Notes under the pieces: model-generated
Told to the model about the DNA's origin: nothing
The model's input: the letters and a program-made list of their open reading frames with translations, nothing else
Database searches by the model: none
Assembly (NCBI GenBank): GCA_046563655.1
Contig: CM102289.1
Location: 4,464,001 to 4,528,000, forward strand
DNA length: 64,000 nucleotides
Direction of reading: 5' to 3'
From: Yuukianura sp. NJ FZ-2021
Taxonomy: Eukaryota
In this document: one piece after another, positions 1 through 64,000 of the stretch
How positions within the stretch are numbered: the stretch's first letter is position 1
Layout of the letters: every line of letters begins with the position of its first letter
Program-made: the position numbers and the translations under genes

Positions 1-150
1 TTACCAATTCCTGAAATTCAAAAAGAACCGATATATGAGAAACCGTACCATGCTGAACAATTGGCTTCTGGGGCCACAGCCACCAAAAACTTAAATCTTC
101 ATAATAATGAGGGTACACGCTTAATTAGAGATTCTAACATCGTAGTGTAA
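1..150 (+). CDS. Possible 3' end of an unidentified gene entering from the left edge
   Basis: Frame 1 is open from base 1 to TAA at 148-150 (LPIPEIQKEPIYEKPYHAEQLASGATAT...DSNIVV*), followed by AT-rich UTR-like sequence. No recognisable domain. Confidence 0.3.
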   Translation, partial: LPIPEIQKEPIYEKPYHAEQLASGATATKNLNLHNNEGTRLIRDSNIVV

Positions 151-939
151 AAAAGCAGTTTGAGTAAAGGAGCAAAACAGTTTATGGAGATTTTTGAAAA
201 TTGAAACTTGCAACATATCATAAATTCAAGAAGCGTAGTAAATTCATAACAAATTCTGTAAATTCTCCGCTTTGTGCTTTTTTACTACTAAAATATTGAA
301 ATAAAATTTTCTTTAACTGGGAGAGGCTTAACATAACAACATGAAGCGGACGTGAAAATAGACATCGAGCTGCGCATTCGCCGGATAACTTAACATGTGA
401 CCTTAGGAACCCGGTCCGGTAGTTCGGTAGTTGTCATGAGTGTTCACATGAAGTGTTTATGACAATGGCTCCTGCCACATGGATTACAGTTAACCTAAAG
501 CTGAGCTAATGAAAAGCACAACCTCAAAAATTTCAACTAACTTACGTTCCTATCGATCAATCAATCTAAATCCAACCTGTCAAGTTAATGCGGGTCGTCA
601 CCTCACAAGTCAGAAATATTTTTCAGCAAATCCTTAACCCAGTCTATATTAACTTTAACACGCATTTGGAGCTTATTCGTTATTGCAAAATCTAAAAATC
701 TAATGCTCGCTTGCTCAGTTCGTAACTAGTCAAAATTCAAACTTGAACTTGGTTAGGCGTTTTATAAAAAAAACTGGGCTGTTTGCTTTTCCTGAACCAT
801 GTACTTTGGGTCATTAGTGCGGAAGAGGTGTGATGTGGATGACAGATTTTATCTTTTTAAATTCCAATGTATTTATCTACTAAACTTTCACTAATCGAGC
901 TGTTCTAATTAATTCCTATTTTGGCATGTTAGCCTTCAA

Positions 940-2236
940 CGTCGCAGTAGACAAGCCTTGATATGATAACTCAGGGGATAGATGATACCTTCATATGTAA
1001 GTGGAGCACTCATGATTAATTCCGAAATAGCAAACAGGTAGTGTCATTGCCATACCCCGAAGGAGTTCACGGTGACCTTCCTTGATTTTCAATACAAATG
1101 GAAGGCTTTTCCATTTGGATTCAGAATCAAATTCCGTGTATCCCATTCTCTATGTGATATTTGATAGGTCTGTATCAAATACTAAAACTGAATAAATACG
1201 TAACGAATAGTTGTTAGAATGGTCATGGTAGCGCCGATGAACTCTTAACCTGTGATATCAAGTTAGGATTGGAAGGGTTAGGCCTGGGTAACCCCAACTT
1301 AAGAATAATTACTGACTTTAGAAGAATTACTAACTGGTTATTAGTGTAAATTAGTCAATGAATCCTAAGTCAAACTACAATAATAAAAGTATAATGTAAC
1401 ATGGATTCAATTCTAATTGAATGTAAACCACCACCATCAGTAGTAAGTTGCGTTGCACCCCTCATCTGCCTAGTATTCTCAGCCATTACTCGCCAAGGTA
1501 AAGAAAAACTCTTTCGGCCATTGAACTTTTACGTTTACCCTACCTTTGTACCTTTCATTTCATCTCATTCATACAAACAAAATTTTCTCCCTACATGCAA
1601 TGCAAACTACTTCAAAGATCAAAACCATTATATTAATTTTGTGACTTGCTTTTAACAATGCAATGCATTCTATTTTTGCGTATACATCCGCACTTACTAT
1701 TTACTAATCTCAGTATGTAAACAAATAGTACTGACCCGTGTCATAATAGCTGCAGGATGATGTTTGGACTTCTCGAATACGATTAAAAAGGCGGCTGAGT
1801 TGCAGTACGTTCAATGGACGCAATTTCTTCGCTGAGTAATCTGGACCCAAACAGTTTGGAATTGGAGTTACTTCAGATTGAGATGAGTTGATTGGGTGGG
1901 AACTTTTGCTTCGTCGATGAAGCCTAAAACTTGACCAAAACGGCCGACATTTAAGGCACCAGATTCCGCCAAATAACGGAATTTCAATCCTAGAAACCAC
2001 GGAACCACACAAACGATGACATTATGAAACGCATCCACTTCTGCGTCTAGTAGATGTCTGAATCCAACCAACTTAAAGACTGCAGAGACGAGTGAAAGTG
2101 GAAGCTGCGGCTCTTGTAAAAAGGATTCCTCCTCCGTGGTCCTGTTAACGTAAGTGGTAAGTGTACCCAAAACCCACAGGAAGAGAGTAGAAAACGCAAT
2201 ACGAAACGATAGAAGGAAGGGACGGAGGGTTTACAT
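940..2236 (-). pseudogene. Putative disrupted gene for a secreted protein
   Basis: ATG at 2236 is immediately followed by TAA, then a signal-peptide-like stretch (TLRPFLLSFRIAFSTLFLWVLG) continuing into ORF 1868-2170. Coding-like sequence continues in another frame (ORF 1710-2012) and in a further broken segment at ~940-1170 (MGYTEFDSESKWKSLPFVLKIKEG...). Confidence 0.3.
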
Positions 2237-3019
2237 GTAAACAAGCTTATCCGGAGGCCGGGGTGTCCCACTAATACTCGGAAACCTGCGGGAAAAAAAC
2301 TCAGGAAACAGAAATTATGTATGAAGGGATTATTGTGTGCTTTCCAATCCGACACTGATGCACTTGATTCTAAAATTAATTAATTAAAACAATTTAATAG
2401 AGTTTAAACCAGTTTTGATTTTTTTAATACTAACGAACCTCGCAGTTTGTCGGTAAGTGAAAGTTACACTAATCGCGACGAACGACGGAATTCCGAATTA
2501 AATCATAGGAATCCGGGGATTAGCACACCCGCCGACAGTAATTTACCGTCAGTTCACCCAAGTCAGCGGATTCGTGAGCCCCAAATGTAGCATGGTGCTG
2601 GGTGAGTTTAAACGAAAAGTGCATTAACTGTAACCATACAGCGCAACTACATAGTACCATAATCAATCAGATTTGTAGCTCAAAACTGTAAAATGCTGAC
2701 AGATTCATGGCAGTTACAAAGCCCTAATCCAACTAAAAGGGATACTATTTTTATAACTACGATGTAGTCTACCATACCAGTCTAAACTTTATAGATACAA
2801 GGGTGGCAGCCTTGTTTACGCCAACCCGACCCATTGCCTATATCAGTAACCGTTTTTGTAAATGAGTTAATCCTTTCCTTTTTTGGATTCCTGTCCAGCC
2901 CGAATCGTGATTTCAATTGGTGAAGTTCAAGTTCAGTTCAATTGTATTTGAACAGTTTTCAGTTAGAGTGTAATTTGGAAGAGTTGTAGCACTATCTTTT
3001 TGCAACTATACCTTACGAA

Positions 3020-5717
3020 ATGACTCCAGCAGCCGGGGATTCAAAAGCGGTTGTTCCGAAGACAACAACAGGAACAAGTAGCAATGCAGTATTCAAGGAT
3101 CGTCAGAAGCCAGCGGATATCCGAGCCAGTAATATGCAGGCAGCTAAAGGTAAGAAATAAACGACTTAACACGTTTAAAGGCACAGTTGACAAGCGGTAG
3201 GAGTTATCCAATCTACCACCAAAATTGCCAGTTTGCCGCGAACGATCACTACTCGTAAACGGTGTAGTTGATAAGCTTGTTATATTTCAGCTGTGGCAGA
3301 CGCAATTCGTACCAGCCTTGGACCCAAGGGAATGGATAAAATGGTAAGTATTCGACGAATACAAGTATTCGGTTAGGTTAGTTCTATTATACTGCGGCTA
3401 TATGGGATAAGCCCGATGTGAGGCTTATCAAGTAGGCTTACTTATTTTTTTTTTCAAGATACAAGATGGCAAAGGAGAAGTGACAATTACGAATGATGGC
3501 GCGACGATCCTCAAGGAGATGCAGGTTATTCATCCCGCTGCCAAAATGGTATACTTTTGTTATATTTTTTTTAAATCTATTGAATGAAAAGTTTGGTTCG
3601 GGTTTATGTTATGCACTTGTGCAAGCTTCACTTCTTGAACTCTTTCTTTGTAGCTTGTGGAGTTATCGAAGGCGCAAGACATTGAGGCGGGTGATGGAAC
3701 GACATCAGTCGTTGTATTAGCAGGAAGCCTTCTTGAGGCCGCTGGAAAGCTCCTTGGCAAAGGAATTCATCCCACGGCTATTGCTGATGGCTTCCGATCC
3801 GCTGCTAACAAATGTGTCAACATCCTTCGGAATGAGGTGAGTTAAGCATGATTCCCGTTAAGGTATGAACCTTATTCCGCAATATTGATTACGACTACAG
3901 TGTTAGGTGTTAAACTATGTTTAATGAATTTTATTTTACTTAACATGTGAATGATGATTTGCTTGGGAATGTTATAGCTTTCCACTCCTTTGAACATTGA
4001 AGATCGAGAAGTAGTAACTAAATGTGCTGCAACCTCGCTGAATTCCAAAGTTGTATCTCAACAATCAAGTCTGCTAGCTCCGATTGCTGTTGACGCTGTT
4101 TTCAAGGTGGTCGACCCAAGGAGCCCGATGTCCGTCGACATTAGTGTATGACTGCTTATAGTTTATTCTAATAGCATTCAAGCAAAGCTCTTGCCCTGGC
4201 TTTGCCCATCACTATTAGCCCGTAGGTTAATAGTGAAGAAGACTAAGTTACGAAAATTGAAATGCTTTAAAATATTATTAGGATATCCGAGTAAACACCG
4301 TTCTTGGTGGGACAGTTGAGGACACTGAACTCGTTGATGGTCTTCTGTTGAAACAGAGGGTGGCTTGTGGTCCAAGGAAAATCGAAAAGGCCAAAATTGG
4401 GTTAATTCAATTTTGCATTTCTCCACCTAAAACGGACGTAAGTATCTGTACTCGTTTCTTTCGTATATTTATAGTTTTCAATTATGTATTTGAGTTAGCT
4501 GTTAGTTGAACGCTCACTCACTGTATCTGATAGATGGACATGACTGTGGTTGTTTCGGATTATCAACAAATGGATCGCATCTTGAAGGAGGAGAGGAATC
4601 AAATCCTTGAAACAATTAAAAAGATACGAGCAGCAGGTTGCAACGTACTCCTTATCCAAAAATCTATCCTCAGGTAATATTCATAAGTAGTCATCTATAA
4701 GGAGGGTCACAAAATGGAATTATTCTAAACGCGCTTCTTTCGAAAATTATCCAGAGATGCTGTTAGTGATTTAGCACTACACTTTTTGGAGAAATTGAAA
4801 ATTCTGACTGTTCGGGATGTCGAAAGAGATGAGATCGAGTTCATCTCAAAGAGTCTGGGATGCCGTCCAATCGCGAGTGTTGACCATTTCCTCGCAGAAA
4901 ATCTGGCTACTGCTGAATTGGTTGAGGAAATCAACGCCAGCGGAACAAAATTGGTCAAAGTGTCTGGGATTGCAAAAGCTGGTCCAACCGTGTCTATTTT
5001 GGTGCGAGGAAGCAACAAATTGGTTCTCAATGAAGCTGAACGCTCACTCCATGATGCTATTTGCGTTGTACGCTGCCTCGTGAAAGAAAGGTATGATTAG
5101 TATATTCTATGCATTATGGGAAGCGAGATCTCAACTCTGGAATTTGGTTTTTGTCTTTCAGAGGAGTAATCGCTGGCGGTGGCGCTCCTGAAGTGGAACT
5201 TGCTGTTCGTTTGAATCAGTATGCAGCAACACTCACCGGTGTAGACTCATATTGTTACAAGTAATACTTGAATTATTATTATTATATTGAAGTTATTAAG
5301 TGCTAATCAATTACTTATAAACTTATATTGGTTTCAAACTGAATTTCATTCTTTTCGGATTTGTTAGAGCATTTGCGGAGGCCCTCGAAGTGATTCCTCT
5401 TACTTTGGCAGAGAATGCAGGAATGAGCGCCATCAATGCTGTCACTGAACTCCGGAAGCTACACGCCGAAGGGAATAAGAGTGCGGGGCTTAATGTAAAG
5501 AAAGGAGCAATTGCTAACATTATGGAAGAAAATGTGGTTCAGCCCACCCTTGTCACCTTATCGGTCATCACCTTGGCTACAGAAACAGTCGCCAGTATTC
5601 TGAAGATTGATGATATTGTAAGTTAAAGCATAGTCGCTTACTCTTAGTCAAGTTACTCAAGTTATTTCAAGCATTAAATATATTTTTATTATGTATTTTT
5701 AGGTGAACTCAATGTAA
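3020..5717 (+). CDS. CCT4: T-complex protein 1 subunit delta (cytosolic chaperonin CCT/TRiC subunit 4), ~12 exons
   Basis: Spliced translation gives [101 protein letters not shown] and [15 protein letters not shown] introns; ATG 3020, stop 5715-5717. Confidence 0.96.
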
Positions 5718-6425
5718 TTGGAGAAGTTTCAGTCGGGGCATCCATCCGTAATCTCCAAAATGCTACTTTTGCTTACTGTACCATTTGAGTTTCTAATTTT
5801 TTCATAACATTTAAGTCTGTTTTGGTTTATAACACATTAATTGAAGCTTCTGGCCTGTTATTCATTGTCCTCTTGAGAATGCTAATAAGAATTAATAAAT
5901 TCGGAGCTGTTGGCTTCTTCACCAGTGAACATGTCTTTAGGCACACTATTTGTTCTACAAGTGATCCTATTTGTTAGTAAATGCTTTTAGATGCAAGCCG
6001 GCAGACGAAGCTCGCGGCAGTACTATCAGAATCTCATAACTTTAAACAATTTTTTAGTCATGCTCAAGATTTCTTGATGAAACTAAAAAGAACTGGAGAA
6101 AGTAATACGATATTTAGCATTGGTTTCTGAACAGAACAGTTGAAAAAGACAAAAATCGAACGAGAACGGCGTAGACCGTTTTATAAGAATCTGTTACAAC
6201 TTCAAAATGTAGAAAATTTAGAAAGTTGATACGAAGTTTCCGAACAAAACAACAATAGAAAAAGATGACAATGGAGAGAGAATTCCCTTTTATGCAATTT
6301 TCAAAGCTTTCTAAAGACAACTGTTAGAATTTGTTTTTATTATTTTGTCATGTAATATAGTTTACTTAACTCGGCCGAAGTCGATTATAGAGCTGATCTG
6401 GTTGGAATAACCTTGTAACTGCGTT

Positions 6426-9109
6426 ATGTATCTCCGCAGCATCTTCGTTTTCTTCCTCCTTTCGGTACGTTGGGTTACCCCTGACCTCAATCGAGACTTA
6501 GAATGGCTGTCCTTTTGTCCAGGAGGTGATGCAAAGAAATACATCATTCACGACACGGAACAATGCCCCCTTGGTGTCTACTTTAAATCATCATTTAAGG
6601 ATCTATGTGTCTGCGGCAACGGAATGTTAGATTTCTAATTTCTCAATTTTACTTAACTTTAATTCTGTTTATTTCTTTTTCATTGCTTGTTTTAATTAGA
6701 TGGAAGATGAGTACGGACGTTTGCGGGAAGAACTGGATAATTGACGCTGAAGATGGAGACTGTTTTGAAGTGCCGGAATCTCTAGGAATACGATGGATTC
6801 GGTACCTCGGACACAGTCACGCACCTAAGAAGGAGTTTAATTTTGTTTCGGATCCAACCATGACCAACATTGTACCAATGTCAGACAGCAGCTTCACAGA
6901 CGCAGGATTCGGGTCTGCAGTCACTGTGAATCCGCGCAGAGCATTTTCTGACTGTAGTAACGAGGTGTGCTACAAAATGGGCAAATCCATTGACGAAACC
7001 TACCGAGCAGGAGAGCCAATGCCCAGGGTCCTTTGGGCTGATGTGCCAAAAGACCAAGGAATGTACGCCATATCTCAGTGTATTCCAAATCCTAATGTGT
7101 CCAGCCAGCATTTTCCGAAAGGAATTCCAAGGCGCGGAAGCTTCTATTCTTCTAATCAGGATGGATGTAAGTAAAACAAAACGTCTTCGAAGTTCGTTTT
7201 TTATTTTATCCGCGAAATCTTTACTTATAGCTGACGTTTTTCTACGTCAATCTCCAAGCGAAAAGTGCACGAAGCGGTGCTTGCCAAATTTTTTAAATGT
7301 ATCCTTTGATGAAACGATTTGGAATGATGGGAGAGTTTCGATGAGCAATGGAGTTGTCGAACTGAGTGAAGTATCAAACCCAACCGCCGCAAGTAACTTG
7401 TCTCTGTCTCCAACACCAGAACCGTTGTCAAACACTTCAACATCTAACAACACGAACGCAGCTTTTCCATTTCCGTTAACCCAGAATCCAAAGGGATGTA
7501 AACTGTCGCCATCTTTTAATATATCAGAAAAGCGAAAAAAGAATCTGGCTGCCCAGACACAGAGAATGGCCGAAGCTCACTTTCATGCAGTAATTCTTGG
7601 CAAGCGAGCACCAATGATTAACATGTCGGAATTTGAGTATCTCCGAACAGGAAGATTAATACTGGAGAAAGTCTGTCCCGCAACTGAAGTGCCTCCGATC
7701 CTGTTAAAGTCCCTTTTAGTTATATTTAGAGTTGCACTGAACGAATCCCTTAGCAAAACGCCCTACGAGCACTTGGGTGATGTGGAAGAAGACACACGCT
7801 TGAAATCAAGCTTGGACGAATGCCTAAAAGCAGCGGAAACCAAGCATTTTAAGATTACCTACAACACTACTCGATGTCCAGCTCAGGTATGCGATACTCA
7901 GCATCATAATGTACCGATTTGTTGCATGGAACCTTAAATTTTAATGATTTTGCTGCTGATAGCCCGATGGTTTCTTTTTGGATCGCGGAACACCCAACCA
8001 GTCGTTACCACTGGATCCAACTATTCCTTGTGATGTTATGCACATTCCTAACCATTTCGATTACCCGGTTGAGGCAGCATGGAAGCTTGGAATGTTTACG
8101 CACTACTTCTGTGCTCAATACTTTAATGCGACTGCGTTTGACCATAGCAGGCTAGAGTACAAGCTACGACAACTGTTCAGCAAAGACATCATCAATCGGT
8201 GGTAAAGAGATGTACCAGATATAAGCGGACGGTTCCATGTTAGACCATTACTCCTAAGCTCTTTAGCTCCAAATGAATTGCGACAAAACCCATTGTCGCA
8301 TGGGTAGTATATTAAGTAGAGTTTCACGGCTCTCGACTCCCTGACGACTCCGGAGTCATGACTCCCGACTCGACTCCGACTCGACTCTTTGATGAAGAGT
8401 CGAGTCGGATCGTCGGCACGGGCTCTGACTCCTTGCAAAAATGAGAGCCGGGAGTCAGTTCGACTCCGACTCTGACTCGGCTCTTTGCCAAAGAGTCGGA
8501 GTCATGAAACTCTAATATTAAGAAAGGTAAATTGCTCCGGAAGTCAGAGTGCTCCGAGAATTAGTCTTATATGCTAAGGTTAGCAAATGACCACATCCTA
8601 GCTAACCTAACCGGTCTGACTTATGAATGACTCAACCAAGTATAATCTCATGATTGCCAGCCTAACAAAACCTAACATTATGACTCACAACCTAACATAC
8701 TTAACACTAACCACATTTATAAGTATTATTATTTAATTTCAGAGCCAATATTTTTTCGGTGGAATTTACCTTCAGTACAAATGCTTTCGCTACAATTATT
8801 CTAATCAATTTGCTTCGGAGCATTCTATTCGGAGCAATGGCGTGCTACATAGGTCTACAGAAATTATTCAACGGTCTAAAAATGGTTGGGTATGTGTAGT
8901 TGGCTGGTAAACTAGCTAACGTAAATCGCGTATTTATATTTAGGTACAACCCTGGACGAGCAGGAAAAGTGTTTCGACACATTTTTCATGAATATGATTT
9001 AGATAAGTTTATGTCCGGAATGGACAGATGCGTCGCTGGAGCCAAATATACGTCTCCATACGTCAAATGGATAAAACGGCCCAAGTATGAAGGCGGCATG
9101 CTTTCGTAA
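6426..9109 (+). CDS. Orphan, probably secreted, Cys-containing protein (~575 aa, 5 exons)
   Basis: Exons ~6426-6625, 6700-7166, 7231-7886, 7963-8201 and 8944-9109 join in frame through GT-AG introns. The N-terminus is hydrophobic (MYLRSIFVFFLLSVRW), with several N-x-S/T sequons and a Ser/Thr/Pro-rich linker. No recognisable family. Confidence 0.65.
8230..8850. mobile_element. Older non-autonomous element hosting the hAT MITE; same family as 37177-37447
   Basis: Starts CGGTTCCATG, ends CAATGGCGTGCTAC and has internal AACCTAAC repeats; these termini match the element at 37177-37447. Confidence 0.6.
8317..8514. mobile_element. hAT-type MITE (198 bp) with perfect 8-bp target-site duplication
   Basis: TIR TAGAGTTTCA...TGAAACTCTA. 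TSD ATATTAAG at 8309-8316 and 8515-8522. Interior packed with GACTC/GAGTC motifs. Confidence 0.9.
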
Positions 9110-9769
9110 GACAAAAAGACGTAAACGCCATGCTTCAGTATAGCTAAAACCTCAAAGTCAAAGGGTTTGGGAAATAATCAACCATCTTCTTGTAGGAACG
9201 ATGTAGTCAAGAAGACCACGAGAGGACTTGATGATAGTGTCACGTGAGCCACATGACAAAATATTATTGCTAATTTATTGTTTTAATTACTATTGAATTG
9301 AGTTAGGGTGCTAAAAGGACTTGGACGATGTTTGACTAAACCTCAACAAGTTGAAGGCATGACAAATGGAAGATGCAAACCAGAAACGAAGGTTCCGTCG
9401 TGCAGGGTTTCTGGGGATCATTTGGGGGATGCAAACTTGGTTTCGAGTTAATGAGCAATCTGTCCCTCACTGTAGAAGTGTAAAATAGTGCCATTGAAAT
9501 AAATAAAATCTGGATTCACTGTAATGATTGGCGCTCTTTCATTAGTGTCGCCAACTATTCAGACACAAGGTGGGTAGGTGTTGGATCTATTCAATTTTGA
9601 TCTACTACATTGTGCGTAGAATCAGCATTTCTGAAACATCTTCTTCAAAACTTCAAGAATTTTTTCTCCAATATTTTTCATACATATACTTACTTAGGTT
9701 CGCTTGTACGGAATTTACTACTGAAGTTTTCCTTATAAGTTTAAGTCGACTTATAAGTTTAAGTTCATA

Positions 9770-10352
9770 CCACTTTTTTTTCCTCGCCTACAAGCCGCGG
9801 TTTAACTGAGAAATTTCAAAAAATTTTGAAAACGAAGTAATTTTTTAGCTGAAAACTGACGATTTCTTGGTAAAAATCTGCAGAAATTGTCGGTAAATGT
9901 GCTATACAGTGTGTGCTAGAAACAGTGTTCATCTAATCTTAGTTTATCAAATCCAGAATTTTTCTGTCCTGATGCCCGACACATCAAATTGGCATGAATC
10001 TTCGTGCAATTAATACCTTTTTTGCAGCGACATCAGCTATTTGTGTTTGCACCTAACGCAGTTTGGACATACTCTTTCAGAATTTGAGAATGACAAATTT
10101 TTCTATATACCTAACGAGGGATCCGTACTGGAATTTTGGTTTGAACGATTATCGAGTGAGTTTTGGTTTCACATTCGTTGTGAAAACTTAAACGTTAAAT
10201 ATGTGGAAATTAACTTCACCACCAATTTATGAAGCATTGTGAAAAAACTTAATTTTTAACTTTAAAGTTTACGTTTTTGTGCCATTAAGGATTTTTGAGA
10301 ATTACTTGGTGCCGCTTATACGCGAGTGCGGCTTCTAGGCAAGGAGATACGG
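9770..10352. mobile_element. Degenerate pogo/Tigger-like non-autonomous DNA transposon
   Basis: Left end TTCCTCGCCTACAAGCCGC is the inverted match of right end GCGGCTTCTAGGCAAGGAGATACGG. No transposase ORF. Confidence 0.5.
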
Positions 10353-11006
10353 CAATTTTGTTTCATGCTAAGCGGTTACGATGAGAATTATAAAGTACAA
10401 GGTCAACCATTTTTTATTGAAACAATAGAAGGTATATGGTCCAATAAAGGAAATTTCAAATTTCAACTATTAGTATTGTAAGTGCTCTTGTCAAAACTGT
10501 TTTGCAACCGAAAAAGTTGAACAGGGTAAGAAAAAAGACAGGTCTTAAAAATTTCCAAGTCTTTTTCAAACTTCTGTTCCTAGGTAATGTGATTGAATTG
10601 GTTTGCTGCCAAGTTGGAGTGGCAAGCAAATGTAAAATTTGAATTGGACAAAAAAGTTCAAAACAACTTTGTTTGGTATTTTGAAGATTCTTTCTTGCCT
10701 TTCAATTTTGCTTTTGTTTGTCACTCCAATTCGCCAAAAGAGTATCGCCGCCATAATGTTGCTTCATTTATTAATGTGTCGATTTGATCGCGACATTGTC
10801 GATGATCTAATTAATCGTGAGTGCATGCACACATTAAGAAATTTCATACCTTCGGTAGCTAGAGAACGGTCAACTTGCATCCCTTTGCTTCTTTCTTTTG
10901 TATAGATATTTCTGGGTATGTCAAAGTAATGCAACAATTTAGAAGCAGCAAAATTTTAAGAAGGAAAAAACGTGCATAATTTTAAATATACAGATATATC
11001 TGTGTA

Positions 11007-12398
11007 ATGGTCACAGTACCCGAACTTGTTGTGGTACAACACCTTGCTCGATTCGGAGCCCTCACAGGAGTTTTCCCAATTTTGAATTTTCAAAATCCAA
11101 AATTTTCTCTAAATCTGGCAAGTCGTTGGGGAATTTGGGCCATACTAATTTTTTGTTTTAATGTTATTGCGCTCTCTTTTAGTGTTGAATTTGTAGTTTT
11201 TACACACTTTCATGGGCTCAATACAATACCAGGAGTGAGCAGTTACATGACAACCGTCATTAAGCTGTACATCCTTAGCTTGTTTGCTTCTGATTTTATT
11301 TGTTACTTAGTTTACATTTATTCACTTCCGCGAATATTCAAATTGTTCAATTGCCTTGGGAATTACATCCAAGACAGCATAATTCAGCGCAGTTATAGCG
11401 TGAAAGAACTTGTTTATATGCTATCCCCTTGTGTCGCATTTTTTTTAAAAAGTGTAACAACTCTATATTTTACTATTCTCAAAATCTTAGAAGGCCCGAT
11501 CAACAATACATGCGAAATTTTCGGTGTGAAGAGTCCTGTTGAAATTTTGACTGCAGCTTACATAGGAGCCGCTTTGCTCGTTGAAGCTGCGGAGTTATTC
11601 TTCGTAGCACTGGTTTCCTTGGTAACATCAATAATTGAAGGAGGGCTACTTGACATTGAGAAGTCCCTTTCACTAGAAAATGAAACAGACATGACTTGCA
11701 CAAACTGGAAAAATCAAGTTTGGCACCGAAGAAATTTATCAAAGTTGTATGTTGAAAATACGGCAGTGAATGTACTAAAACTTCGCAAAGTTTTTGAGGA
11801 ATTTTTGACTGCAATTCAGTTGCTTTTAAGCTTGATGCTTGCCTTTATCACTTTTATCTTTACGATTTACTCCTTCCATACTCTCAACACTGTGATAGGT
11901 GCATCATTTTTGTTTACATTTTCTGTTTATGTTGCACATTTCCTCACGTGGGTGATAATGTTGTACAAAGTTGTGTGGATACTGAACTGTGGGGAGCGCA
12001 TTGCCGCCAGGGTAATAAATGCGATTGGAATTTTCAAAATTGGTATGCTACTAAAATAGTATTAATGATTTTGGTTTTGTTTCAGAGAAATTTGCTAACA
12101 GAAAAGATTGCCACTATTCCGCCGATGCTGGTGTCAGACTTTGATGGATTGTTTTACCTGTCTAACTTGGTAAAAAACATCAAGTTTCAACTAACAGCTT
12201 TTGGATTTTTTGAAATTAAGAGATCACTACTTACCTCTGTAAGCACTCAAGTAGTATATAGAATTATATTATACATTTTATATGCCCATTATATGTATAT
12301 ATACATTTATATTATATATATACATATATTTTTAGATTATGGGTGCTGTAATTACCTACAGTATTGTGTTGCTACAATTCAAAATTTCTCCACCCTAG
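11007..12398 (+). CDS. Gustatory receptor (7TM chemoreceptor), family-1 copy A, 3 exons
   Basis: Long hydrophobic exon 1 (11007-12011); exon 2 ~12087-12238 (FQLTAFGFFEIKRSLLTS); exon 3 12336-12398 IMGAVITYSIVLLQFKISPP*, carrying the Gr TYxxxxxQF signature and the typical phase-0 terminal introns. Confidence 0.92.
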
Positions 12399-13305
12399 CA
12401 GCATCTTGTCGAAACGTAGTTAAAAATTAACTACTAGTTGGCTAGCGTATGTAAGGTTAATTGACAGGGTGTTTGATTTTTTCTGTTTTTTTTAAGAAAA
12501 AATAGAAAAAAAAACTGGTTTTTTTGGTTTAAACCAAAGCTTCGCACAATTCAGTCATTATGTGCGTTATTTTCAACCAACTGAACACAAAAATGTAATT
12601 TCAATAATTTAGTAATAGCGATTGTATTTATTTGACGCATTGTATTGAAAAGGAATGTAGACTTATTTTATGACGTTAAAATGTAACTGTAGTTCCAAAC
12701 TTGCAACTGTGTTGTACATCATCCTTTACCATCACCTTATTAAGACTCATAATATTAATAATATTATAATAATGATATAAATAGTATTCAATTTACAGCC
12801 ATACCTTCCGCTTCAATATGTTGCTGTCTAGATTTTGCAAAAATTGTTATAAAACAAAAGAAGAACTATAGACACATTTTGCATGTACAAGTACATGATA
12901 AGTGACAGGCACTGCAACCCAACCTCAAGAGAACGAGCTTTCTTTAAATTTCAAATTTCAATTCAATCTAAACTTAACAATTAAAGTTTAGTTAAACGGG
13001 GTTTCATCCTCCTTTTTGGCCAGCATCACATCATGTTCACTGTCCTTTTGTTTTCTTCAGCTTTCCGTTCACGTACATTCTATTAAGTTTACGTACTACA
13101 AAAAAGCAACATAACATAATCCTTGATGTCAATATACATTTACTTTCTTTTCTTTGCTTCTTACTTTCGAAACATTTTATGTAACTGTCTTACTGTTGAA
13201 AACCGTAAAAAACTTTTAAGTTTCCAGCTTTTATAGTGTTTGCGTAACCGATATTTATTCAAAACAATTGCATGTAATTTAACTAAATTTCCAAAATAAA
13301 TAATG

Positions 13306-15714
13306 CTAGTTGGTCATTGGCGCCACAATGCTTGGTACGACAACAAGTGTGGTTGTAGCGTTTCTAAATGTAACAGAATGATTAGAACGGTTGGGAAATC
13401 TACGTATATATTCGTAAACAAAATATTTTATCTCGCAAAGAAATATTATAATACAAAAAGAGAATCCTAGGAAAAGTAAATAGAAAGATGTTATAATATT
13501 ACCGCTTAGATTTAATTTTGAAGGCAAAGTCAACAACCTCTTAGTTTTCACATTCTCTTTCATAATCACATCACGAGCTGTTGGATTCCGCACTGGTTGC
13601 CATTTCTCCCACAGTTGAAAAATCCCTCCCGCCAAAAGTTTTTGTATTTTTGTATATACATACTCCTTTTCAATGCTGTAACCTCGCAGCATTTCATCAA
13701 TTGTCTCATTTCCTTTCCGAAAATTAAGTGTAGTGGGAACATGTATTTGGTTTTTAGATTTTGAGTTACGCATATTTTCATAGTTGGCTAAAAACAAATC
13801 CAAGTTAGACTCTAGGCCCATCAGGGCCATTTTGGTACATGGAGAAAGGATTTGGGCTAATTTTGTAACCACAAATTTGATATCCGTGTCGTGGTAGATG
13901 AAATTTTCGGCAAACGCAACAATTTCTGCAACGACAAACTTGCTTGGTAAACGGGAATGAATAACAAGTCCATTTAGTTCCATTTTGTCTGAACTGGTTT
14001 CTGTTTTGGACGCTATATTATAATTGTCACAAACTGGTATGCGAAATAAATCATCGTAGTTCGTTATTATATGCACTTCAGACATAGGTCGACATGTTGC
14101 ACGGTTTGATTTACTTAGCTGGACCATTTGCTGGAATGTCGGATTGTCTACGGCTTCAATTTGAACGAACGGACCAGGTTTAAGATCACTTGGGACACAA
14201 TCACAGATAATTTGGGTTTCAAGGTACGTAGCATTGATTGGAACGGCGGAGAAGTGGAACATTATAGTGTGATATTCAAGAAAATAGCGTTGGTATGTAT
14301 CCCAATCTTGAAGTATAACAAAGTCTTGTAGTTGTTTAGCTGTAAAGTATGTTTGGCTTATAGGTAACTGAGAAGATAAAAATGAAACTACAACGCCTCG
14401 ATAAGCATTTGTCAGAACAACTAACATCAAAGCCCACAAACTAATCACAAATTTTACATAATTTTTTCCATCTTTTTCCTTTGGAGGCTTTTGAGAAACG
14501 TCAAGTAAAGTGAGCGTAGTCACAAACAAAAAGTTGATCCAGTACATAAAAAATATTTTTACTTTCGAAATAGTATGGATTTTGAAATAGAAAGTAGTAC
14601 AAGTTAAAGCAACTAAACAACATCCTATAATTACACTAAACCAACAATAGTTATCGTATGGCGCGGAATAAAATTTAAACGTCACTATTTCATTTGAACC
14701 ATCACATGTTAAAAAGTTCACCTTATGCGATCCCCTTACCAACATAAACCTTTCACTTGCCCAATAGCTTGTTTCGAGATTAATTGTAAACATAAAAATT
14801 TCATACTTCAAGTGCATATCTGTATTTGGTCCAAAATTTCCTAGACTATTTGCATTGTCCGAAGAAACAAAAATTTCAACGTTCTCGTGAACAAGTAGTC
14901 GGAAATAGTCAAGCAGTGTTAAGTTTTTCCCAATTTGTAATTTCTTGAATGGATTTAAGGCCCCCTTCTTTCTTTCTATTTTTACATACTTTCGCAGCGT
15001 ATGCTGATAATACGTCTGCTCCGCTTTTTTCCGTACCTCTTCAATCATTTGCATTACAGATATGGAAAACGGCATGTTGGTGAACTTTGTTTCAACAGAA
15101 CGGAAATTGTACTGGAATAATACAGTATCAATAACTGTTGTGTTCTGATCAGTACCATTCAAGCCGAAGATTGCAACAGGAAAAAAAAGGACGGGATTCG
15201 TTGAAAAATAATAATCGATCTTAAAATAATCAACCCGAGATATCGGATTCAAGTCTATTATGTGAATGATAACACCTAAGGTAAACGTTAAATAATTGTT
15301 TGCCTTTGCTGCATTGAAACATACGTTTTGTTTTGCTTTCTCCTGTCTCACCATATTATTAAACCAAAGAGTTGGAAAGAGGATAAATACTGTAAAATAT
15401 CTGAGCTTAATTGCTCTGTTCTCCATTCCACCCAAATGCATACTGAGGAAATCAAACAGCACACTTTCAATGGAGTTACCGCAGTTGACACTATGTAATG
15501 TTTTTACGTAGTACAGTTTAACCGGAACTTTAAATCCTTGTGTGATTTCGAGGTGTCTGTAACCTGGTAGTACTAATAAATTGTCACTATTTGGAAACTG
15601 ATCTACAAGGAGATTCAGATTTGTCACTTGAATTGATTCTGGGATCAAATTTAAATTGACAACAACAAATTGATGGAAAAATACGACAAAACCAATTTCA
15701 AAATTTAGCTCCAT
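13306..15714 (-). CDS. Intronless divergent ionotropic receptor (IR/iGluR-like), ~802 aa
   Basis: Single ORF from ATG 15714. NFLTC...FYSAPYDNYCW precedes M1; WALMLVVLTNAYRGVVVSFL is M3-like; KLLAGGIFQLWEKW and KLNLSGNIITSFYLLFLGFSFCIIIFLCEI (M4) follow, as in divergent arthropod IRs. Confidence 0.82.
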   Translation of the reverse strand: MELNFEIGFVVFFHQFVVVNLNLIPESIQVTNLNLLVDQFPNSDNLLVLPGYRHLEITQGFKVPVKLYYVKTLHSVNCGNSIESVLFDFLSMHLGGMENRAIKLRYFTVFILFPTLWFNNMVRQEKAKQNVCFNAAKANNYLTFTLGVIIHIIDLNPISRVDYFKIDYYFSTNPVLFFPVAIFGLNGTDQNTTVIDTVLFQYNFRSVETKFTNMPFSISVMQMIEEVRKKAEQTYYQHTLRKYVKIERKKGALNPFKKLQIGKNLTLLDYFRLLVHENVEIFVSSDNANSLGNFGPNTDMHLKYEIFMFTINLETSYWASERFMLVRGSHKVNFLTCDGSNEIVTFKFYSAPYDNYCWFSVIIGCCLVALTCTTFYFKIHTISKVKIFFMYWINFLFVTTLTLLDVSQKPPKEKDGKNYVKFVISLWALMLVVLTNAYRGVVVSFLSSQLPISQTYFTAKQLQDFVILQDWDTYQRYFLEYHTIMFHFSAVPINATYLETQIICDCVPSDLKPGPFVQIEAVDNPTFQQMVQLSKSNRATCRPMSEVHIITNYDDLFRIPVCDNYNIASKTETSSDKMELNGLVIHSRLPSKFVVAEIVAFAENFIYHDTDIKFVVTKLAQILSPCTKMALMGLESNLDLFLANYENMRNSKSKNQIHVPTTLNFRKGNETIDEMLRGYSIEKEYVYTKIQKLLAGGIFQLWEKWQPVRNPTARDVIMKENVKTKRLLTLPSKLNLSGNIITSFYLLFLGFSFCIIIFLCEIKYFVYEYIRRFPNRSNHSVTFRNATTTLVVVPSIVAPMTN

Positions 15715-16501
15715 TTGCTTTTTTTTATTGTAAAGTACCAAACACTATCGGCAAACGTTAAGTACTGCGGTGGAACAACGACGTACTAGTCAATTTAACC
15801 CCTGTGTCTAATATTTAAGTCATAATGTTGTGCAAAATTTGTTTTGAAGATACCCTTGTTCAATTGTTTATGCTTCACTTTTTTAATTGATGTGGCCGAA
15901 TCCTTCCAGATAAATTGTAGCCAAAGTGTGGCCAAAGTGGCCAAAGTTTAACTAAATTGTGGCCAAACTTTGTAGTCAAATGGAGCCAAAATAATAGGAG
16001 TATGAAGAGTAATAGGCGTTCGTGCTTTAGTAAGAAGAGATAGCTTTTTCAAGGATCCACCTTGTCTGTCCGTTATTATTTTCCAAAAGGAGTTGTTAAC
16101 ATGCGTAAATCTGGCGGCATTGAGGCTGATCCAGCAGTGCATAGCTCTTAAAATAATAATAAAAAAGGAACATGGTTTAATTTGATTTTTACTTAACTCT
16201 ATTTGCCGTTGAAAATTTATTTTTGTCCGACTACACTCTAAACACAAAAAGTAAGTTTTAGAAGAACTTGTTTTTTAAAAAATTATTTTTGAAACTAAAA
16301 AATAACTAGAGCACTTGAAAATTTTGAATTAAACAAATTGCAAAACTGTCCGGGCCACGGTAGTTCAAGTTTTCTGAAGAATGTCATTTTAGTTTAAATT
16401 TTATACGTAAATGAATCCGATTGAAAAAAGCTTACATATGTCAACAAGAATCCAATTATTAGTATGTGCAGTAATTTTTAATGCTCGTCGAAAATATGTT
16501 T

Positions 16502-16822
16502 CTAGGGTGGGGAACTTTGACTTGTAGCAACACAATGCTGTAATAGGTTATCACAAGCACCCATAATCTTATAAAATGCAAATGTAGAATTGAAAAGTAG
16601 TATTTGAATTGACCCAGAATGTAAAATTGTGATGAATAACATTATAAATTACACTAATTTGAGTGCTTAAAGTGGTGAGTAGTAATTTTTGATAAAAAAA
16701 AATCTGAAAGCTGTTAGTTGAAACTTCACATTTGCAACTAAATTGGTTAAGTAAAACAATCCATCAAGGTTTGAAACAAGAATGTGAGAAATCGTACAAT
16801 CTTTTCGGCTAGCAACTTTCGC
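16502..16822 (-). pseudogene. Inverted, frameshifted remnant of the last two exons of a family-1 gustatory receptor
   Basis: Reverse complement reads ...ILVSNLDGLFYLTNLVANVKFQLTAFRFF... and IMGA/VITY/SIVLLQ with indels, homologous to exons 2-3 of the Grs at 11007 and 17342. Exon 1 is absent. Confidence 0.85.
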
Positions 16823-17341
16823 TAAAGCAAAACCAGAGTTATAAATTTAGATATGTGTTGATGTTCAAACTGGAAAATGCATTTGTTCTACGCTAAGCTG
16901 CGCACGATGGGAATTGTACGGTAAAAAGCTCAACCATTTTCTATTGTAACAATGAAAGACATGGTCCAATGAAAGGAACTTTAATCCACTAGTATTGCAA
17001 AAGCTCTTGTCCAAAATTGTTTGCCAGTTGAAGTTGAACAGTCCAAAGTTGAACAGTATAAGAAAAGAAGACACGTCTTAAGAATTTCTAAAGTTTGTTT
17101 TAAACTTCTTTTTGAGGTAATGTGATTAAATTATTTTGTTGCCAAATTCGAGTGACAAACAAGTACCAAATTGAAATTGGACTTTAGAAATTTTGCACCT
17201 TAGGTAGCTAGAGAACGCTCAACTTGCATCACTTTGCTTCTTTCTTTCGCATAGATATTTTTGGTTATGTCAGAGTAGTGCAGCAATTTAAAAAAAATTG
17301 GAAATTTTGAAAAGAAAAAACTGCATAATCTTAAACATAAA

Positions 17342-18726
17342 ATGGTTACAGTATCCGATTTTGTTGTGATACAAAAGCTTGCTCAATTCGGAGCCGTCTC
17401 AGGAGTTTTCCCAATTTCAAATTTGCAAAATCCAAAATTTTTGCTAAAATGGACAAGTCTTTGGGGAATTTGGGCAATACTAATTTTTTGTTTTAATGTT
17501 ATTGCGCTCTGTTCCACTGTTGAATTCATAGTGTCTACACATCTTCAGGGGTTAAATACTTTCCCAGGAGGGAATAGTTATATCGCAACCTTGATTAAAC
17601 TGTACATCTTTTCCAGTTTTACTTCTGATTTGATTTGCTACGCAGCTTACATTTATTCGCTACCGCGAACAATGAAATTGTTCAGCTGCCTTACGGATTA
17701 CATCCACAACAACAGACACCAATGCGGTTATACCGTCAAAAAACTTTTTCTAATTTTATCCCCTTGTTTTGTATTTTTTGTTAGGTTTCTAATAACAGCT
17801 TGTTTCACTGTTCTTAAAATCAAAGTTCAAGATTCTTACGAAATGTTTGGAGTGAAGATTCCTGTTAAAATTTTGGCTGCAACTTACACAATAACATCTC
17901 TGTTGATTGAAACCGCAGAGTTATTTTTTACAGCGCTGGTTTCCTTGGTAACATCAATAATTGAACGCAGACTACTCGATATTGAGAAGTTCCTTTCATT
18001 ACAAAATGAAACGGACATAGTTTGCACAAAGTCGAAAGATCAATTGTGGTACCATAGAAACAGGTTGTCGAAGTTAGATCTTGAAAATACGGCAGTAAAT
18101 ATAGTACAACTTTGCAAAATTTTCAAGCAATTTTTGATTGCAATTCAGTTGGTTTTAAGCTTACAGCTTGGATTTGGTACTTTCATCTTTACAATTTACT
18201 CGTTCCATAGTTTCAACACATTGATAAGCAAATCTTTCCCGTTCCCATTCGTTTTCCACTTTACACATTACCTCACGTGGGCGATAATGTTGTACAGAAT
18301 TGTATGGATAGTCAACTGTGGAGAACGCATCGCAACGAGGGTAAAAAATGATTTAGTCTTTCCTGGAAATTTCAAAAAAAAAATTATAGAAAGTGTAAAG
18401 TTATTTTAAAGTTTGGTATTGTTTTAGAGAAATTTGCTAGCAGAAAAGATTGCTACTATTCCGCCGATGCTGGTTTCAGATCTCGATGGACTGTTTTACT
18501 TGTCCAACTTGGTAACTAATGTGAAGTTTCAACTGACAGCATTTGGATTTTTTAAAATTAACAGATCACTATTCACCTCTGTAAGTATGAAACTCGTGTT
18601 AATTTATCATTTTCAATTCCTGTTTAATCCAGGGCTTTTTGATTTTACATGTGTGGTTTATAGATTATGGGTGCTGTAATAACCTACAGCATTGTGCTCC
18701 TACAATTCAAAATTTCCCCACCATAG
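17342..18726 (+). CDS. Gustatory receptor, family-1 copy B, 3 exons
   Basis: Paralog of the 11007 gene. Exons 17342-18340, 18428-18580 and 18664-18726, with the identical terminal peptide IMGAVITYSIVLLQFKISPP*. Confidence 0.92.
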
Positions 18727-18845
18727 GAGCATGTTTTCGACTTATATATCTAGCCTCTCCTTTTACAAACTTGAATTTAACTTGTTAATGCTTAAAATAT
18801 ATTTTTAATCAAACATGTTTCAAAATTTTACGTTTTTATTATATG

Positions 18846-20352
18846 TTAGTGATAACTTCTTCGGTATTGCTTTTTAATCTTAGTACATTTCCTTGGCATT
18901 AAAATGTATTCCGCGTCCGCAACCGCAACGCATTTCAATCCATCCTCGCAATAAATTTGAAAATGCACTTGTGATTCGCCTCCCCGTCGCAACTTGTTGT
19001 CGGATACAAATGGATGTAGTGGATACACAGGCGACAGTTTGCGATCTTCAACCTCCGACAAATCCAACACACCACAGCGTCCACCCTCTTCCGCTTCACA
19101 TCTATGCGTTTTGGCGTTCCACTTCAGTCCAGAATCTACGCAGGCGCATTTCCCATCTACACAAGCCAAGGCAGCCACTTGGTTGCAGTAAGGCTCCGGG
19201 ATGTGGATGGATCCGTTGGCAGTGTATGGGGGAGTACATGCTCTTCCGTGGCTCAAGTGACACCGCCCCGCTGTGTTTGCTACAAGGCTGGTGTCACAGT
19301 TGCAGCGACCTTTGACACAAGTTGAATGCGGAGCACATTTGGTGGGGGAGTCCTTGGAACAAGCAGCTCCCTCTAATGCATAACATTCAGCGGCGGAATT
19401 TTCAAATTTCATAAATCTTGAATTTAGGCCTGCTCTACATTGGCATATTCCGTTGATACAGCCAAGAGATCTACATAAAAAAAAATTCAAAAATTAGTCA
19501 TAAAAAGTTTTTAAATAATTTTTACTTAAATTCTTACTTGTGGTAGCAGGGTGACTTTTTCGAACATTCGACATGGTAGTCGGGGAGACATTTTCCATCA
19601 GGAGTTGCTTGGTAGCCAATGATACATTCACATTTATGTATTTTTCCACGGTTCATCCATGCCATCCTCCTTTCGTCCTCGTAGTGATAGTAGTAGTGAT
19701 TGTTTCGGTCGTATTTAGCCAAAACGTTTTTTGTGTAACAACACCACGCATTCTGGGTGCACTGGGTCTCAGAGGTACAATTTCCACCGAGTGGAACTGC
19801 GCAGCCAACTTCAGACTCATAGACAGTCTCGTTATCTGCACAGATACAAGTCCCTTTCGGTCCACAGGTCAGAAGCAACCTGCTGTCGCAGGTACGACCT
19901 TGTTCCTTTTGAATCTTGTCCGAACAGGCTTCGTTGTATTGGAGCGCAGGAATGCATTTCTTCTTGAGAATATCGAACTCGTACCTTGGTTTGCACAAAC
20001 AAAATGTGTCGTCGGGGTATATGTTTCTCATAACGTAGCTGTAATCTTTCTTCTGGAGATGTACATCAACAGACTCTGGGAGGTGAACTTTATTAGATAC
20101 ATCTGTACATGTGAGGTTGCTAGGGCAGCCTGTTTCCGAGCACCGTGAGTAATAGCCATTGACACAAGTCTCCGTGTTGTTGTCATAGCGACCGTCCCTA
20201 CATGTACATACTTTTGTACTAGGTTCGCAGTATAAGGGAAAGGTGCAACTTTCGGGTAGTTCGCACTTGTCACCAAACCAAGGAGATCCTACTACAAGCT
20301 CAACTAAACCCAGTCCTAACAACAGAACCAGCCGCATAACTTTCTCGTCCAT
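18846..20352 (-). CDS. Secreted Cys-rich repeat protein (EB-module/EGF-like), 2 exons, ~480 aa
   Basis: Signal peptide MRLVLLLGLGLVELVVG; repeated Cys modules ending in CxC. Exons 20352-19538 and 19470-18846 join in phase (CYHK-SLGCING). Confidence 0.8.
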
Positions 20353-21163
20353 ACTTTTTCGGTAATTTTTTTTAGTAAAGATTTGAATTTTTATGTAGAT
20401 GTAGATTTCAGTTACACAACATAGAAAGTGATAAGCAATAAACCTGATTTGCTTTCAAAGCGTTTGGTTTAAATACGGTCGGTCACGTGCTGTTTGTATT
20501 AGTTAATTTTAAAGATATCATTCGTGATTAGTTTTCTTTCAAAATGCAACCGGAAGTTAAATAGAAGAAATCATTGATCAGCGGCCAATCAATTTGCTGC
20601 TCAATTTAACCAGGAATTAACTGCACTTACCAAAAGATATTAAATACTCTATTTGTCACGCGAACGTATTTAGAATAATATGAATTTGAAATAAACCGCC
20701 TCAATTGTGGCCTTGAAATATCAAGTTGAATGTTCATCACAAGGATACTAACGGAGGGGAAGGATTTTTTGTTGAAAAAAAAATTGATTTGGTGTCACGA
20801 CACATATGTCAATTGAATTTGGTGTAATTGGAGACGACGTTTTTGCGCAATTTTCGGACTGGACTGATGAGTGAGCTAAGCCACTTCTACCCCAATTTAG
20901 GCTCAAGTCACCCCTGGTACTGTGTGTCGAATGTGGACACGATGTCTTTTGTGCAGAGAATGTAATACATCTTTATGTCATTCAGCCGTTTCTGGTGTAA
21001 TGACAAAAAGACAGATTGACATTGTACTTAAACCTAACTTCCTTATTCGTGACGAATTGAAATTTTTCGAAATATTGATTTTTTTCAAACACCATCACAC
21101 CTTCTAACTTCATACAGGATGCATTTGGAAAAAGTGACAATTAGGCTGGGAAATTCACTAAAG

Positions 21164-21211
21164 TGTAACTTCCTTATTCCTTGTAACTTCCTTATTCCTT
21201 GTAACTTCCTT
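21164..21211. repeat. 18-bp tandem repeat (TGTAACTTCCTTATTCCT) x~2.6
   Basis: Read directly from the sequence. Confidence 0.8.
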
Positions 21212-21530
21212 GAATTTTAGTAAAGCTACTGTCGATTTTAATTTTGAAATTAATCCAATGATTTATTGACGAGGAATTCTTGAGAGTTACAAATATTTGT
21301 AGATAGAGTTTCAAAAAACAATTTTCTAATCTGTTTTGAAACTGGGCCATCACTGAAGCGTTGTAACCGACATTTTTGAGTGAATTTTTTTGTTTGTGTG
21401 TGTGTTTAGTTTCCATTATAAATGCATCAATTTAATTCCTAAAAACACTTATAATAGCTTCTATTCTTACAAAAGTACTTCCTATAACGTTCATATTTTA
21501 AAAAGCGTAAACAAATTACTTGCACCGCGA

Positions 21531-24028
21531 CTACTTTTGTGATTCAAACTGGATGATCACCACGGAGAAAGTCAGGATTAATCCACAGACCTAACAAAAT
21601 TTTATACATTTCACACATTTTTTTTTATAAAAATTCTATAAATATCATTAAAAATTTCTTTTACTGTTCCGAGGAACGACGAGTCGAGGCTAATGAACGC
21701 GAATGGTTTGATTGCCCAATCCGCCGAAGAAATTTCGCACATCAAAAGTACGAGCTCACTTTCTTGAAATAGCACAAAGTTTTTCCGAACAATAATCCAG
21801 TTGTGGAAAATTGACTTCGCCTAAACATTTTCGTTAGATATGTGAAAATGAATAATTAGGCTTAATTTATTAATATACAAACTGAATAGATAATTTGTGC
21901 TGATATTTATGACTTATGCTTACTTTGGCTTTGAACCACGCCGCGCAAATCAAGAACAGGATTGGGATCATAGCAAAGCTAATGCTTTCAATGTGCATTA
22001 CCGCTCCAGTTGGCTGGATTACTTGAGGAATACACTTAATAACAGTCGGAATGCCACCAAATACGCAACCGCAAACTGCCAATCCAGCCGCTCTGTTCAG
22101 CAACTCAACCATGGTTCGAAATTTTCGAAATTCTGCCATTCCCTATGACGAATTTAGTTTTTTTATAATGTAGAAACTTAAAGTTTTACCTGAACTTATA
22201 AATTTATTAATGTTTTATTTAAAAAACTCATCTTAAATTTACGAAAAAATAGAATGTCAACTTACGTCCTGTGGTATTATACTGTTTGCCTTTTTCTCAA
22301 GATGTAGAATGAATAGGTACATTTGGAGCATCACAATGAGCATGAGCGTTATACCAGCAGATTTAAATAAAACCATGATCCATTCCGCTAGCATTCCAGA
22401 CACATAAGCAATATGAACCGCATATTCCGTCCAAGTACCAGTTTTAACATAGTCCAGAAATATCAAACTACGACCCCACCATGCCATTCCATTGTAGTAT
22501 TTCGCATAATTCCACTCATTCCATTCCATAAAGCGCAAAATTTCTATGGCTTCATACAGAGCAGTTGTTATGGAAATAAAAATAAAGATTTTCCGCTTTC
22601 CCTAAAATCACAATTTGAAAGTTAAATATAGAAAAATCACAAAGGAGGGTTTGCGTTAAGGTCATTTTTTGGGCCCAATGACCATATATGGAAATTGTGT
22701 AAATTTTGTTGCACAAGTTACCACCATTCGGGTTTTGAATTGCACAAATTCCATTTTTCGGGTTTTTACATTGCACATATTCCACTTTCCGGGTTTTTAC
22801 ATTGCACCATGTACCACATTTCGGGTTGTTATATTGCACAAGTACCACTTTTAGGTTTTTTTTTAAGCTGCACACTTAAACTTTTGGTTGACGAACTGCA
22901 CAATTCGCAGGTTACCAGTTTTGGACATTGCACAATTTCAAATTTTTGAATTTGTGCACTGCAAACTTTAAACCTTTTCTATTTTTAACACGAATCGTCC
23001 CTCCTTTTCGGTTATCGGCATGATGCACCTGCATACTTTTGCGTTTTTATATTGCATAAAGTGCAATGTTTTTAGTTTCTGATGTTGCACAATTTCAAAT
23101 TATTTAGCTGTAAGAGGTGCACAACTGACCACTTTTCAGTTTTTATGCTGCACAAATTCCACTTTTCGGTTTTTCTCCTGCACAAATTCCACTTTTTGGT
23201 CTTTCTTCTGCACAAACTCCACGTTTCGGTTTTGCGTGCTGTACAATTCCAAACTTTGGCGACTTCAGTTTGTTATTTCAACATAAAATATACAAAGCAA
23301 CAAACGTTGACTAGGCATTTCTTTAAGATTTTTAGCGAAAGTGCAGCTTTTGCGGTGAAAGTGCCAAAAGGCAATGACCAAATTCACATACAAGGACTCC
23401 TGGCCACATCACGAAATTTCGGCCCTTACTTGCTAAGGCCATGATTGATCTACTGTGAAATTTTTGTAATGTGGCCAATAGTCCTTCCCCAGATTTACGG
23501 GGGCCCAATTCACCCGTAATAATCGAAAACGTCCTTTAAAATTTTGTAATGAAATATTTATATTTTTTTTCCAACATTTTTGATTGGTGCTGTTCCGAGT
23601 GTTGCTTTTACTGCCGACGTTTGACTGTAGTTGATGAGATCTGCAAATTGAGTTCCTCTTTGCCAAGAAGTTACGAGAAGGCAACTGGCTTCAAAAAAGA
23701 GTCCAAAAACACTTGCTTTCTCAAAATAGTTTATTTGCCTAGTATAATTATTATGTGGACTTTCAGTTGAAGTCAGGTTGCGAACCCATGCATAAAGGCT
23801 CAGGAATAATATCACTGCAGCACAGACGCTTAGAATCTAAAAAAAATTTTTCGTAATTTTATTAAAAAAAATAACATTTTTGGAAATAATTCGTACCTTA
23901 CGAATGCGACTGCTGGTAACTTCCCAAACCTTTGTCTCTGGGTTGATTTTGAGTTTGCAAGGACTTATCCCAAGTCGATACCAAAATTCAATGTACGTTA
24001 CAAAGCAGTCCGATATGCTTATGTCCAT
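21531..24028 (-). CDS. Gustatory receptor, family-2 copy A, 6 exons (intron-2 donor possibly damaged)
   Basis: MDISISDCFVTYIEFWYRLGISP...; penultimate exon IKPFAFISLDSSFLGT; last exon VCGLILTFSVVIIQFESQK* (Gr-type T-x5-QF). Intron 2 is enlarged by a repeat insertion. Confidence 0.8.
22640..23510. repeat. Minisatellite-bearing insertion in Gr intron 2 (~31-bp unit, consensus TTGCACAAATTCCACTTTTCGGGTTTTTAYA)
   Basis: More than 10 degenerate units at ~22709-23260, plus an imperfect hairpin at ~23394-23485. Absent from the ~80-bp corresponding intron of the paralog. Confidence 0.75.
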
Positions 24029-24724
24029 ATTCTTCTGCTTCGTTGAAACTGTTTCTTTTAATGTTAAAGGCAATCGCACAATTTATTGACTGCAAAGCAA
24101 TTTTTGAGTGTTAAGTGTTTGTTGACCAAGTTTCCAAAAAAATTAGTTTCTTTTTGGAAACCGGCGTGGAGTATCTATCTACTAAATTGGTGTAACGCCC
24201 GGTCTTTGAGTGCTCGTCTAATTTTCAAATTGAATTCATCAATTTAGTTCAAATTAGAAAATGACTCAATGATTTTGTCATGGAGTTTTTTATTTTTCTT
24301 TCTCAGCTGGTGTAGAAATGAGCGCCTTAATCCTTTCACAATGTCAAATACGTCCCTATAATTTGCTGTTATGTGGTGTCAATTTTGTTAATGAAAGCAT
24401 TTCTATTTGCCGTTTGGCTAGCCACGCCTAAAAAATGTTAATTTATGCAACCCATTACAGAAAATATTGCAAATTTGGAACAATATTGCAAATATCTAAA
24501 TGGTTGACGCTTCACTACAGGATACACCAATAGTCTGAACCAAAAATACTGGTCGAAATCATCAATTTTAAGTGAAAATAAGTTTTCCACAATGGTGGAA
24601 ATAAATTTCAAACGTCAGAAGGTAACGTTTTGAAAATATTTTACGAAGAGGTTTAATTTTGTTCACACAAACAGTTACGTCAATTGCTCCTCAAGACGTT
24701 AAAATCGAGTAACTTGCAACAAAT

Positions 24725-26369
24725 CTACTTTTGTGATTCAAACTGTATGATCACCATAGAGAAAGTCAAGGTCAATCCGCAGACCTATTAAAACACTATT
24801 ATAAATTTAGTATACTTTTTTTTTTTAATAAATACCCTGAATTTCCTTACTGTGCCAAGGAACGACGAGTCGAGACTAATGAACTCAAATGGTTTGATTG
24901 CCAATTTCTCCGACGAAATTTCGTGCAACAACATTACGAGATCACTTTCTTGAAATAGCACAAAGTTTTTCCGAACAACAATCCAGTTGTGGAAAATTGC
25001 CTTGGCCTGAAAATTTCAGTTTGAAATGTAGAAGCAAAGCACATAAGCAAGAATTATTTTAACGAAATTTATTTACGTTCGAGCTAAACTTATAATATTT
25101 ATATTTATGGCTTATGCTTACTTTGGCGTTGAACCATGCCGCGCAAACCAAAAACAGTAGTGGGATCATAGCAAAAACTATACTGTTGATGAGCATTACG
25201 ACTCCAATTGGCTGAATTGCTTGGGGAATGCACTTGATAAGAGCCGGAATGCAACCAAATGCGCAACCGCAAACAGCCAACCCAGTGGCTCTGTTCAGCA
25301 ATTCAACCATAGTTCGAAATTTGCGAAATTCTTGTACTCCCTATAAAGAATTTAGTTTTTTGTTATAATAAATATTATAAAAACTTTCAACGTTAAATAT
25401 TAAAATGGTCAAAGACGAAATAATTTTTCAATTAAAATTCACTTTTTTAATATAAATCGTTTATTACCCTACAAAAATAAGGTGTGAACTTACGTAATCT
25501 GAGGTCATATTGTTTGCCTTTTTTTCTAGATGTAGAATGAGCCTATACATTTGGAGCATTAGGAGCAGCATGAACGTTACTCCGGCAGATCTGAATAAAG
25601 TGAAGACCAATTTTGCTACAATCCCAAATAAAAATCCAATATGATCCGCATATTCCGTCCAAGTACCAAATTTAACAGATTCCAGAAATATCAACCCACG
25701 ACCCCACCATGCCATTCCATCGTAAAGAGAAACAAAGTTCCAGGAATTCCATTCGAGATAGCGCAAGTATTCTGTGACTACATAAAGAGCCGTCACAGTG
25801 GAGATAAAAACCAACGTTTTGCGTTTTCCCTTATTAAATCACAATTTGAAAGTTAAATATAAAAACATTACAGCTTTTCAATTTTTAAAACATTTTAAAT
25901 TGTTTAAACTTTTGCCACATTTTTGATAGGTGCTGTTCCAAGCGTTGCTTTTACAGCCGATGTCTGACTGTAATTGATGAGATCTGCAAATTGAGTTCCT
26001 CTTTGCCAAAAAGATACGAGAAAGCAAGACGCTTTAAAAAAGAGTCCAAAAACGCTTGCTTTTTCAAAATAGTTTAGTTGCTTGTTTAATTTTTTCGTGT
26101 TTTCACTGGAATTAAGGTACCGAACCCATGAATAAATGCTCAGGATAAATATCACAGCAACACAGGTGCTTAGAATCTGAAGAAAAAAGTTAACAATTTC
26201 ATGAAAAAAAAAACATTTTGACGTGAATTTGTACCTTGTGAATACGACTGCTTCTAACTTCCCAAACCTTTGTTTCTGGGTTGATTTTGAGTTTGCATGG
26301 ACTTATCCCAAGGCGATACCAAAATTCAATGTACGTTACGAAGCAGTCCGATATGCTTGCGTCTATCAT
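24725..26369 (-). CDS. Gustatory receptor, family-2 copy B, 6 exons
   Basis: Tandem paralog of 21531-24028. Starts MIDASISDCFVTYIEFWYRLG; last exon VCGLTLTFSMVIIQFESQK*; the junctions checked are GT-AG. Confidence 0.85.
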
Positions 26370-27067
26370 TTCTAAAATGTACTAAATTTATCTGCTTCAA
26401 GGAAGCTGTTTTTTTTTAATGTAAAGTAGTCGACTAATTTATTGACTACAAAGAAACTCGTTTGTGTTGCGAGTATTTGTCTAATTTTCAAAATGTATTC
26501 ATCAGTTTACTTTCTGAATGTACTTGCAATGGCTATAATATTCGAATAATTTATTTACTTCAAAGAATTCTTGAGTGTTACAAGAGTTTGTTGACCAAGT
26601 TTCCAAAAAAATAGCAAACAGTTTTCCATTTTTTTATACCCAGTGTAATACTCCTTTTTGCGTGTTTGTCTAATTTTCCAATAAATTCATCACTTTTAAT
26701 GGGAATACTTTCAATAGCTCACCATCTCACAAAAAGTATTCCGTATAATGTTCATATTTTATGGCAGCTTAAAAGCGTAAACAAATTAACCTGCTCTGCA
26801 AATATTAGATACTGAATGAGCATACATACCAACATAAAATAGAAACGGTTCGAAAACTTTGAAAAAAAATCTACATTTTTGGGGCCTTTCAATCTGTTAT
26901 AATTAGAGCAGATAAACATACTTACTAAAAACATCCAAAATATGTATTCAAAAATTAGGGACATAATTTTTCTCCGCGTTTTTTATACGAGTTTCATATT
27001 CCTATAAACTCATATTTGTAATTTTTGTGTGTGTAAATTGTGCAATAAGTATGGCGCTTCCATATAG

Positions 27068-27164
27068 TTGTGAGTATGTTGTGGCTATGTTGTGACTATG
27101 TTGCGGCTATGTTGTGACTATGTTGTGGCTATGTTGTGACTATGTTGTGGCTATGTTGCGAATA
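27068..27164. repeat. 11-bp tandem repeat (CTATGTTGTGR) x~9 with alternating 22-bp periodicity
   Basis: GTTGTGGCTAT and GTTGTGACTAT units alternate. Confidence 0.9.
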
Positions 27165-27828
27165 TATATTTCAAAAATTATCCCAATATTTTTGGCAAAA
27201 TCTTAGAATATTTTGCGAAATATTTTTATATTTTTTTCAAGAAATATTTTTTTTAAATATGTAATATGTAAGAAAATATGTTTTGCGACTCTGATAATAA
27301 TAAAGATATGTGGTCTGTTTTACAATAACCGTATATTCTTAGAAATTTAAAAATCAGAAACTTTTTTCCGTATTTTGCCACGAGCTGGAAAGACAGATAT
27401 CCCACGGGATGTATGCCGCGAAATAATGTGCTTACAAATTACAATGTTAGAATACTCGGTTTCTTTCCAATAGTTGGAATTTGTAAAAAAAAAAAAATAT
27501 ACCTCCAAAATGGGTGATGTACAATTTGTTTTCCTGCGATGCTTAGAGTGATCACACAATTGAAGGCGGTGGTTACCTACGGTTACAATGCATGCAGCAT
27601 TGGTTTACCTTAACCAAATTATCGCAGTGAATGCGATTCTGAATAAGTCCGAAAAGTCTGGGGTTTAGGGAGGCGTTCTGGGTCAAAACTGGTTAGCTTC
27701 GTATGGAATAGATTAGGAATCTTTAAAATATTAAATTAAAGTAGAAAGAAAAGAATTAACTTTCTGTTTAGTGGGTAAGGGGGTTTGTTAATTTGTTGTG
27801 TTCGTCGACACAACAGAACACCTTCAAG

Positions 27829-30416
27829 ATGACTTCGTTAAGAGCACCGTTGGCACTCTTCAATGTTATTAAGGTAAACAATTACGTTAAAACCGAACAC
27901 GGATGATGGCTTTATTAATGGCATACAGGTTGAGTTGTGTAGTGCCTTGGACCTAGAGTCGGAAGGGCCTTAGGTTGTTGGAAGGATATGGAAACCATCC
28001 TTGTAATGTATTGATATGGAGACAGGATTGTATTGATGCAAGTGCGATTTCTAAACAATATTTAATGAATTGCAGATTTAGTCCATGTGCGTAAGCGCAA
28101 GTGAACTTCATTTCAAGTGTTCCAGTCGTCTAACCGGTCTTTCATATTATTTTATTTTTATTTATTTTTTTAGATTTGTCGCGGATTTTTTCAGTCGAAA
28201 ACTCAGCTGTGCTCAATGACTGTAACCAAGAATCTAGTTCGCGGAATGGCCATTGTAAGAGGAATATCTCTACTGTACTTTTCATTATGTACAATTCGCA
28301 AATAGCAAATTTGTCGTTGGCCTAGCATGAACGTGTTAATTATGTTGATTTCTAATTTAGCAAGCCCCTGTTTCCAAACCGGAAGGCAGAACAAAGGTAG
28401 TTGCAATCACTACTTACTACAGTAAAAAGTACTTACTTAACTTGTATTAGCTTCATCAAGAATTTTCATATTTTTTTTAGTGTACGTTAATACCAGGCGA
28501 CGGTGTTGGTCCAGAACTAATGCAATCTATGCAGGAGGTGTTGGAGGTATTTCATCAAGGGATAAAAGAGCGATAGCCTTGACCAAACAATCTGTCACTG
28601 CGTTTTCATATTTACACGTTGCTCCCATTAGCAGTATAACTTTTACGAAGACCAGCGCCCATAGTTCATTACAGAAAAAAAACTCCCATTTCATGCTGGC
28701 ATACTGGCGAGGTTTTAATGGGAACAGGGCGAAAATAGTATAACGGGTGGGAATTGTAGTTTGTTTGGTTGGGCTAGCTTTTGTTACTTGCAAAACTATT
28801 TGCTAAAGAAAAATTACTTAAATTCGTTTTCTTTCTTTTTTTAACTTGTATAGGCAGCTGGAGCGCCTGTCGACTTTGAAACATTTTTCTTATCTGACAT
28901 TCAATACAGCTTGAGTGCCAAGTTGGACGATGTGATCAATTCTATTCTACGAAATGGAATTTGTATGAAGGGAATTCTGGCCAGCCCTGTCACCGGAGAC
29001 AAAACTTCAACGAACTTTCAGCTGAGGTGAATAAGCGCAAAGGACATTCGTTATAGCTTGTAACTCATTCCACTAAATACTTAAACTTTGTTGATTACAG
29101 ATCTCGCTTAGATTTGTTCGCCAATGTTGTGAAGATTCAGTCTTTACAGGTATTCTGCACCATCTCTGACGACAATAATATTTAAAAATAAGTCCTGTTT
29201 GTGAGGATGGCGGATTTTTTTTTCGTCATGCGTTAGTGTAAAAAAACCGTCTGAGTTTTGTAGTTATTCTTATTACTGAGTGCAAACAGATTTTACACCG
29301 TTTCAATTTGACTTATTTAATTCATTTCCACAGGGAATCCCATCTCGTCATAAAAACATTGACATTATTGTCATTCGGGAACAAACAGAAGGCGAGTTCT
29401 CATCTCTCGAACACGAAACTGTGAAAGGTGTGATCGAATGTTACAAAATTGTGACGGCTGAAAAATCTCGAAGGATTGCTAAGTTTGCATTTGACTACGC
29501 TACAAAGTTCGGTCGGAAGAAGGTGACTGCAGTTCATAAAGCCAACATCATGAAGTTAGGGGATGGATTATTCCTTCGATCATGTGAAGAGGTAATATAC
29601 GTTTCCTTGCATTGTTACGCGTGTGAATATCTCAATCGTTGTAGCTCATATTACATTTTACATTGAGGAAGCAAGAAGTGAAAGTGATCTAAATGAATTG
29701 TACTTTGGTGCTGCTGTTTGTAGATTGCCAAGCTCTACCCAAAAATAAAGTTTGAGCAGATGATCATTGACAACTGTACGATGCAAATGGCGTCTAACCC
29801 GCATCAGTTTGATGTTCTCGTCATGGGGAATCTGTATGGAGCAATCATAGACAACTTGGGTTCTGGTTTAGTTGGAGGAGCCGGAGTAGTTGGTGGTGCA
29901 TCCTACTCGCCCGATAGTGTCGTCTTTGAACCGGTACGTGACTTTCTTTCTTTCAAATCAAATGCACTTTAATAACCATTGCACCAGATACTGTAATGTT
30001 CAAACAATTAAAATAAAACTGCGATTTTTTCAGGGGGCACGCCACACTTACTCCGAGGCGGTAGGTAAAAACGTGGCAAACCCAACAGCAATGCTTATAT
30101 GTGCCTCGTCTATGCTGTTTCACGTCAATCTTCAGTACCATAGTCGAATTATCTTTAACGCACTCGCCAAAGTCCTGAAGAGCGGCAAGGTAAATCAGAA
30201 TTAACTTCAATTTTACTATTACATAGATATAAAGATAGTTATTTACATAAGTACGTTTAATTTATATCATTTAATGATTTTAATTTCCGTTATCTTCTGT
30301 CATCGCCAATCGCACTTTTTTTCTTTCTTTTTTTCCAGCATCTAACGAAAGATCTAGGGGGACAAGCTTCTACCAGTGATTTTACCTACGCCGTGATTCG
30401 AGCTCTCCACAAGTAA
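27829..30416 (+). CDS. IDH3B: Mitochondrial NAD-dependent isocitrate dehydrogenase subunit beta
   Basis: [81 protein letters not shown] and TKDLGG motifs. The basic, acid-free N-terminus resembles a presequence; the 5' exons are less certain. Confidence 0.92.
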
Positions 30417-30859
30417 GGTGCTTTGAACAATTTAACTTCAAAACCGAGCAGTATCTCGTCAACAAGCCTTTAGTACCGCAAGACCGCAAACTGAGTTTGC
30501 ATATAGTCGCTTGCTGATGTCAAATATTTGCTGAACTGTGCGAGTCTTATTTGAGTCAGTTCGGAGTTTAGACGCATTACCCAAACTAACGCTAAATCGT
30601 TCCTACCTCACGATTCTCATAGGAAAAGGAAAAACCTCTCTGAAACTTACTAATTAACCTAAAAACTCGGCAATATGAAATGTAAACGTTGAATAGAAGT
30701 GGAGTAAAGCGACCATTTCAAATCTCTCTGTACTGATGAGCATTCTTCATTCGTTCAAATCAGATGTCGTTGGTGTAGAGACTATTTATTAGTTTTATTA
30801 AGGTTAATTCGTTTATAAGTTATAGACGATTAATGTCAAGCATTTGGTTCGTGTGAGGC

Positions 30860-33800
30860 TCACTTCGACAGCCTACGCTTCGCAATTAAGTAGGGGCGTG
30901 GTTTTTGTGGCTGTTCATCGATTATAACGTAATTATTCCCCTTTGGACTCGAGATCTTTCTAGGATTTTGTTTTGGCCGAATACCGCCACCTTTACGTCC
31001 TCCTTCGACATAATGCGGTGAACTAAAGTCATCTCGTGACATGCCACTTTGTCTTATGATGGATTTGATCTTATTGTCGATGACGAATCCCATCAAGTCC
31101 TTTCGTGTGATAATTCCCATCACTTGATTGTGTTGATCAGTGACGGTGAGGTGTCGAACACCCAAGGTTCGAAACATGATGTAAGCTCTTTCCAAGGAAA
31201 ACTGAGAAGGGATTGAGTGACTAGAGGTGTTGATGTATGGCAACTTTGGAAGTAAAACAAACAAAACTGCGTGTGATTAAAGTCAAACCTTGACCCATTT
31301 TTTAGTAATTAAATCTTAATTGATCCCGGCTCTTACCAGATTGACCGTAACTGCAGCATATCGTGAATCTTCTGCGTAACTATTGAGGATTTCATTTGCA
31401 ACAGCTGTATCTCGGAGTTTGCTGGAACTGTACTGCAAAACCAAAATACATAATGGTCACGCCTCCTGCTTTCATATTCTAGCGTTTATAATTTTAGCAG
31501 CTCGAATGTAATATGTTATAGTAAATTCCTCACCTCGGGATAGGAAATCCGAATTTTGTCCATATCTTCCCTTCCGAGTTCCCGAGCGGTGAACGTCACG
31601 GTTTTCGTAAGAAGAATTATCAACTCCAGCCTTGTATAAATTGTAAAGAACGTTAGCAGTACAAAATTAAAAAAAAAATTTCTACGCATTCTACCGAGTA
31701 ATCATTCCTAGAAACGTCTTCTTGAATCCAAACTCCGAGATGACAACAGGGAATCCACCATGATTTGTATCCAGGAGTAAGTTTGCTAGAACTTGAACAG
31801 ACTCGTTTACATTCACCGTCAGTACTGGGGATGCCATCACGTCTGCTGCTTTGAACAGCTCCAGATTTACCCTAGGACGTAAATCCTTTTTAATTAATCA
31901 ATTGTCACATCGGGTTTTCAATTAATTTATGACGAATTACCTTTTCCCATTATGATAAACATTAACTTGAGAGTCGAGGTAGGGAATGCATTTAAATTCG
32001 CAGAGGGAGTGGTAAAGCGGATGCGTAAAGAGCCCTCCAACGAATTTAGCCAGCATCACCACAATCATAATCAACAGAGACATGTTGATGTCGTTCGTCA
32101 TCTCAATCTGAAAAAATTTTAATTTAGGAGCAATCTGCTGCTAAGAATTGTCACTCGTTACTTACTAGCATCACTACGGAAGTAATCGGTAGTCTGGATG
32201 TCCCTGCGAGGAAGGACGCAGCTCCAAGCAGTGCAAAAACTCCGGGATCCATCCATTCCCATTGTTCTGCTTTTTCTTTGTCCAAGTACATGTTTCCAAA
32301 GGCTTCCACAGTCAATCGTCCAAACAGTCGCCCGTACAATGCCCCAATAACGCTAAAAAATATTACCCAAAATGCTAAATTACTTATGTCTACATAAACA
32401 GCTTTCTTAATTTTTACAATTGAATTACATTTGGGGTATGAGGAGGCCATTTGCTAAGCAACAGAGTGACGCCCAGCTGGAGCAAAAGAAAAAGAAGACC
32501 AACAAGATGAGAGTGCTCTTCCAGGAAAACATTTCTGGAGTCTTGCGGGATAACAAGTTCCGGATCATCTGTTCCCACGATCCAAATACAAGAGTGGCCA
32601 CTGTAACAGACCAAATCCCGAACAGTTTTTTAAATACACTAGATGTTAAACACTTAATTATCAGTCTTACTTTCATGAAATTGTCCAGTTTGAATAACTT
32701 TTCCATCTTTGTACTCGATTTGTAGTTGTTTGTCGCATTGAAACGAATGGAACTTCAAGTACTTCCCTTCATGTGCGCTTACAATCTCTGCAGTATGGTT
32801 AACATCTTGACAACTGAAGAAACGCAAGCTTCCCATAATTACAACTGATGAGATCAACTGTCAAGCCAGATTACTTTCAGAAGTTTATCTTTTAGGGAAA
32901 GAATCTTCAACTTTTGTGTAAAACAAGACTTACTGCGACTAGCATTGGTTCTATAACTTTGATTGCGTTGAGCCATTCGGGTCTCGAGATTTTGGCAAGA
33001 ATTCGTCTGCGCAGTCTAGCTGACTTCAAATGAAAGAAAATGAAAAACGCTCCAGTGAGTCCACCGAAAAGGCCGATTATAATTGTTGGTACTGCAATTA
33101 GTAAGTTGAGTCGCAGATGCTCCTTCATCTGACAAAATATCAATAGCAAAGAGCTCCTTAACTGTTAATGTCAGATTTTAAGTTTAGAATTTACTGGAAT
33201 TCACTACTTACATCAAAGAGTGCCGACTCTGAGAATTCGAATCCAATCGATTTGGAGTTTTTGTCGTGTTTCGTTAGGGTAGCTGAAATACTTCGTAAGA
33301 TTTCAGTCACACTCCGTGCTAGAATGCAGCAGACAAAAGTTTGCCATGTGAGTGCCGCTGACCAAAACGATGACATTTCTTCCATAGCAAAAAGGAGGCC
33401 GGTGATTGGAGCTGAGAATGCCGAAGCGACACCTACGGTATGTTTGAGTATTATTCATGATACCAGCGTTAATATCTTTGTCAATGGGTGTCCAACATAA
33501 ACTTACCTGCTGCAGCCCCCATGCAAATCAAATTATGCCTGTAAATGTGGAACCAAAGGTTTAAGTACTATTAGCAGTTAGCACCTTGTTGTGAAAACAA
33601 TGACACTAAACAAAAAGCCAAACCAACCTTTCTTTACAGTCTCGGTATCGGCATAATTTGAATCCGCAACATCGTGATACTTTAGGAGGGGAAGCAGTGC
33701 CGAATCTATGAATACAGATTGTACAGTTGACAATTCCAATCCAATTCAAATATGTTTTGCTTCAACACATTTACGATTTCAGTGATAACTACTTACCCTG

Positions 33801-35224
33801 AATCTGGATTAAAAAGTGGCTGGAATCCGGTTTCTGAATCCTTTGGAACGACACGCTTAGGACAGGCACATCTTGGGTCCACTGGACGAGCCATCATAGC
33901 TGCAACCTGCGAAGCATCAGAGAATTTTTGTACACGTTTATGCTTTAATGTTAAAGTTTTAGTAGGTGTAGAAGTTTCAAATACCATAGCTCCTATATGT
34001 ATCATTGGGCCTTCGAATCCAACTGGAAGGCTGCTCAACACTGTCAGGAGTGTTGACAATATTTTACATACTAAAGTTTGAAAATTGAGCATGTTCCGAA
34101 CCTGTCACATTGTTTTTAGGAAAAATTACAACGTTAACAGAGTACATTACAGTAGCGGCTAGCTTACGACACATCCATTGAGAATTCCAATTAGTTCCGG
34201 TAGCCCGGATCCAGCGGCCCAGGGACAGAAGTAGACGCATATAAAGGCAGAGGCAGCAGAAAGAGAACAACTCATCACAGCATAATAAATCCATAAACGA
34301 TACGTTTCTCCGCGCTAAAACAAAAGAAAACACCGAATGAGACTGGCAATTTCTGAGATCAGCAGTGCCAGACAAACGACCTCACCGCAATATACTCCCC
34401 CATGAATGGATTGGAAAATATTTGGAGGGATTCGCAGCATTCCTTCATGACAAAGGCCAGCGTACCAATGATGAGGCCAATCATACTGACTAAGTACCAA
34501 GTCTCCGCAGCTCCTCTGCAAGCAAAGTCAAAAGTTGTTAAATTGCATATGTTGGTTCTCGTTTTATCCAAAAGCTTACCTCGGAGGAAGGTCCTGAAGC
34601 CACTGACGATAGACCTCCGTATGGCTACTGTAAAGGTTAGCATTGCGTTAATAACGTTGAAAATAGATGTAAATGAGCGAATCGATTCCAAAATGAACAA
34701 AATGCGTGTAATTTACGGGAGGTTGTCAGCGCTCTCATACGTCTCCAGCACTCGGAGTTCATCTGCCGTATAAAAATGTTTTGAATGCTGCGCTTGAAAC
34801 TCTCGTCCCTAGCAAGAAAGTAAAACAGTCAGGAAGAGTCAAGATGATCAGCGTTGAGTAGCCATATATCAATTTGGCAACATTTTACATTATCCGCTTC
34901 AATTTTTGTCCAAACTCCAGCAATATTGTACAAATCACCGAGAAAACTTACCAGCGAAGCGCCTTAAGCGATAATACTCACCCTCTGGAAAAAATGAAAG
35001 CGATCATCATCCCCAACGTTAGCGCCTGCGATATCCTCCGGCTGAGACGGAAGCGAAACAGCATATTCACTCAGTGAGCGTGTTTTCCCTTCAAAAGGAT
35101 CAATTATAAATGACTCATTACCTCACCTTTTTGAAAAAAAAAGTTGATGTAACTTACCGAAGTTTGCTCTTCTGCGACGTAATTCGCTATTATTGTCCAC
35201 TCCTTGCTGCCGATTACTGTCCAT
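30860..35224 (-). CDS. CLC-family Cl-/H+ exchanger (ClC-6/7-like branch) with two CBS domains, many small exons
   Basis: [16 protein letters not shown] (gating Glu), [19 protein letters not shown] (proton Glu), GLLIP, LYH (central Tyr), HGGFPVV and [12 protein letters not shown] motifs. Probable ATG at 35224 (MDSNRQQG...). Confidence 0.9.
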
Positions 35225-36921
35225 CAACAAAGCGAAGCGCAAACCGCACAATTCGGCAAGTCAAGTTTCGATTCCTGTTCTGGAAAAATGAAATATAACG
35301 CGGTTAATGATTGACGGAGACTACATAATGTTGTCTCTGCATGAGGACTTCGCCTCAACAAACACTGACCTTGAACTTGGACTTTCAATTCAATCAAGTT
35401 AAGATTATGCAGGTTAAAATGGTGCTTATCTAATATTCAAAACGGATCTGATCTTCATATGAGACTTGAGAGACCGAGAGACGGAGAAGAAATTAGAAAT
35501 AAGGTTGCATTACAGCAGCAATGAAAGATGCAATTAACTCTCCAAACCTTGTTACTATCCTATTACTTATCCTAAACTCCTATTACTATCTAGTACTATC
35601 CAGAACCTGCACAGTTTGGTTTATCAATTACTCAAGTAAACATGAGGAAATTACCGGGTATCCAGGGAAATTTTTATTTTAGCTGTATTAATTTTTTTTT
35701 AATTAACTTGTTACGCGAGAAAAAGTTGGTCGACTCTCCGGGATTTTTGGATCCTATTGAAATGCTAATTTTAATTCTAACTTTATTTTTGGTCAAGCCA
35801 AGGACGGCCAGCCTTTCATCAGACTTTTTAGTGAATCTCGTTAGCATTAATCCATCTAATTTGAGTTCTGACGACGACGTTAATGTGATTCATCTCGATT
35901 GCTGCGAAGATGAAGAACATCAAGTCCCCTTTTGTGGTTAGTAACTGCCAGCCTTCCGGCGAAAATGAACCCGTAATAGCTACAGATCGACGTTGCCGCT
36001 TTGAGCAACAAAATGCGTAACCTTTGACACTTAAGACGGGGGGCGGGGATGACGGGCTTAGCTCTGTTTTTTCTGCTTTTACCTATGCAAAAGTGGTGTT
36101 CCGAATTGGCGATACTTTGTTTTTCATAAAGCTTTACGTATAGTGAGTAGTATTTGTTGCGCAATTGGAAATCCATAAAAACCAATGATACCTGTAACAA
36201 CATTTTTTCAAGTAAGTGGATATGGAAAATGGATTTTAAAATTGCTTGATTAGTCATTGCCTGATATTATTGGCCATCCTATGATCGAATCTCTGGAATT
36301 TAGTTAGAAACCGACCGCTTGGAGAAGTATAAACGTTTTTGCTCATCTTGAAAGTAAAAACCCCACAATCAAGTTGTGTGCGTTTGCAATTTTGGTTGAT
36401 TAAAATTGCAAAAATCCTGCTTTGTGACGAGCATCATCGCTCTGTTCCAATCGTTCTTTTCTTGCAGAATACTCAGAAATTAGCGCTGGGATTTTCCTCG
36501 TTCTCCCTCACTTTGGTCGTAAGAAAGACTCCCAATTTAATGATGATATGAGGAGGTCGAGGTGTCCAAAACCTACCCAATTCGAAGATATGTCCAAGTC
36601 CAAAAGCTTAGCCTGACAATGTCTAAACCCTCCAACTGCCCCACCTATTGCACCACCATTAATCAGGTCACTCTTCCACACCTTCGTACAGATTCTCTGT
36701 TCACAAAAGTCACAACAATTAGCTTTGACCTCTCAGTCCGCAACGGATTTTCGCCAATTCAACTCGTCCTATTAAACAGTAATTTTCTGTTACATTCAAG
36801 TCTAGTAAAGACAATAAAGTCTTAAAGTAAACGATTTTTTTGTCCGCTTTGGCTAGAAGTGACGCTTAAAATTTGAAGTGAATCCATTACTCCGAATACT
36901 CCGAAGAATACAAATTCCCAA

Positions 36922-39900
36922 ATGAGAGGTAAGGTGGGGTGACAAAGAATTCGTTTTGCAAATACTACGCAAATTGAATTCGCAAATTCATTTCTAATTT
37001 AGATTGATTTTCGTTATTTTTCTTTTGTTGCTTGTTGATGTTACGATGGATGTCATCCGGTTTTGTTCGTTAACTTATGAACACGAATCCAAACTTTCAG
37101 TTGCATTGCAATGCTGTTAACGCGTCGTATACGCAGGTTATTTTGACAAAAAAGAGCCAAAGAGAGCATGCATTGCCGGTTCCATGCCATTGTGTCAATT
37201 GAATTGTATCAACTGCCATTGCATCAACTGAATTGTGTCAATTTGAATTGTATCAACGCTCAATTGTGTCAACGGCTACTTGTATCAACCAACGTAACCT
37301 AACCTAACTTAAGCTAAATTAAGCATTACACTCGTTGATACAATTAGTCGTTGATACAATTGACCAGTTGATACAATTCAAATTGACACAATTCAGTTGA
37401 TGCAATGGCAGTTGATACAATTCAATTGATACAATGGCGTGCTACCGTTTTGCCAGTATCTCTTCAGTCATTTGGCATGTAATACTTAATAATGCGAAAG
37501 AAAAATGTGGCGCGGATGACAAATGACAGTGACACAACGTACGCATCGTGCGAAATGTCAACTTTATGAGAAAAAGTTACAGATAAACTTTCGGTCGTTA
37601 ACTCTATTGTTTTTGAAATGAATTGCAGGAGAATCTTGGGTGACGCTTGTCTTGGAGGAACAAAATGCTTGGGAAGCGCTTGTGTTGGCTCGTTCCCTCA
37701 AAAGATCATTGACGACAAGACGAATCACCGCTGTGATCTCTCCGCTTCTTCCGTATGCATTCAAGTAAGTACTTTTACGCTAACATTCCCATTCCCGAAT
37801 CGGTGCTTTAGCTGATGCGATTTTCATTACTATAGTTTTTAAATTCTGATTCAGATTATCATGTTTTTCAAGTCATTCAACAGTTGATATTCAAACGCAA
37901 GCTTTAAAAGATTAATGCTCAAAAAAGATTACAAGCTCATGAAACAGTGAATTCATAGTTCAAAAACCAAAATTCCCATGACACTTGTTAACCCATTTAA
38001 ATAAATGGAAAGTGTGATAATTTCAAACCTGTGTAGGCGTAATTGTTACTAGCATTTTTCATTTGATGTAATTGTAAAAAGCATTTTTGGTGCAAATTGT
38101 TGCTAATCTCTCGTAACTATGTCAATCCTAATTCTAGCACGTTTGCACGCGTCATGTCTTACCTACTTGAATTGCCATAAAACCATTCATTAGCAGGCAC
38201 TTGCTATAATCCAAAAACAGGTTTTTGAACGTGGCACAAACAAAAGCAATAATTAAGATAAAGTTGAAAAACAATTCCTTCAGACAAACAAATCCCAGTA
38301 TAATTTAAAACTTTCCGTAATTTAAAAATCATTGCGACATTCCTTCTACTAAAGTGACCAAAGAGCTTAAGGGAACATTTTTAATATTTAAAAGAAGTTT
38401 TACACTTTGTGTCGCAACTTCTAAGGTGATAAAGGGCCATTTGAGGGTTAATTATTGCGTGACTAACGCTGACACGAGGTGTACTTAATAGTTTAAGGCC
38501 GTTCTTCATCCTGTCATTTTTTTAAGGTGGCAATGAAATGATCTTTAGCGAGCATCTTTCACATCACAAAATCGTTTGTTTCAGATTTTGTCTCTTTGGT
38601 GTGAAAATCCTTGAAAGATGAATTGAAAAACGAAAATTTGAAAATCCTCCGCCGGAGTAAGGTTTGAATTTATACAGCAGTCAACCATGAATCGTACACC
38701 AAGTACTCACCAATCCAGTATTTCAGTAGTTTTTACGACTTAGTCTTTTGATGTCATAATGTTGCATGCTTACTACACTTTTTAACCTTAACCCTTTTAA
38801 GTGTACAAGAAGTATGGAAGGCGTCACGCCATTTCAAAAAAAAAAGCCCTTCGGTGGCCTTCGCGGTTTCCCAATAACAAAAACACGTTTTTAACATTTT
38901 TCTTCATTTAACAGTTTTCATTTGGGTTTTTCATTGTTACGAGTAGTATGACGCAAAGGGCCAAATGCGGGGGTATTTACAGCAAAAATGGTTTTTTGAT
39001 TATTCAAAATCCTGCCAGTTTAGACAATGCCTCATCTATAATTAATGAAGAAATGGTATTGATTTGTAGCGTTTAGGGTTATGTAATCGTTATGTGCTGC
39101 ATAACCAATTTTACTAACCTTCTTCCCGGTTGACTCGCCAAAAAAGTATATTCGTAAAAGAATACTTTTGGGATTTCTGTTTTCAATTACTATTAGCGAA
39201 ACCCACTTTTTACCCAAATCCGTGTTCCTTCACATACGTCAAAATTCACTTTTTGTTTTTACATAATTTTTAACTATTATGCGATATTATGTTTTTGGTG
39301 TTGACGGAAAAGTGGAATACCTTGAACAAATTAGGTACTGCACGTTAGATTGTGTTTTGCATCATAAGTTGATGTTATAGAAATATTAATTTTTTGTTTT
39401 GAATTTGTTGTGAAACTCAATTTTTTTGTTTCATTAAGACTATTGCTGAGAGATCAGTTCGATTTGGTACTCGAATTGGAGCAAAATGACTTTGATGACG
39501 CAAATGACCTGGGTTTGTACAAACTCTGGATCTGGAATCTCAAGATTTGGACAAACTGCGTATTTATCCAATCAAACTCACTGGTAAGCAGAGGATGGAA
39601 CCTGTTTTTACTTGAATTCAAATTGAGACAACAAAATGCTGTAAAAATTAAGTTGAATCTCAACGTTTCGCGATGATGCAAATGCACATTTTAGGTCCTC
39701 CGGAACGTGGATGAGCTGTTTGGAAAAAAAGGCAATCATGTCCATCCCCTCATACCTGAATGTTTCAAGTTCCAACCGGATCGAAAAACTTTCCTTGAAA
39801 TGATGCGGGAAGCCCGAGAGGCGGATGTTATGACGGCTGACGATCTACTCAAAAAGCACTTTGGAGGCCAACTTAAGTCCGGTTATGACCAGGGTACCAT

Positions 39901-42900
39901 ATTCGCCAAAGCATCCGAAGTTGACATGAGAGCAAAGTAAGGTCACGAGGGTGAAAAGTCAAAGTCAAGCATATTCCAGTTTGAAATGCGTCTTATTAAA
40001 ATTATAAGTACTTTGGTACCAGGGTGTTGCCGAAAGTGGTTGGATTTACTGAATGTCCTTGGACCCTCCTAAAATCTGACAACGGAAACTTACAGGTAGG
40101 GCTTTCATAATTTACAGCATTTTAAATATGCATTTTCCAACATCTTAATTCCTTGTTTTTTTTTAGAACTTTTCTGGAATATGGTTCCAAGTTTTTACTA
40201 AAGAAATTCTAACAACACTTCATCGTCACAAGGTTGGCAATAATTTGAATAATCTGTTATATGTTTTCCTCAAACTATGCCAAAATGAAGTTATTAAAAA
40301 CAATGTACAGGATTCAAGTGTGGAAAAGACTCTGAATGGATCCATCGCCCGACTTCGTCTGCCACCGCGAAACGGCCCTGCTGCTCCTCAACTGGAAATG
40401 CCACTGTCTCAACTTCAAAATACTGTTGCAGTGGTGGGTCTCAGTTGTCGCTTTGCTTCTGCAAATTCAGTTGACGAATTCTGGGACGTTCTGTCGCAAG
40501 GCAAAGATTGCGTTACAACGTTACCTGAAGGACGTCCGCAAGGATTTCGTCGTGATGTGAAATCCAAGAAAGAGATTATGGCGGGCTTTCTCAAATGCTC
40601 GATTGATGAGTTTGATGCCAAGTTTTTTGGAATTAGTCCAAGAGAGGCTCCGTTTGTAGATCCACAGCAACGGATTCTACTGGAAGTGACATGGGAGGGA
40701 TTGGAAGACGCTGGAATCAATCCACTGTCGCTCAAAGAATCTGATACAGGAGTATTTGTTGGAATTTGGCAACAGGACTATGATCACATGATTCCAGACA
40801 ATGGACTGTCGGCCAATGACTTTCATCATCGCTACCTAGGAAATGCTTTCAGCGCCACGGCCTCAAGAATTTCTTATTTCCTTGGCCTTAATGGGCCAAA
40901 CATGGCGCTTGAAAGGTATTGAAAAAGAATTCTCTTAGGGTGCTGCTGCCAGCGTTTGTTGACTTAGATTTTCTTTGAACAGGTTGGATACTACCTAATG
41001 TTTTTTTTTTGCAAAAAAAAGTTTCTTTATATTCTAGGCATCTTAGTTATGTCAATACAGCCAACTGTTTTAAATTTAGCATACAAATGGGTAGCAATTT
41101 TTCGGATTGCTGCTAAAATTGGCACCAATTTTTTTTCCGTTTTTCCCTCCTCAAGCGAGTTAGTGCCCAACCTGTTAAAGAAAATTCAACTTTCTTTGTC
41201 AAAAACCTTGGTTCCTATTGTTATTCTGAATCTCTCTGCCTTTTTAGTGGTTGTTCATCTTCGCTCGGAGCGCTGCATTTGGGATGTGAGAGTTTGCGCA
41301 GAGGAGAAACGAGTTTGGCAATTGCGAGCGGTGTCAACCTTGTACTCAATGCTACAAATCCATTGTCCGGCGACAACGATACTGTTGTGCTGTCGAAAGA
41401 TCAACGCTGCAAAACGTTTGATGAGAGTAAGCAAAAATATTAACCTGCTAATTTACAGAGATTGGAGCAGTAAATATAACTTCTGTTATACAATTTGAAC
41501 AAAACTTATTGAAAGTCGTTAATTTTCCAAGGTGCTGACGGATTTGTACGAGCTGAGGGTTGTGGCGTTTTGGTGTTGAAGCGATACGCTGATGCTAAAC
41601 GGGACGGAGATTTTATCCATGCCCTAATTCGGGGGTCAGCGCTTAACAATGATGGAGCGGGAACTAGTTTTGGGACACCAAATGCTAGAGCACAGGAACG
41701 TGTCATTCGAGAGGCATTGACCAACGCAGAAGTACAACCATCGAGTGTAAGCTACGTCGAAGCTCATGGCACTGGCACTGCTGTCGGAGGTAATTTTTTT
41801 AGAATTCGAAAATTTTATTACTTATTTTTTCAACATTTCAATTTGGCATTCAGTTTAAAATTTTGTCAAATGTTTCAGACCCAACTGAAGTATATGCTAT
41901 TGGGAAAGTATACGGTGAAGGGAGAATGAAACCGTTGATGATAAGCTCCGTGAAATCAAACATTGGCCACGCAGAATCATGCGCCGGAATAGCTGGTAAC
42001 CACCTAATATTAGAATAATGCTTTTTTATGTTATAAACTTGCTAATTGTTTCTTCTTAATTAATCTAAATACTAGGACTCATCAAAGTGATTTTGTGCAT
42101 GAAGCACAACGCCATTCCTCCACATCTCCACCTCAAAACGCTCAATCCAAGGATCAATTTGGACAGCATTCCAGCCACCATCCCAGTGACTCTGACTGAC
42201 TGGACAGACCAGACAAAAATGGCGGGAGTAAGTTCGTTCAGCATGAGCGGCACAAATGTACACGTCCTTGTTCAAGAGCCAATCAAAGACGACCGCCAGC
42301 TCCAATGCTCAACAGTATCTAAAGAAGACAACCCGCAACTGATTGGAATTTCAGCAAAATCCGAGGAAGCACTTGAAATACTCATTGCCAAATACATTCA
42401 ATTTTTGAAATCAGAACATAATTACTCGCTGGAAGAAATTGCTTTTGGAACAAACGTTTGCCGCGCTGCCCTTCCGCACCGAATTTCAGTCATTGCCAAA
42501 ACTTGCGATGATTTGGTTTCGAAATTGGAAAAAGCCGACTTCACGCGTACGCAGAAAGCTACTAAGCCAAGTGTGGCGTTCCTGTTTACAGGTCAAGGGT
42601 CACAGTACATTGGCATGGGCAAAAATCTCTACAAGCACTTTCCAGTATTCCAAAATGCGATGGATGAATGCAACGTATTGTTTCAAAAGAAGTTGGGCCA
42701 GTCGCTGCTTGAGGTCATTTGGGGCGAAAATCTTTTGGGAAAAACAATCTACTGCCAACCGGCAATCTTCTGTGTCCAATACTCCTTGCTACAACTCTGG
42801 AAGTTTTTTGGTATAGAACCGGACGTTGTACTTGGACACAGCGTAGGTGAATTTAGTGCTGCCGTGGCTGCCGGAGTGATGTCACTGGACGAAGCATTCA

Positions 42901-45900
42901 TGCTCGTTGCTGAGCGGAGTCGACTTATTGAAAAAATTCCACAAGGAGGAATGTTGGTGCTCAAAACGACACAAGGAGAAGTCGAAGCAGCTATTGAAAA
43001 ATTCCACATCAAAGAAAAATCTACAAAACCCTGGCTTGACTTTGCCGCTGTAAATTCATCAGAGGAAGTTGTTGTCTCTGCAGAAATGGACACAATTGTT
43101 CGGTTTCAACAATTTTGCAATACTCTGCAATTAAAGTCCCAAATGATCCCAGCTTCGCATGCGTTTCATTCCAGAGCCATGGAAGAAATCCTGGAGACAT
43201 TTGGAAATTTTGCCTCTCAAATTTCTTACGCTCCACCTTCAAAAGCAACTTATATTTCAGGTACTAAATCAACCACATTTACACATATTGTGGAAAACAT
43301 TAACAACGGCGTGGCTATCTGTGTTGGAAGAGTTATAAAATTCTTTTTTTTTGTGCTGTACATTCCAGGTACACTAGCTGAACAAATGACCGGCGATGAT
43401 TTCACTCCAGCGTATTGGCAACGTCATCTGCGTCACACTGTGAGCTTTGCTTCAGCCATTCGGAAAGTGTGGGAGACCGGTGTCCGATGTTTCGTTGAGA
43501 TTGGAGCACAACCGATTCTTCTTGGTCTAACCATGGCCAATCTTGGTGTCCAGTCCTCCAACGCTACATTTTGTCCGTCATTACGTAAAAGTGAAGAGGA
43601 CAGATTCTGCGTATTAGCCACGTTAAGCAAATTATACGGAGGTAGGAATACTTGGGAGTTAAAGATTTTAAATTCCCAGAAAACGCGATAGATTTAAAGC
43701 AGAGTTTCAATTGACGCTGCTTTGCATCGCACAGTTGTCATTTTTGACAAATTAACTGAAACTAATTTTGCATTTTTAATTTACAGCGGGCGTCGAAATC
43801 AATTGGTCGCAATGGTTCGGTCCAAAAAGGAAAGATATTGTCCGCCAGTTACCGAAATACCCATTTCAACGTCAAAAATACTGGTTTTCAGAAGAGGGTT
43901 CAGAAGAGGACGACGGAATGACCTTGCAAGGTGCCCTTATTCATCCCTTACTTGGTCAAAAGCTTCCAGCACCCGTATCACAATCAATATTTTGCAACAA
44001 ACTGAACTCTGCTATTGCTCCGCTGGAATACACAAGTGACCACAAAGTTGCATCTAAAGTCATCTTACCAGCAGCAGCATATTTGGAAACAATTATGGCC
44101 GCCGGTCGAGAAGTTTTGCAAGGAAATGGACTTAAGGTTCCCATGACAGTAGAAAACCTAAGCGTCGAGGCAGCTCTGGAACTCGACTCTCCAGTACGGA
44201 TCCAAGTGATTGTAAATCCAGCAAATTCGGCAGATTTGGTCCATTACTCCATTGGAATTTTTAAGCAAGTTCAAGCAGAAAAGTGGAAACGACATGCCAA
44301 CGGCACGCTGACTCCAATGACCAGCCATGTTGTTCATGACGACAGGATGAACCTCGCAGAAATTCAACAGAAAATGAAACAAACTGGACCAGAGGCGCTG
44401 GAGAAAGCATACGCTGCCATTGCCGGAATTGGAATTCAATTCGGTCCCAGATTTCAAAGTATCAAGAAAGGTTGGAGCTTGACTCGTGATGACTCGGCAG
44501 AACTTCTTACCGAAATTCAAATGCCGCCTGGGCGGGAAGATTATGTTTGTCATCCTGTTGTCCTGGACGCAATGATTCAATCTTACGCTTTTAGAGGCGC
44601 CATGACTTCCCCGGACAACGCCAGTTTACACCTCCAGCTTCCAATAGGAATCAAAAAATTTACGTGGTACTCGGAAGAAGTAACAGACGACGTATACGCA
44701 TACACTACCTGGAAAATGTCCGGCGATGACAGCGGAACAGTTCATTTGTACAATAGCAATGGGACGTTACTAGCTCGTATGGAAGGTTTAGAATTGCTAA
44801 AAACAACGGTAGACTCTTTCTTGAGAGCCCTGCGAGCTGAACAAGTCGATTTGCCCGACTTTTGGCACGAAATTTGGAGACCGACAGAAAGTTTTACCGA
44901 GAAACAAATTTCTTTGACCGTTTTGACCTTTCAGCCAAACGAAGACGGTCAGAAAGTAACAGAAACGTTGAAACTCATTCGAAACTTTGAAAGTGGAGGG
45001 TGGCTGGGAGTGAAAAAGTTGAATTTGGCTTCCACACAAGGATTACTACGAAGTATTGCACAGTGTAAATGGGACATGCCGGTTGGGAAACACTTGGAGT
45101 TGGAGAGTTTGCGTAAACGTCTTCCGGCTAACATGCAGAAAACTAAATTTTTGGAATTTTGTCTCGAAATATTGAAAACAGAGGGTTACGTCAAGCATGG
45201 TGAATTTGGATGGGAAGTGATCACGGCCTTACCGACAATATCAGAATCAACGGCTAAAATTGATGCATTGATTGATGAAGCTGTGATTACCTGTGGAACA
45301 GACGCTGTTGTTGGTTATGCCAAACGAATGATTAGTCACATTGGAGATGTTCTAGAAGGAAAAATGACTTCATTGGCCCTACTTTTTCCAGAAGATCACC
45401 ACACATACGGAGCACAGCGTTATTACTCTGAAGGTAAATTTACAAAAATACTTTCAGTTTTCTAATACAGAACTGATTTTAAAATATTTAATACAAAATT
45501 TTATTTTTATTAGCCGAAATGTACAAATGTTCCGGTGACCTCGTTGTTTCCTGCCTGCTCGACACTGTTGCCAAAATCGAAACAAGTAATAAAAAGCGGC
45601 TCCAAATTCTGGAAGTCGGAGCTGGAACAGGAGCCACCACGGGAGTAATGTTGCAGAAGTTGTCTGAACTTGGAGTTTCATTTGACTACACATTCACAGA
45701 TATTTCTCCACTGTTTGTCTCCGACGCTAAGAAACGTTTTGGAGAAAAGCCAAATCTCCATTTTGAAACTCTCAACTTAGAAGAAGATCCACTTTCTCAA
45801 AATTTTCCACCACAAAGTTTTGACATCATCATTGGTCTACAAGTTCTTCACGCTACAAAAGATCTCAGAAAGACGCTCACACATTTGAACGTTCTTCTGC

Positions 45901-48900
45901 GTCACGACGGCCAGCTCATCTTCAGTGAACAATTCGCCGACATTCCACTGATTTCGCTTTCATTTGGCCTGCTAGATGGGTGGTGGAGATTTGAAGACGA
46001 TCGTCTGCTTGGGCCTATGGTGAGCGTCGATGGCTGGAAGGAACGACTAGGTCAGACTGGATTTGGAGATTGTGGTGCTATGACTATGATGGACGGTACA
46101 AGTGGAACCGTTTGGGCAAGGAAAGTGACCGACATGCCACTAAAGAACATTTCTGAAGGAAAGGCAGCAGAACCCGTTTGGATTGTTGTGGAAGACGGCT
46201 CAGCGCTAAGTTCTTCAATTATTGGAAAGCTAGAAGACCACGGCAGAGAAGCAAGACGCATTAGCTTGATGGAAAGTCTTAGCACTGGATTGGATCCAGA
46301 AGTATTTAAAAACCTCATTTCTGAATTTTTGGAAAAACAGACAAAGTTGGAAGGAATTCTGTTCTTTTGGACTATACAAAATGAAGAAACTATCGCCCGG
46401 GTACAAGAACGCATCTGTGGGAATCTTCTCAATTTGTGCAAAGCAGTAGTGGCCAATAGCGGTAACATGAAAGCAAAGCCACGCCTTGTAACTGTTACGC
46501 GTGGGCTGCATTACATTGGTGACGCAGGACTCGGTAATCCCAATGGAGCCACGTTATGGGGACTTCTGAAATCATTCTGCAACGAAAATCCGGAATTCCC
46601 TACGGTGCTTATTGACGCTAATCCAATCCCAGAACCAGAGATGGAACTCACTGAAATATTTTCTGAACTGTGGACAATGCGAAAACAGCGGGAAATGTTT
46701 TTGTCTTTAAGAGAAGGAAAGAAATACGTCCAGAGACTTGCAGCTTTTGAAAAATCAAAAAATACACTCACGCTACCACAATCGTCTCGCTTTACATTTG
46801 TTAGCCCACCAACCCGAACTTTTTCCGATATTCAAATTGGGCCAGCAGGGAAATTGGAAGTCACTGGAGATCAAGTTGAAATTGCCATCCAAGCCACTGC
46901 CCTTAACTTCCGTGATTTATTTGTTGTATTACGTCCAGAAGGATTTGAACACATGAAAGGCGTTGGACTCGACGTAGCAGGAATTGTCGTATCGAAAGGT
47001 CCTGATGCCAAAGAACTCGACATTGGGGACGAAGTATTTGGGTTTACACTGAAAGGAGGTCTGTGCAGCCATATTGTCGTCAGTGAGCACACAATGATGA
47101 GAAAACCCAAGGCCATGACCTTTACCTGTGCAGCTACAATTCCATGTGCCTTCCTAACTGCGTACTACTCTTTAGTCGAAATTGCAAAAATCTCTAGCAA
47201 AGATCGCGTTCTCATTCATGTCGCATCGGGTGGTGTAGGATTAGCTGCAATTCAAATTGCTCAAAACGTTGGAGCCGAAATTTTTGCAACGGCTGGTAGT
47301 AGAAGAAAACGTGAATACCTTCGATCTCTTGGTATAAAACACATTTACCACTCGCGAAATATCGACTTTGGGGATCAAATTTTAGCAGATACAGAGGGAG
47401 CTGGCGTTACGATTGTTCTAAACTCTCTAACTGGTCCTGGATTCAAAGAAAAATCACTCGGCGCATGCGCTCAAGGAGCTTACTTTTTGGAAATTGGAAA
47501 GTTAAACATTTGGAAAAACGAGGAAGTCCAAGCATTACGTCCTGATGTGAAGTACTTTATCATTGACCTCGCCGGAATGGGGGAGACAGACACACGCCAA
47601 ATGTCAGCCATGATGAAAAGTATGGAACTGCTTTTTGAAAATGGCACCTACAAATCTCTTCCGCATACAAAATTTCCTTTGGAACTCACACGTCAAGCGT
47701 TCTACTTTTTCCAAGAAGCCAAACACATTGGAAAAGTTGTCATCAAAATGCCGAAAGTGGAAATTGCGGAAAGTGATGGACGATTAACTCTGAAAAATCA
47801 ACTGTTTGACCCCCAATGTACTTATCTGATTACCGGAGGACTCGGTGGCCTTGGAATGGAAGTTGCTAAGTGGATGACATCATCTGGCGCTGTAACTGTT
47901 ATTCTTGTGGGCCGAAATCCACCAACTGCCCAAGCTCAGAAACTGATCGATAGCTGGAATGCTGGAGGGAGCTCCATTGTAACAATGCAGGCGGACGTTA
48001 GTAAATACAGTGTATGTGAGGAGATGCTGAAGGAAATTGGGAGGAAGTATCCACCATTACGGGGAGTCGTACATGCAGCAGGAGTAATTTCGGATGCCAT
48101 TATTCCAAATCAGACTTGGGAAAAGTATCAAAGCACACTTGAGCCAAAAGCTTTCGGTGCTTGGCATTTACACAACCTAACGAAAAACTATGATCTCGAC
48201 TACTTCATCATGTTCTCATCCGTTGCTGCCATTGTTGGACTGCCAGGTCAAAGTAATCATTGTGCCGGTAACAGATATTTGGACTCCTTGACACATTATC
48301 GAATTGCTATGGGACTTCCTTCGACTAGTATCAACTGGGGAGCATGGTCGGACGTCGGTGCAGCAGCACACATTAAGTTAGGACAAGAAGGAGCCCTTGG
48401 ACTTCGCGCTTTCACTCCAAAGCAAGGAATTGCATCTCTTGACTACATTTTACGACATGCCTATAATCAGATGAGTATTCTGGACATTAGTGACTGGAAT
48501 GTTGTCAAACAATTTATTCTTCAAGGCAACTACTTATCAGAAATTAAGATGGCTGGAACGGACAGTTCCTCCGGAAGAAATTCAGAAGAATATTCTCAGA
48601 TTATGGAGCAAATTAAGACTTGTAAACCGGAGGAGCGACAAGCAAAAATTGAGGCTTTCTTGGACACGATTTTGAAACAGACGCTGAAACTACCGCCAAA
48701 TGAAACAATTGACCCTGACCAGAACTTTACTGAACTTGGAGTCGACTCCCTCATGGCAATGGAAATGCGAAATCGCCTTCAGGGAGTTCTCGGAGACAAA
48801 ACGTTGAGTGTGAGCGCTCTTCAGGAAAATAGGACTCTCCGCAGCCTTGCTCTTTACATGACAAATTTGATGAGTTCAGAAATCATTGAAGCCCCTGAAC

Positions 48901-50135
48901 AAAATATTCTGAATATGTTGCTCGAAGATTCGAAACTACCCGCTGAAATTGTGGCACCAACTGCAGGGCCCGTCAAACCTTCAAATATACGCAAAGTTCT
49001 TTTAACCGGAGCGACTGGTCATCTAGGAGCATACTTTTTGCCTAAATTGGTTGAGAGAGGCCTTGAAGTTACTTGTCTCGTCCGCGGAAGTAGTAAAACA
49101 GAAGCAGAAGAGCGCTTGCGTAAAGTTGTTTCCAAATATGAGCTCCTGGTGGAATGGGAAATGGTTTCTATTGAAGTTGGAGACGTGTCTAAAGATCTAC
49201 TGGGATTGTCCAGTGAACGCTACACTGAACTGGCAACAGAGATAGACGCTGTGATTCACTGCGCAATCAAATCCAACCATGTGGAGGGTTACCATCAAGG
49301 GAATGATGCTGATGGAAGTGGAAGTATGAGAGTACAAAACGTTTTCGGTCTAAGGAATGTCATTGCGTTTGCGGCTACAGAAAAAACAAAAGCAATCCTT
49401 CATGCATCCTCTATCCTAGCCATTAATCGGATTAGCAAAACTGGCACATTGGACGAAGAATTCCCTGCAGAAGATAACCATGGAGACGGAATTTCAAATG
49501 GATACAGTTTGACTAAACTAATTTCGGAGAAACTGTTAGCAGAGGCAGAGAAACGCGGAATTCCTGTCACAGTGTTGCGCTACCCCGGTATCTTCGGAGA
49601 CAGTCGTACTGGATTAATGCCCATTGAAAATAACCATGCCTGGGGGTTGCTTCTGGCTTGCATGCGCGTGCGCATGTTTCCAGAGATGGGACATCATGGC
49701 CTTCCGATGATGCCGGTAGATGTAGCTGTCCGGATTTCAAATGAACTGTTCTTTAACGATGGAGTTGAGCGCGGGATTTACAATTTGACGAGTGAAAATG
49801 AAGCGACGGAGGGAGTACTTCAGGAGGTAACGGCAGAATTTGGAACGGCAGGAAAGTTCGTTCCATTTGGAACTTGGAGAGACGCAGTTTTTGAGAATTT
49901 GGATTCGAGTGAACTGTCTTCCATGTTGTTTTTGTATGAAGACACAAAGGCGGAAGGAAGTGACGTTTCCACACCCAGATACGTTGGATTCCATCCTCTG
50001 GCGAAATTATCTAACGTTAACTTTTCCATGCTCAGTGAAAAGCTGAAACGAAATTTTCCTGATGTCGAAAGCGTATTAATCCCCGCCAAAGAAGTACTTC
50101 GTGTGCATCTCAAACATCATTTCAACAAAATTTAA
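36922..50135 (+). CDS. Glycogenin-like (GT8) domain fused to a single-module reducing type I polyketide synthase: GT8*-KS-AT-DH-cMT-ER-KR-ACP-R, ~3184 aa
   Basis: Exons 36922-36928, 37629-37764, 39439-39583, 39695-39936, 40023-40095, 40167-40232, 40311-40915, 41248-41426, 41532-41789, 41879-41995, 42076-43260, 43369-43641, 43787-45433 and 45514-50135 total 9555 nt. All introns are GT-AG and phase-consistent. Motifs: [51 protein letters not shown]; c[54 protein letters not shown]. Confidence 0.88.
37177..37447. mobile_element. Palindromic MITE in intron 1 of the GT8-PKS gene
   Basis: Imperfect TIRs CGGTTCCATGCCATTG and CAATGGCGTGCTACCG; mirrored internal TGTRTCAA repeats; central AACCTAACCTAA. 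Confidence 0.8.
40968..41184. mobile_element. Small inverted-repeat element in the intron splitting the KS active-site motif
   Basis: TTCTTTGAACAGGTTGGATACTA ... TAGTGCCCAACCTGTTAAAGAA are inverted matches. Confidence 0.5.
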
Positions 50136-50873
50136 TTTAAATAGTTGTATTGCGATATGCACATACCTCACATTTATTAGAATTTCTATCAGTGCCCGTA
50201 ATCTACACATACTTCTATACACCTGCTTTACATATGATACTACTATATGATACTACCTATACATATACTATACTATTCATACACTACGCTAAACTTATAT
50301 ACTATGCTATACATATTATACCACACATATACTATATATACTTACTACATAGTATGTAGATGCAACACATTGTTGTCAACTCTTTCGTCCTAGGTAACAC
50401 TTGTTTTCAATCTCACAAAATTTATAATTAAAATCAAAATAAGAGTAGCTATGTTTTTGTGGTTGGATTCTTTTCCAAGAACGAGTTGATTTGTGACGTA
50501 GCCCTTTTTTCAGTAGCCTTGTTTCTGCAGTCTACGCTAACATACCTAAATGAATAAAATACCTAACTCAATTTATCTTCCACAAAATTCCTTAGAAATA
50601 TGTACGCTAAGTTGAATAAACTTCTTGCAAAGACGATGTAAATAAGTATCGTCAGATCAATTATAGAGAGTTCCCGCGCGGGATATTGTTGACCTAGACC
50701 TCTGATAATGTTAGAGGTCACTTGAGGTCAAACAACATTCGGAATCCTAGTCCTCTCATCGTCAAGTATCCATCCTCGGAAACCACTTCCGAATCGGTCC
50801 ATCCGTTTCCGAATTGTAGACGGTTTGTTTTAATTCTAGTTTTTATTTTCACCCCAGAAAAAAACGTATCGCG

Positions 50874-50929
50874 GTGGTGATGATCACTTACGTCGTAATA
50901 CGTGGTGATGATCACTTACGTCGTAATAC
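50874..50929. repeat. 28-bp direct tandem duplication
   Basis: GTGGTGATGATCACTTACGTCGTAATAC x2, followed by AAATAGCCTTTGGTCAA x2 nearby. Confidence 0.8.
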
Positions 50930-51917
50930 TGACGTAAAAATAGCCTTTGGTCAACTTTAACATAACTCTAAATAGCCTTTGGTCAAGCCAACTTTAATAT
51001 AACTCGTTAATTAGGCCAAACAGGAATATTGTTAGTCAAGGAAAATACATTACGCTGCACTAAGGCGTTCCTGTTTTTGCCAATGCTGGTATCTATAAGT
51101 ACCTATACTTCATTTTTTTAATGTGCAGTTGTTGATTGTAATTTTTCAAGCGTAATCCCTACAAACGTGTTAGGTTGACGTAAGGCAAACTTAGCCTAAA
51201 AGAGTTACTGTCCTTAACAGAATTCTTCTTTGATTTAATTGATTTTCTAAATACCGGAACACGAAACTTCAGCATGAAAGGAAATGATTGTCAGCCTTGT
51301 GGAGTCTTTTGATAATGAAAAAAATTGTCAGGGTACCCTTATGTAACCTGTCACCTTCAACCTAGGCTGTTGACCATAGACATTTTGTTTGAGAAAAGAA
51401 ATAGCCGTGTTGTATATCTTTCGAAACAGGAGTATCAGACATCGCCGGGAACTGGAGAAGATTTTTAATCTCGAAGAATTAGCTGACACGTTTGTGCACA
51501 ACCTGACCAATCCTAGGATAATTGACCTAACCAGTCGGATAACGAAAGCGATAATTCCTCAGATGAGGACTAAAATTAGCTCATGTCAATTTTGCTTACA
51601 AATATGGAAATTACATTAGTACACAAAATTGCTGGAGTTGTCGAATTGCTGGATACACAGGGATGTGATTGAATCACTTCAACCTAAGCAGTTTCTATGG
51701 GAGACGCTTGAAAAATTACAATCAACAACTTCACATTAAAGAAAAAATGAACTAGGTATAATGCAAATTAAGTTTTTCCTAAACTGTATGATTGATAGCA
51801 TCGAATGGAAGTAATTGAGCAGATAGAATTAAACTTAAGATAGATTTAAGTATTACCAATTCCAGCAAAAATTGTAATAATAGAGAAATAGAATAAATGC
51901 TGTTTCTCTAATTGAAC

Positions 51918-54159
51918 CTAACAAATTAAACAATTGTTTTGTTTTTTAATCCTAGCTCTCTCCGTTTCATGCTGCATACCGCACTTGTCTCGTTCAAGTT
52001 CAGCCATGGCAATCTCCTTTTCCTTTTGCATTCGAATCCGAAGATTTTCATTCTCGGCTTGAACTTGTTTGGCTCGGATGTTTTGCTCATGCGCCCTGGC
52101 TGCAGCCGCCTGCTCAGCTTCATGTCTAATTTTAGCCATGTTTGCTTCTTGCTCGCTTTTGCGAATAAATTGTTTAGTCTCCGAGTCTATTTTGGCTTCC
52201 TTGAGTCTAGTTTCTTCCGCAAATTTTGATTTCTCCAATTCCATTTTCTCAACCTCAACTTTAGTTTGCATTTCAATCTCTGCTTTCATTTTTTCAGCAT
52301 CAGCGTTGATTTTAGCAACAGTTTCCACCTTTTCCTTTTGTATGCCTTCCCGTCCTGTCTTTCCTTCCTCCTCCAATTGTTTAATTTTGAGCTGGCATTC
52401 CTTTTCAACTGCATGCATTTGCTGAACGGCAGCCATCTTGATTTCAGCAACTTTGGCTTCAAGCTCGCGCATTTTCAATATTGCGGTGTGTCGGATGTTC
52501 TGCATTTCAAGTGCTTTGTCTGATAATTTGGCAACAATTTCTTGGTTTGAATAGACTTGTTCGCTACAAGCCTTGAGTTGGGCATTCCCGAGCGAGTTGT
52601 CCGAATCAACAACCTGCTTTTGTTGTAAATGATTAAGGAAAATACACAGCCCGATGCAGACGCCAACGGTAACGAGCAGAACAAGAAGTTGAGAAGTGTA
52701 GGCCTAAAAATACCAATAAATGCGGAATTTCTATATGAGTCTGTATATTGATTGAATTCTCAATTATCAAGTTTAGCTTTTGGTTTTGGTTTTATGAAGT
52801 GTAGGCCTGAACAGAACTATTCCGAAATTACTCTTAAAATGGTTTGATCAAAATTTCGCAAAATAGTGGATATTTGTAAACATGTAGTAAACATTACACT
52901 ACACTTACCAAAAATGCCAGCAGGAATACAAGTGAAGGAATTCCAACGAAAATCAATTCTTTTGGGCAAGCTTCAAGGACAACTCGAAGTGTTTCGCCTA
53001 ATCCAACCTTGTGCTTGTCTTGGTGTTGTTTGGCTTGGACTTGCAATTCTACCACTGACGCCAAACTAAAGTAAGCATAAAAGGGGACAGTAGTAATGAA
53101 AGTTGATCTTAATTCATTTCCGGTTTGATGAAAACACATTAGAATACCTGGTCGGTTTGGAGATGGAACCTAACATATCAGTCATCGCCCTCAAATTATC
53201 GGAAGTATTTTCTTTGAGGTAAATAGCCGCCGTATCTTTCAAATCGCAACTGTCCAGCGTCAACTCCTTGTTCCCATCGTTCTGTAAAATTTTAAATTTA
53301 TCAGAAGCGTTTTCGCTTTTTAATAGCGAGTCGAGTTATTTTAACGTAGCCTATCTGACAACTGGACACACTCCATGTGGATTTGGAGTTAATGTTTCGT
53401 TTTTGTAAGAAAATTTGAAATGTTTTATGTGCTGCTCATAAACCGAAAATCCGGCAAATTCCCGTTAACGTAACTACCCCTAAATAGCCAGTAGTGCTGA
53501 AAAATATTTCACATGTCTGAAAATTATAGTTTGGGTTTTTGGTAAGTGGCATTTCTGCAGAAGTCACCGAGGACATTCTGGAGCGATATTTATTCACTTT
53601 ATTGTAAAAATGAAAAACTTTGTTGACGTTTTCTGAGAAGAAAAGTGTTAAACCTTTTCCTCAACATCACGCCAAATGTCATCCAAAATTAATAACAACA
53701 GAAACCTAGTACGTCTCGACTTTGGTGACAAAGACGAGATTCCAAGGTCACGCGCTCAAGTCTAGTGTTGATAGGTCTCATTCCTTTGGACGGTGAGTCA
53801 TGTACATAATTTTTGATTGGTTAGGCTAAGTATCATGGAGTTAGACCATTAATTGCGGCAATACTCGTTCATAATCTGCCGACTCTGAGTTGACCAGTCT
53901 TAGGATTAGATTAGAATGTTCATCAGATTAGGAGTTACTGTCGTTATTGTAATTTACATTAATCTACATATCATAAAAGCATTATTCTAATTAATTGTGA
54001 CATTTTAAGTAGAACCCTTACCCGAGTAGCCAACGCTTCGGAAGAAGTTTTAGGCGCATCTTTGCAAAGTGTCTTGTCATCTTCATCTATTTCTTCAATT
54101 GTTGTACTTGTGTCTTGCGTAGTTTGACCCCCGACATAGCTTGTGCTGTTGCCCATCAT
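51918..54159 (-). CDS. Orphan hydrophobic-hairpin + coiled-coil protein with C-terminal CaaX (CLIC), ~404 aa
   Basis: Exons 54159-54022, 53281-53148, 53065-52909 and 52703-51918 join in frame (1215 nt). Starts MMGNSTS; hydrophobic stretch LIFVGIPSLVFLLAFL|AYTSQLLVLLVTVGVCIGLCIFL; E/K/A/Q-rich heptads; ends KKQNNCLIC*. Confidence 0.75.
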
Positions 54160-55268
54160 TGTTGCTGCAAAGAGTGGAATTATTGAAAAAGTTATTGGAA
54201 ATGGCAGTGGCAGACTCTCGTCCTTGCAGCAGCGCTGATGAAATGAAAGTAAGAGAACGAAGCGTCTGGAAGCGTCTGTATAAGTTATAACTATCAGGCT
54301 TCTTCTAGTGAATCCTACTTTTGGCTCCATCGCGGTCCATCCTACGATTAGTCATCAACAAGTTTCCTTGGAAATGGTGAGACTGCATTATCTGTGTCTA
54401 TTCAGTTCTACTTGGGTGATATGGAACGGATTTGACGTTACAAAAAATGGGCTATATTTGTGCATACGGGATAAACGTAGTAGTCTTTGAGGATTAAACG
54501 ACTCTGAACTACTTACTTTGCGTTCGCGCGTGAAAATGATTCTTTAGATGAAACTTTTAACTTTACGTATATTTTCTTTATAATACTTTTACATGAGAAG
54601 GCGAACAGAACTCTGCCTTCGACGTCAATAAAACCAAACTCTCAAAGGAATATTTAACGCAGAAATAACAAACTAGGACGAAAATGGGCGTCCTATTTGA
54701 CATAATTTTAAAATCACTATCTTAAATTGATAAACTAACAAAATAGATTTCTGAAATTGATCAATTGTTCAAATTTTAAAATCGTAGTTATTCGTAACTA
54801 GGAGATTATTCTGTGTGAGCTAATTTGACATACCACACCTGTTTCTCTAATACCTCTTTATATAGGCATAGTTTCTAGTACAATAGTTTCTAGCTTCTCG
54901 ACAATTAAAACGAAACTTTTAATTATAATAATTAAAATATGATGTACAAACGGCTGGTGATTTGACCTTAACTTTTTGCCGCTTTTTTGCCACGTTCTTT
55001 TCATGTTGAGTTTTTAAGGTCACAGGTTAAATAAAAGTAATTTTTCCTTGCACAATTTGAAAAAGTAAGCTTCAATATTATTGGGACACTCTTATAACTT
55101 TTCACGGTAAAAACGCGAGCTGCGAACAAGGCTTTAGCCGTTCGACTGAATGGAAGTGTGGGGGTTCGAGGCGAGTCATCAAGTTGACTGTGAGCTGAGC
55201 GAGTGAAAGCTACGTAAATTTTGTTATGAATTAGTGGAAATATAAGAAACATCTATTCGTTACGCTAA

Positions 55269-56500
55269 ATGGCTGATTCTTCGACAAACTGTTCTCCAGG
55301 AATGGTAATACAATATTTATGATAGTATTCTTATTTCGTTTTACAATGTTTTCTATTTGTTTCTAAAAACTAAAAATAAACGTTATAACCGTGTCAATTT
55401 TTAGGTGACCTCGGCAAAACTGTTCGACGAAAGGGTCGAACGGAATGTTGAATCCATTCTGTCTAATGTAACTTCCATTCACATTGTATAGTTTTAGATG
55501 CAAGTTTTATATATTTGGGTATGGACTGAATAACATCGCTAATGAAAGTGTTTAACTTTAAATTATTTTGGTGTTTCAGACAGACAATGAAATTCGTAAA
55601 ATTAAAATGCAAACAAGGAATGACGTTCAAAAAATCGACAACGCCGTTTACTCTCAAATGCAGGACACTCTGAATACTATGATAGACAATGAAGAAAAAT
55701 GTCAAACAGCGATGAACTCATTGGAGCAACATGGAATTGCACAGCGCGAAAAAATTCAAATGGACCATGTCAAGCAAATGAATACGATCGCAGAAGACCG
55801 ACAACAATTCGAGTCCCAACTGCAGGATTTTGAAAGAGACGAAATCCAAGTCCTTGAAAACGCCAAAAATGACTTATTTCATCACACAAAAGCGGAATTG
55901 CAAAACATCAAGCAGCAAGATGAACATTTTAATCTATCGCGTAATGAAGAAGAGAAAGAAATGGAGGAATTTTATTTGCGGCAAACTCAAAAACAAGAAG
56001 AAGAACTTAACGAAGCACAGAACAGACTGAATCAATCTCATTTAAAAAATATGCAGAGTTTTGAGGACGAAATGCGGAAATTCCGGGAAGAACAGAAAAG
56101 GCAATTGGCTGAATTTGAAGCAGAGGAAAAAAGAAAACAGGAAAAAATAAAAAAGAAGTCTTGGTACCAGAACTTGAACTTCCCATCCGTAAATTTTTTT
56201 GGCAGTTCTTCGTCTTCGTCAAATCCAGACTCGAACTTCCCTCCACCTAGAGTTACTTCCAATCCACAGTCACGTCAATGGGAGGCGACTACAAATTCAA
56301 ATAGACAAAGTTCGAGTTACGCGCCATATCGATACAATTGCAATCCGCAGTCAGGTCAACGGAAGCCTAATCCAGGAAATTCAAATCAAGCGATGAGGAA
56401 ACTGCCTGGGAATAGCTATTGCAGGGACAAGCACACTCCCATTGCCGGTGCAACGGCAACTTCTAACCCCATCGATTTAGATCAACTTGAATTGGACTAA
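55269..56500 (+). CDS. Orphan coiled-coil protein with S/N/P/Q-rich disordered tail, ~339 aa
   Basis: Exons 55269-55304, 55405-55467 and 55580-56500 join in phase 0. Long E/Q/K-rich helical region. Confidence 0.65.
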
Positions 56501-57146
56501 CTTTTTGACTGAACTGTTTATCTGTTTAAACTATAATAAACTAAACTAATAATAAATCAAACTCAAACACGTAACCTCGTTGAAGTCCATGATTGATATT
56601 AGCATTTGGAAGTATGTGTATCCCAAATTTCCATTTGTAAAATCTAAATTCACGCCGAACTTCCAATATCATGTCAGATCAACGTTATGAGTGTAAAGTT
56701 TGCGATGGAATCAAAATTCGATCGAAAGAGTTGAATTTGAAAACCATTCGTGTCCGATGTTTACGATTTATCTGTCTATACAGCTAAGGGATATGCGACT
56801 AATTGACTTCGGCAGAGAATATAGATATAAGTAAATCCTAGTGATTCGCTTAATTTTGATTTTCTCGTAAATATTTATCGTTTCGAATTTACTTTTGGAA
56901 TCGCTTTTGCGGAGATTGGAGAACAAAGCTTATCATAACTTATTCCAAACATCGCAGAATTCATTACGCCAATCATTATTCATTATAAATCATAATTCAT
57001 TTGAACTATATTTATTAAGACACTGCATTACTGTATTTTTACAGAAACCAATCCTTTTGTAGTACATATATTTATCATGACTTATTTAGTGTTTATAAAA
57101 ATCTGTCTATTTTGCATCATATTGGAAAAACTAAATGGGACAATGA

Positions 57147-58218
57147 TTAGTTTGGTTTCCACGAAGATCTAATTCTGGCAGCTTCTCGTTGGCTTTCTTC
57201 CAATTGACGTTTCAACTGCTCTTTCGTGCTCCTTAATTCTTTGCTGGCTTGTTGAACGCTCTGTCTGTGTTGTATTTTATGTGCATATATATCATTCTGC
57301 GCCTTTGCTTGCATTACTGATGTCATGATCTTTGCCTCTTGACGACAATTCTCCGTCAGTTCGTCCTCTTGTGAGGTCACTGTATCAATATCGTGTTGTG
57401 CCTGCCTTTGTTTAATGCGGACTCTGGACTTCATCTGGTTCTCAGTAACGGAATGACTAATGCTCACTAAATCCAAGGCCGCTTTGGATTTTTCTTCAGT
57501 ACGAGCTAGCATTTCATCTCCCTGTGAATAAAATCACTTTGCAGCTTCAAGATTGAAATAAATCTTGCACTTTCACAAATGAGTTTAAAAAATGGAACAT
57601 GACTAACTAAGCAACGCTATAACATCAAGGTTAGATTCTTTGAAAAAGTTGTTGCTATGCCAGTTACTTTGCACTGCCGGGTATATTGAAGTATTTCAGA
57701 AAAAAATTTCAAGGAATGTCAAAAAATCCAAAAGCGACAATAATAACATATTTTTTAAACACTGGCAGCAGCTTGTTTACAAGACCCAGTGCGTTATTTT
57801 ACGCCATGTCACAATATTTTTTTAAATAAGCCGGTTTAGTTTAACCTGTTTGAAACGATTACACATTTTCACTTCAAATTCCACAACTTACAATACTTTC
57901 TGCATAGTCACTGAACATTTGCGTTTTGATTAACGCAGTTGACAGCTGAGAAGCGTCAACCTGGCGCTGAATTCTAGTCTCCGTTGTGTTCCTGACGTAG
58001 ACTGCAATTTGATATATCGCAAATAAAAGAGCGGGAGGCAGAATCAGGAGGTAGACTGAATTTGTATAAATCTGAAATATTAAAATCTATCAAAAATATA
58101 CCAACTAAAGTAAAGGCATGTTGTATACACGTTTTTGTTAGTTTAACCTTACAAAGACACAGAGTCCCAGAGTAAAAGGAACGATAAAACAAGCCCATAG
58201 CTTCAAATTTCCACTCAT
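57147..58218 (-). CDS. Orphan hydrophobic-hairpin + coiled-coil protein, ~183 aa
   Basis: Exons 58218-58153, 58071-57961 and 57521-57147 give MSGNLKLWACFIVPFTLGLCVF|IYTNSVYLLILPPALLFAIYQIAVYV...|GDEMLARTEEK... Confidence 0.7.
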
Positions 58219-59480
58219 GGCAAATCAAAAATTCAGAACACCAAGTTAACTTTAATTTCTACGCCACTTTTGCAATTCTATTATTTTGTTCTACTATTTG
58301 ATAATTTTGACTTTTTGGCGGGAGTCGGTCGAGATGGAACGACGAGCGGTAGAAGTGCAACACAGCCATGCGAGGAATACACTAGGATGGATCTGCAATG
58401 ATGCGCGTGAGTCATAAGTCTACTCAAGACTCACACCATCTTTTATGCACAAGACGGTACATCAAGGTCGTCAAAATACCTCTTCAGTAACCTTCTGTGG
58501 TGGGACCTTAAAACTAAAGAAGAGTGAAATTACGGATACTACAACATTTTGGGACACATGACATCTTGCCATGTCAATTCGATGTATGGAAAGACATACC
58601 AAAGTCATGCAAATTTGTGTTACGTAGCGACGCTAATTTATGAAATTCAAAAATATAGTTTTCGTTTACTCAGTTCATATTATTTTAATCGACTTGAAGT
58701 AACATGCGCATAGGTGACGCATTATACACTGATTGGCAAATTATAACAATTATAATTATTATTGAATGTTGAAATTCTTTTGTAATATGAATGGACGTCA
58801 AAGTACGAATTTGTTACCCACTAAGTTCTCGCACCATCAAAATTCACATCCTCAAGCGTTTTTTATACATATATAATGGAGACAAAAGAAAAACGTTTTT
58901 GAACGGTCGGCGCAAATACTTTCCCAACTTGTAAATTGAACGTCTCGCTTTTGATGCAACGTTGAATGAAATGGCTTTCAAGCACAGATAAAACTGTGGA
59001 GATAAAAGTATGACTATAAATCAATGACTAATATTTGACTAATAATGTTTTCTTGGAACTTTTCCGCTTAAAACTTAAAACTCCGCTAAAAAAAGGTTAA
59101 CCTTGGTTGACTTTGGGATTGAGAACTTGTAAACAGATGAAATTGCAAAACGAAAAAGTGAGGACTAAGCAAACGACTGCAGTGCGATTTGAATGTAAAA
59201 TCATTAATATCTTGTTTGCTTCAATTTAATTTCCTGCTCCGGACAAGTTAGGATATGACGTCATTCATCATTGAAAATGCCAAGATTACATGTCTCTTAT
59301 ACTATTATGATGTAAGGACTACTGAGAGTCTAAAGAGTTTAAGGCTTGCTTGATTAATTTTACATTTCACTTTGTCCTTATGTTATTGAGAATAATCAGT
59401 AGTGTAACTTAGCTTAAGATTTGATGAGAATGAAAGTTTGATTTAAGATTCATAACAGATATTATAGAGGTAAAATTGTA

Positions 59481-59781
59481 TTTTCATCGGGTAACTCCGA
59501 TTTTCGTAATTTTTTTTTTCATAAATACCCTATGACCCGCTAACTATGAAAATATATTTTTTTTTGACCCACTCTCAAAAATTTCGAATTTTTTAAAAAT
59601 TTTGAAGATTGCAATTTCCCCATAAGGGCACTATGTTAAATTTTTCCTCAAAATAGGTTTTTGCTTATATTTTATTAGATTAGGTTAGGTTAGGTTTTAA
59701 AAAGCTTGGACAATGTTTTTAGGTTAGGTTAGTTTTTTTTTTAGAAAAAAAAATTGTGAAAATCCCAGTTACCTGATGAAA
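59481..59781. mobile_element. MITE-like element with ~35-bp imperfect TIRs and internal TTAGG repeats
   Basis: TTTCATCGGGTAACTCCGATTTTC is the inverted match of GAAAATCCCAGTTACCTGATGAAA. GTAAAATT occurs near both flanks (possible TSD). Confidence 0.65.
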
Positions 59782-59826
59782 GTAAAATTATTCCGATATT
59801 AGAAAATCATTTAGAATGGAACATTT

Positions 59827-60954
59827 TCACTCGACTTCTTCAATTACTGGACCTGATGGAGGGCAAGATAATTCTAAAAGTCTGGATCTTGGCATACTAG
59901 AAATTCCTGAACTCCCCAATCCTGAAAATCCGGATCCCAAACGACTGGGCGGTGTTCCTGAAAACCCCGATATTGTGGTCCTAGAACTCCCAGAGTGTCC
60001 AGATTCTGACGTAGCGGCGTTACCCAGCAGGCCTAATCCCACGCCAAGGGCCCCGAGTGCCGGCGTCTTTGTCAGAGCTGCAATTCCAAGCGTCGAAGCG
60101 ATTGCGTTGAGAGGATTGTTCGCTGCTTGCCTCTCTGCTGACTCTGTTTTAATCCGAGTCCTCTCCAATTTTTGGACTTCTTGAAACTTTTTTAAATCGA
60201 TTTCTTTTGCAAACATATTTTCAGCCCCCTGAATCTTTTTGTCGGTAATCCTCAAGGCAGTGTCGCTTCTCTCGTGGGCAATTGCCAAGTTAGTGGAACA
60301 CCCTAGCTGAAATCTAGAAGTTTCTTTGTCTTGCATCATTTCGTTGGTTTTGTAGTTCAATTCTCCAAGGAGTTTTTGCGTTTTGGAATTTCGTTTACTT
60401 TCTCTTTCTCGTTGTTCTAAAACCGATCGCTCAAGGCCAAAGCGCCCAAATTCCAGTTTTTCGGTTGATTCCAATGTTTTTGAGAACATGTTCGAATGTA
60501 CTTCCAATGCTGTTGTTTTATAAGTGTGGTCCAATCTTCCTAGAGTTTCCGACGTTCTAGCCTGTAGTTCGGCTCGTAAATTCTCCCCTGTTTGCAAAGT
60601 GTCCATAAGTTGGCTTGCAGTGGCCAGTCGCTCCCGCTCCACACCGACATCCATTGTCTTAAGTTCCTGGGCCGTTGTGCAATTTAAAAGGGCAACTCTC
60701 TCTGCACTTTGGGCTTGAAACTTTTGGCCTTCCAACTGTAGCTTAGTTATTTCTATCGCAGATTTGGCTTGGTGAGCAGCGATGGCTTCCTTCGTTTTAG
60801 TGGTGATGACCACAGTGTCACGATTTGCCCACAAAATTAAGACTGTGAGTAAAACAACCAGAATTGCCACACCGCATACTAAGAGTGTAGCGTCCTAAAA
60901 TTGAAAAAAAAAATGAAACAGTCTTTCAAAAAGCATTTAAAGTAACCTCACCAT
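59827..60954 (-). CDS. Orphan N-terminally membrane-anchored coiled-coil protein ending in GPVIEEVE, ~356 aa
   Basis: ATG-only exon (60954-60952) plus exon 60894-59827. TM segment LLVCGVAILVVLLTVLILW; long coiled coil; second hydrophobic Gly-rich patch; G/S-rich tail. Confidence 0.75.
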
Positions 60955-62538
60955 TGTATTCCGGCGAAGTCAAACGCGTGAAGTCTTTTTGGCCAGATCG
61001 TTTAATTGTTTTGTAGAAAGTAAGTAGAGCCGGCAGAATTGCCAGGACGGTTTCTTAAAAAAAACCTCGAAATTCAAACTTTAAGTTGACGTTTCGTGCC
61101 AACTTTATGGGAATATAGCACTTTTTAGGAACACTGTTCTATGTGGCTGTCGTAAGTTATGGCGTGGGGGGGGGGGTGAAAATAAGAGGAGGTGGCCAGA
61201 GATTTGGCTTTTGCATTCAGAGATTGAAAGTTAAATTTAGAGTTCTAGGAGAAGATATTTCTTCGTTTCTAGGAAGTCGGATTACTAACGTCAGCGTTCA
61301 GCTACCAAGTAAACAACAAAGCCCCTACATTAGAAGGTCTATGATAGAACTATGAATCCTATGGTTCAAACGTAAGCGTAGCTTGTGGAATCCACAATGT
61401 GAATGTCTATGTCCAGTCAACCCTCTCCCGTTCGAAAAATGCAATTTGCAATTGCAAATTGTATTCACTGTGGAGGGGTAAGCTGACTTGTTGCCAACCT
61501 CCCTCCATCTCATTCCCTTCAAGATGCATTCCTAGAATTTGAACTTAATAAGGTTGTATCCTTGTATCGTTTGATACCATGTTACTATCAATCACTACTA
61601 CTCTTTAAGTATAACTTGCGAGGATTACTCATCCTTACATCAAACCGTTGCAGTCCAGTTGAAAAAATTGGAAAAGATCGGTAGCCTTCGTTGGGCACCG
61701 AGTTAAAAATTGAGCGGTACAACGCGTTTAGTGTGCTGGGCAGTAACTGTAACAAGTTGTGACTCAAAGTCGTCACAACGAACATGAAACAGGTTTCTTT
61801 TCCTGAGTTTCAATTACATAACAAGCAGTAAACGTATTTCCTAGGAGAAATGACCAGCGCGGGAGACCAAAGACTGCAATTTCTTCCAGACTTGATAATC
61901 TCAATTTTAGGTTAGAAAGGTTAAGGTGTTCTATCCAATATTGATAGGCGGAAGATAAGAATGATGGACAGTATTGCTGTAATAACGTTTCTCAACTTAC
62001 ATAGCATTTCATCAGTTTTATTGTTTTTCGTATTTACAATCTGAATGAACAGAGTTGCAAAAGTTCACAGAAATGCAAAAGTGAAATATTTCATAGAATT
62101 GAAATTTTCACTGAATTAAGCAATAATAAAATAGTATGTTCGAGTGCAATATACCAACACCGTCCGTCGATGCGTTCTTTTTTACACTTGATTGCGTATA
62201 TTTCATTTGTCTCACTTTTTACATTTTTTTCAGCTGCTGGATTGCAAAAAAACGTAAATGGCCAACTCTGTGAGTGACCAACTACGCGTCACAAATTCGT
62301 CCGAACTTAACTATCTTACGTTCATAATATGTTAGGTAAAGAATTAACAGGTAAAGAATCTAAATTATTGACATTTTAGTTCTGGTAAAGTGATATTTTA
62401 TGGATACATATATCTCGTGGGAGCCAAAATTTAAGTCCGATTCGAATTTGGTGGGCGATAAAGTAGACTTTCCCATTCTCGTAAAATAGGCGAATCTTCG
62501 AAATCCTAATATTCAAGTTCCAATTTGCGAGTCGGTAG

Positions 62539-63300
62539 TTACTGCTGCAGGCAATTTTCTATTTCGCGTCTGTGATCCCTACGAGCAACCGTATTATTGC
62601 TTAATCTTTCCAATTCCACTTCCGTATTGTGTTTAATTCTTCTTTCTTCCACTTTGGCCATGATTTTGGCAGCTTCTAATTGGTTTTCCATTTGTTTCGT
62701 CAGTTCTCTGCTTTCAATTTTCCTCTAAAAGACAAAAGAAGGGGAACATTAGTAATTAACCAGATAATACACCGAAATGAAATGTTTGTGATTTTGAAGA
62801 ACTAAAAGACTTTACCATCTCAACTTGAGTTTTACACTCTCCTTCATATTTCATGAGTTCGTGCTGATTGGACAGAATACGAACTTGACCCTGCTTGTAA
62901 GTCTTATAAATTTCACATCCGTACCGCATCACAATATATGTAATTGCAACAGAAGAAGTTGCAACAATCATGGCGGTAGAGAAGAGACATTGCACCTAAG
63001 AAAAAATAAATTGAAAAATTGTTTAGTCTTTTCAATGAAAAGTTTTCAGTAATTAATGTAACTTGCAAATCTTTTAAACTAATACTTCATTTTTTAAGGA
63101 CTCACAATATAAAGCGAAACGCCGGAGAGAGAAATAATTCCAAGGTAAAAAAGGGGAGCCGGTAATCCTTCTGCACTGAATTTTCCGTTGTCTTCGATAT
63201 TTTTGACGACTTTAATTCCGTTCTTTCCGTTTTGTTTGGAGGCTACTGCACTCATGATGCTTTGATTTGGAGGAGGTGCGTCAGGAAGACTTTCTACATG
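62539..63300 (-). CDS. Orphan hydrophobic-hairpin + coiled-coil protein with C-terminal CaaX (CLQQ); 5' end uncertain
   Basis: Exons ~63300-63106, 62995-62816 and 62724-62539 give ...EGLPAPLFYLGIISLSGVSLYI|VQCLFSTAMIVATSSVAITYIV...|RKIESRE...REIENCLQQ*. Confidence 0.7.
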
Positions 63301-64000
63301 CTACAGACGGATTGAGAATGAAACCAAACTGGAGAATTTGCAAATGGTTTTCACATAAATTCTAGCTTTGCTTATGGTGCATAGTTGGGCTTTGGGGAGG
63401 ACTGGGTTACCATAAGGTTTGTATCGTATCCTTCGTTGCATCCGCGACGTAAAATGTGAACCCGTCCGCAAGATGCTTTATGTCCGCACTTCATGTGAAG
63501 AGGTGGTAAAAATATTGCATATCATATCAACTGGTTATTGGCTGGAGGTTTTTGGTTAGAATAAGTTGCGATGGTATCTCTTCCATTGAACTACAAATTT
63601 CGTTGAATTACAACTTTAGTTGTAATTCGACTTTCGTTGTAGGTTGGTTTCGGGGAAATTCATTCCGGGAAATTCGCTTCGTAATCCATTCGATGAAATG
63701 ACATGGAGCTTACTGAAACTACGAAGGCGCATCGCACCATCCACGCTCGCAAGTTGCTACGATCCTAGTTAGTCTAAAAATTCCGGGGATTTCATGGAGT
63801 CATACTTTTAGTGAGTCCCTTATATTCGGTATTCGGTATACGTGCTCCGCTACTGCTCAGCTCACATGTGTTTTTGGTGGAGTACTAACTTCAATCCCCT
63901 CCTTTTCAATGTTATTTTAGGCAGTAGTGCCTCAATTCCTCTACTTCATTTGGGAAAGGGCGAAGCGATAACTTTGTTTGACTTAATTCTAAAACACGAG

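Follow-up and report, generated by a model that had tools for sequence, protein, structure and literature searches.

This locus raises the question of whether a glycogenin-like front and a polyketide synthase (PKS) are encoded as one protein and, if so, what the front would do. A first-pass annotation of the window (the whole 64-kb stretch of DNA analysed) had placed GT8-like exons in frame upstream of a reducing PKS, and this observation was confirmed. Our gene model has 14 exons on the + strand (36922-50135) and comprises 9555 nt and 3184 codons, with a single terminal stop (50133-50135) and no internal stop. Exon number and total length are identical to those given before, and each of the peptides quoted there is present at its place in the sequence. 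All 13 introns are GT-AG. The encoded protein consists of a glycogenin-type region (residues 1-223), a linker (224-260) and a PKS (261-3184). The neighbours of this gene are unremarkable for a eukaryote or arthropod (TCP-1, isocitrate dehydrogenase, a CBS-domain protein and an ionotropic receptor).

The glycogenin-like front is spread over six exons. Exon 1 (36922..36928) has only 7 coding nt, ATGAGAG, with a phase-1 donor (AG/gtaagg), and gives M-R and the first third of a Gly codon. It is one of 49 phase-compatible candidates within 35000-37628. We prefer this exon because it alone among the candidates has an AG/GTAAGG donor, because three of the nine full-length PKS models from the springtail genus Orchesella described below (P0005, P0013 and P0025) also start with MRG, and because human GYG1 has the same exon layout. 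According to the available parts of PMC5735306 and PMC7046021, exon 2 of human GYG1 extends to c.143, and skipping of this exon gives p.Asp3Glufs*4; therefore, the exon is c.8-143, 136 nt. Exon 2 of the window gene (37629..37764, +) equals this exon in length (136 nt), phases and CDS span (nt 8-143). The 7-nt first coding exon that the first-pass annotation ascribed to animal glycogenin genes is thus confirmed for human GYG1, and its 36928/37629 junction (ATGAGAG/gtaagg ... cag/GAG) is correct in the sequence. Intron 1 contains a noncoding foldback (MITE-like) repeat (37177..37447, no strand assigned), of which the 81-nt arms are 95% complementary.

Exon 2 covers the first strand (beta-1) and the first helix (alpha-1) of the glycogenin fold and shows 47.5% identity to P0005 (tblastn). 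Exon 3 (39439..39583, +, 145 nt) contains the retained Lys86 equivalent (YKLWIW) and a degenerate DxD site (FIQSNSL). Exon 4 (39695..39936, +, 242 nt; donor AAA/gtaagg) encodes VLRNVDELF, in which the N-x-D-E-L-F strand is conserved; the N133-S-G and D160-G-G-D-Q-G motifs are lost. Exon 5 (40023..40095, +, 73 nt) is the counterpart of glycogenin KVVHF.G..KPW, with Gly for His212, and exon 6 (40167..40232, +, 66 nt) encodes the final helix. By BLASTP, exon 6 is aligned with LSNFLDLWWDIFLKDV of P0162, a true glycogenin from the insect Apolygus lucorum; the corresponding helix in the P0005 model is 216-242.

The likeness to glycogenin was measured with an HMM profile prepared from the N-termini of the nine Orchesella models. 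The spliced N-terminus of the window gene (about 225 residues) scored 103.2 bits. When all 2744 ORF pieces from the six frames of the window were searched with the profile, three gave E<0.001, namely 37622-37765 (1.2e-12), 39368-39673 (1.6e-4) and 39695-39937 (6.6e-4), and the next best value was 0.29. These three pieces are collinear on the + strand, immediately 5' of the KS. BLASTP of residues 3-222 against P0162 gave 8e-22, and this alignment spans exons 5 and 6; the window N-terminus matched P0158 at 3e-37. Among PDB entries (E<=10), the Orchesella profile matched 20 distinct sequences: 19 were glycogenin-1 or -2 (2e-32 to 5e-31), followed by one other GT8 protein, 6mw5 (5.3e-12). An AF2 model of the P0005 N-terminal domain had a pLDDT of 87, and with this model the best 32 Foldseek matches listed (ranks 1-32) were all glycogenin (TM 0.68-0.75), with TM 0.73-0.75 for the closest agreement with glycogenin structures. 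Residues 1-223 are thus a predicted glycogenin-type (GT8, GT-A) fold. The HMMER test against PF01501 proposed in the first-pass annotation would be falsely negative: Pfam GT8 gave no match at E<=10 to the five window exon pieces tested and recognised none of the nine Orchesella domains (0/9). The Pfam result for the exon pieces would suit a chance or low-complexity likeness, or the decayed remains of a pseudogene that has nothing to do with the PKS. We rejected this reading, which can practically be dismissed, given a score of 103 bits when none of 1000 shuffles exceeded 6.0, the match to true glycogenin across the whole domain, the six open exons with canonical splice sites and the homologous domains at the equivalent place in springtail PKSs. 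The claim that the first 220 or so residues resemble glycogenin therefore holds.

Downstream of the front, all features lie on the + strand. Exon 7 begins with a linker of about 37 residues (40311..40418; DSSVEK...). The KS domain (40419..42140; PF00109 2.4e-44, PF02801 4.8e-16) extends over exons 7-11, with predicted junctions at 40311-40915, 41248-41426, 41532-41789, 41879-41995 and 42076 onwards; it retains its active-site Cys (ESGCSSS) as well as the two His motifs. The KS-AT linker and AT follow (42144..43607; PF16197, PF22621 and PF00698 1.1e-49) with GHSVGE and HAFH motifs, the latter of which we take to be the malonyl type. An in-frame intron of 108 nt (intron 11, 43261-43368) was placed here from a 32-36-residue gap in homologues and the presence of GT-AG sites. 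The DH domain (43942..44805; PF21089 2.1e-16, PF14765 5.1e-19) lies in exon 13 (43787-45433). Exon 14 (45514-50135) encodes a C-methyltransferase (45561..46064; PF08242 3.9e-18; LEVGAGTG), an enoyl reductase (46869..47744; PF08240, PF00107, PF13602; HVASGGVG), a ketoreductase (47820..48353; PF08659 2.5e-66), an ACP (48660..48857; PF00550 1.1e-13) with the phosphopantetheine site LGVDSL, and a terminal thioester-reductase (48996..49733; PF07993 8.7e-44; GATGHLG and YxxxK). As read from its sequence, this is a complete highly reducing type I PKS in the order KS-AT-DH-cMT-ER-KR-ACP-thioester reductase. It would build its chain from malonyl units, reduce it and possibly C-methylate it; release would be reductive and yield an aldehyde or alcohol.

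Are the two parts joined? The 40232/40311 junction of the first-pass annotation is correct in the sequence: intron 6 (40233..40310, +) is a 78-nt phase-0 intron. It contains no in-frame stop, so that the fusion is in frame whether the intron is spliced or retained; because an open stretch of 26 codons has a chance of about 1/6 by a base-composition estimate, this is uninformative by itself. The joins of exon 1 to exon 2 and of exon 6 to exon 7 in a fused transcript are predicted from DNA. The linker includes an in-frame ATG at 40399 (MPLSQLQ), 7 codons upstream of the KS homology, which could yield a PKS without the glycogenin-like domain. This ATG is what one would expect if there were two transcription units, that is, a stand-alone pseudo-glycogenin gene (exons 1-6) and a PKS starting at 40399, with the fused models being read-through predictions. 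However, no stop codon closes the GT8-like frame, and the last glycogenin helix lies within a stop-free ORF (40167-40922) that includes the KS start. Furthermore, there is no AATAAA on the + strand between 38006 and 45587, and hence none after exon 6 in that interval.

The springtail relatives bear on the same point. Nine full-length PKS models from Orchesella dallaii and O. cincta (P0001, P0004, P0005, P0006, P0009, P0013, P0014, P0017 and P0025; all computed gene models) possess the same N-terminal domain as the window gene, about 250 residues long, and the KS follows after a further 30-45 residues; the domain was thus present in nine of the 16 nearest PKSs inspected. This constant order and spacing in two species is not expected of two units. 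One PKS model, P0010, lacks the full domain, as two units would allow, but it begins inside the last GT8 helix; therefore, the helix runs on into the KS in Orchesella as well. Short GT8-like-only models (160-275 aa) are numerous in O. dallaii and also fit two units; they may represent fragments, parts of split models or genuine independent genes. Six long O. dallaii models with a DxD-less domain were scanned. Four (P0124, P0126, P0131 and P0136) contained PKS domains, P0129 and P0133 gave no Pfam family at all, and families other than PKS were found in none of the six; the KS was located at residues 262-299 in P0124, P0129 and P0136. DxD-less glycogenin relatives, to which the domain of the window gene belongs, precede PKS domains of the same clan wherever a long gene model exists, and DxD-less domains were found only together with this clan, which again argues against separate units. 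We consider two units distinctly improbable; the glycogenin-like front and the PKS very probably form one fused protein. The core claim of a glycogenin-derived N-terminus in frame with a reducing PKS is supported by the nine Orchesella models, the profile and the fold match. The fusion is common to the window and Orchesella, and it is already in public springtail protein models, where it is unannotated.

If the domain is present in the protein, does it work? We compared sites among the window, 48 DxD-less relatives and 104 canonical glycogenins. Thirteen residues (T11, Y15, R77, D102, D104, N133, G135, D160, D163, Q164, Y195, H212 and K218), each kept in 102-104 of the 104 canonical sequences, have been substituted or deleted in the majority of the 48 relatives. 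In the window 12 of the 13 are replaced or deleted, and the D163 equivalent is still Asp. The DxD is Q-S-N in the window, unlike Orchesella, where it is mostly S-P-x. A 7-10-residue deletion before Lys86 is common to the window and the DxD-less domains, and the R77-bearing loop is gone. Only K86, N110, D112 and D/E13 persist throughout (K86 in 45/48, N in 46/48 and D in 48/48, and these also in the window). Because the three Mn2+ ligands (D102, D104 and H212) and most UDP-glucose contacts are lost, we are highly confident that the domain would prove to be a pseudoenzyme. The first-pass annotation had suggested sugar-nucleotide binding among possible roles; given Q-S-N for DxD and Gly for His212, this is the least likely of them.

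Lys86 contacts the diphosphate in glycogenin. That it is retained may be a sign of remaining ligand binding, something that a purely structural role would leave unexplained. The domain might then still work, as a metal-independent glycosyltransferase on the polyketide or as a nucleotide- or CoA-binding loading or regulatory domain. PKS loading domains likewise lie at the N-terminus, the predicted model shows an intact GT-A fold, and nearly all members keep the Lys86 equivalent and the N-x-D-E-L-F strand. In the window, however, D102, D104, H212, N133, D160, Q164 and K218 are replaced; because these replacements differ between lineages, no new conserved pocket is evident. The deletion of the R77 loop in all members and the failure of Pfam GT8 to recognise any Orchesella domain are also adverse, and a working domain is very improbable.

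A dead domain may instead have been kept as a non-catalytic structural module. Among eight Orchesella paralogues, identity was 37% in the GT8-like domain, 16% in the linker (the least conserved part), 33-37% in non-catalytic interdomain regions and 48-69% in catalytic domains. The GT8-like domain thus keeps pace with the non-catalytic interdomain regions of the PKS; the catalytic domains change more slowly, and the linker far faster. The N-terminal domain of the window gene is 28% identical to that of Orchesella, whose KS is 52% and C-terminal half 35-38% identical to the window gene. These values matter for the idea that the domain is a relic of expression, kept only for its promoter, start codon and 5' exons, with no protein role beyond harmless folding. 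The loss of catalytic residues in different ways in the window and Orchesella, the variable C-terminal third of the domain and the animal intron positions, which show a host origin of the 5' end, would all agree with such a relic. A useless leader of 225 residues would be expected to shrink or break, yet six exons remain open and have consensus splice sites, the fold persists at these identities, conservation among paralogues is well above that of the adjacent linker and equal to that of structural interdomain regions, and the AF2 model is confident. We therefore regard a relic as unlikely. The probable explanation as a whole is a dead glycogenin-like domain fused to a PKS, with an animal-derived front that would serve as a structural module. 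True glycogenin is a homodimer. Because of this, and because the domain lies 30-45 residues before a dimeric KS, the role that we favour is a dimeric cap joining two KS N-termini; by analogy, a structural or dimerising role is a tentative proposal.

Modular PKSs possess N-terminal docking or dimerisation elements (for example, the DEBS coiled coils) and loading domains (GNAT, SAT and FAAL). These are our favoured functional analogy, since they too lie directly N-terminal to a dimeric KS via a short linker. Fold and origin differ entirely: the window domain has a host-derived GT-A glycosyltransferase fold. In Dictyostelium Steely, a FAS-like PKS is fused to a type III PKS, and the added domain is catalytic and C-terminal. 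Both are eukaryote-specific combinations of a megasynthase with an unrelated enzyme domain, but the added domain of the window is N-terminal and predicted to be catalytically dead. Compared with GYG1 and GYG2 (GT8, EC 2.4.1.186; PDB 1LL2, 3T7O, 4UEG and 6EQL), the window shows fold and sequence homology across the catalytic domain of about 260 residues, shares the first two intron positions with human GYG1 and keeps Lys86 and the N-x-D-E-L-F strand. In contrast, the DxD, His212, Asn133-Ser-Gly, Asp160, Gln164, Lys218, Tyr195 and the Arg77 loop are lost, and a PKS of 2900 residues stands in place of the C-terminal glycogen-synthase-binding tail. Springtails also possess a true glycogenin with an intact DxD, as in Folsomia candida (XP_021960471.1).

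In the KS tree, the window, 10 Orchesella sequences and five further sequences form a clan (SH-aLRT 100) apart from 29 bacterial or metagenome PKSs, and the window is sister to the entire Orchesella clan. In the GT8 tree, all DxD-less domains fall on one side of a 100-supported branch from canonical glycogenins. The position of the window and P0158 relative to canonical glycogenins or to the Orchesella type has a support of 6, in a tree that long branches make fragile; judged on the GT8 domain alone, the window's domain may have an independent origin. Because the first two introns of the front lie where human GYG1 has them, we propose that the front is of animal origin. Apart from the Orchesella clan and the JGI/Logan sequences grouped with it, the PKS has its nearest relatives among bacteria. 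The available parts of PMC5490193 and PMC10764717 report that bacterial-type type I PKSs of the springtail F. candida, which like the window PKS are bacterial-like PKSs in an arthropod genome, were acquired horizontally. From these statements and the bacterial nearest non-arthropod matches, we infer a horizontal origin of the PKS. In this scenario, an animal glycogenin gene would have been duplicated, and one copy would have supplied a bacterial-type PKS with a promoter, a start codon and 5' exons complete with their introns. This fusion would be older than the split between the window's arthropod and Orchesella, and the fused gene would later have multiplied into many Orchesella paralogues.

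The word glycogenin does not occur in the available parts of PMC5490193 and PMC10764717, one of which is an animal-wide survey that, in those parts, analysed KS domains only. No description of a glycogenin-PKS fusion was found in literature searches, nor any annotation or discussion of the N-terminal domain of the Orchesella models; this arrangement has apparently never been described before. Such models, for example CAL8085358.1 (P0124, 3219 aa), have the same end-to-end architecture as the window, belong to the same KS clan and share the loop deletion; the residues at the dead active site differ. In the source, the Orchesella models carry names such as 'Erythronolide synthase', 'Fatty acid synthase' and 'Pks15/1'.

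The DNA of the window is eukaryotic, with about 38% G+C and short GT-AG introns. We picked the exon junctions of the gene at 36922-50135 (+) among frame-compatible GT/AG pairs by their fit to homologues. In the resulting model, exons 1-6 lie at 36922-36928, 37629-37764, 39439-39583, 39695-39936, 40023-40095 and 40167-40232, exons 7-10 at 40311-40915, 41248-41426, 41532-41789 and 41879-41995, and exons 11-14 at 42076-43260, 43369-43641, 43787-45433 and 45514-50135, all on the + strand. Spliced, these 14 exons make a predicted gene of 9555 nt and 3184 codons, the sole stop of which is terminal. This rebuilt model has the same total length as that of the first-pass annotation, and the junctions 36928/37629 and 40232/40311 proposed there are correct in the sequence; intron 6 is 78 nt long and in phase 0. 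Exon 1, on sequence alone, is one of 49 phase-compatible candidates and the sole one with a consensus donor. Two introns, 40233-40310 (78 nt) and 43261-43368 (108 nt), have lengths divisible by three and are stop-free in frame. If retained, they would lengthen the protein by 26 or 36 residues and leave it unbroken, and ORF lists read through both. Within intron 1, a foldback at 37177-37447 has 81-nt arms, which are 95% complementary and 109 nt apart, with a second 38-nt pair inside; it resembles a short inserted element of the inverted-repeat (MITE-like) kind.

Pfam detected KS, KS-AT linker, AT, DH, C-methyltransferase, ER, KR, ACP and a terminal NAD_binding_4 reductase in one predicted polypeptide, with E-values from 2.4e-44 (KS) to 1.1e-13 (ACP). 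The KS Cys/His/His, the AT GHSxG, the ACP DSL and the glycine motifs of KR and reductase are intact in the spliced protein. By domain set and motifs, the window PKS is a predicted highly reducing iterative type I PKS with a terminal reductase. It is the sole PKS in the window and is collinear end to end with the homologous proteins P0005 and P0004. Many ketoreductases possess N-Y-A-A-A-N at the position where the KR of the window (47820-48353) reads N-H-x-A-G-N, within G-Q-S-N-H-x-A-G-N, with a Tyr a few residues on. The same motif was found in P0001, P0005 and P0003, 3 of 10 homologues scanned; it could be read in these three only, as the remaining seven fell outside the search pattern.

Animal type I PKSs and FASs are generally taken to start with the KS domain. 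When we searched with the large last exon, the best long relatives were PKS models from Orchesella dallaii and O. cincta, both springtails, together with a few JGI and Logan proteins (35-38% identity), and the N-termini of 16 relatives were compared. In a separate search for annotated proteins of 141-2000 aa that contain exon 4, none of 47 candidates scored; a protein of 3200 aa lies outside this size range. An extension of about 250 residues precedes the KS in nine of them (P0001, P0004, P0005, P0006, P0009, P0013, P0014, P0017 and P0025). The other seven begin at the KS, except for P0010, which begins within the last helix of the extension. These nine Orchesella extensions align by eye with the spliced exons of the window; P0005, for example, starts with MRGVEAWVTTV.

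The first-pass annotation had assigned the N-terminus to a GT8 domain of glycogenin type. Pfam did not recognize such a domain: with the exons tested as separate pieces, none of five window pieces matched PF01501 at E<=10 and the KS alone was detected. Tested one by one, none of the nine Orchesella N-terminal domains matched PF01501 either, and for this reason the domain is absent from the precomputed Pfam lists examined. The same Pfam profile does match two other proteins, canonical glycogenin P0157 (3.3e-19) and P0268 (1.3e-5). Comparison with homologues supported the assignment. By BLASTP against the library-search matches, window residues 3-222 match P0162, a true glycogenin from Apolygus lucorum, at 8e-22, through the end of exon 6. 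The window N-terminus also matches P0158, a 221-residue JGI protein from a 1051-bp contig, at 3e-37 with 36% identity. A profile of the nine Orchesella N-termini (A1), searched against PDB, had 20 distinct sequences as matches at E<=10, 19 of them from glycogenin-1 or glycogenin-2 (2.2e-32 to 5.1e-31) and one from another GT8 (5e-12); the best match, 4ueg, covers profile positions 5-256 and most cover 4-181. When the window was cut into all its 2744 six-frame ORF pieces, exactly three matched A1 significantly, and they are collinear, on the + strand and directly upstream of the KS. The spliced window N-terminus scored 103 bits against A1, and the best of 1000 shuffles scored 6.0. The P0005 domain was modelled with AlphaFold from a 38-row alignment (A2), at a pLDDT of 87 and a pTM of 0.85. 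In Foldseek, the best matches of this model were all glycogenin (E about 1e-17, TM 0.68-0.75, top 0.73-0.75), with other GT8 proteins next. These matches show homology of the window N-terminus with glycogenin across the whole catalytic domain, with a GT-A fold as predicted on the homologue.

A library search with A1 yielded 2915 proteins at E<=1e-3 and 55 at E<=1e-30. The window was aligned with the best 150 matches and with the nine domains from Orchesella (160 sequences), and seven were dropped because they covered fewer than 140 profile positions. Sorting of the remaining 153 by the DxD columns gave 104 canonical sequences and 49 DxD-less ones, including the window. Residue numbers are those of glycogenin, checked against the A1-PDB alignment. 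In glycogenin, the DxD binds Mn2+, His212 is the third metal ligand, Tyr195 is self-glucosylated, and the other sites are UDP-glucose contacts or belong to the catalytic region. Because the canonical set (104/153) is defined by both Asp residues, only the window and its relatives are informative for Asp102 and Asp104. At this Asp102-x-Asp104 site, the window has Q-S-N for D-A-D and P0158 has N-S-N; in the 48 other DxD-less sequences, the Asp102 column contains mainly S (22), E (8), A (5) and D (4), and the Asp104 column mainly T (14), N (12) and S (8). A published listing includes p.Asp102His among disease variants of GYG1.

At the remaining sites, 102-104 of the 104 canonical sequences retain each of T11, Y15, R77, K86, N133, G135, D160, D163, Q164, Y195, H212 and K218. 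In the DxD-less set nearly all of them are replaced, and only K86 (45/48), N110 (46/48), D112 (48/48) and D/E13 persist. In the ten window residues corresponding to the motif K-V-V-H-F-x-G-x-x-K-P-W, His212 is replaced by Gly and Lys218 is absent; canonical sequences keep this His in 103/104 and this Lys in 102/104. At Asn12, Tyr15, Arg77, Lys86, Asn133, Asp160, Asp163 and Gln164, which are kept in 92-104 of 104 canonical sequences in an alignment that is gappy at 160-165, the window has E, N, a deletion, K, a deletion, T, D and a deletion, respectively. Among these sites, the window retains just the Lys86 and Asp163 equivalents, and the N133-S-G and the Arg77 loop are gone. In the Tyr195 column, which lies in a poorly aligned stretch, the window has Val and P0158 has Thr, with Tyr in 103/104 canonical sequences. 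Because the replacements differ between lineages, no new conserved pocket is seen. Judged from its residues, the N-terminal domain of the window is a dead glycogenin (pseudoenzyme). P0268 is DxD-less, yet it groups with canonical glycogenins and matches PF01501; it is probably a canonical glycogenin relative.

The introns bear on the origin of this domain. Intron 1 of the window lies after CDS nucleotide 7 (phase 1) and intron 2 after nucleotide 143 (phase 2), so that exon 2 is 136 nt long (CDS nucleotides 8-143); residues 1-48 align with glycogenin without insertion or deletion. PMC5735306 describes human GYG1 c.143+3G>C, a splicing mutation of intron 2, by which exon 2 is skipped (p.Asp3Glufs*4), and the identical variant notation stands in a table of PMC7046021. 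Because skipping of exon 2 gives p.Asp3Glufs*4, human exon 2 must be c.8-143, 136 nt in length, and exon 1 must contain 7 coding nucleotides. Thus, the 7-nt first coding exon that the first-pass annotation had likened to animal glycogenin genes has its counterpart in human GYG1, and the GYG1 intron positions support exon 1 of our model. Two intron positions and their phases are common to both genes, which makes an animal glycogenin gene the ancestor of the N-terminal module. The comparison with human, which covers introns 1 and 2, shows the animal origin of the module. The later introns of the window had no matching positions in two eukaryotic contigs with canonical glycogenin loci, a comparison that was uninformative. 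Springtails keep a true glycogenin too, as Folsomia candida XP_021960471.1 is a normal glycogenin with an intact DxD.

We calculated a GT8 tree of 56 rows, for which 30 DxD-less sequences were taken from the 49 and, by picking one in four, 26 from the 104 canonical ones. The canonical clan, which includes Capsaspora, a copepod, a nematomorph and insects, has support of 100 and a long branch, and all DxD-less domains but P0268 are placed opposite to it. The window and P0158 are sisters (support 97). The pair has no supported placement among the DxD-less lineages, and the long branches make the tree fragile. Furthermore, all DxD-less domains, including that of the window, lack 7-10 residues from the loop before Lys86. 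This loop is kept in all six canonical sequences displayed, and its Arg77 is present in 104/104 canonical sequences. Taken together, the trees and the shared deletion make a single old fusion the most economical reading of these sequences, short of proof.

Are the glycogenin-like domain and the PKS one protein? The glycogenin-like frame is not closed by a stop codon that belongs to it, and its last helix (exon 6) shares an ORF with the start of the KS. The frame out of exon 6 reaches the KS without a stop whether intron 6 is spliced or retained, and the stop-to-stop ORF 40167-40922 spans this intron. Openness of intron 6 by itself means little, because an open stretch of such length is expected about once in six by chance, by our estimate. 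No AATAAA is present on the + strand in 38006-45587. Nine full-length models from two species, all of them predicted genes, share the domain order and a linker of 30-45 residues, and P0010, from Orchesella too, has the last GT8-like helix and the KS on one stretch. The KS motif lies at residues 262-299 in P0124 (CAL8085358.1), P0129 and P0136. When six longer DxD-less O. dallaii models were scanned, PKS domains were found in four (P0124, P0126, P0131 and P0136); P0129 and P0133 had no Pfam match, though P0129 has the KS motif, and no other family appeared in any of the six. Alternatively, a PKS without the domain could be started at the internal ATG at 40399. The evidence for fusion consists of gene models throughout, in the window as in Orchesella, and O. 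dallaii also has many short models with the GT8-like domain only. On balance, the predicted transcript very probably encodes the glycogenin-like domain and the PKS as a single fused protein.

Dozens of DxD-less glycogenin-like sequences are found in O. dallaii (P0121-P0155 and others). One O. dallaii contig of 3,044,714 bp contains several of them together with the full-length PKSs P0006, P0010, P0013, P0014 and P0124. This set indicates that the family has expanded greatly in tandem and that many of its models are partial or split. Two O. dallaii fragments are called 'Glycogenin-1' by UniRef. A metagenome scan with the domain alignment gave nine loci, all of which are ordinary DxD-bearing glycogenins, with a KS downstream in none.

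For the PKS part, a KS tree with 45 rows was calculated, without AFPK or FAS sequences. Besides the window, it contains the 22 best KS matches out of 120 and one in four of the 88 that rank next. The window, 10 Orchesella and five JGI or Logan sequences form a clan with SH-aLRT support of 100, separate from 29 bacterial or metagenomic PKSs, and the window is sister to the remainder of this clan (support 99). Of the best 120 long homologues, those with a named source come from Orchesella, if animal, and otherwise from bacteria. The flanking genes encode a TCP-1 chaperonin, an isocitrate dehydrogenase, a CBS-domain protein and an arthropod ionotropic receptor. Because these are ordinary host genes, contamination is not an issue. 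According to PMC5490193, F. candida has 30 type I PKS clusters and most cluster genes are termed horizontal transfers. The bacterial-like character of the window PKS, as judged from an unrooted tree, agrees with the statements of PMC5490193 and PMC10764717 on springtail PKSs. Five proteins nested in the Orchesella PKS clan, P0002, P0003, P0007 and P0008 (JGI) and P0011 (Logan), start right at the KS, and the start of P0002 resembles the translation of a pyrimidine tract. Probably these sequences stem from springtails whose DNA was captured in soil metagenomes, and their upstream exons went uncalled.

The possible role of the dead domain was considered from identities by region among eight Orchesella paralogues. 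Identity is 37% in the GT8-like domain, 16% in the adjacent linker, 33-37% in non-catalytic interdomain regions and 48-69% in catalytic domains. This pattern argues for a constrained structural part, neither a decaying leader nor an enzyme. True glycogenin is a homodimer. Because of this, and because the domain stands directly before the dimeric KS, we favor a dimeric cap or scaffold, an analogy to which we give somewhat less than an even chance. Given the identity pattern, it is unlikely that the domain is a relic of expression. A residual ligand-binding or loading module, for which the near-universal retention of the Lys86 equivalent speaks, seems less probable still.

The following history may be proposed. 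A glycogenin gene would have been duplicated, and a horizontally acquired bacterial PKS would have captured the 5' exons of one copy and so become an animal gene. The captured domain would then have lost catalysis and turned into an obligatory N-terminal module for dimerization or priming, and these 'glycogenin-capped PKSs' would have radiated into dozens of springtail paralogues, which probably make the reduced, methyl-branched lipids or defensive polyketides of springtails. As a whole, with exon capture, a dead obligatory module and a previously unrecognized class of arthropod megasynthase, this scenario is tentative, and we would sooner expect some element of it to fall than all of it to stand.

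A description of a glycogenin-PKS fusion was not found in the literature searched, which excluded supplements and most subscription journals, and such a fusion would surprise a PKS specialist. The architecture itself is already in public protein models under generic names. A broad survey of animal PKSs (PMC10764717) uses KS domains only; domain surveys, this one included, would miss the glycogenin-like domain. A whole PKS clan may start with a conserved dead glycogenin domain that is invisible to Pfam-based annotation. If so, it would offer a clean, datable example of a route by which foreign (bacterial-type) genes may become domesticated. In such a PKS, joined to host exons whose introns still stand where those of the vertebrate orthologue do, promoter and intron gain by transferred genes would become testable. 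As a new pseudoenzyme, the domain raises the question of the role of a GT-A fold once its metal and sugar-nucleotide sites are lost, and an uncharacterized arthropod PKS family is flagged for natural products.

Several other ORFs were observed in the window. Those at 10986-12059 (+; 357 aa) and 17279-18409 (+; 376 aa) are alike by eye and hydrophobic, have no Pfam match, and flank an 812-aa ORF on the opposite strand (13306-15744), which Atlas puts with arthropod ionotropic receptors. A search with this 812-aa ORF had no match at E<=1e-10. Together, the ORFs in 10986-18409 may form a small group of membrane-protein or chemoreceptor-like genes specific to the lineage. At 18846-20454 (-), two adjoining Cys-rich ORFs of 215 and 306 aa have no Pfam match, and their Cys spacing looks like that of secreted EGF-like or toxin-like repeats. 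Downstream of the PKS, four long Glu/Lys/Gln-rich ORFs without Pfam matches, 51918-52703 (-), 55562-56500 (+), 57147-57533 (-) and 59827-60894 (-), look like coiled coils.

What the first reader, a model, noticed from the sequence alone, without database searches (positions are those of the whole stretch)
40311..50135. PKS part is bacterial-style, suggesting horizontal acquisition and later intron gain
Seen: motifs typical of bacterial modular PKSs ([55 protein letters not shown]), an apparently intact cMT and a C-terminal reductase. Animal FAS instead has a pseudo-MT and a thioesterase. Introns are dense in the GT8/KS part (10 before the AT) but absent from the 4.6-kb last exon. Inference: a microbial PKS was transferred into an arthropod genome and domesticated by fusion to host exons. 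The animal flanking genes and spliceosomal introns argue against contamination.
Basis: partly seen in the sequence, partly recalled or inferred. Interest (0 to 1): 0.72.

Follow-up and report, generated by a model that had tools for sequence, protein, structure and literature searches.

The report
Bacterial-type polyketide synthase fused to glycogenin-like domain
An arthropod-type genome carries an intact, intron-split polyketide synthase gene of bacterial type whose front end is a glycogenin-like domain, one member of a gene family also found in a springtail, so it looks like an old gene transfer of a kind already reported for springtails, here with an unreported fusion.

Summary
Window 37629-50135 (+) encodes one large gene: glycogenin-like (GT8) domain, then KS-AT-DH-cMT-ER-KR-ACP-reductase. 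It has 11 GT-AG introns in my model, and one more is inferred upstream.

All five quoted motifs are present. I count 8 introns seen plus 1 inferred before the AT, not 10.

Among the 240 best database hits, 56 carry an organism name: 11 are from the springtail Orchesella dallaii, 45 are bacterial, and none is fungal or from another animal. Against solved structures, bacterial PKSs score far above animal FAS (KS 105-116 vs 70-76 bits).

The window gene, the Orchesella paralogues and intron-bearing metagenome copies form one clade with support of 100. No bacterial sister group is resolved.

Base composition and codon use match the neighbouring genes, so the gene is an old resident and not contamination.

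The GT8-PKS fusion is also present in 8 Orchesella proteins and 3 metagenome loci. Its DxD metal-binding motif is lost in all 11 copies read.

Transferred PKS genes in springtails are already in print. I found no paper describing the fusion. I could not build a tree that includes animal FAS or animal PKS sequences.

The parts
37629..37764 (+). Exon A: N-terminus of the glycogenin-like (GT8) domain. It begins just after an AG acceptor and has no in-frame ATG, so a short start exon must lie upstream (not found).
   Evidence: 47% identity to Orchesella P0122 residues 5-44, E 8.9e-07; all 18 PDB hits of this exon alone are glycogenins (E 0.11-1.2). Searches give the splice sites.
39439..39583 (+). 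Exon B: GT8 domain, including the position of the DxD motif, which here reads Q-S-N.
   Evidence: One search aligns the relatives' equivalent stretch to the glycogenin DxD.
39695..39936 (+). Exon C: GT8 domain (NVDELF motif and a DQG motif). The donor AA|gtaagg at 39936 is preferred; alternative ends are 39893 and 39919.
   Evidence: This exon alone finds nothing in the PDB.
40023..40095 (+). Tentative exon C2 (24 codons) of the GT8 domain. Its phases fit the strong donor at 39936 and the strong acceptor at 40166.
   Evidence: the model is stop-free and the phases are consistent. The profile score cannot separate it from models without this exon (153.6 vs 154.6 and 154.7 bits).
40167..40915 (+). 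Exon D: C-terminal part of the GT8 domain, a linker and the first 165 residues of the KS, all in one open frame. This is the physical fusion point.
   Evidence: KS N-terminal, E 2.4e-44; similarity to the relatives' GT8 end from about 40290.
41248..41426 (+). KS exon carrying the active-site Cys (SGCSSS). The intron before it splits the codon before Gly-Cys.
41532..41789 (+). KS exon with the first catalytic His (EAHGTGT).
41879..41995 (+). KS exon with the second catalytic His (NIGHAES).
42076..43260 (+). End of the KS, the CurL-like KS-AT linker and most of the AT (GHSVG; HAFH, the malonyl-type motif).
   Evidence: AT E 1.1e-49, CurL-like_PKS_C 7.9e-16; CurL 266 bits.
43369..43641 (+). End of the AT and the post-AT linker.
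43787..45433 (+). DH exon (HPLLG and LDAMIQ motifs) and the start of the linker to the cMT. An alternative end is 45334.
45514..50135 (+). Last exon, 4622 nt, no intron: cMT (LEVGAGTG), ER (GGVG), KR (GGLGGLG, with His where the catalytic Tyr is expected), ACP (DSL), thioester reductase ([13 protein letters not shown]) and the stop codon. An alternative start is 45616.

Best explanation
The locus is one intact gene of about 3,200 codons for a single-module, presumably iterative, highly reducing type I polyketide synthase. Its order is glycogenin-like domain, then KS-AT-DH-cMT-ER-KR-ACP-thioester reductase.

Shown:
- The PKS body is of bacterial cis-AT type.
- It belongs to a multi-copy family whose members, wherever I could read their DNA (the window and the metagenome loci), carry spliceosomal introns. 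Members are at least 11 paralogues in the springtail Orchesella dallaii and about 30 contigs of one metagenome.
- The family splits into two subfamilies, and the window sits in the one without named members.
- The glycogenin-like domain is fused in frame in both subfamilies, and its DxD metal site is lost.

Inferred:
- An ancestor of these arthropods took up a bacterial PKS gene long ago. The gene had time to take on host composition and to diverge to 43-48% identity within the family.
- It became joined to exons derived from a host glycogenin-type gene before the two subfamilies split.
- It then multiplied, and introns were gained and lost copy by copy.

Likely working (inferred from motifs): the AT loads malonyl units. 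KS, KR, DH and ER build a reduced chain that the cMT can methylate. The terminal reductase releases the chain as an aldehyde or alcohol, giving a branched lipid-like product. The glycogenin-like domain is most likely a non-catalytic dimerising or docking module.
For: Domains and motifs.

GT-AG introns inside the KS.

Hits: searches (best 120 of 481 hits; best 120 of 777) together give 56 organism-named proteins: 11 Orchesella, 45 bacterial, 0 fungal, 0 other eukaryote.

PDB scores, KS exon: bacterial modular PKSs 105-116 bits, MAS 104.8, Dictyostelium PKS16 91.4, human, mouse and pig FAS 69.8-75.6, fungal psoA 69.9.

PDB scores, AT exon: CurL 266 bits, DEBS about 158, fungal NSAS 136, LovB 97. 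No animal FAS appears in the best 60 (all below 77.7 bits).

Trees:
- KS-AT, 210 rows, FastTree, and 34 and 74 rows, IQ-TREE quick: the window, 9 Orchesella proteins and P0141 form one clade with support 100.
- cMT-ER-KR, 129 rows: a 21-row clade with support 100.
- 44 rows rooted on 14 bacterial rows: subfamily A (support 99, holds the window) and subfamily B (98, holds Orchesella).

Relatives are eukaryotic: the breaks in their DNA are GT-AG introns.

Host-like composition: GC 0.44 and GC3 0.39-0.44 against 0.34-0.47 and 0.34-0.47 in neighbouring ORFs; RSCU r = 0.84.

Eukaryotic genes upstream in the window: TCP-1, isocitrate dehydrogenase and a ClC channel. An arthropod-type receptor-like ORF is a lead only.

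Fusion: glycogenin-2, E 5.4e-31 over profile positions 5-250; 36 of 36 stop-free splice combinations keep GT8 and KS in frame; GT8 exons upstream of the PKS in L002, L015 and L040.

Model length of about 3,207 codons matches the 3,198-3,235 residues of the Orchesella proteins.

Print: the Folsomia genome paper reports 30 type I PKS clusters with most genes flagged as transferred (passages). Lin et al. 2024 found very few PKSs in arthropods and cite a Folsomia PKS as horizontally acquired (passages).
Against: - No tree with metazoan FAS, FAS-like PKSs, echinoderm or vertebrate PKSs, or fungal PKSs could be built. The bacterial affinity rests on score rankings and on who is absent from the best hits, not on a rooted phylogeny.
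- No bacterial sister group is supported.
- The window's KS-AT identity to the best bacterial rows (43-44%) is nearly that to Orchesella (43-47%).
- In 185,579 species genomes no bacterial relative exceeds 39% identity in the cMT-KR part, so there is no donor.
- Most hits are unnamed (184 of 240) and could hide eukaryotes.
- No RNA evidence: the start exon, exon C2 and the C/D junction are models.
- The KR has His where the catalytic Tyr is expected, so full reduction is not assured.
- The window's own GT8 exons find glycogenin only weakly (E 0.11) or not at all, and Pfam sees no GT8 domain.
- The host being a springtail is not shown.
Confidence: 0.8

Rival explanations
1. Vertical descent: the family is an ancient eukaryotic or metazoan PKS lineage kept in a few arthropod lines and lost elsewhere. 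Its likeness to bacterial PKSs would then reflect slow evolution, not transfer.
For: The family is old and fully host-like in composition. No donor is resolved. Identity to bacteria is only 31-44%. No tree with metazoan PKSs was made.
Against: 0 of 56 organism-named hits among the 240 best are non-springtail eukaryotes. Animal FAS and the Dictyostelium PKS score below bacterial PKSs. Some copies (L011, L040, L008) have PKS bodies with no intron over 6-8 kb while the GT8 part of L040 is split. Lin et al. 2024 report very few PKSs among 18,039 arthropod KS genes (passages).
Confidence: 0.1
2. Transfer from a fungus. Fungal highly reducing PKSs share the KS-AT-DH-cMT-ER-KR-ACP order, and springtails feed on fungi.
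For: The domain order is the same. Pfam gives a weak hit to a fungal-type ACP model (PF23297, E 0.00087, below its cut-off).
Against: No fungal protein is among the 56 organism-named hits. Fungal LovB scores 97 bits and psoA 69.9, against CurL 266 and 112. The KS-AT linker matches the bacterial CurL-like and RhiE-like models.
Confidence: 0.05
3. Contaminating bacterial DNA, or an assembly chimera that joins bacterial and host sequence.
For: None beyond the bacterial-type protein similarity.
Against: There are 11 modelled GT-AG introns, four of them inside the KS. One exon spans the GT8 end and the KS start. Composition matches the neighbours and the introns are AT-rich (GC 0.15-0.34). Eukaryotic genes lie in the same window upstream of the gene. 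The same architecture occurs in Orchesella proteins and in metagenome loci.
Confidence: 0.01

Closest known systems
Horizontally acquired type I PKS genes of the springtail Folsomia candida (BMC Genomics 2017, PMC5490193; cited in Nat Commun 2024, PMC10764717)
   Same: These are bacterial-type type I PKS genes resident in a hexapod genome and read as horizontal transfers. They are many copies per genome (30 PKS clusters reported). Lin et al. treat such arthropod PKSs as likely transfers.
   Different: I saw passages only, not the sequences. Neither passage mentions a glycogenin-like N-terminal domain, a terminal reductase or intron patterns. No Folsomia protein appeared among my 240 best hits, so whether it is the same family is untested.
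Bacterial single-module cis-AT PKSs with KS-AT-DH-cMT-ER-KR-ACP(-R), such as P0145 (Iphinoe, cyanobacterium), P0011 (Anaerolineae) and CurL of the curacin pathway
   Same: The domain order is the same, including the terminal reductase in P0145, P0158, P0161 and P0182. The KS-AT linker is CurL-like. A subset of these bacterial proteins shares the His variant of the KR motif.
   Different: The bacterial proteins are only 31-44% identical and carry no GT8 domain (for P0145 and P0121). I did not look for introns in the bacterial loci. The window gene has introns and host composition. My recall, from no call, is that such bacterial enzymes (the sponge-symbiont 'Sup' type) are thought to make methyl-branched fatty acids.
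Animal fatty acid synthase and animal FAS-like PKSs
   Same: Both are single-module type I megasynthases with KS-AT-DH-(MT)-ER-KR-ACP in an animal genome.
   Different: Animal FAS scores lower (KS 69.8-75.6 bits, against 105-116 for bacterial PKSs) and is absent from the best 60 for the AT exon. The window's methyltransferase motif I is intact and the protein ends in a reductase, not a thioesterase. That animal FAS has a pseudo-methyltransferase and a thioesterase is textbook knowledge, not tested here.
Glycogenin (GT8), such as human glycogenin-2 (4ueg) and rabbit glycogenin-1 (1ll2)
   Same: The relatives' N-terminal 250 residues align over the whole catalytic domain (E 5.4e-31 to 5e-29). 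The window's exon A hits only glycogenins.
   Different: The DxD motif is absent in all 11 copies read. The His of the VVHF stretch seen is Gly in the window. Pfam's GT8 model does not match. The domain is fused to a PKS rather than standing free.

Membership tests
Type I cis-AT polyketide synthase, highly reducing single module | KS with the Cys-His-His triad | tested here: met
   SGCSSS, EAHGTGT and NIGHAES are present. Pfam KS N-terminal E 2.4e-44, KS C-terminal 4.8e-16.
Type I cis-AT polyketide synthase, highly reducing single module | An in-line AT with GHSxG, and an ACP with the DSL serine | tested here: met
   GHSVG and HAFH; DSL in ELGVDSL. AT E 1.1e-49, PP-binding 1.1e-13.
Type I cis-AT polyketide synthase, highly reducing single module | A full reducing loop: DH (HxxxGxxxxP), ER (NADPH site) and KR (NADPH site plus catalytic Tyr) | tested here: inconclusive
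   The DH, ER and KR cofactor motifs are present. The KR reads GQSNHCAGN, with His in place of the expected Tyr. The same variant occurs in 14 of 19 matched clade rows and 22 of 54 matched bacterial rows; 56 rows did not match the pattern.
Type I cis-AT polyketide synthase, highly reducing single module | C-methyltransferase with SAM motif I | tested here: met
   LEVGAGTG; Methyltransf_12 E 3.9e-18. The motif I residues, plus a His and a Glu, are invariant in 9 clade members.
Type I cis-AT polyketide synthase, highly reducing single module | Makes a polyketide (activity) | not testable with these tools
   No expression or product data. No RNA run was listed.
Animal FAS / FAS-like PKS clade | KS closer to animal FAS than to PKSs | tested here: not met
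   PDB bit scores: FAS 69.8-75.6 against bacterial PKS 105-116. FAS is not in the best 60 for the AT exon. This is a score ranking, not a tree.
Animal FAS / FAS-like PKS clade | C-terminal thioesterase | tested here: not met
   The C-terminus is NAD_binding_4, E 8.7e-44. No thioesterase family appears among the 23 Pfam hits.
Glycogenin / GT8 glycosyltransferase | Sequence similarity over the catalytic domain | tested here: met
   The profile of 8 Orchesella N-termini hits glycogenin-2 at E 5.4e-31. The window's exons are homologous to those N-termini (best E 8.9e-07). Window exon A alone gives E 0.11.
Glycogenin / GT8 glycosyltransferase | DxD metal-binding motif | tested here: not met
   The window reads Q-S-N. 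The Orchesella copies read D-P-E, S-P-K, S-P-D, E-P-T, S-P-N, E-P-S, S-P-N and E-P-N. L002 reads D-P-T and L040 D-P-N.
Glycogenin / GT8 glycosyltransferase | Match to Pfam's GT8 model above its cut-off | tested here: not met
   No GT8 family is reported for the window exons at E up to 1 or for the 8 Orchesella N-termini at E up to 10.
Horizontally acquired springtail PKSs (Folsomia type) | Direct homology to the published Folsomia PKS (OXA62418.1) | not tested
The nearest named relatives are from another springtail, Orchesella dallaii.

The most novel reading that the evidence does not exclude
Springtail-type arthropods built a chimeric megasynthase that no bacterium or fungus is known to have: a host glycogenin domain welded to a bacterial PKS that ends in a reductase. 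The glycogenin-like domain would still do sugar-related work. It might bind a UDP-sugar and glycosylate the released polyketide alcohol, or tether the enzyme to glycogen or another glycan. The family would then make glycolipid-like or specially placed branched lipids of the cuticle or of chemical defence.
Probability: 0.12. Interest if true: 0.8.

Novelty: new variant of a known kind. Interest (0 to 1): 0.5.

Why it matters
Animals rarely make polyketides with PKSs of bacterial type, and springtails are one of the few reported cases. This locus gives a clean, complete example.

It shows how such a gene was naturalised: host composition, introns gained and lost copy by copy, and a fusion to a host-derived domain that is kept in both subfamilies, which suggests selection.

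If the products are found, they could explain unusual branched lipids or defence compounds of soil arthropods.

The fusion is also a natural experiment on adding a eukaryotic domain to a bacterial assembly line.

The transfer itself is not new; only the architecture and the family structure are.

Tried and rejected
- Own genome: none is held, so I could not search for paralogues or the host's own FAS.
- Earlier findings: nothing by place, sequence or words.
- RNA: no RNA holder was listed, so there was no read-based test of splicing or of the fusion.
- Search for GT8-PKS fusions with P0122 residues 1-250: it found only the query. It also missed the known paralogues, so it had no power and says nothing about how widely the fusion occurs.
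- Representative-library search with the AT exon: 58,140 hits. The best 150 are almost all giant multi-module PKSs ranked by summed scores, with one close fragment (P0387, 57% identity). It was not informative about a donor.
- Careful IQ-TREE run with bootstraps: not finished in the time allowed. The quick tree (SH-aLRT only) is reported instead.
- Pfam on the window's GT8 exons and on the Orchesella N-termini: no GT8 hit. Exon C alone against the PDB: no hit.
- My early guess that the ORFs at 10986-12059, 13306-15744 and 17279-18409 are gustatory or ionotropic receptors: Pfam gave no family. Only the language-model atlas points to arthropod receptor-like clusters for 13306-15744 (a lead).
- Splice model of the C/D region: profile scores cannot choose among the models (131-133 bits; 153.6-154.7). 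The choice rests on splice signals and phase.
- Donor search in 185,579 species genomes: 80 loci kept from many phyla, all at 31-39% identity. No donor emerged.
- A paper search with 'animal polyketide synthase' or 'arthropod' was too loose and gave nothing useful.
Full report
**What is there.**
Pfam finds KS, the KS-AT linker, AT, DH, a C-methyltransferase, ER, KR, ACP and a thioester-reductase-type NAD_binding_4 domain. E-values run from 1e-13 to 2.5e-66.

The catalytic motifs read as follows:
- KS: SGCSSS, EAHGTGT, NIGHAES.
- AT: GHSVG and HAFH. The malonyl reading of HAFH is my recall.
- DH: HPLLG and LDAMIQ.
- c[10 protein letters not shown].
- ER: GGVG.
- KR cofactor site: GGLGGLG.
- ACP: DSL.
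- Reductase: TGATGHLG and YSLTK.

The one oddity is the KR motif GQSNHCAGN, which has His where the catalytic Tyr is expected. The variant is not private to this gene. It occurs in 14 of 19 matched rows of the arthropod clade and in 22 of 54 matched bacterial rows; 56 rows did not fit my search pattern.

**Gene model.**
No RNA run was listed, so the model rests on homology and splice signals. I enumerated GT/AG pairs, kept the stop-free ones and scored them against profiles of relatives. This gives the following exons:

| Exon | Coordinates |
|---|---|
| A | 37629-37764 |
| B | 39439-39583 |
| C | 39695-39936 |
| C2 (tentative) | 40023-40095 |
| D | 40167-40915 |
| KS | 41248-41426 |
| KS | 41532-41789 |
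| KS | 41879-41995 |
| KS end, linker, AT | 42076-43260 |
| AT end | 43369-43641 |
| DH | 43787-45433 |
| Last | 45514-50135 |

The KS introns are unambiguous, with one or two stop-free candidates each. One of them splits the codon just before Gly-Cys of the active site. Two points are not settled by scores: the C/C2/D region (131-133 bits; 153.6-154.7 bits) and the last junction (449.8 vs 452.3 bits). For those I chose by splice consensus and phase.

Exon A begins after an AG and has no in-frame ATG, so a short start exon lies upstream and was not found. Before the AT I therefore count 8 introns plus 1 inferred, not 10. Three more follow, and the 4.6-kb last exon has none. The model of about 3,207 codons (3,177 plus 30 from the revised exons) fits the 3,198-3,235 residues of the Orchesella relatives.

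**The front end is glycogenin-like and truly fused.**
Three Orchesella dallaii PKSs that I scanned (P0122, P0125, P0133) have 255-270 residues before the KS with no Pfam hit. The first 300 residues of eight such proteins match the window's upstream exons in order:
- 37631-37750: 47% identity, E 8.9e-07.
- 39434-39592.
- 39695-39889.
- 40290-40420, running on into the KS.

A profile of those eight N-termini hits human glycogenin-2 at E 5.4e-31 over nearly the whole catalytic domain, and glycogenin-1 at about 1e-29. The next GT8 protein is at 2.6e-11.

The window's exon A alone finds only glycogenins (18 of 18 hits, but weak, E 0.11-1.2). Exon C alone finds nothing. Pfam sees no GT8 domain.

Exon D holds the end of this domain, a linker and the KS start in one open frame. 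All 36 stop-free splice combinations keep the two parts in frame. GT8 exons also lie upstream of the PKS in metagenome loci L002, L015 and L040.

The glycogenin DxD aligns to a stretch with an invariant Pro in the middle and no canonical DxD in any of the 11 copies read. The window reads Q-S-N. The domain is therefore most likely not a working glycosyltransferase.

**Whose relatives.**
With the 1547-residue last exon as query, the best 120 of 481 hits and the best 120 of 777 longer hits include 56 proteins with an organism name:
- 11 from Orchesella dallaii, a springtail, at 35-38% identity.
- 45 bacterial (Anaerolineae, Chloroflexi, many cyanobacteria, myxobacteria, mycobacteria and others), at 29-37%.
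- No fungus and no other animal.

The other 184 hits are unnamed. Several bacterial proteins have the same order including the terminal reductase (P0145, P0158, P0161, P0182).

Against solved structures:

| Target | KS exon (bits) | AT exon (bits) |
|---|---|---|
| Bacterial modular PKSs | 105-116 | about 143-176 (DEBS about 158) |
| CurL | 112 | 266 |
| MAS | 104.8 | 126 |
| Dictyostelium PKS16 | 91.4 | 115 |
| Mammalian FAS | 69.8-75.6 | not in the best 60 (below 77.7) |
| Fungal PKSs | psoA 69.9 | NSAS 136, LovB 97 |

This is a ranking of scores, not a phylogeny.

**Trees.**
All rows came from my own hit lists, so no animal FAS, animal PKS or fungal PKS is in any tree.

- KS-AT, 210 rows by 843 columns, FastTree: the window, 9 Orchesella proteins and the unnamed P0141 form one clade (support 100, stem 0.49). 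The window is sister to the rest.
- KS-AT, IQ-TREE quick runs with 34 and 74 rows: the same clade at SH-aLRT 100, with no supported bacterial sister. The bootstrap run did not finish.
- KS-AT identity: window to Orchesella 43-47%; window to the best rows outside the clade 43-44%.
- cMT-ER-KR, 129 rows: a clade of 21 (support 100) holds the window, 11 Orchesella proteins and 9 unnamed proteins.

A scan of metagenome contigs returned 79 loci. About 30 of them, at 35-65% identity, come from one metagenome. Their breaks against the window protein are GT-AG introns, so these relatives are eukaryotic too.

A 44-row tree rooted on 14 bacterial rows splits the family in two:
- Subfamily A (support 99): L015, L003, L005, L001, the window, P0002, L002 and L004.
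- Subfamily B (support 98): all Orchesella proteins, L040, P0001, P0007, the L008 group, L046 and P0141.

GT8 exons occur in both subfamilies (the window, L002 and L015 in A; Orchesella and L040 in B). The fusion therefore predates the split.

**Introns.**
In window protein coordinates, the KS introns at 417.7, 477.3 and 563.3 are shared with L015, the basal member of subfamily A. L002 keeps only the first. The introns at 602, 997, 1088 and 1637 were seen only in the window.

The subfamily B copies with KS DNA (L008, L011, L040, L046, L025) have no intron there. L011 is unbroken over residues 246-3114.

An intron between KR and ACP sits at two nearby sites in at least 12 loci of both subfamilies. 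The window, L011, L010, L024 and L007 lack it.

The PKS body therefore carries few, copy-specific introns, while the GT8 part is split wherever it was seen. This fits a body that arrived without introns. Losses also occurred, so 'later intron gain' is only half of the story.

**Resident, not contaminant.**
- PKS exons have GC 0.44 and GC3 0.36-0.44.
- Neighbouring ORFs have GC 0.34-0.47 and GC3 0.34-0.47.
- RSCU correlates at r = 0.84.
- The introns have GC 0.15-0.34.

The window also holds split eukaryotic genes upstream of the PKS: TCP-1 chaperonin, isocitrate dehydrogenase and a ClC channel. An 812-residue ORF has nearest atlas clusters that are arthropod, some of them ionotropic receptors (a lead only). 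My guess of gustatory receptors was not borne out by Pfam.

**Donor.**
None can be named. In one genome for each of 185,579 prokaryote species, the 80 best loci come from many phyla and reach only 31-39% identity in the cMT-KR part. The exhaustive library search was swamped by multi-module PKSs. Two hints exist and they disagree: the CurL-like AT and linker, and the His variant of the KR shared with Anaerolineae- and Chloroflexi-labelled proteins.

**What is known.**
- The Folsomia candida genome paper reports 36 biosynthetic clusters, 30 of them type I PKS, with most genes flagged as horizontal transfers (passages).
- Lin et al. 2024 found very few PKSs among arthropod KS genes. They cite a Folsomia PKS as horizontally acquired and suppose the same for other arthropod PKSs (passages).
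- Searches for springtail plus polyketide synthase (32 papers, 20 listed), for Collembola plus transfer plus PKS (17 papers) and for glycogenin plus polyketide synthase (9 papers, 8 listed) showed no title or abstract about a glycogenin-PKS fusion. I did not read those papers in full or open any supplements.

**Verdict.**
What is new here:
- The conserved fusion to a degenerate glycogenin-like domain.
- The two-subfamily structure of the family.
- The pattern of intron gain and loss.

The main gap is a tree with metazoan and fungal sequences.

Noticed in passing
window 48200-48260 (KR motif in the last exon); proteins: The KR has His in place of the catalytic Tyr (GQSNHCAGN). The same variant occurs in 14 of 19 matched clade members and 22 of 54 matched bacterial relatives, among them Anaerolineae- and Chloroflexi-labelled ones. 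It is either a working variant or a shared loss of ketoreduction. It may also be a marker of the donor group.
   Followed up: partly
L001-L019, L023-L025, L040, L044, L046, L064: One metagenome holds about 30 contigs of this PKS family at 35-65% identity to the window, with GT-AG introns. It therefore contains DNA of a small arthropod with a large expansion of the family. L023 shows overlapping, frame-shifted pieces and may be a pseudogene.
   Followed up: partly
window 10986-12059 (+) and 17279-18409 (+): Two clearly paralogous multi-pass membrane ORFs (similar by eye from the first residues on) flank the 812-residue receptor-like ORF at 13306-15744 (-). Pfam finds no family for any of the three.
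   Followed up: partly
window 21870-22601 (-) and 25059-25838 (-): This looks like a tandem duplicate pair. The ORFs at 21870-22142 and 25059-25340, and those at 22257-22601 and 25464-25838, are similar by eye. No family was sought.
   Followed up: no
window 51918-52703 (-), 55562-56500 (+), 57147-57533 (-), 59827-60894 (-): Downstream of the PKS lies a run of ORFs rich in Glu, Lys and Gln that look like coiled coils. Two of them (51918-52703 and 59827-60894) begin with a hydrophobic stretch. Pfam gave nothing for the first.
   Followed up: no
window 18846-19493 (-) and 19534-20454 (-): Two adjacent Cys-rich ORFs with spaced cysteines look like secreted repeat proteins. Pfam found no family for the second.
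   Followed up: no
window 42078-43280: The KS-AT linker plus AT exon matches the cyanobacterial curacin protein CurL far better than any other solved PKS (266 bits, next 176). The KS exon shows no such preference.
   Followed up: no
P0123 (Orchesella, 2983 residues): This is the one full-length Orchesella family member whose protein model has no glycogenin-like N-terminus; the KS starts at residue 36. That could be a real loss or an annotation that missed the upstream exons.
   Followed up: no
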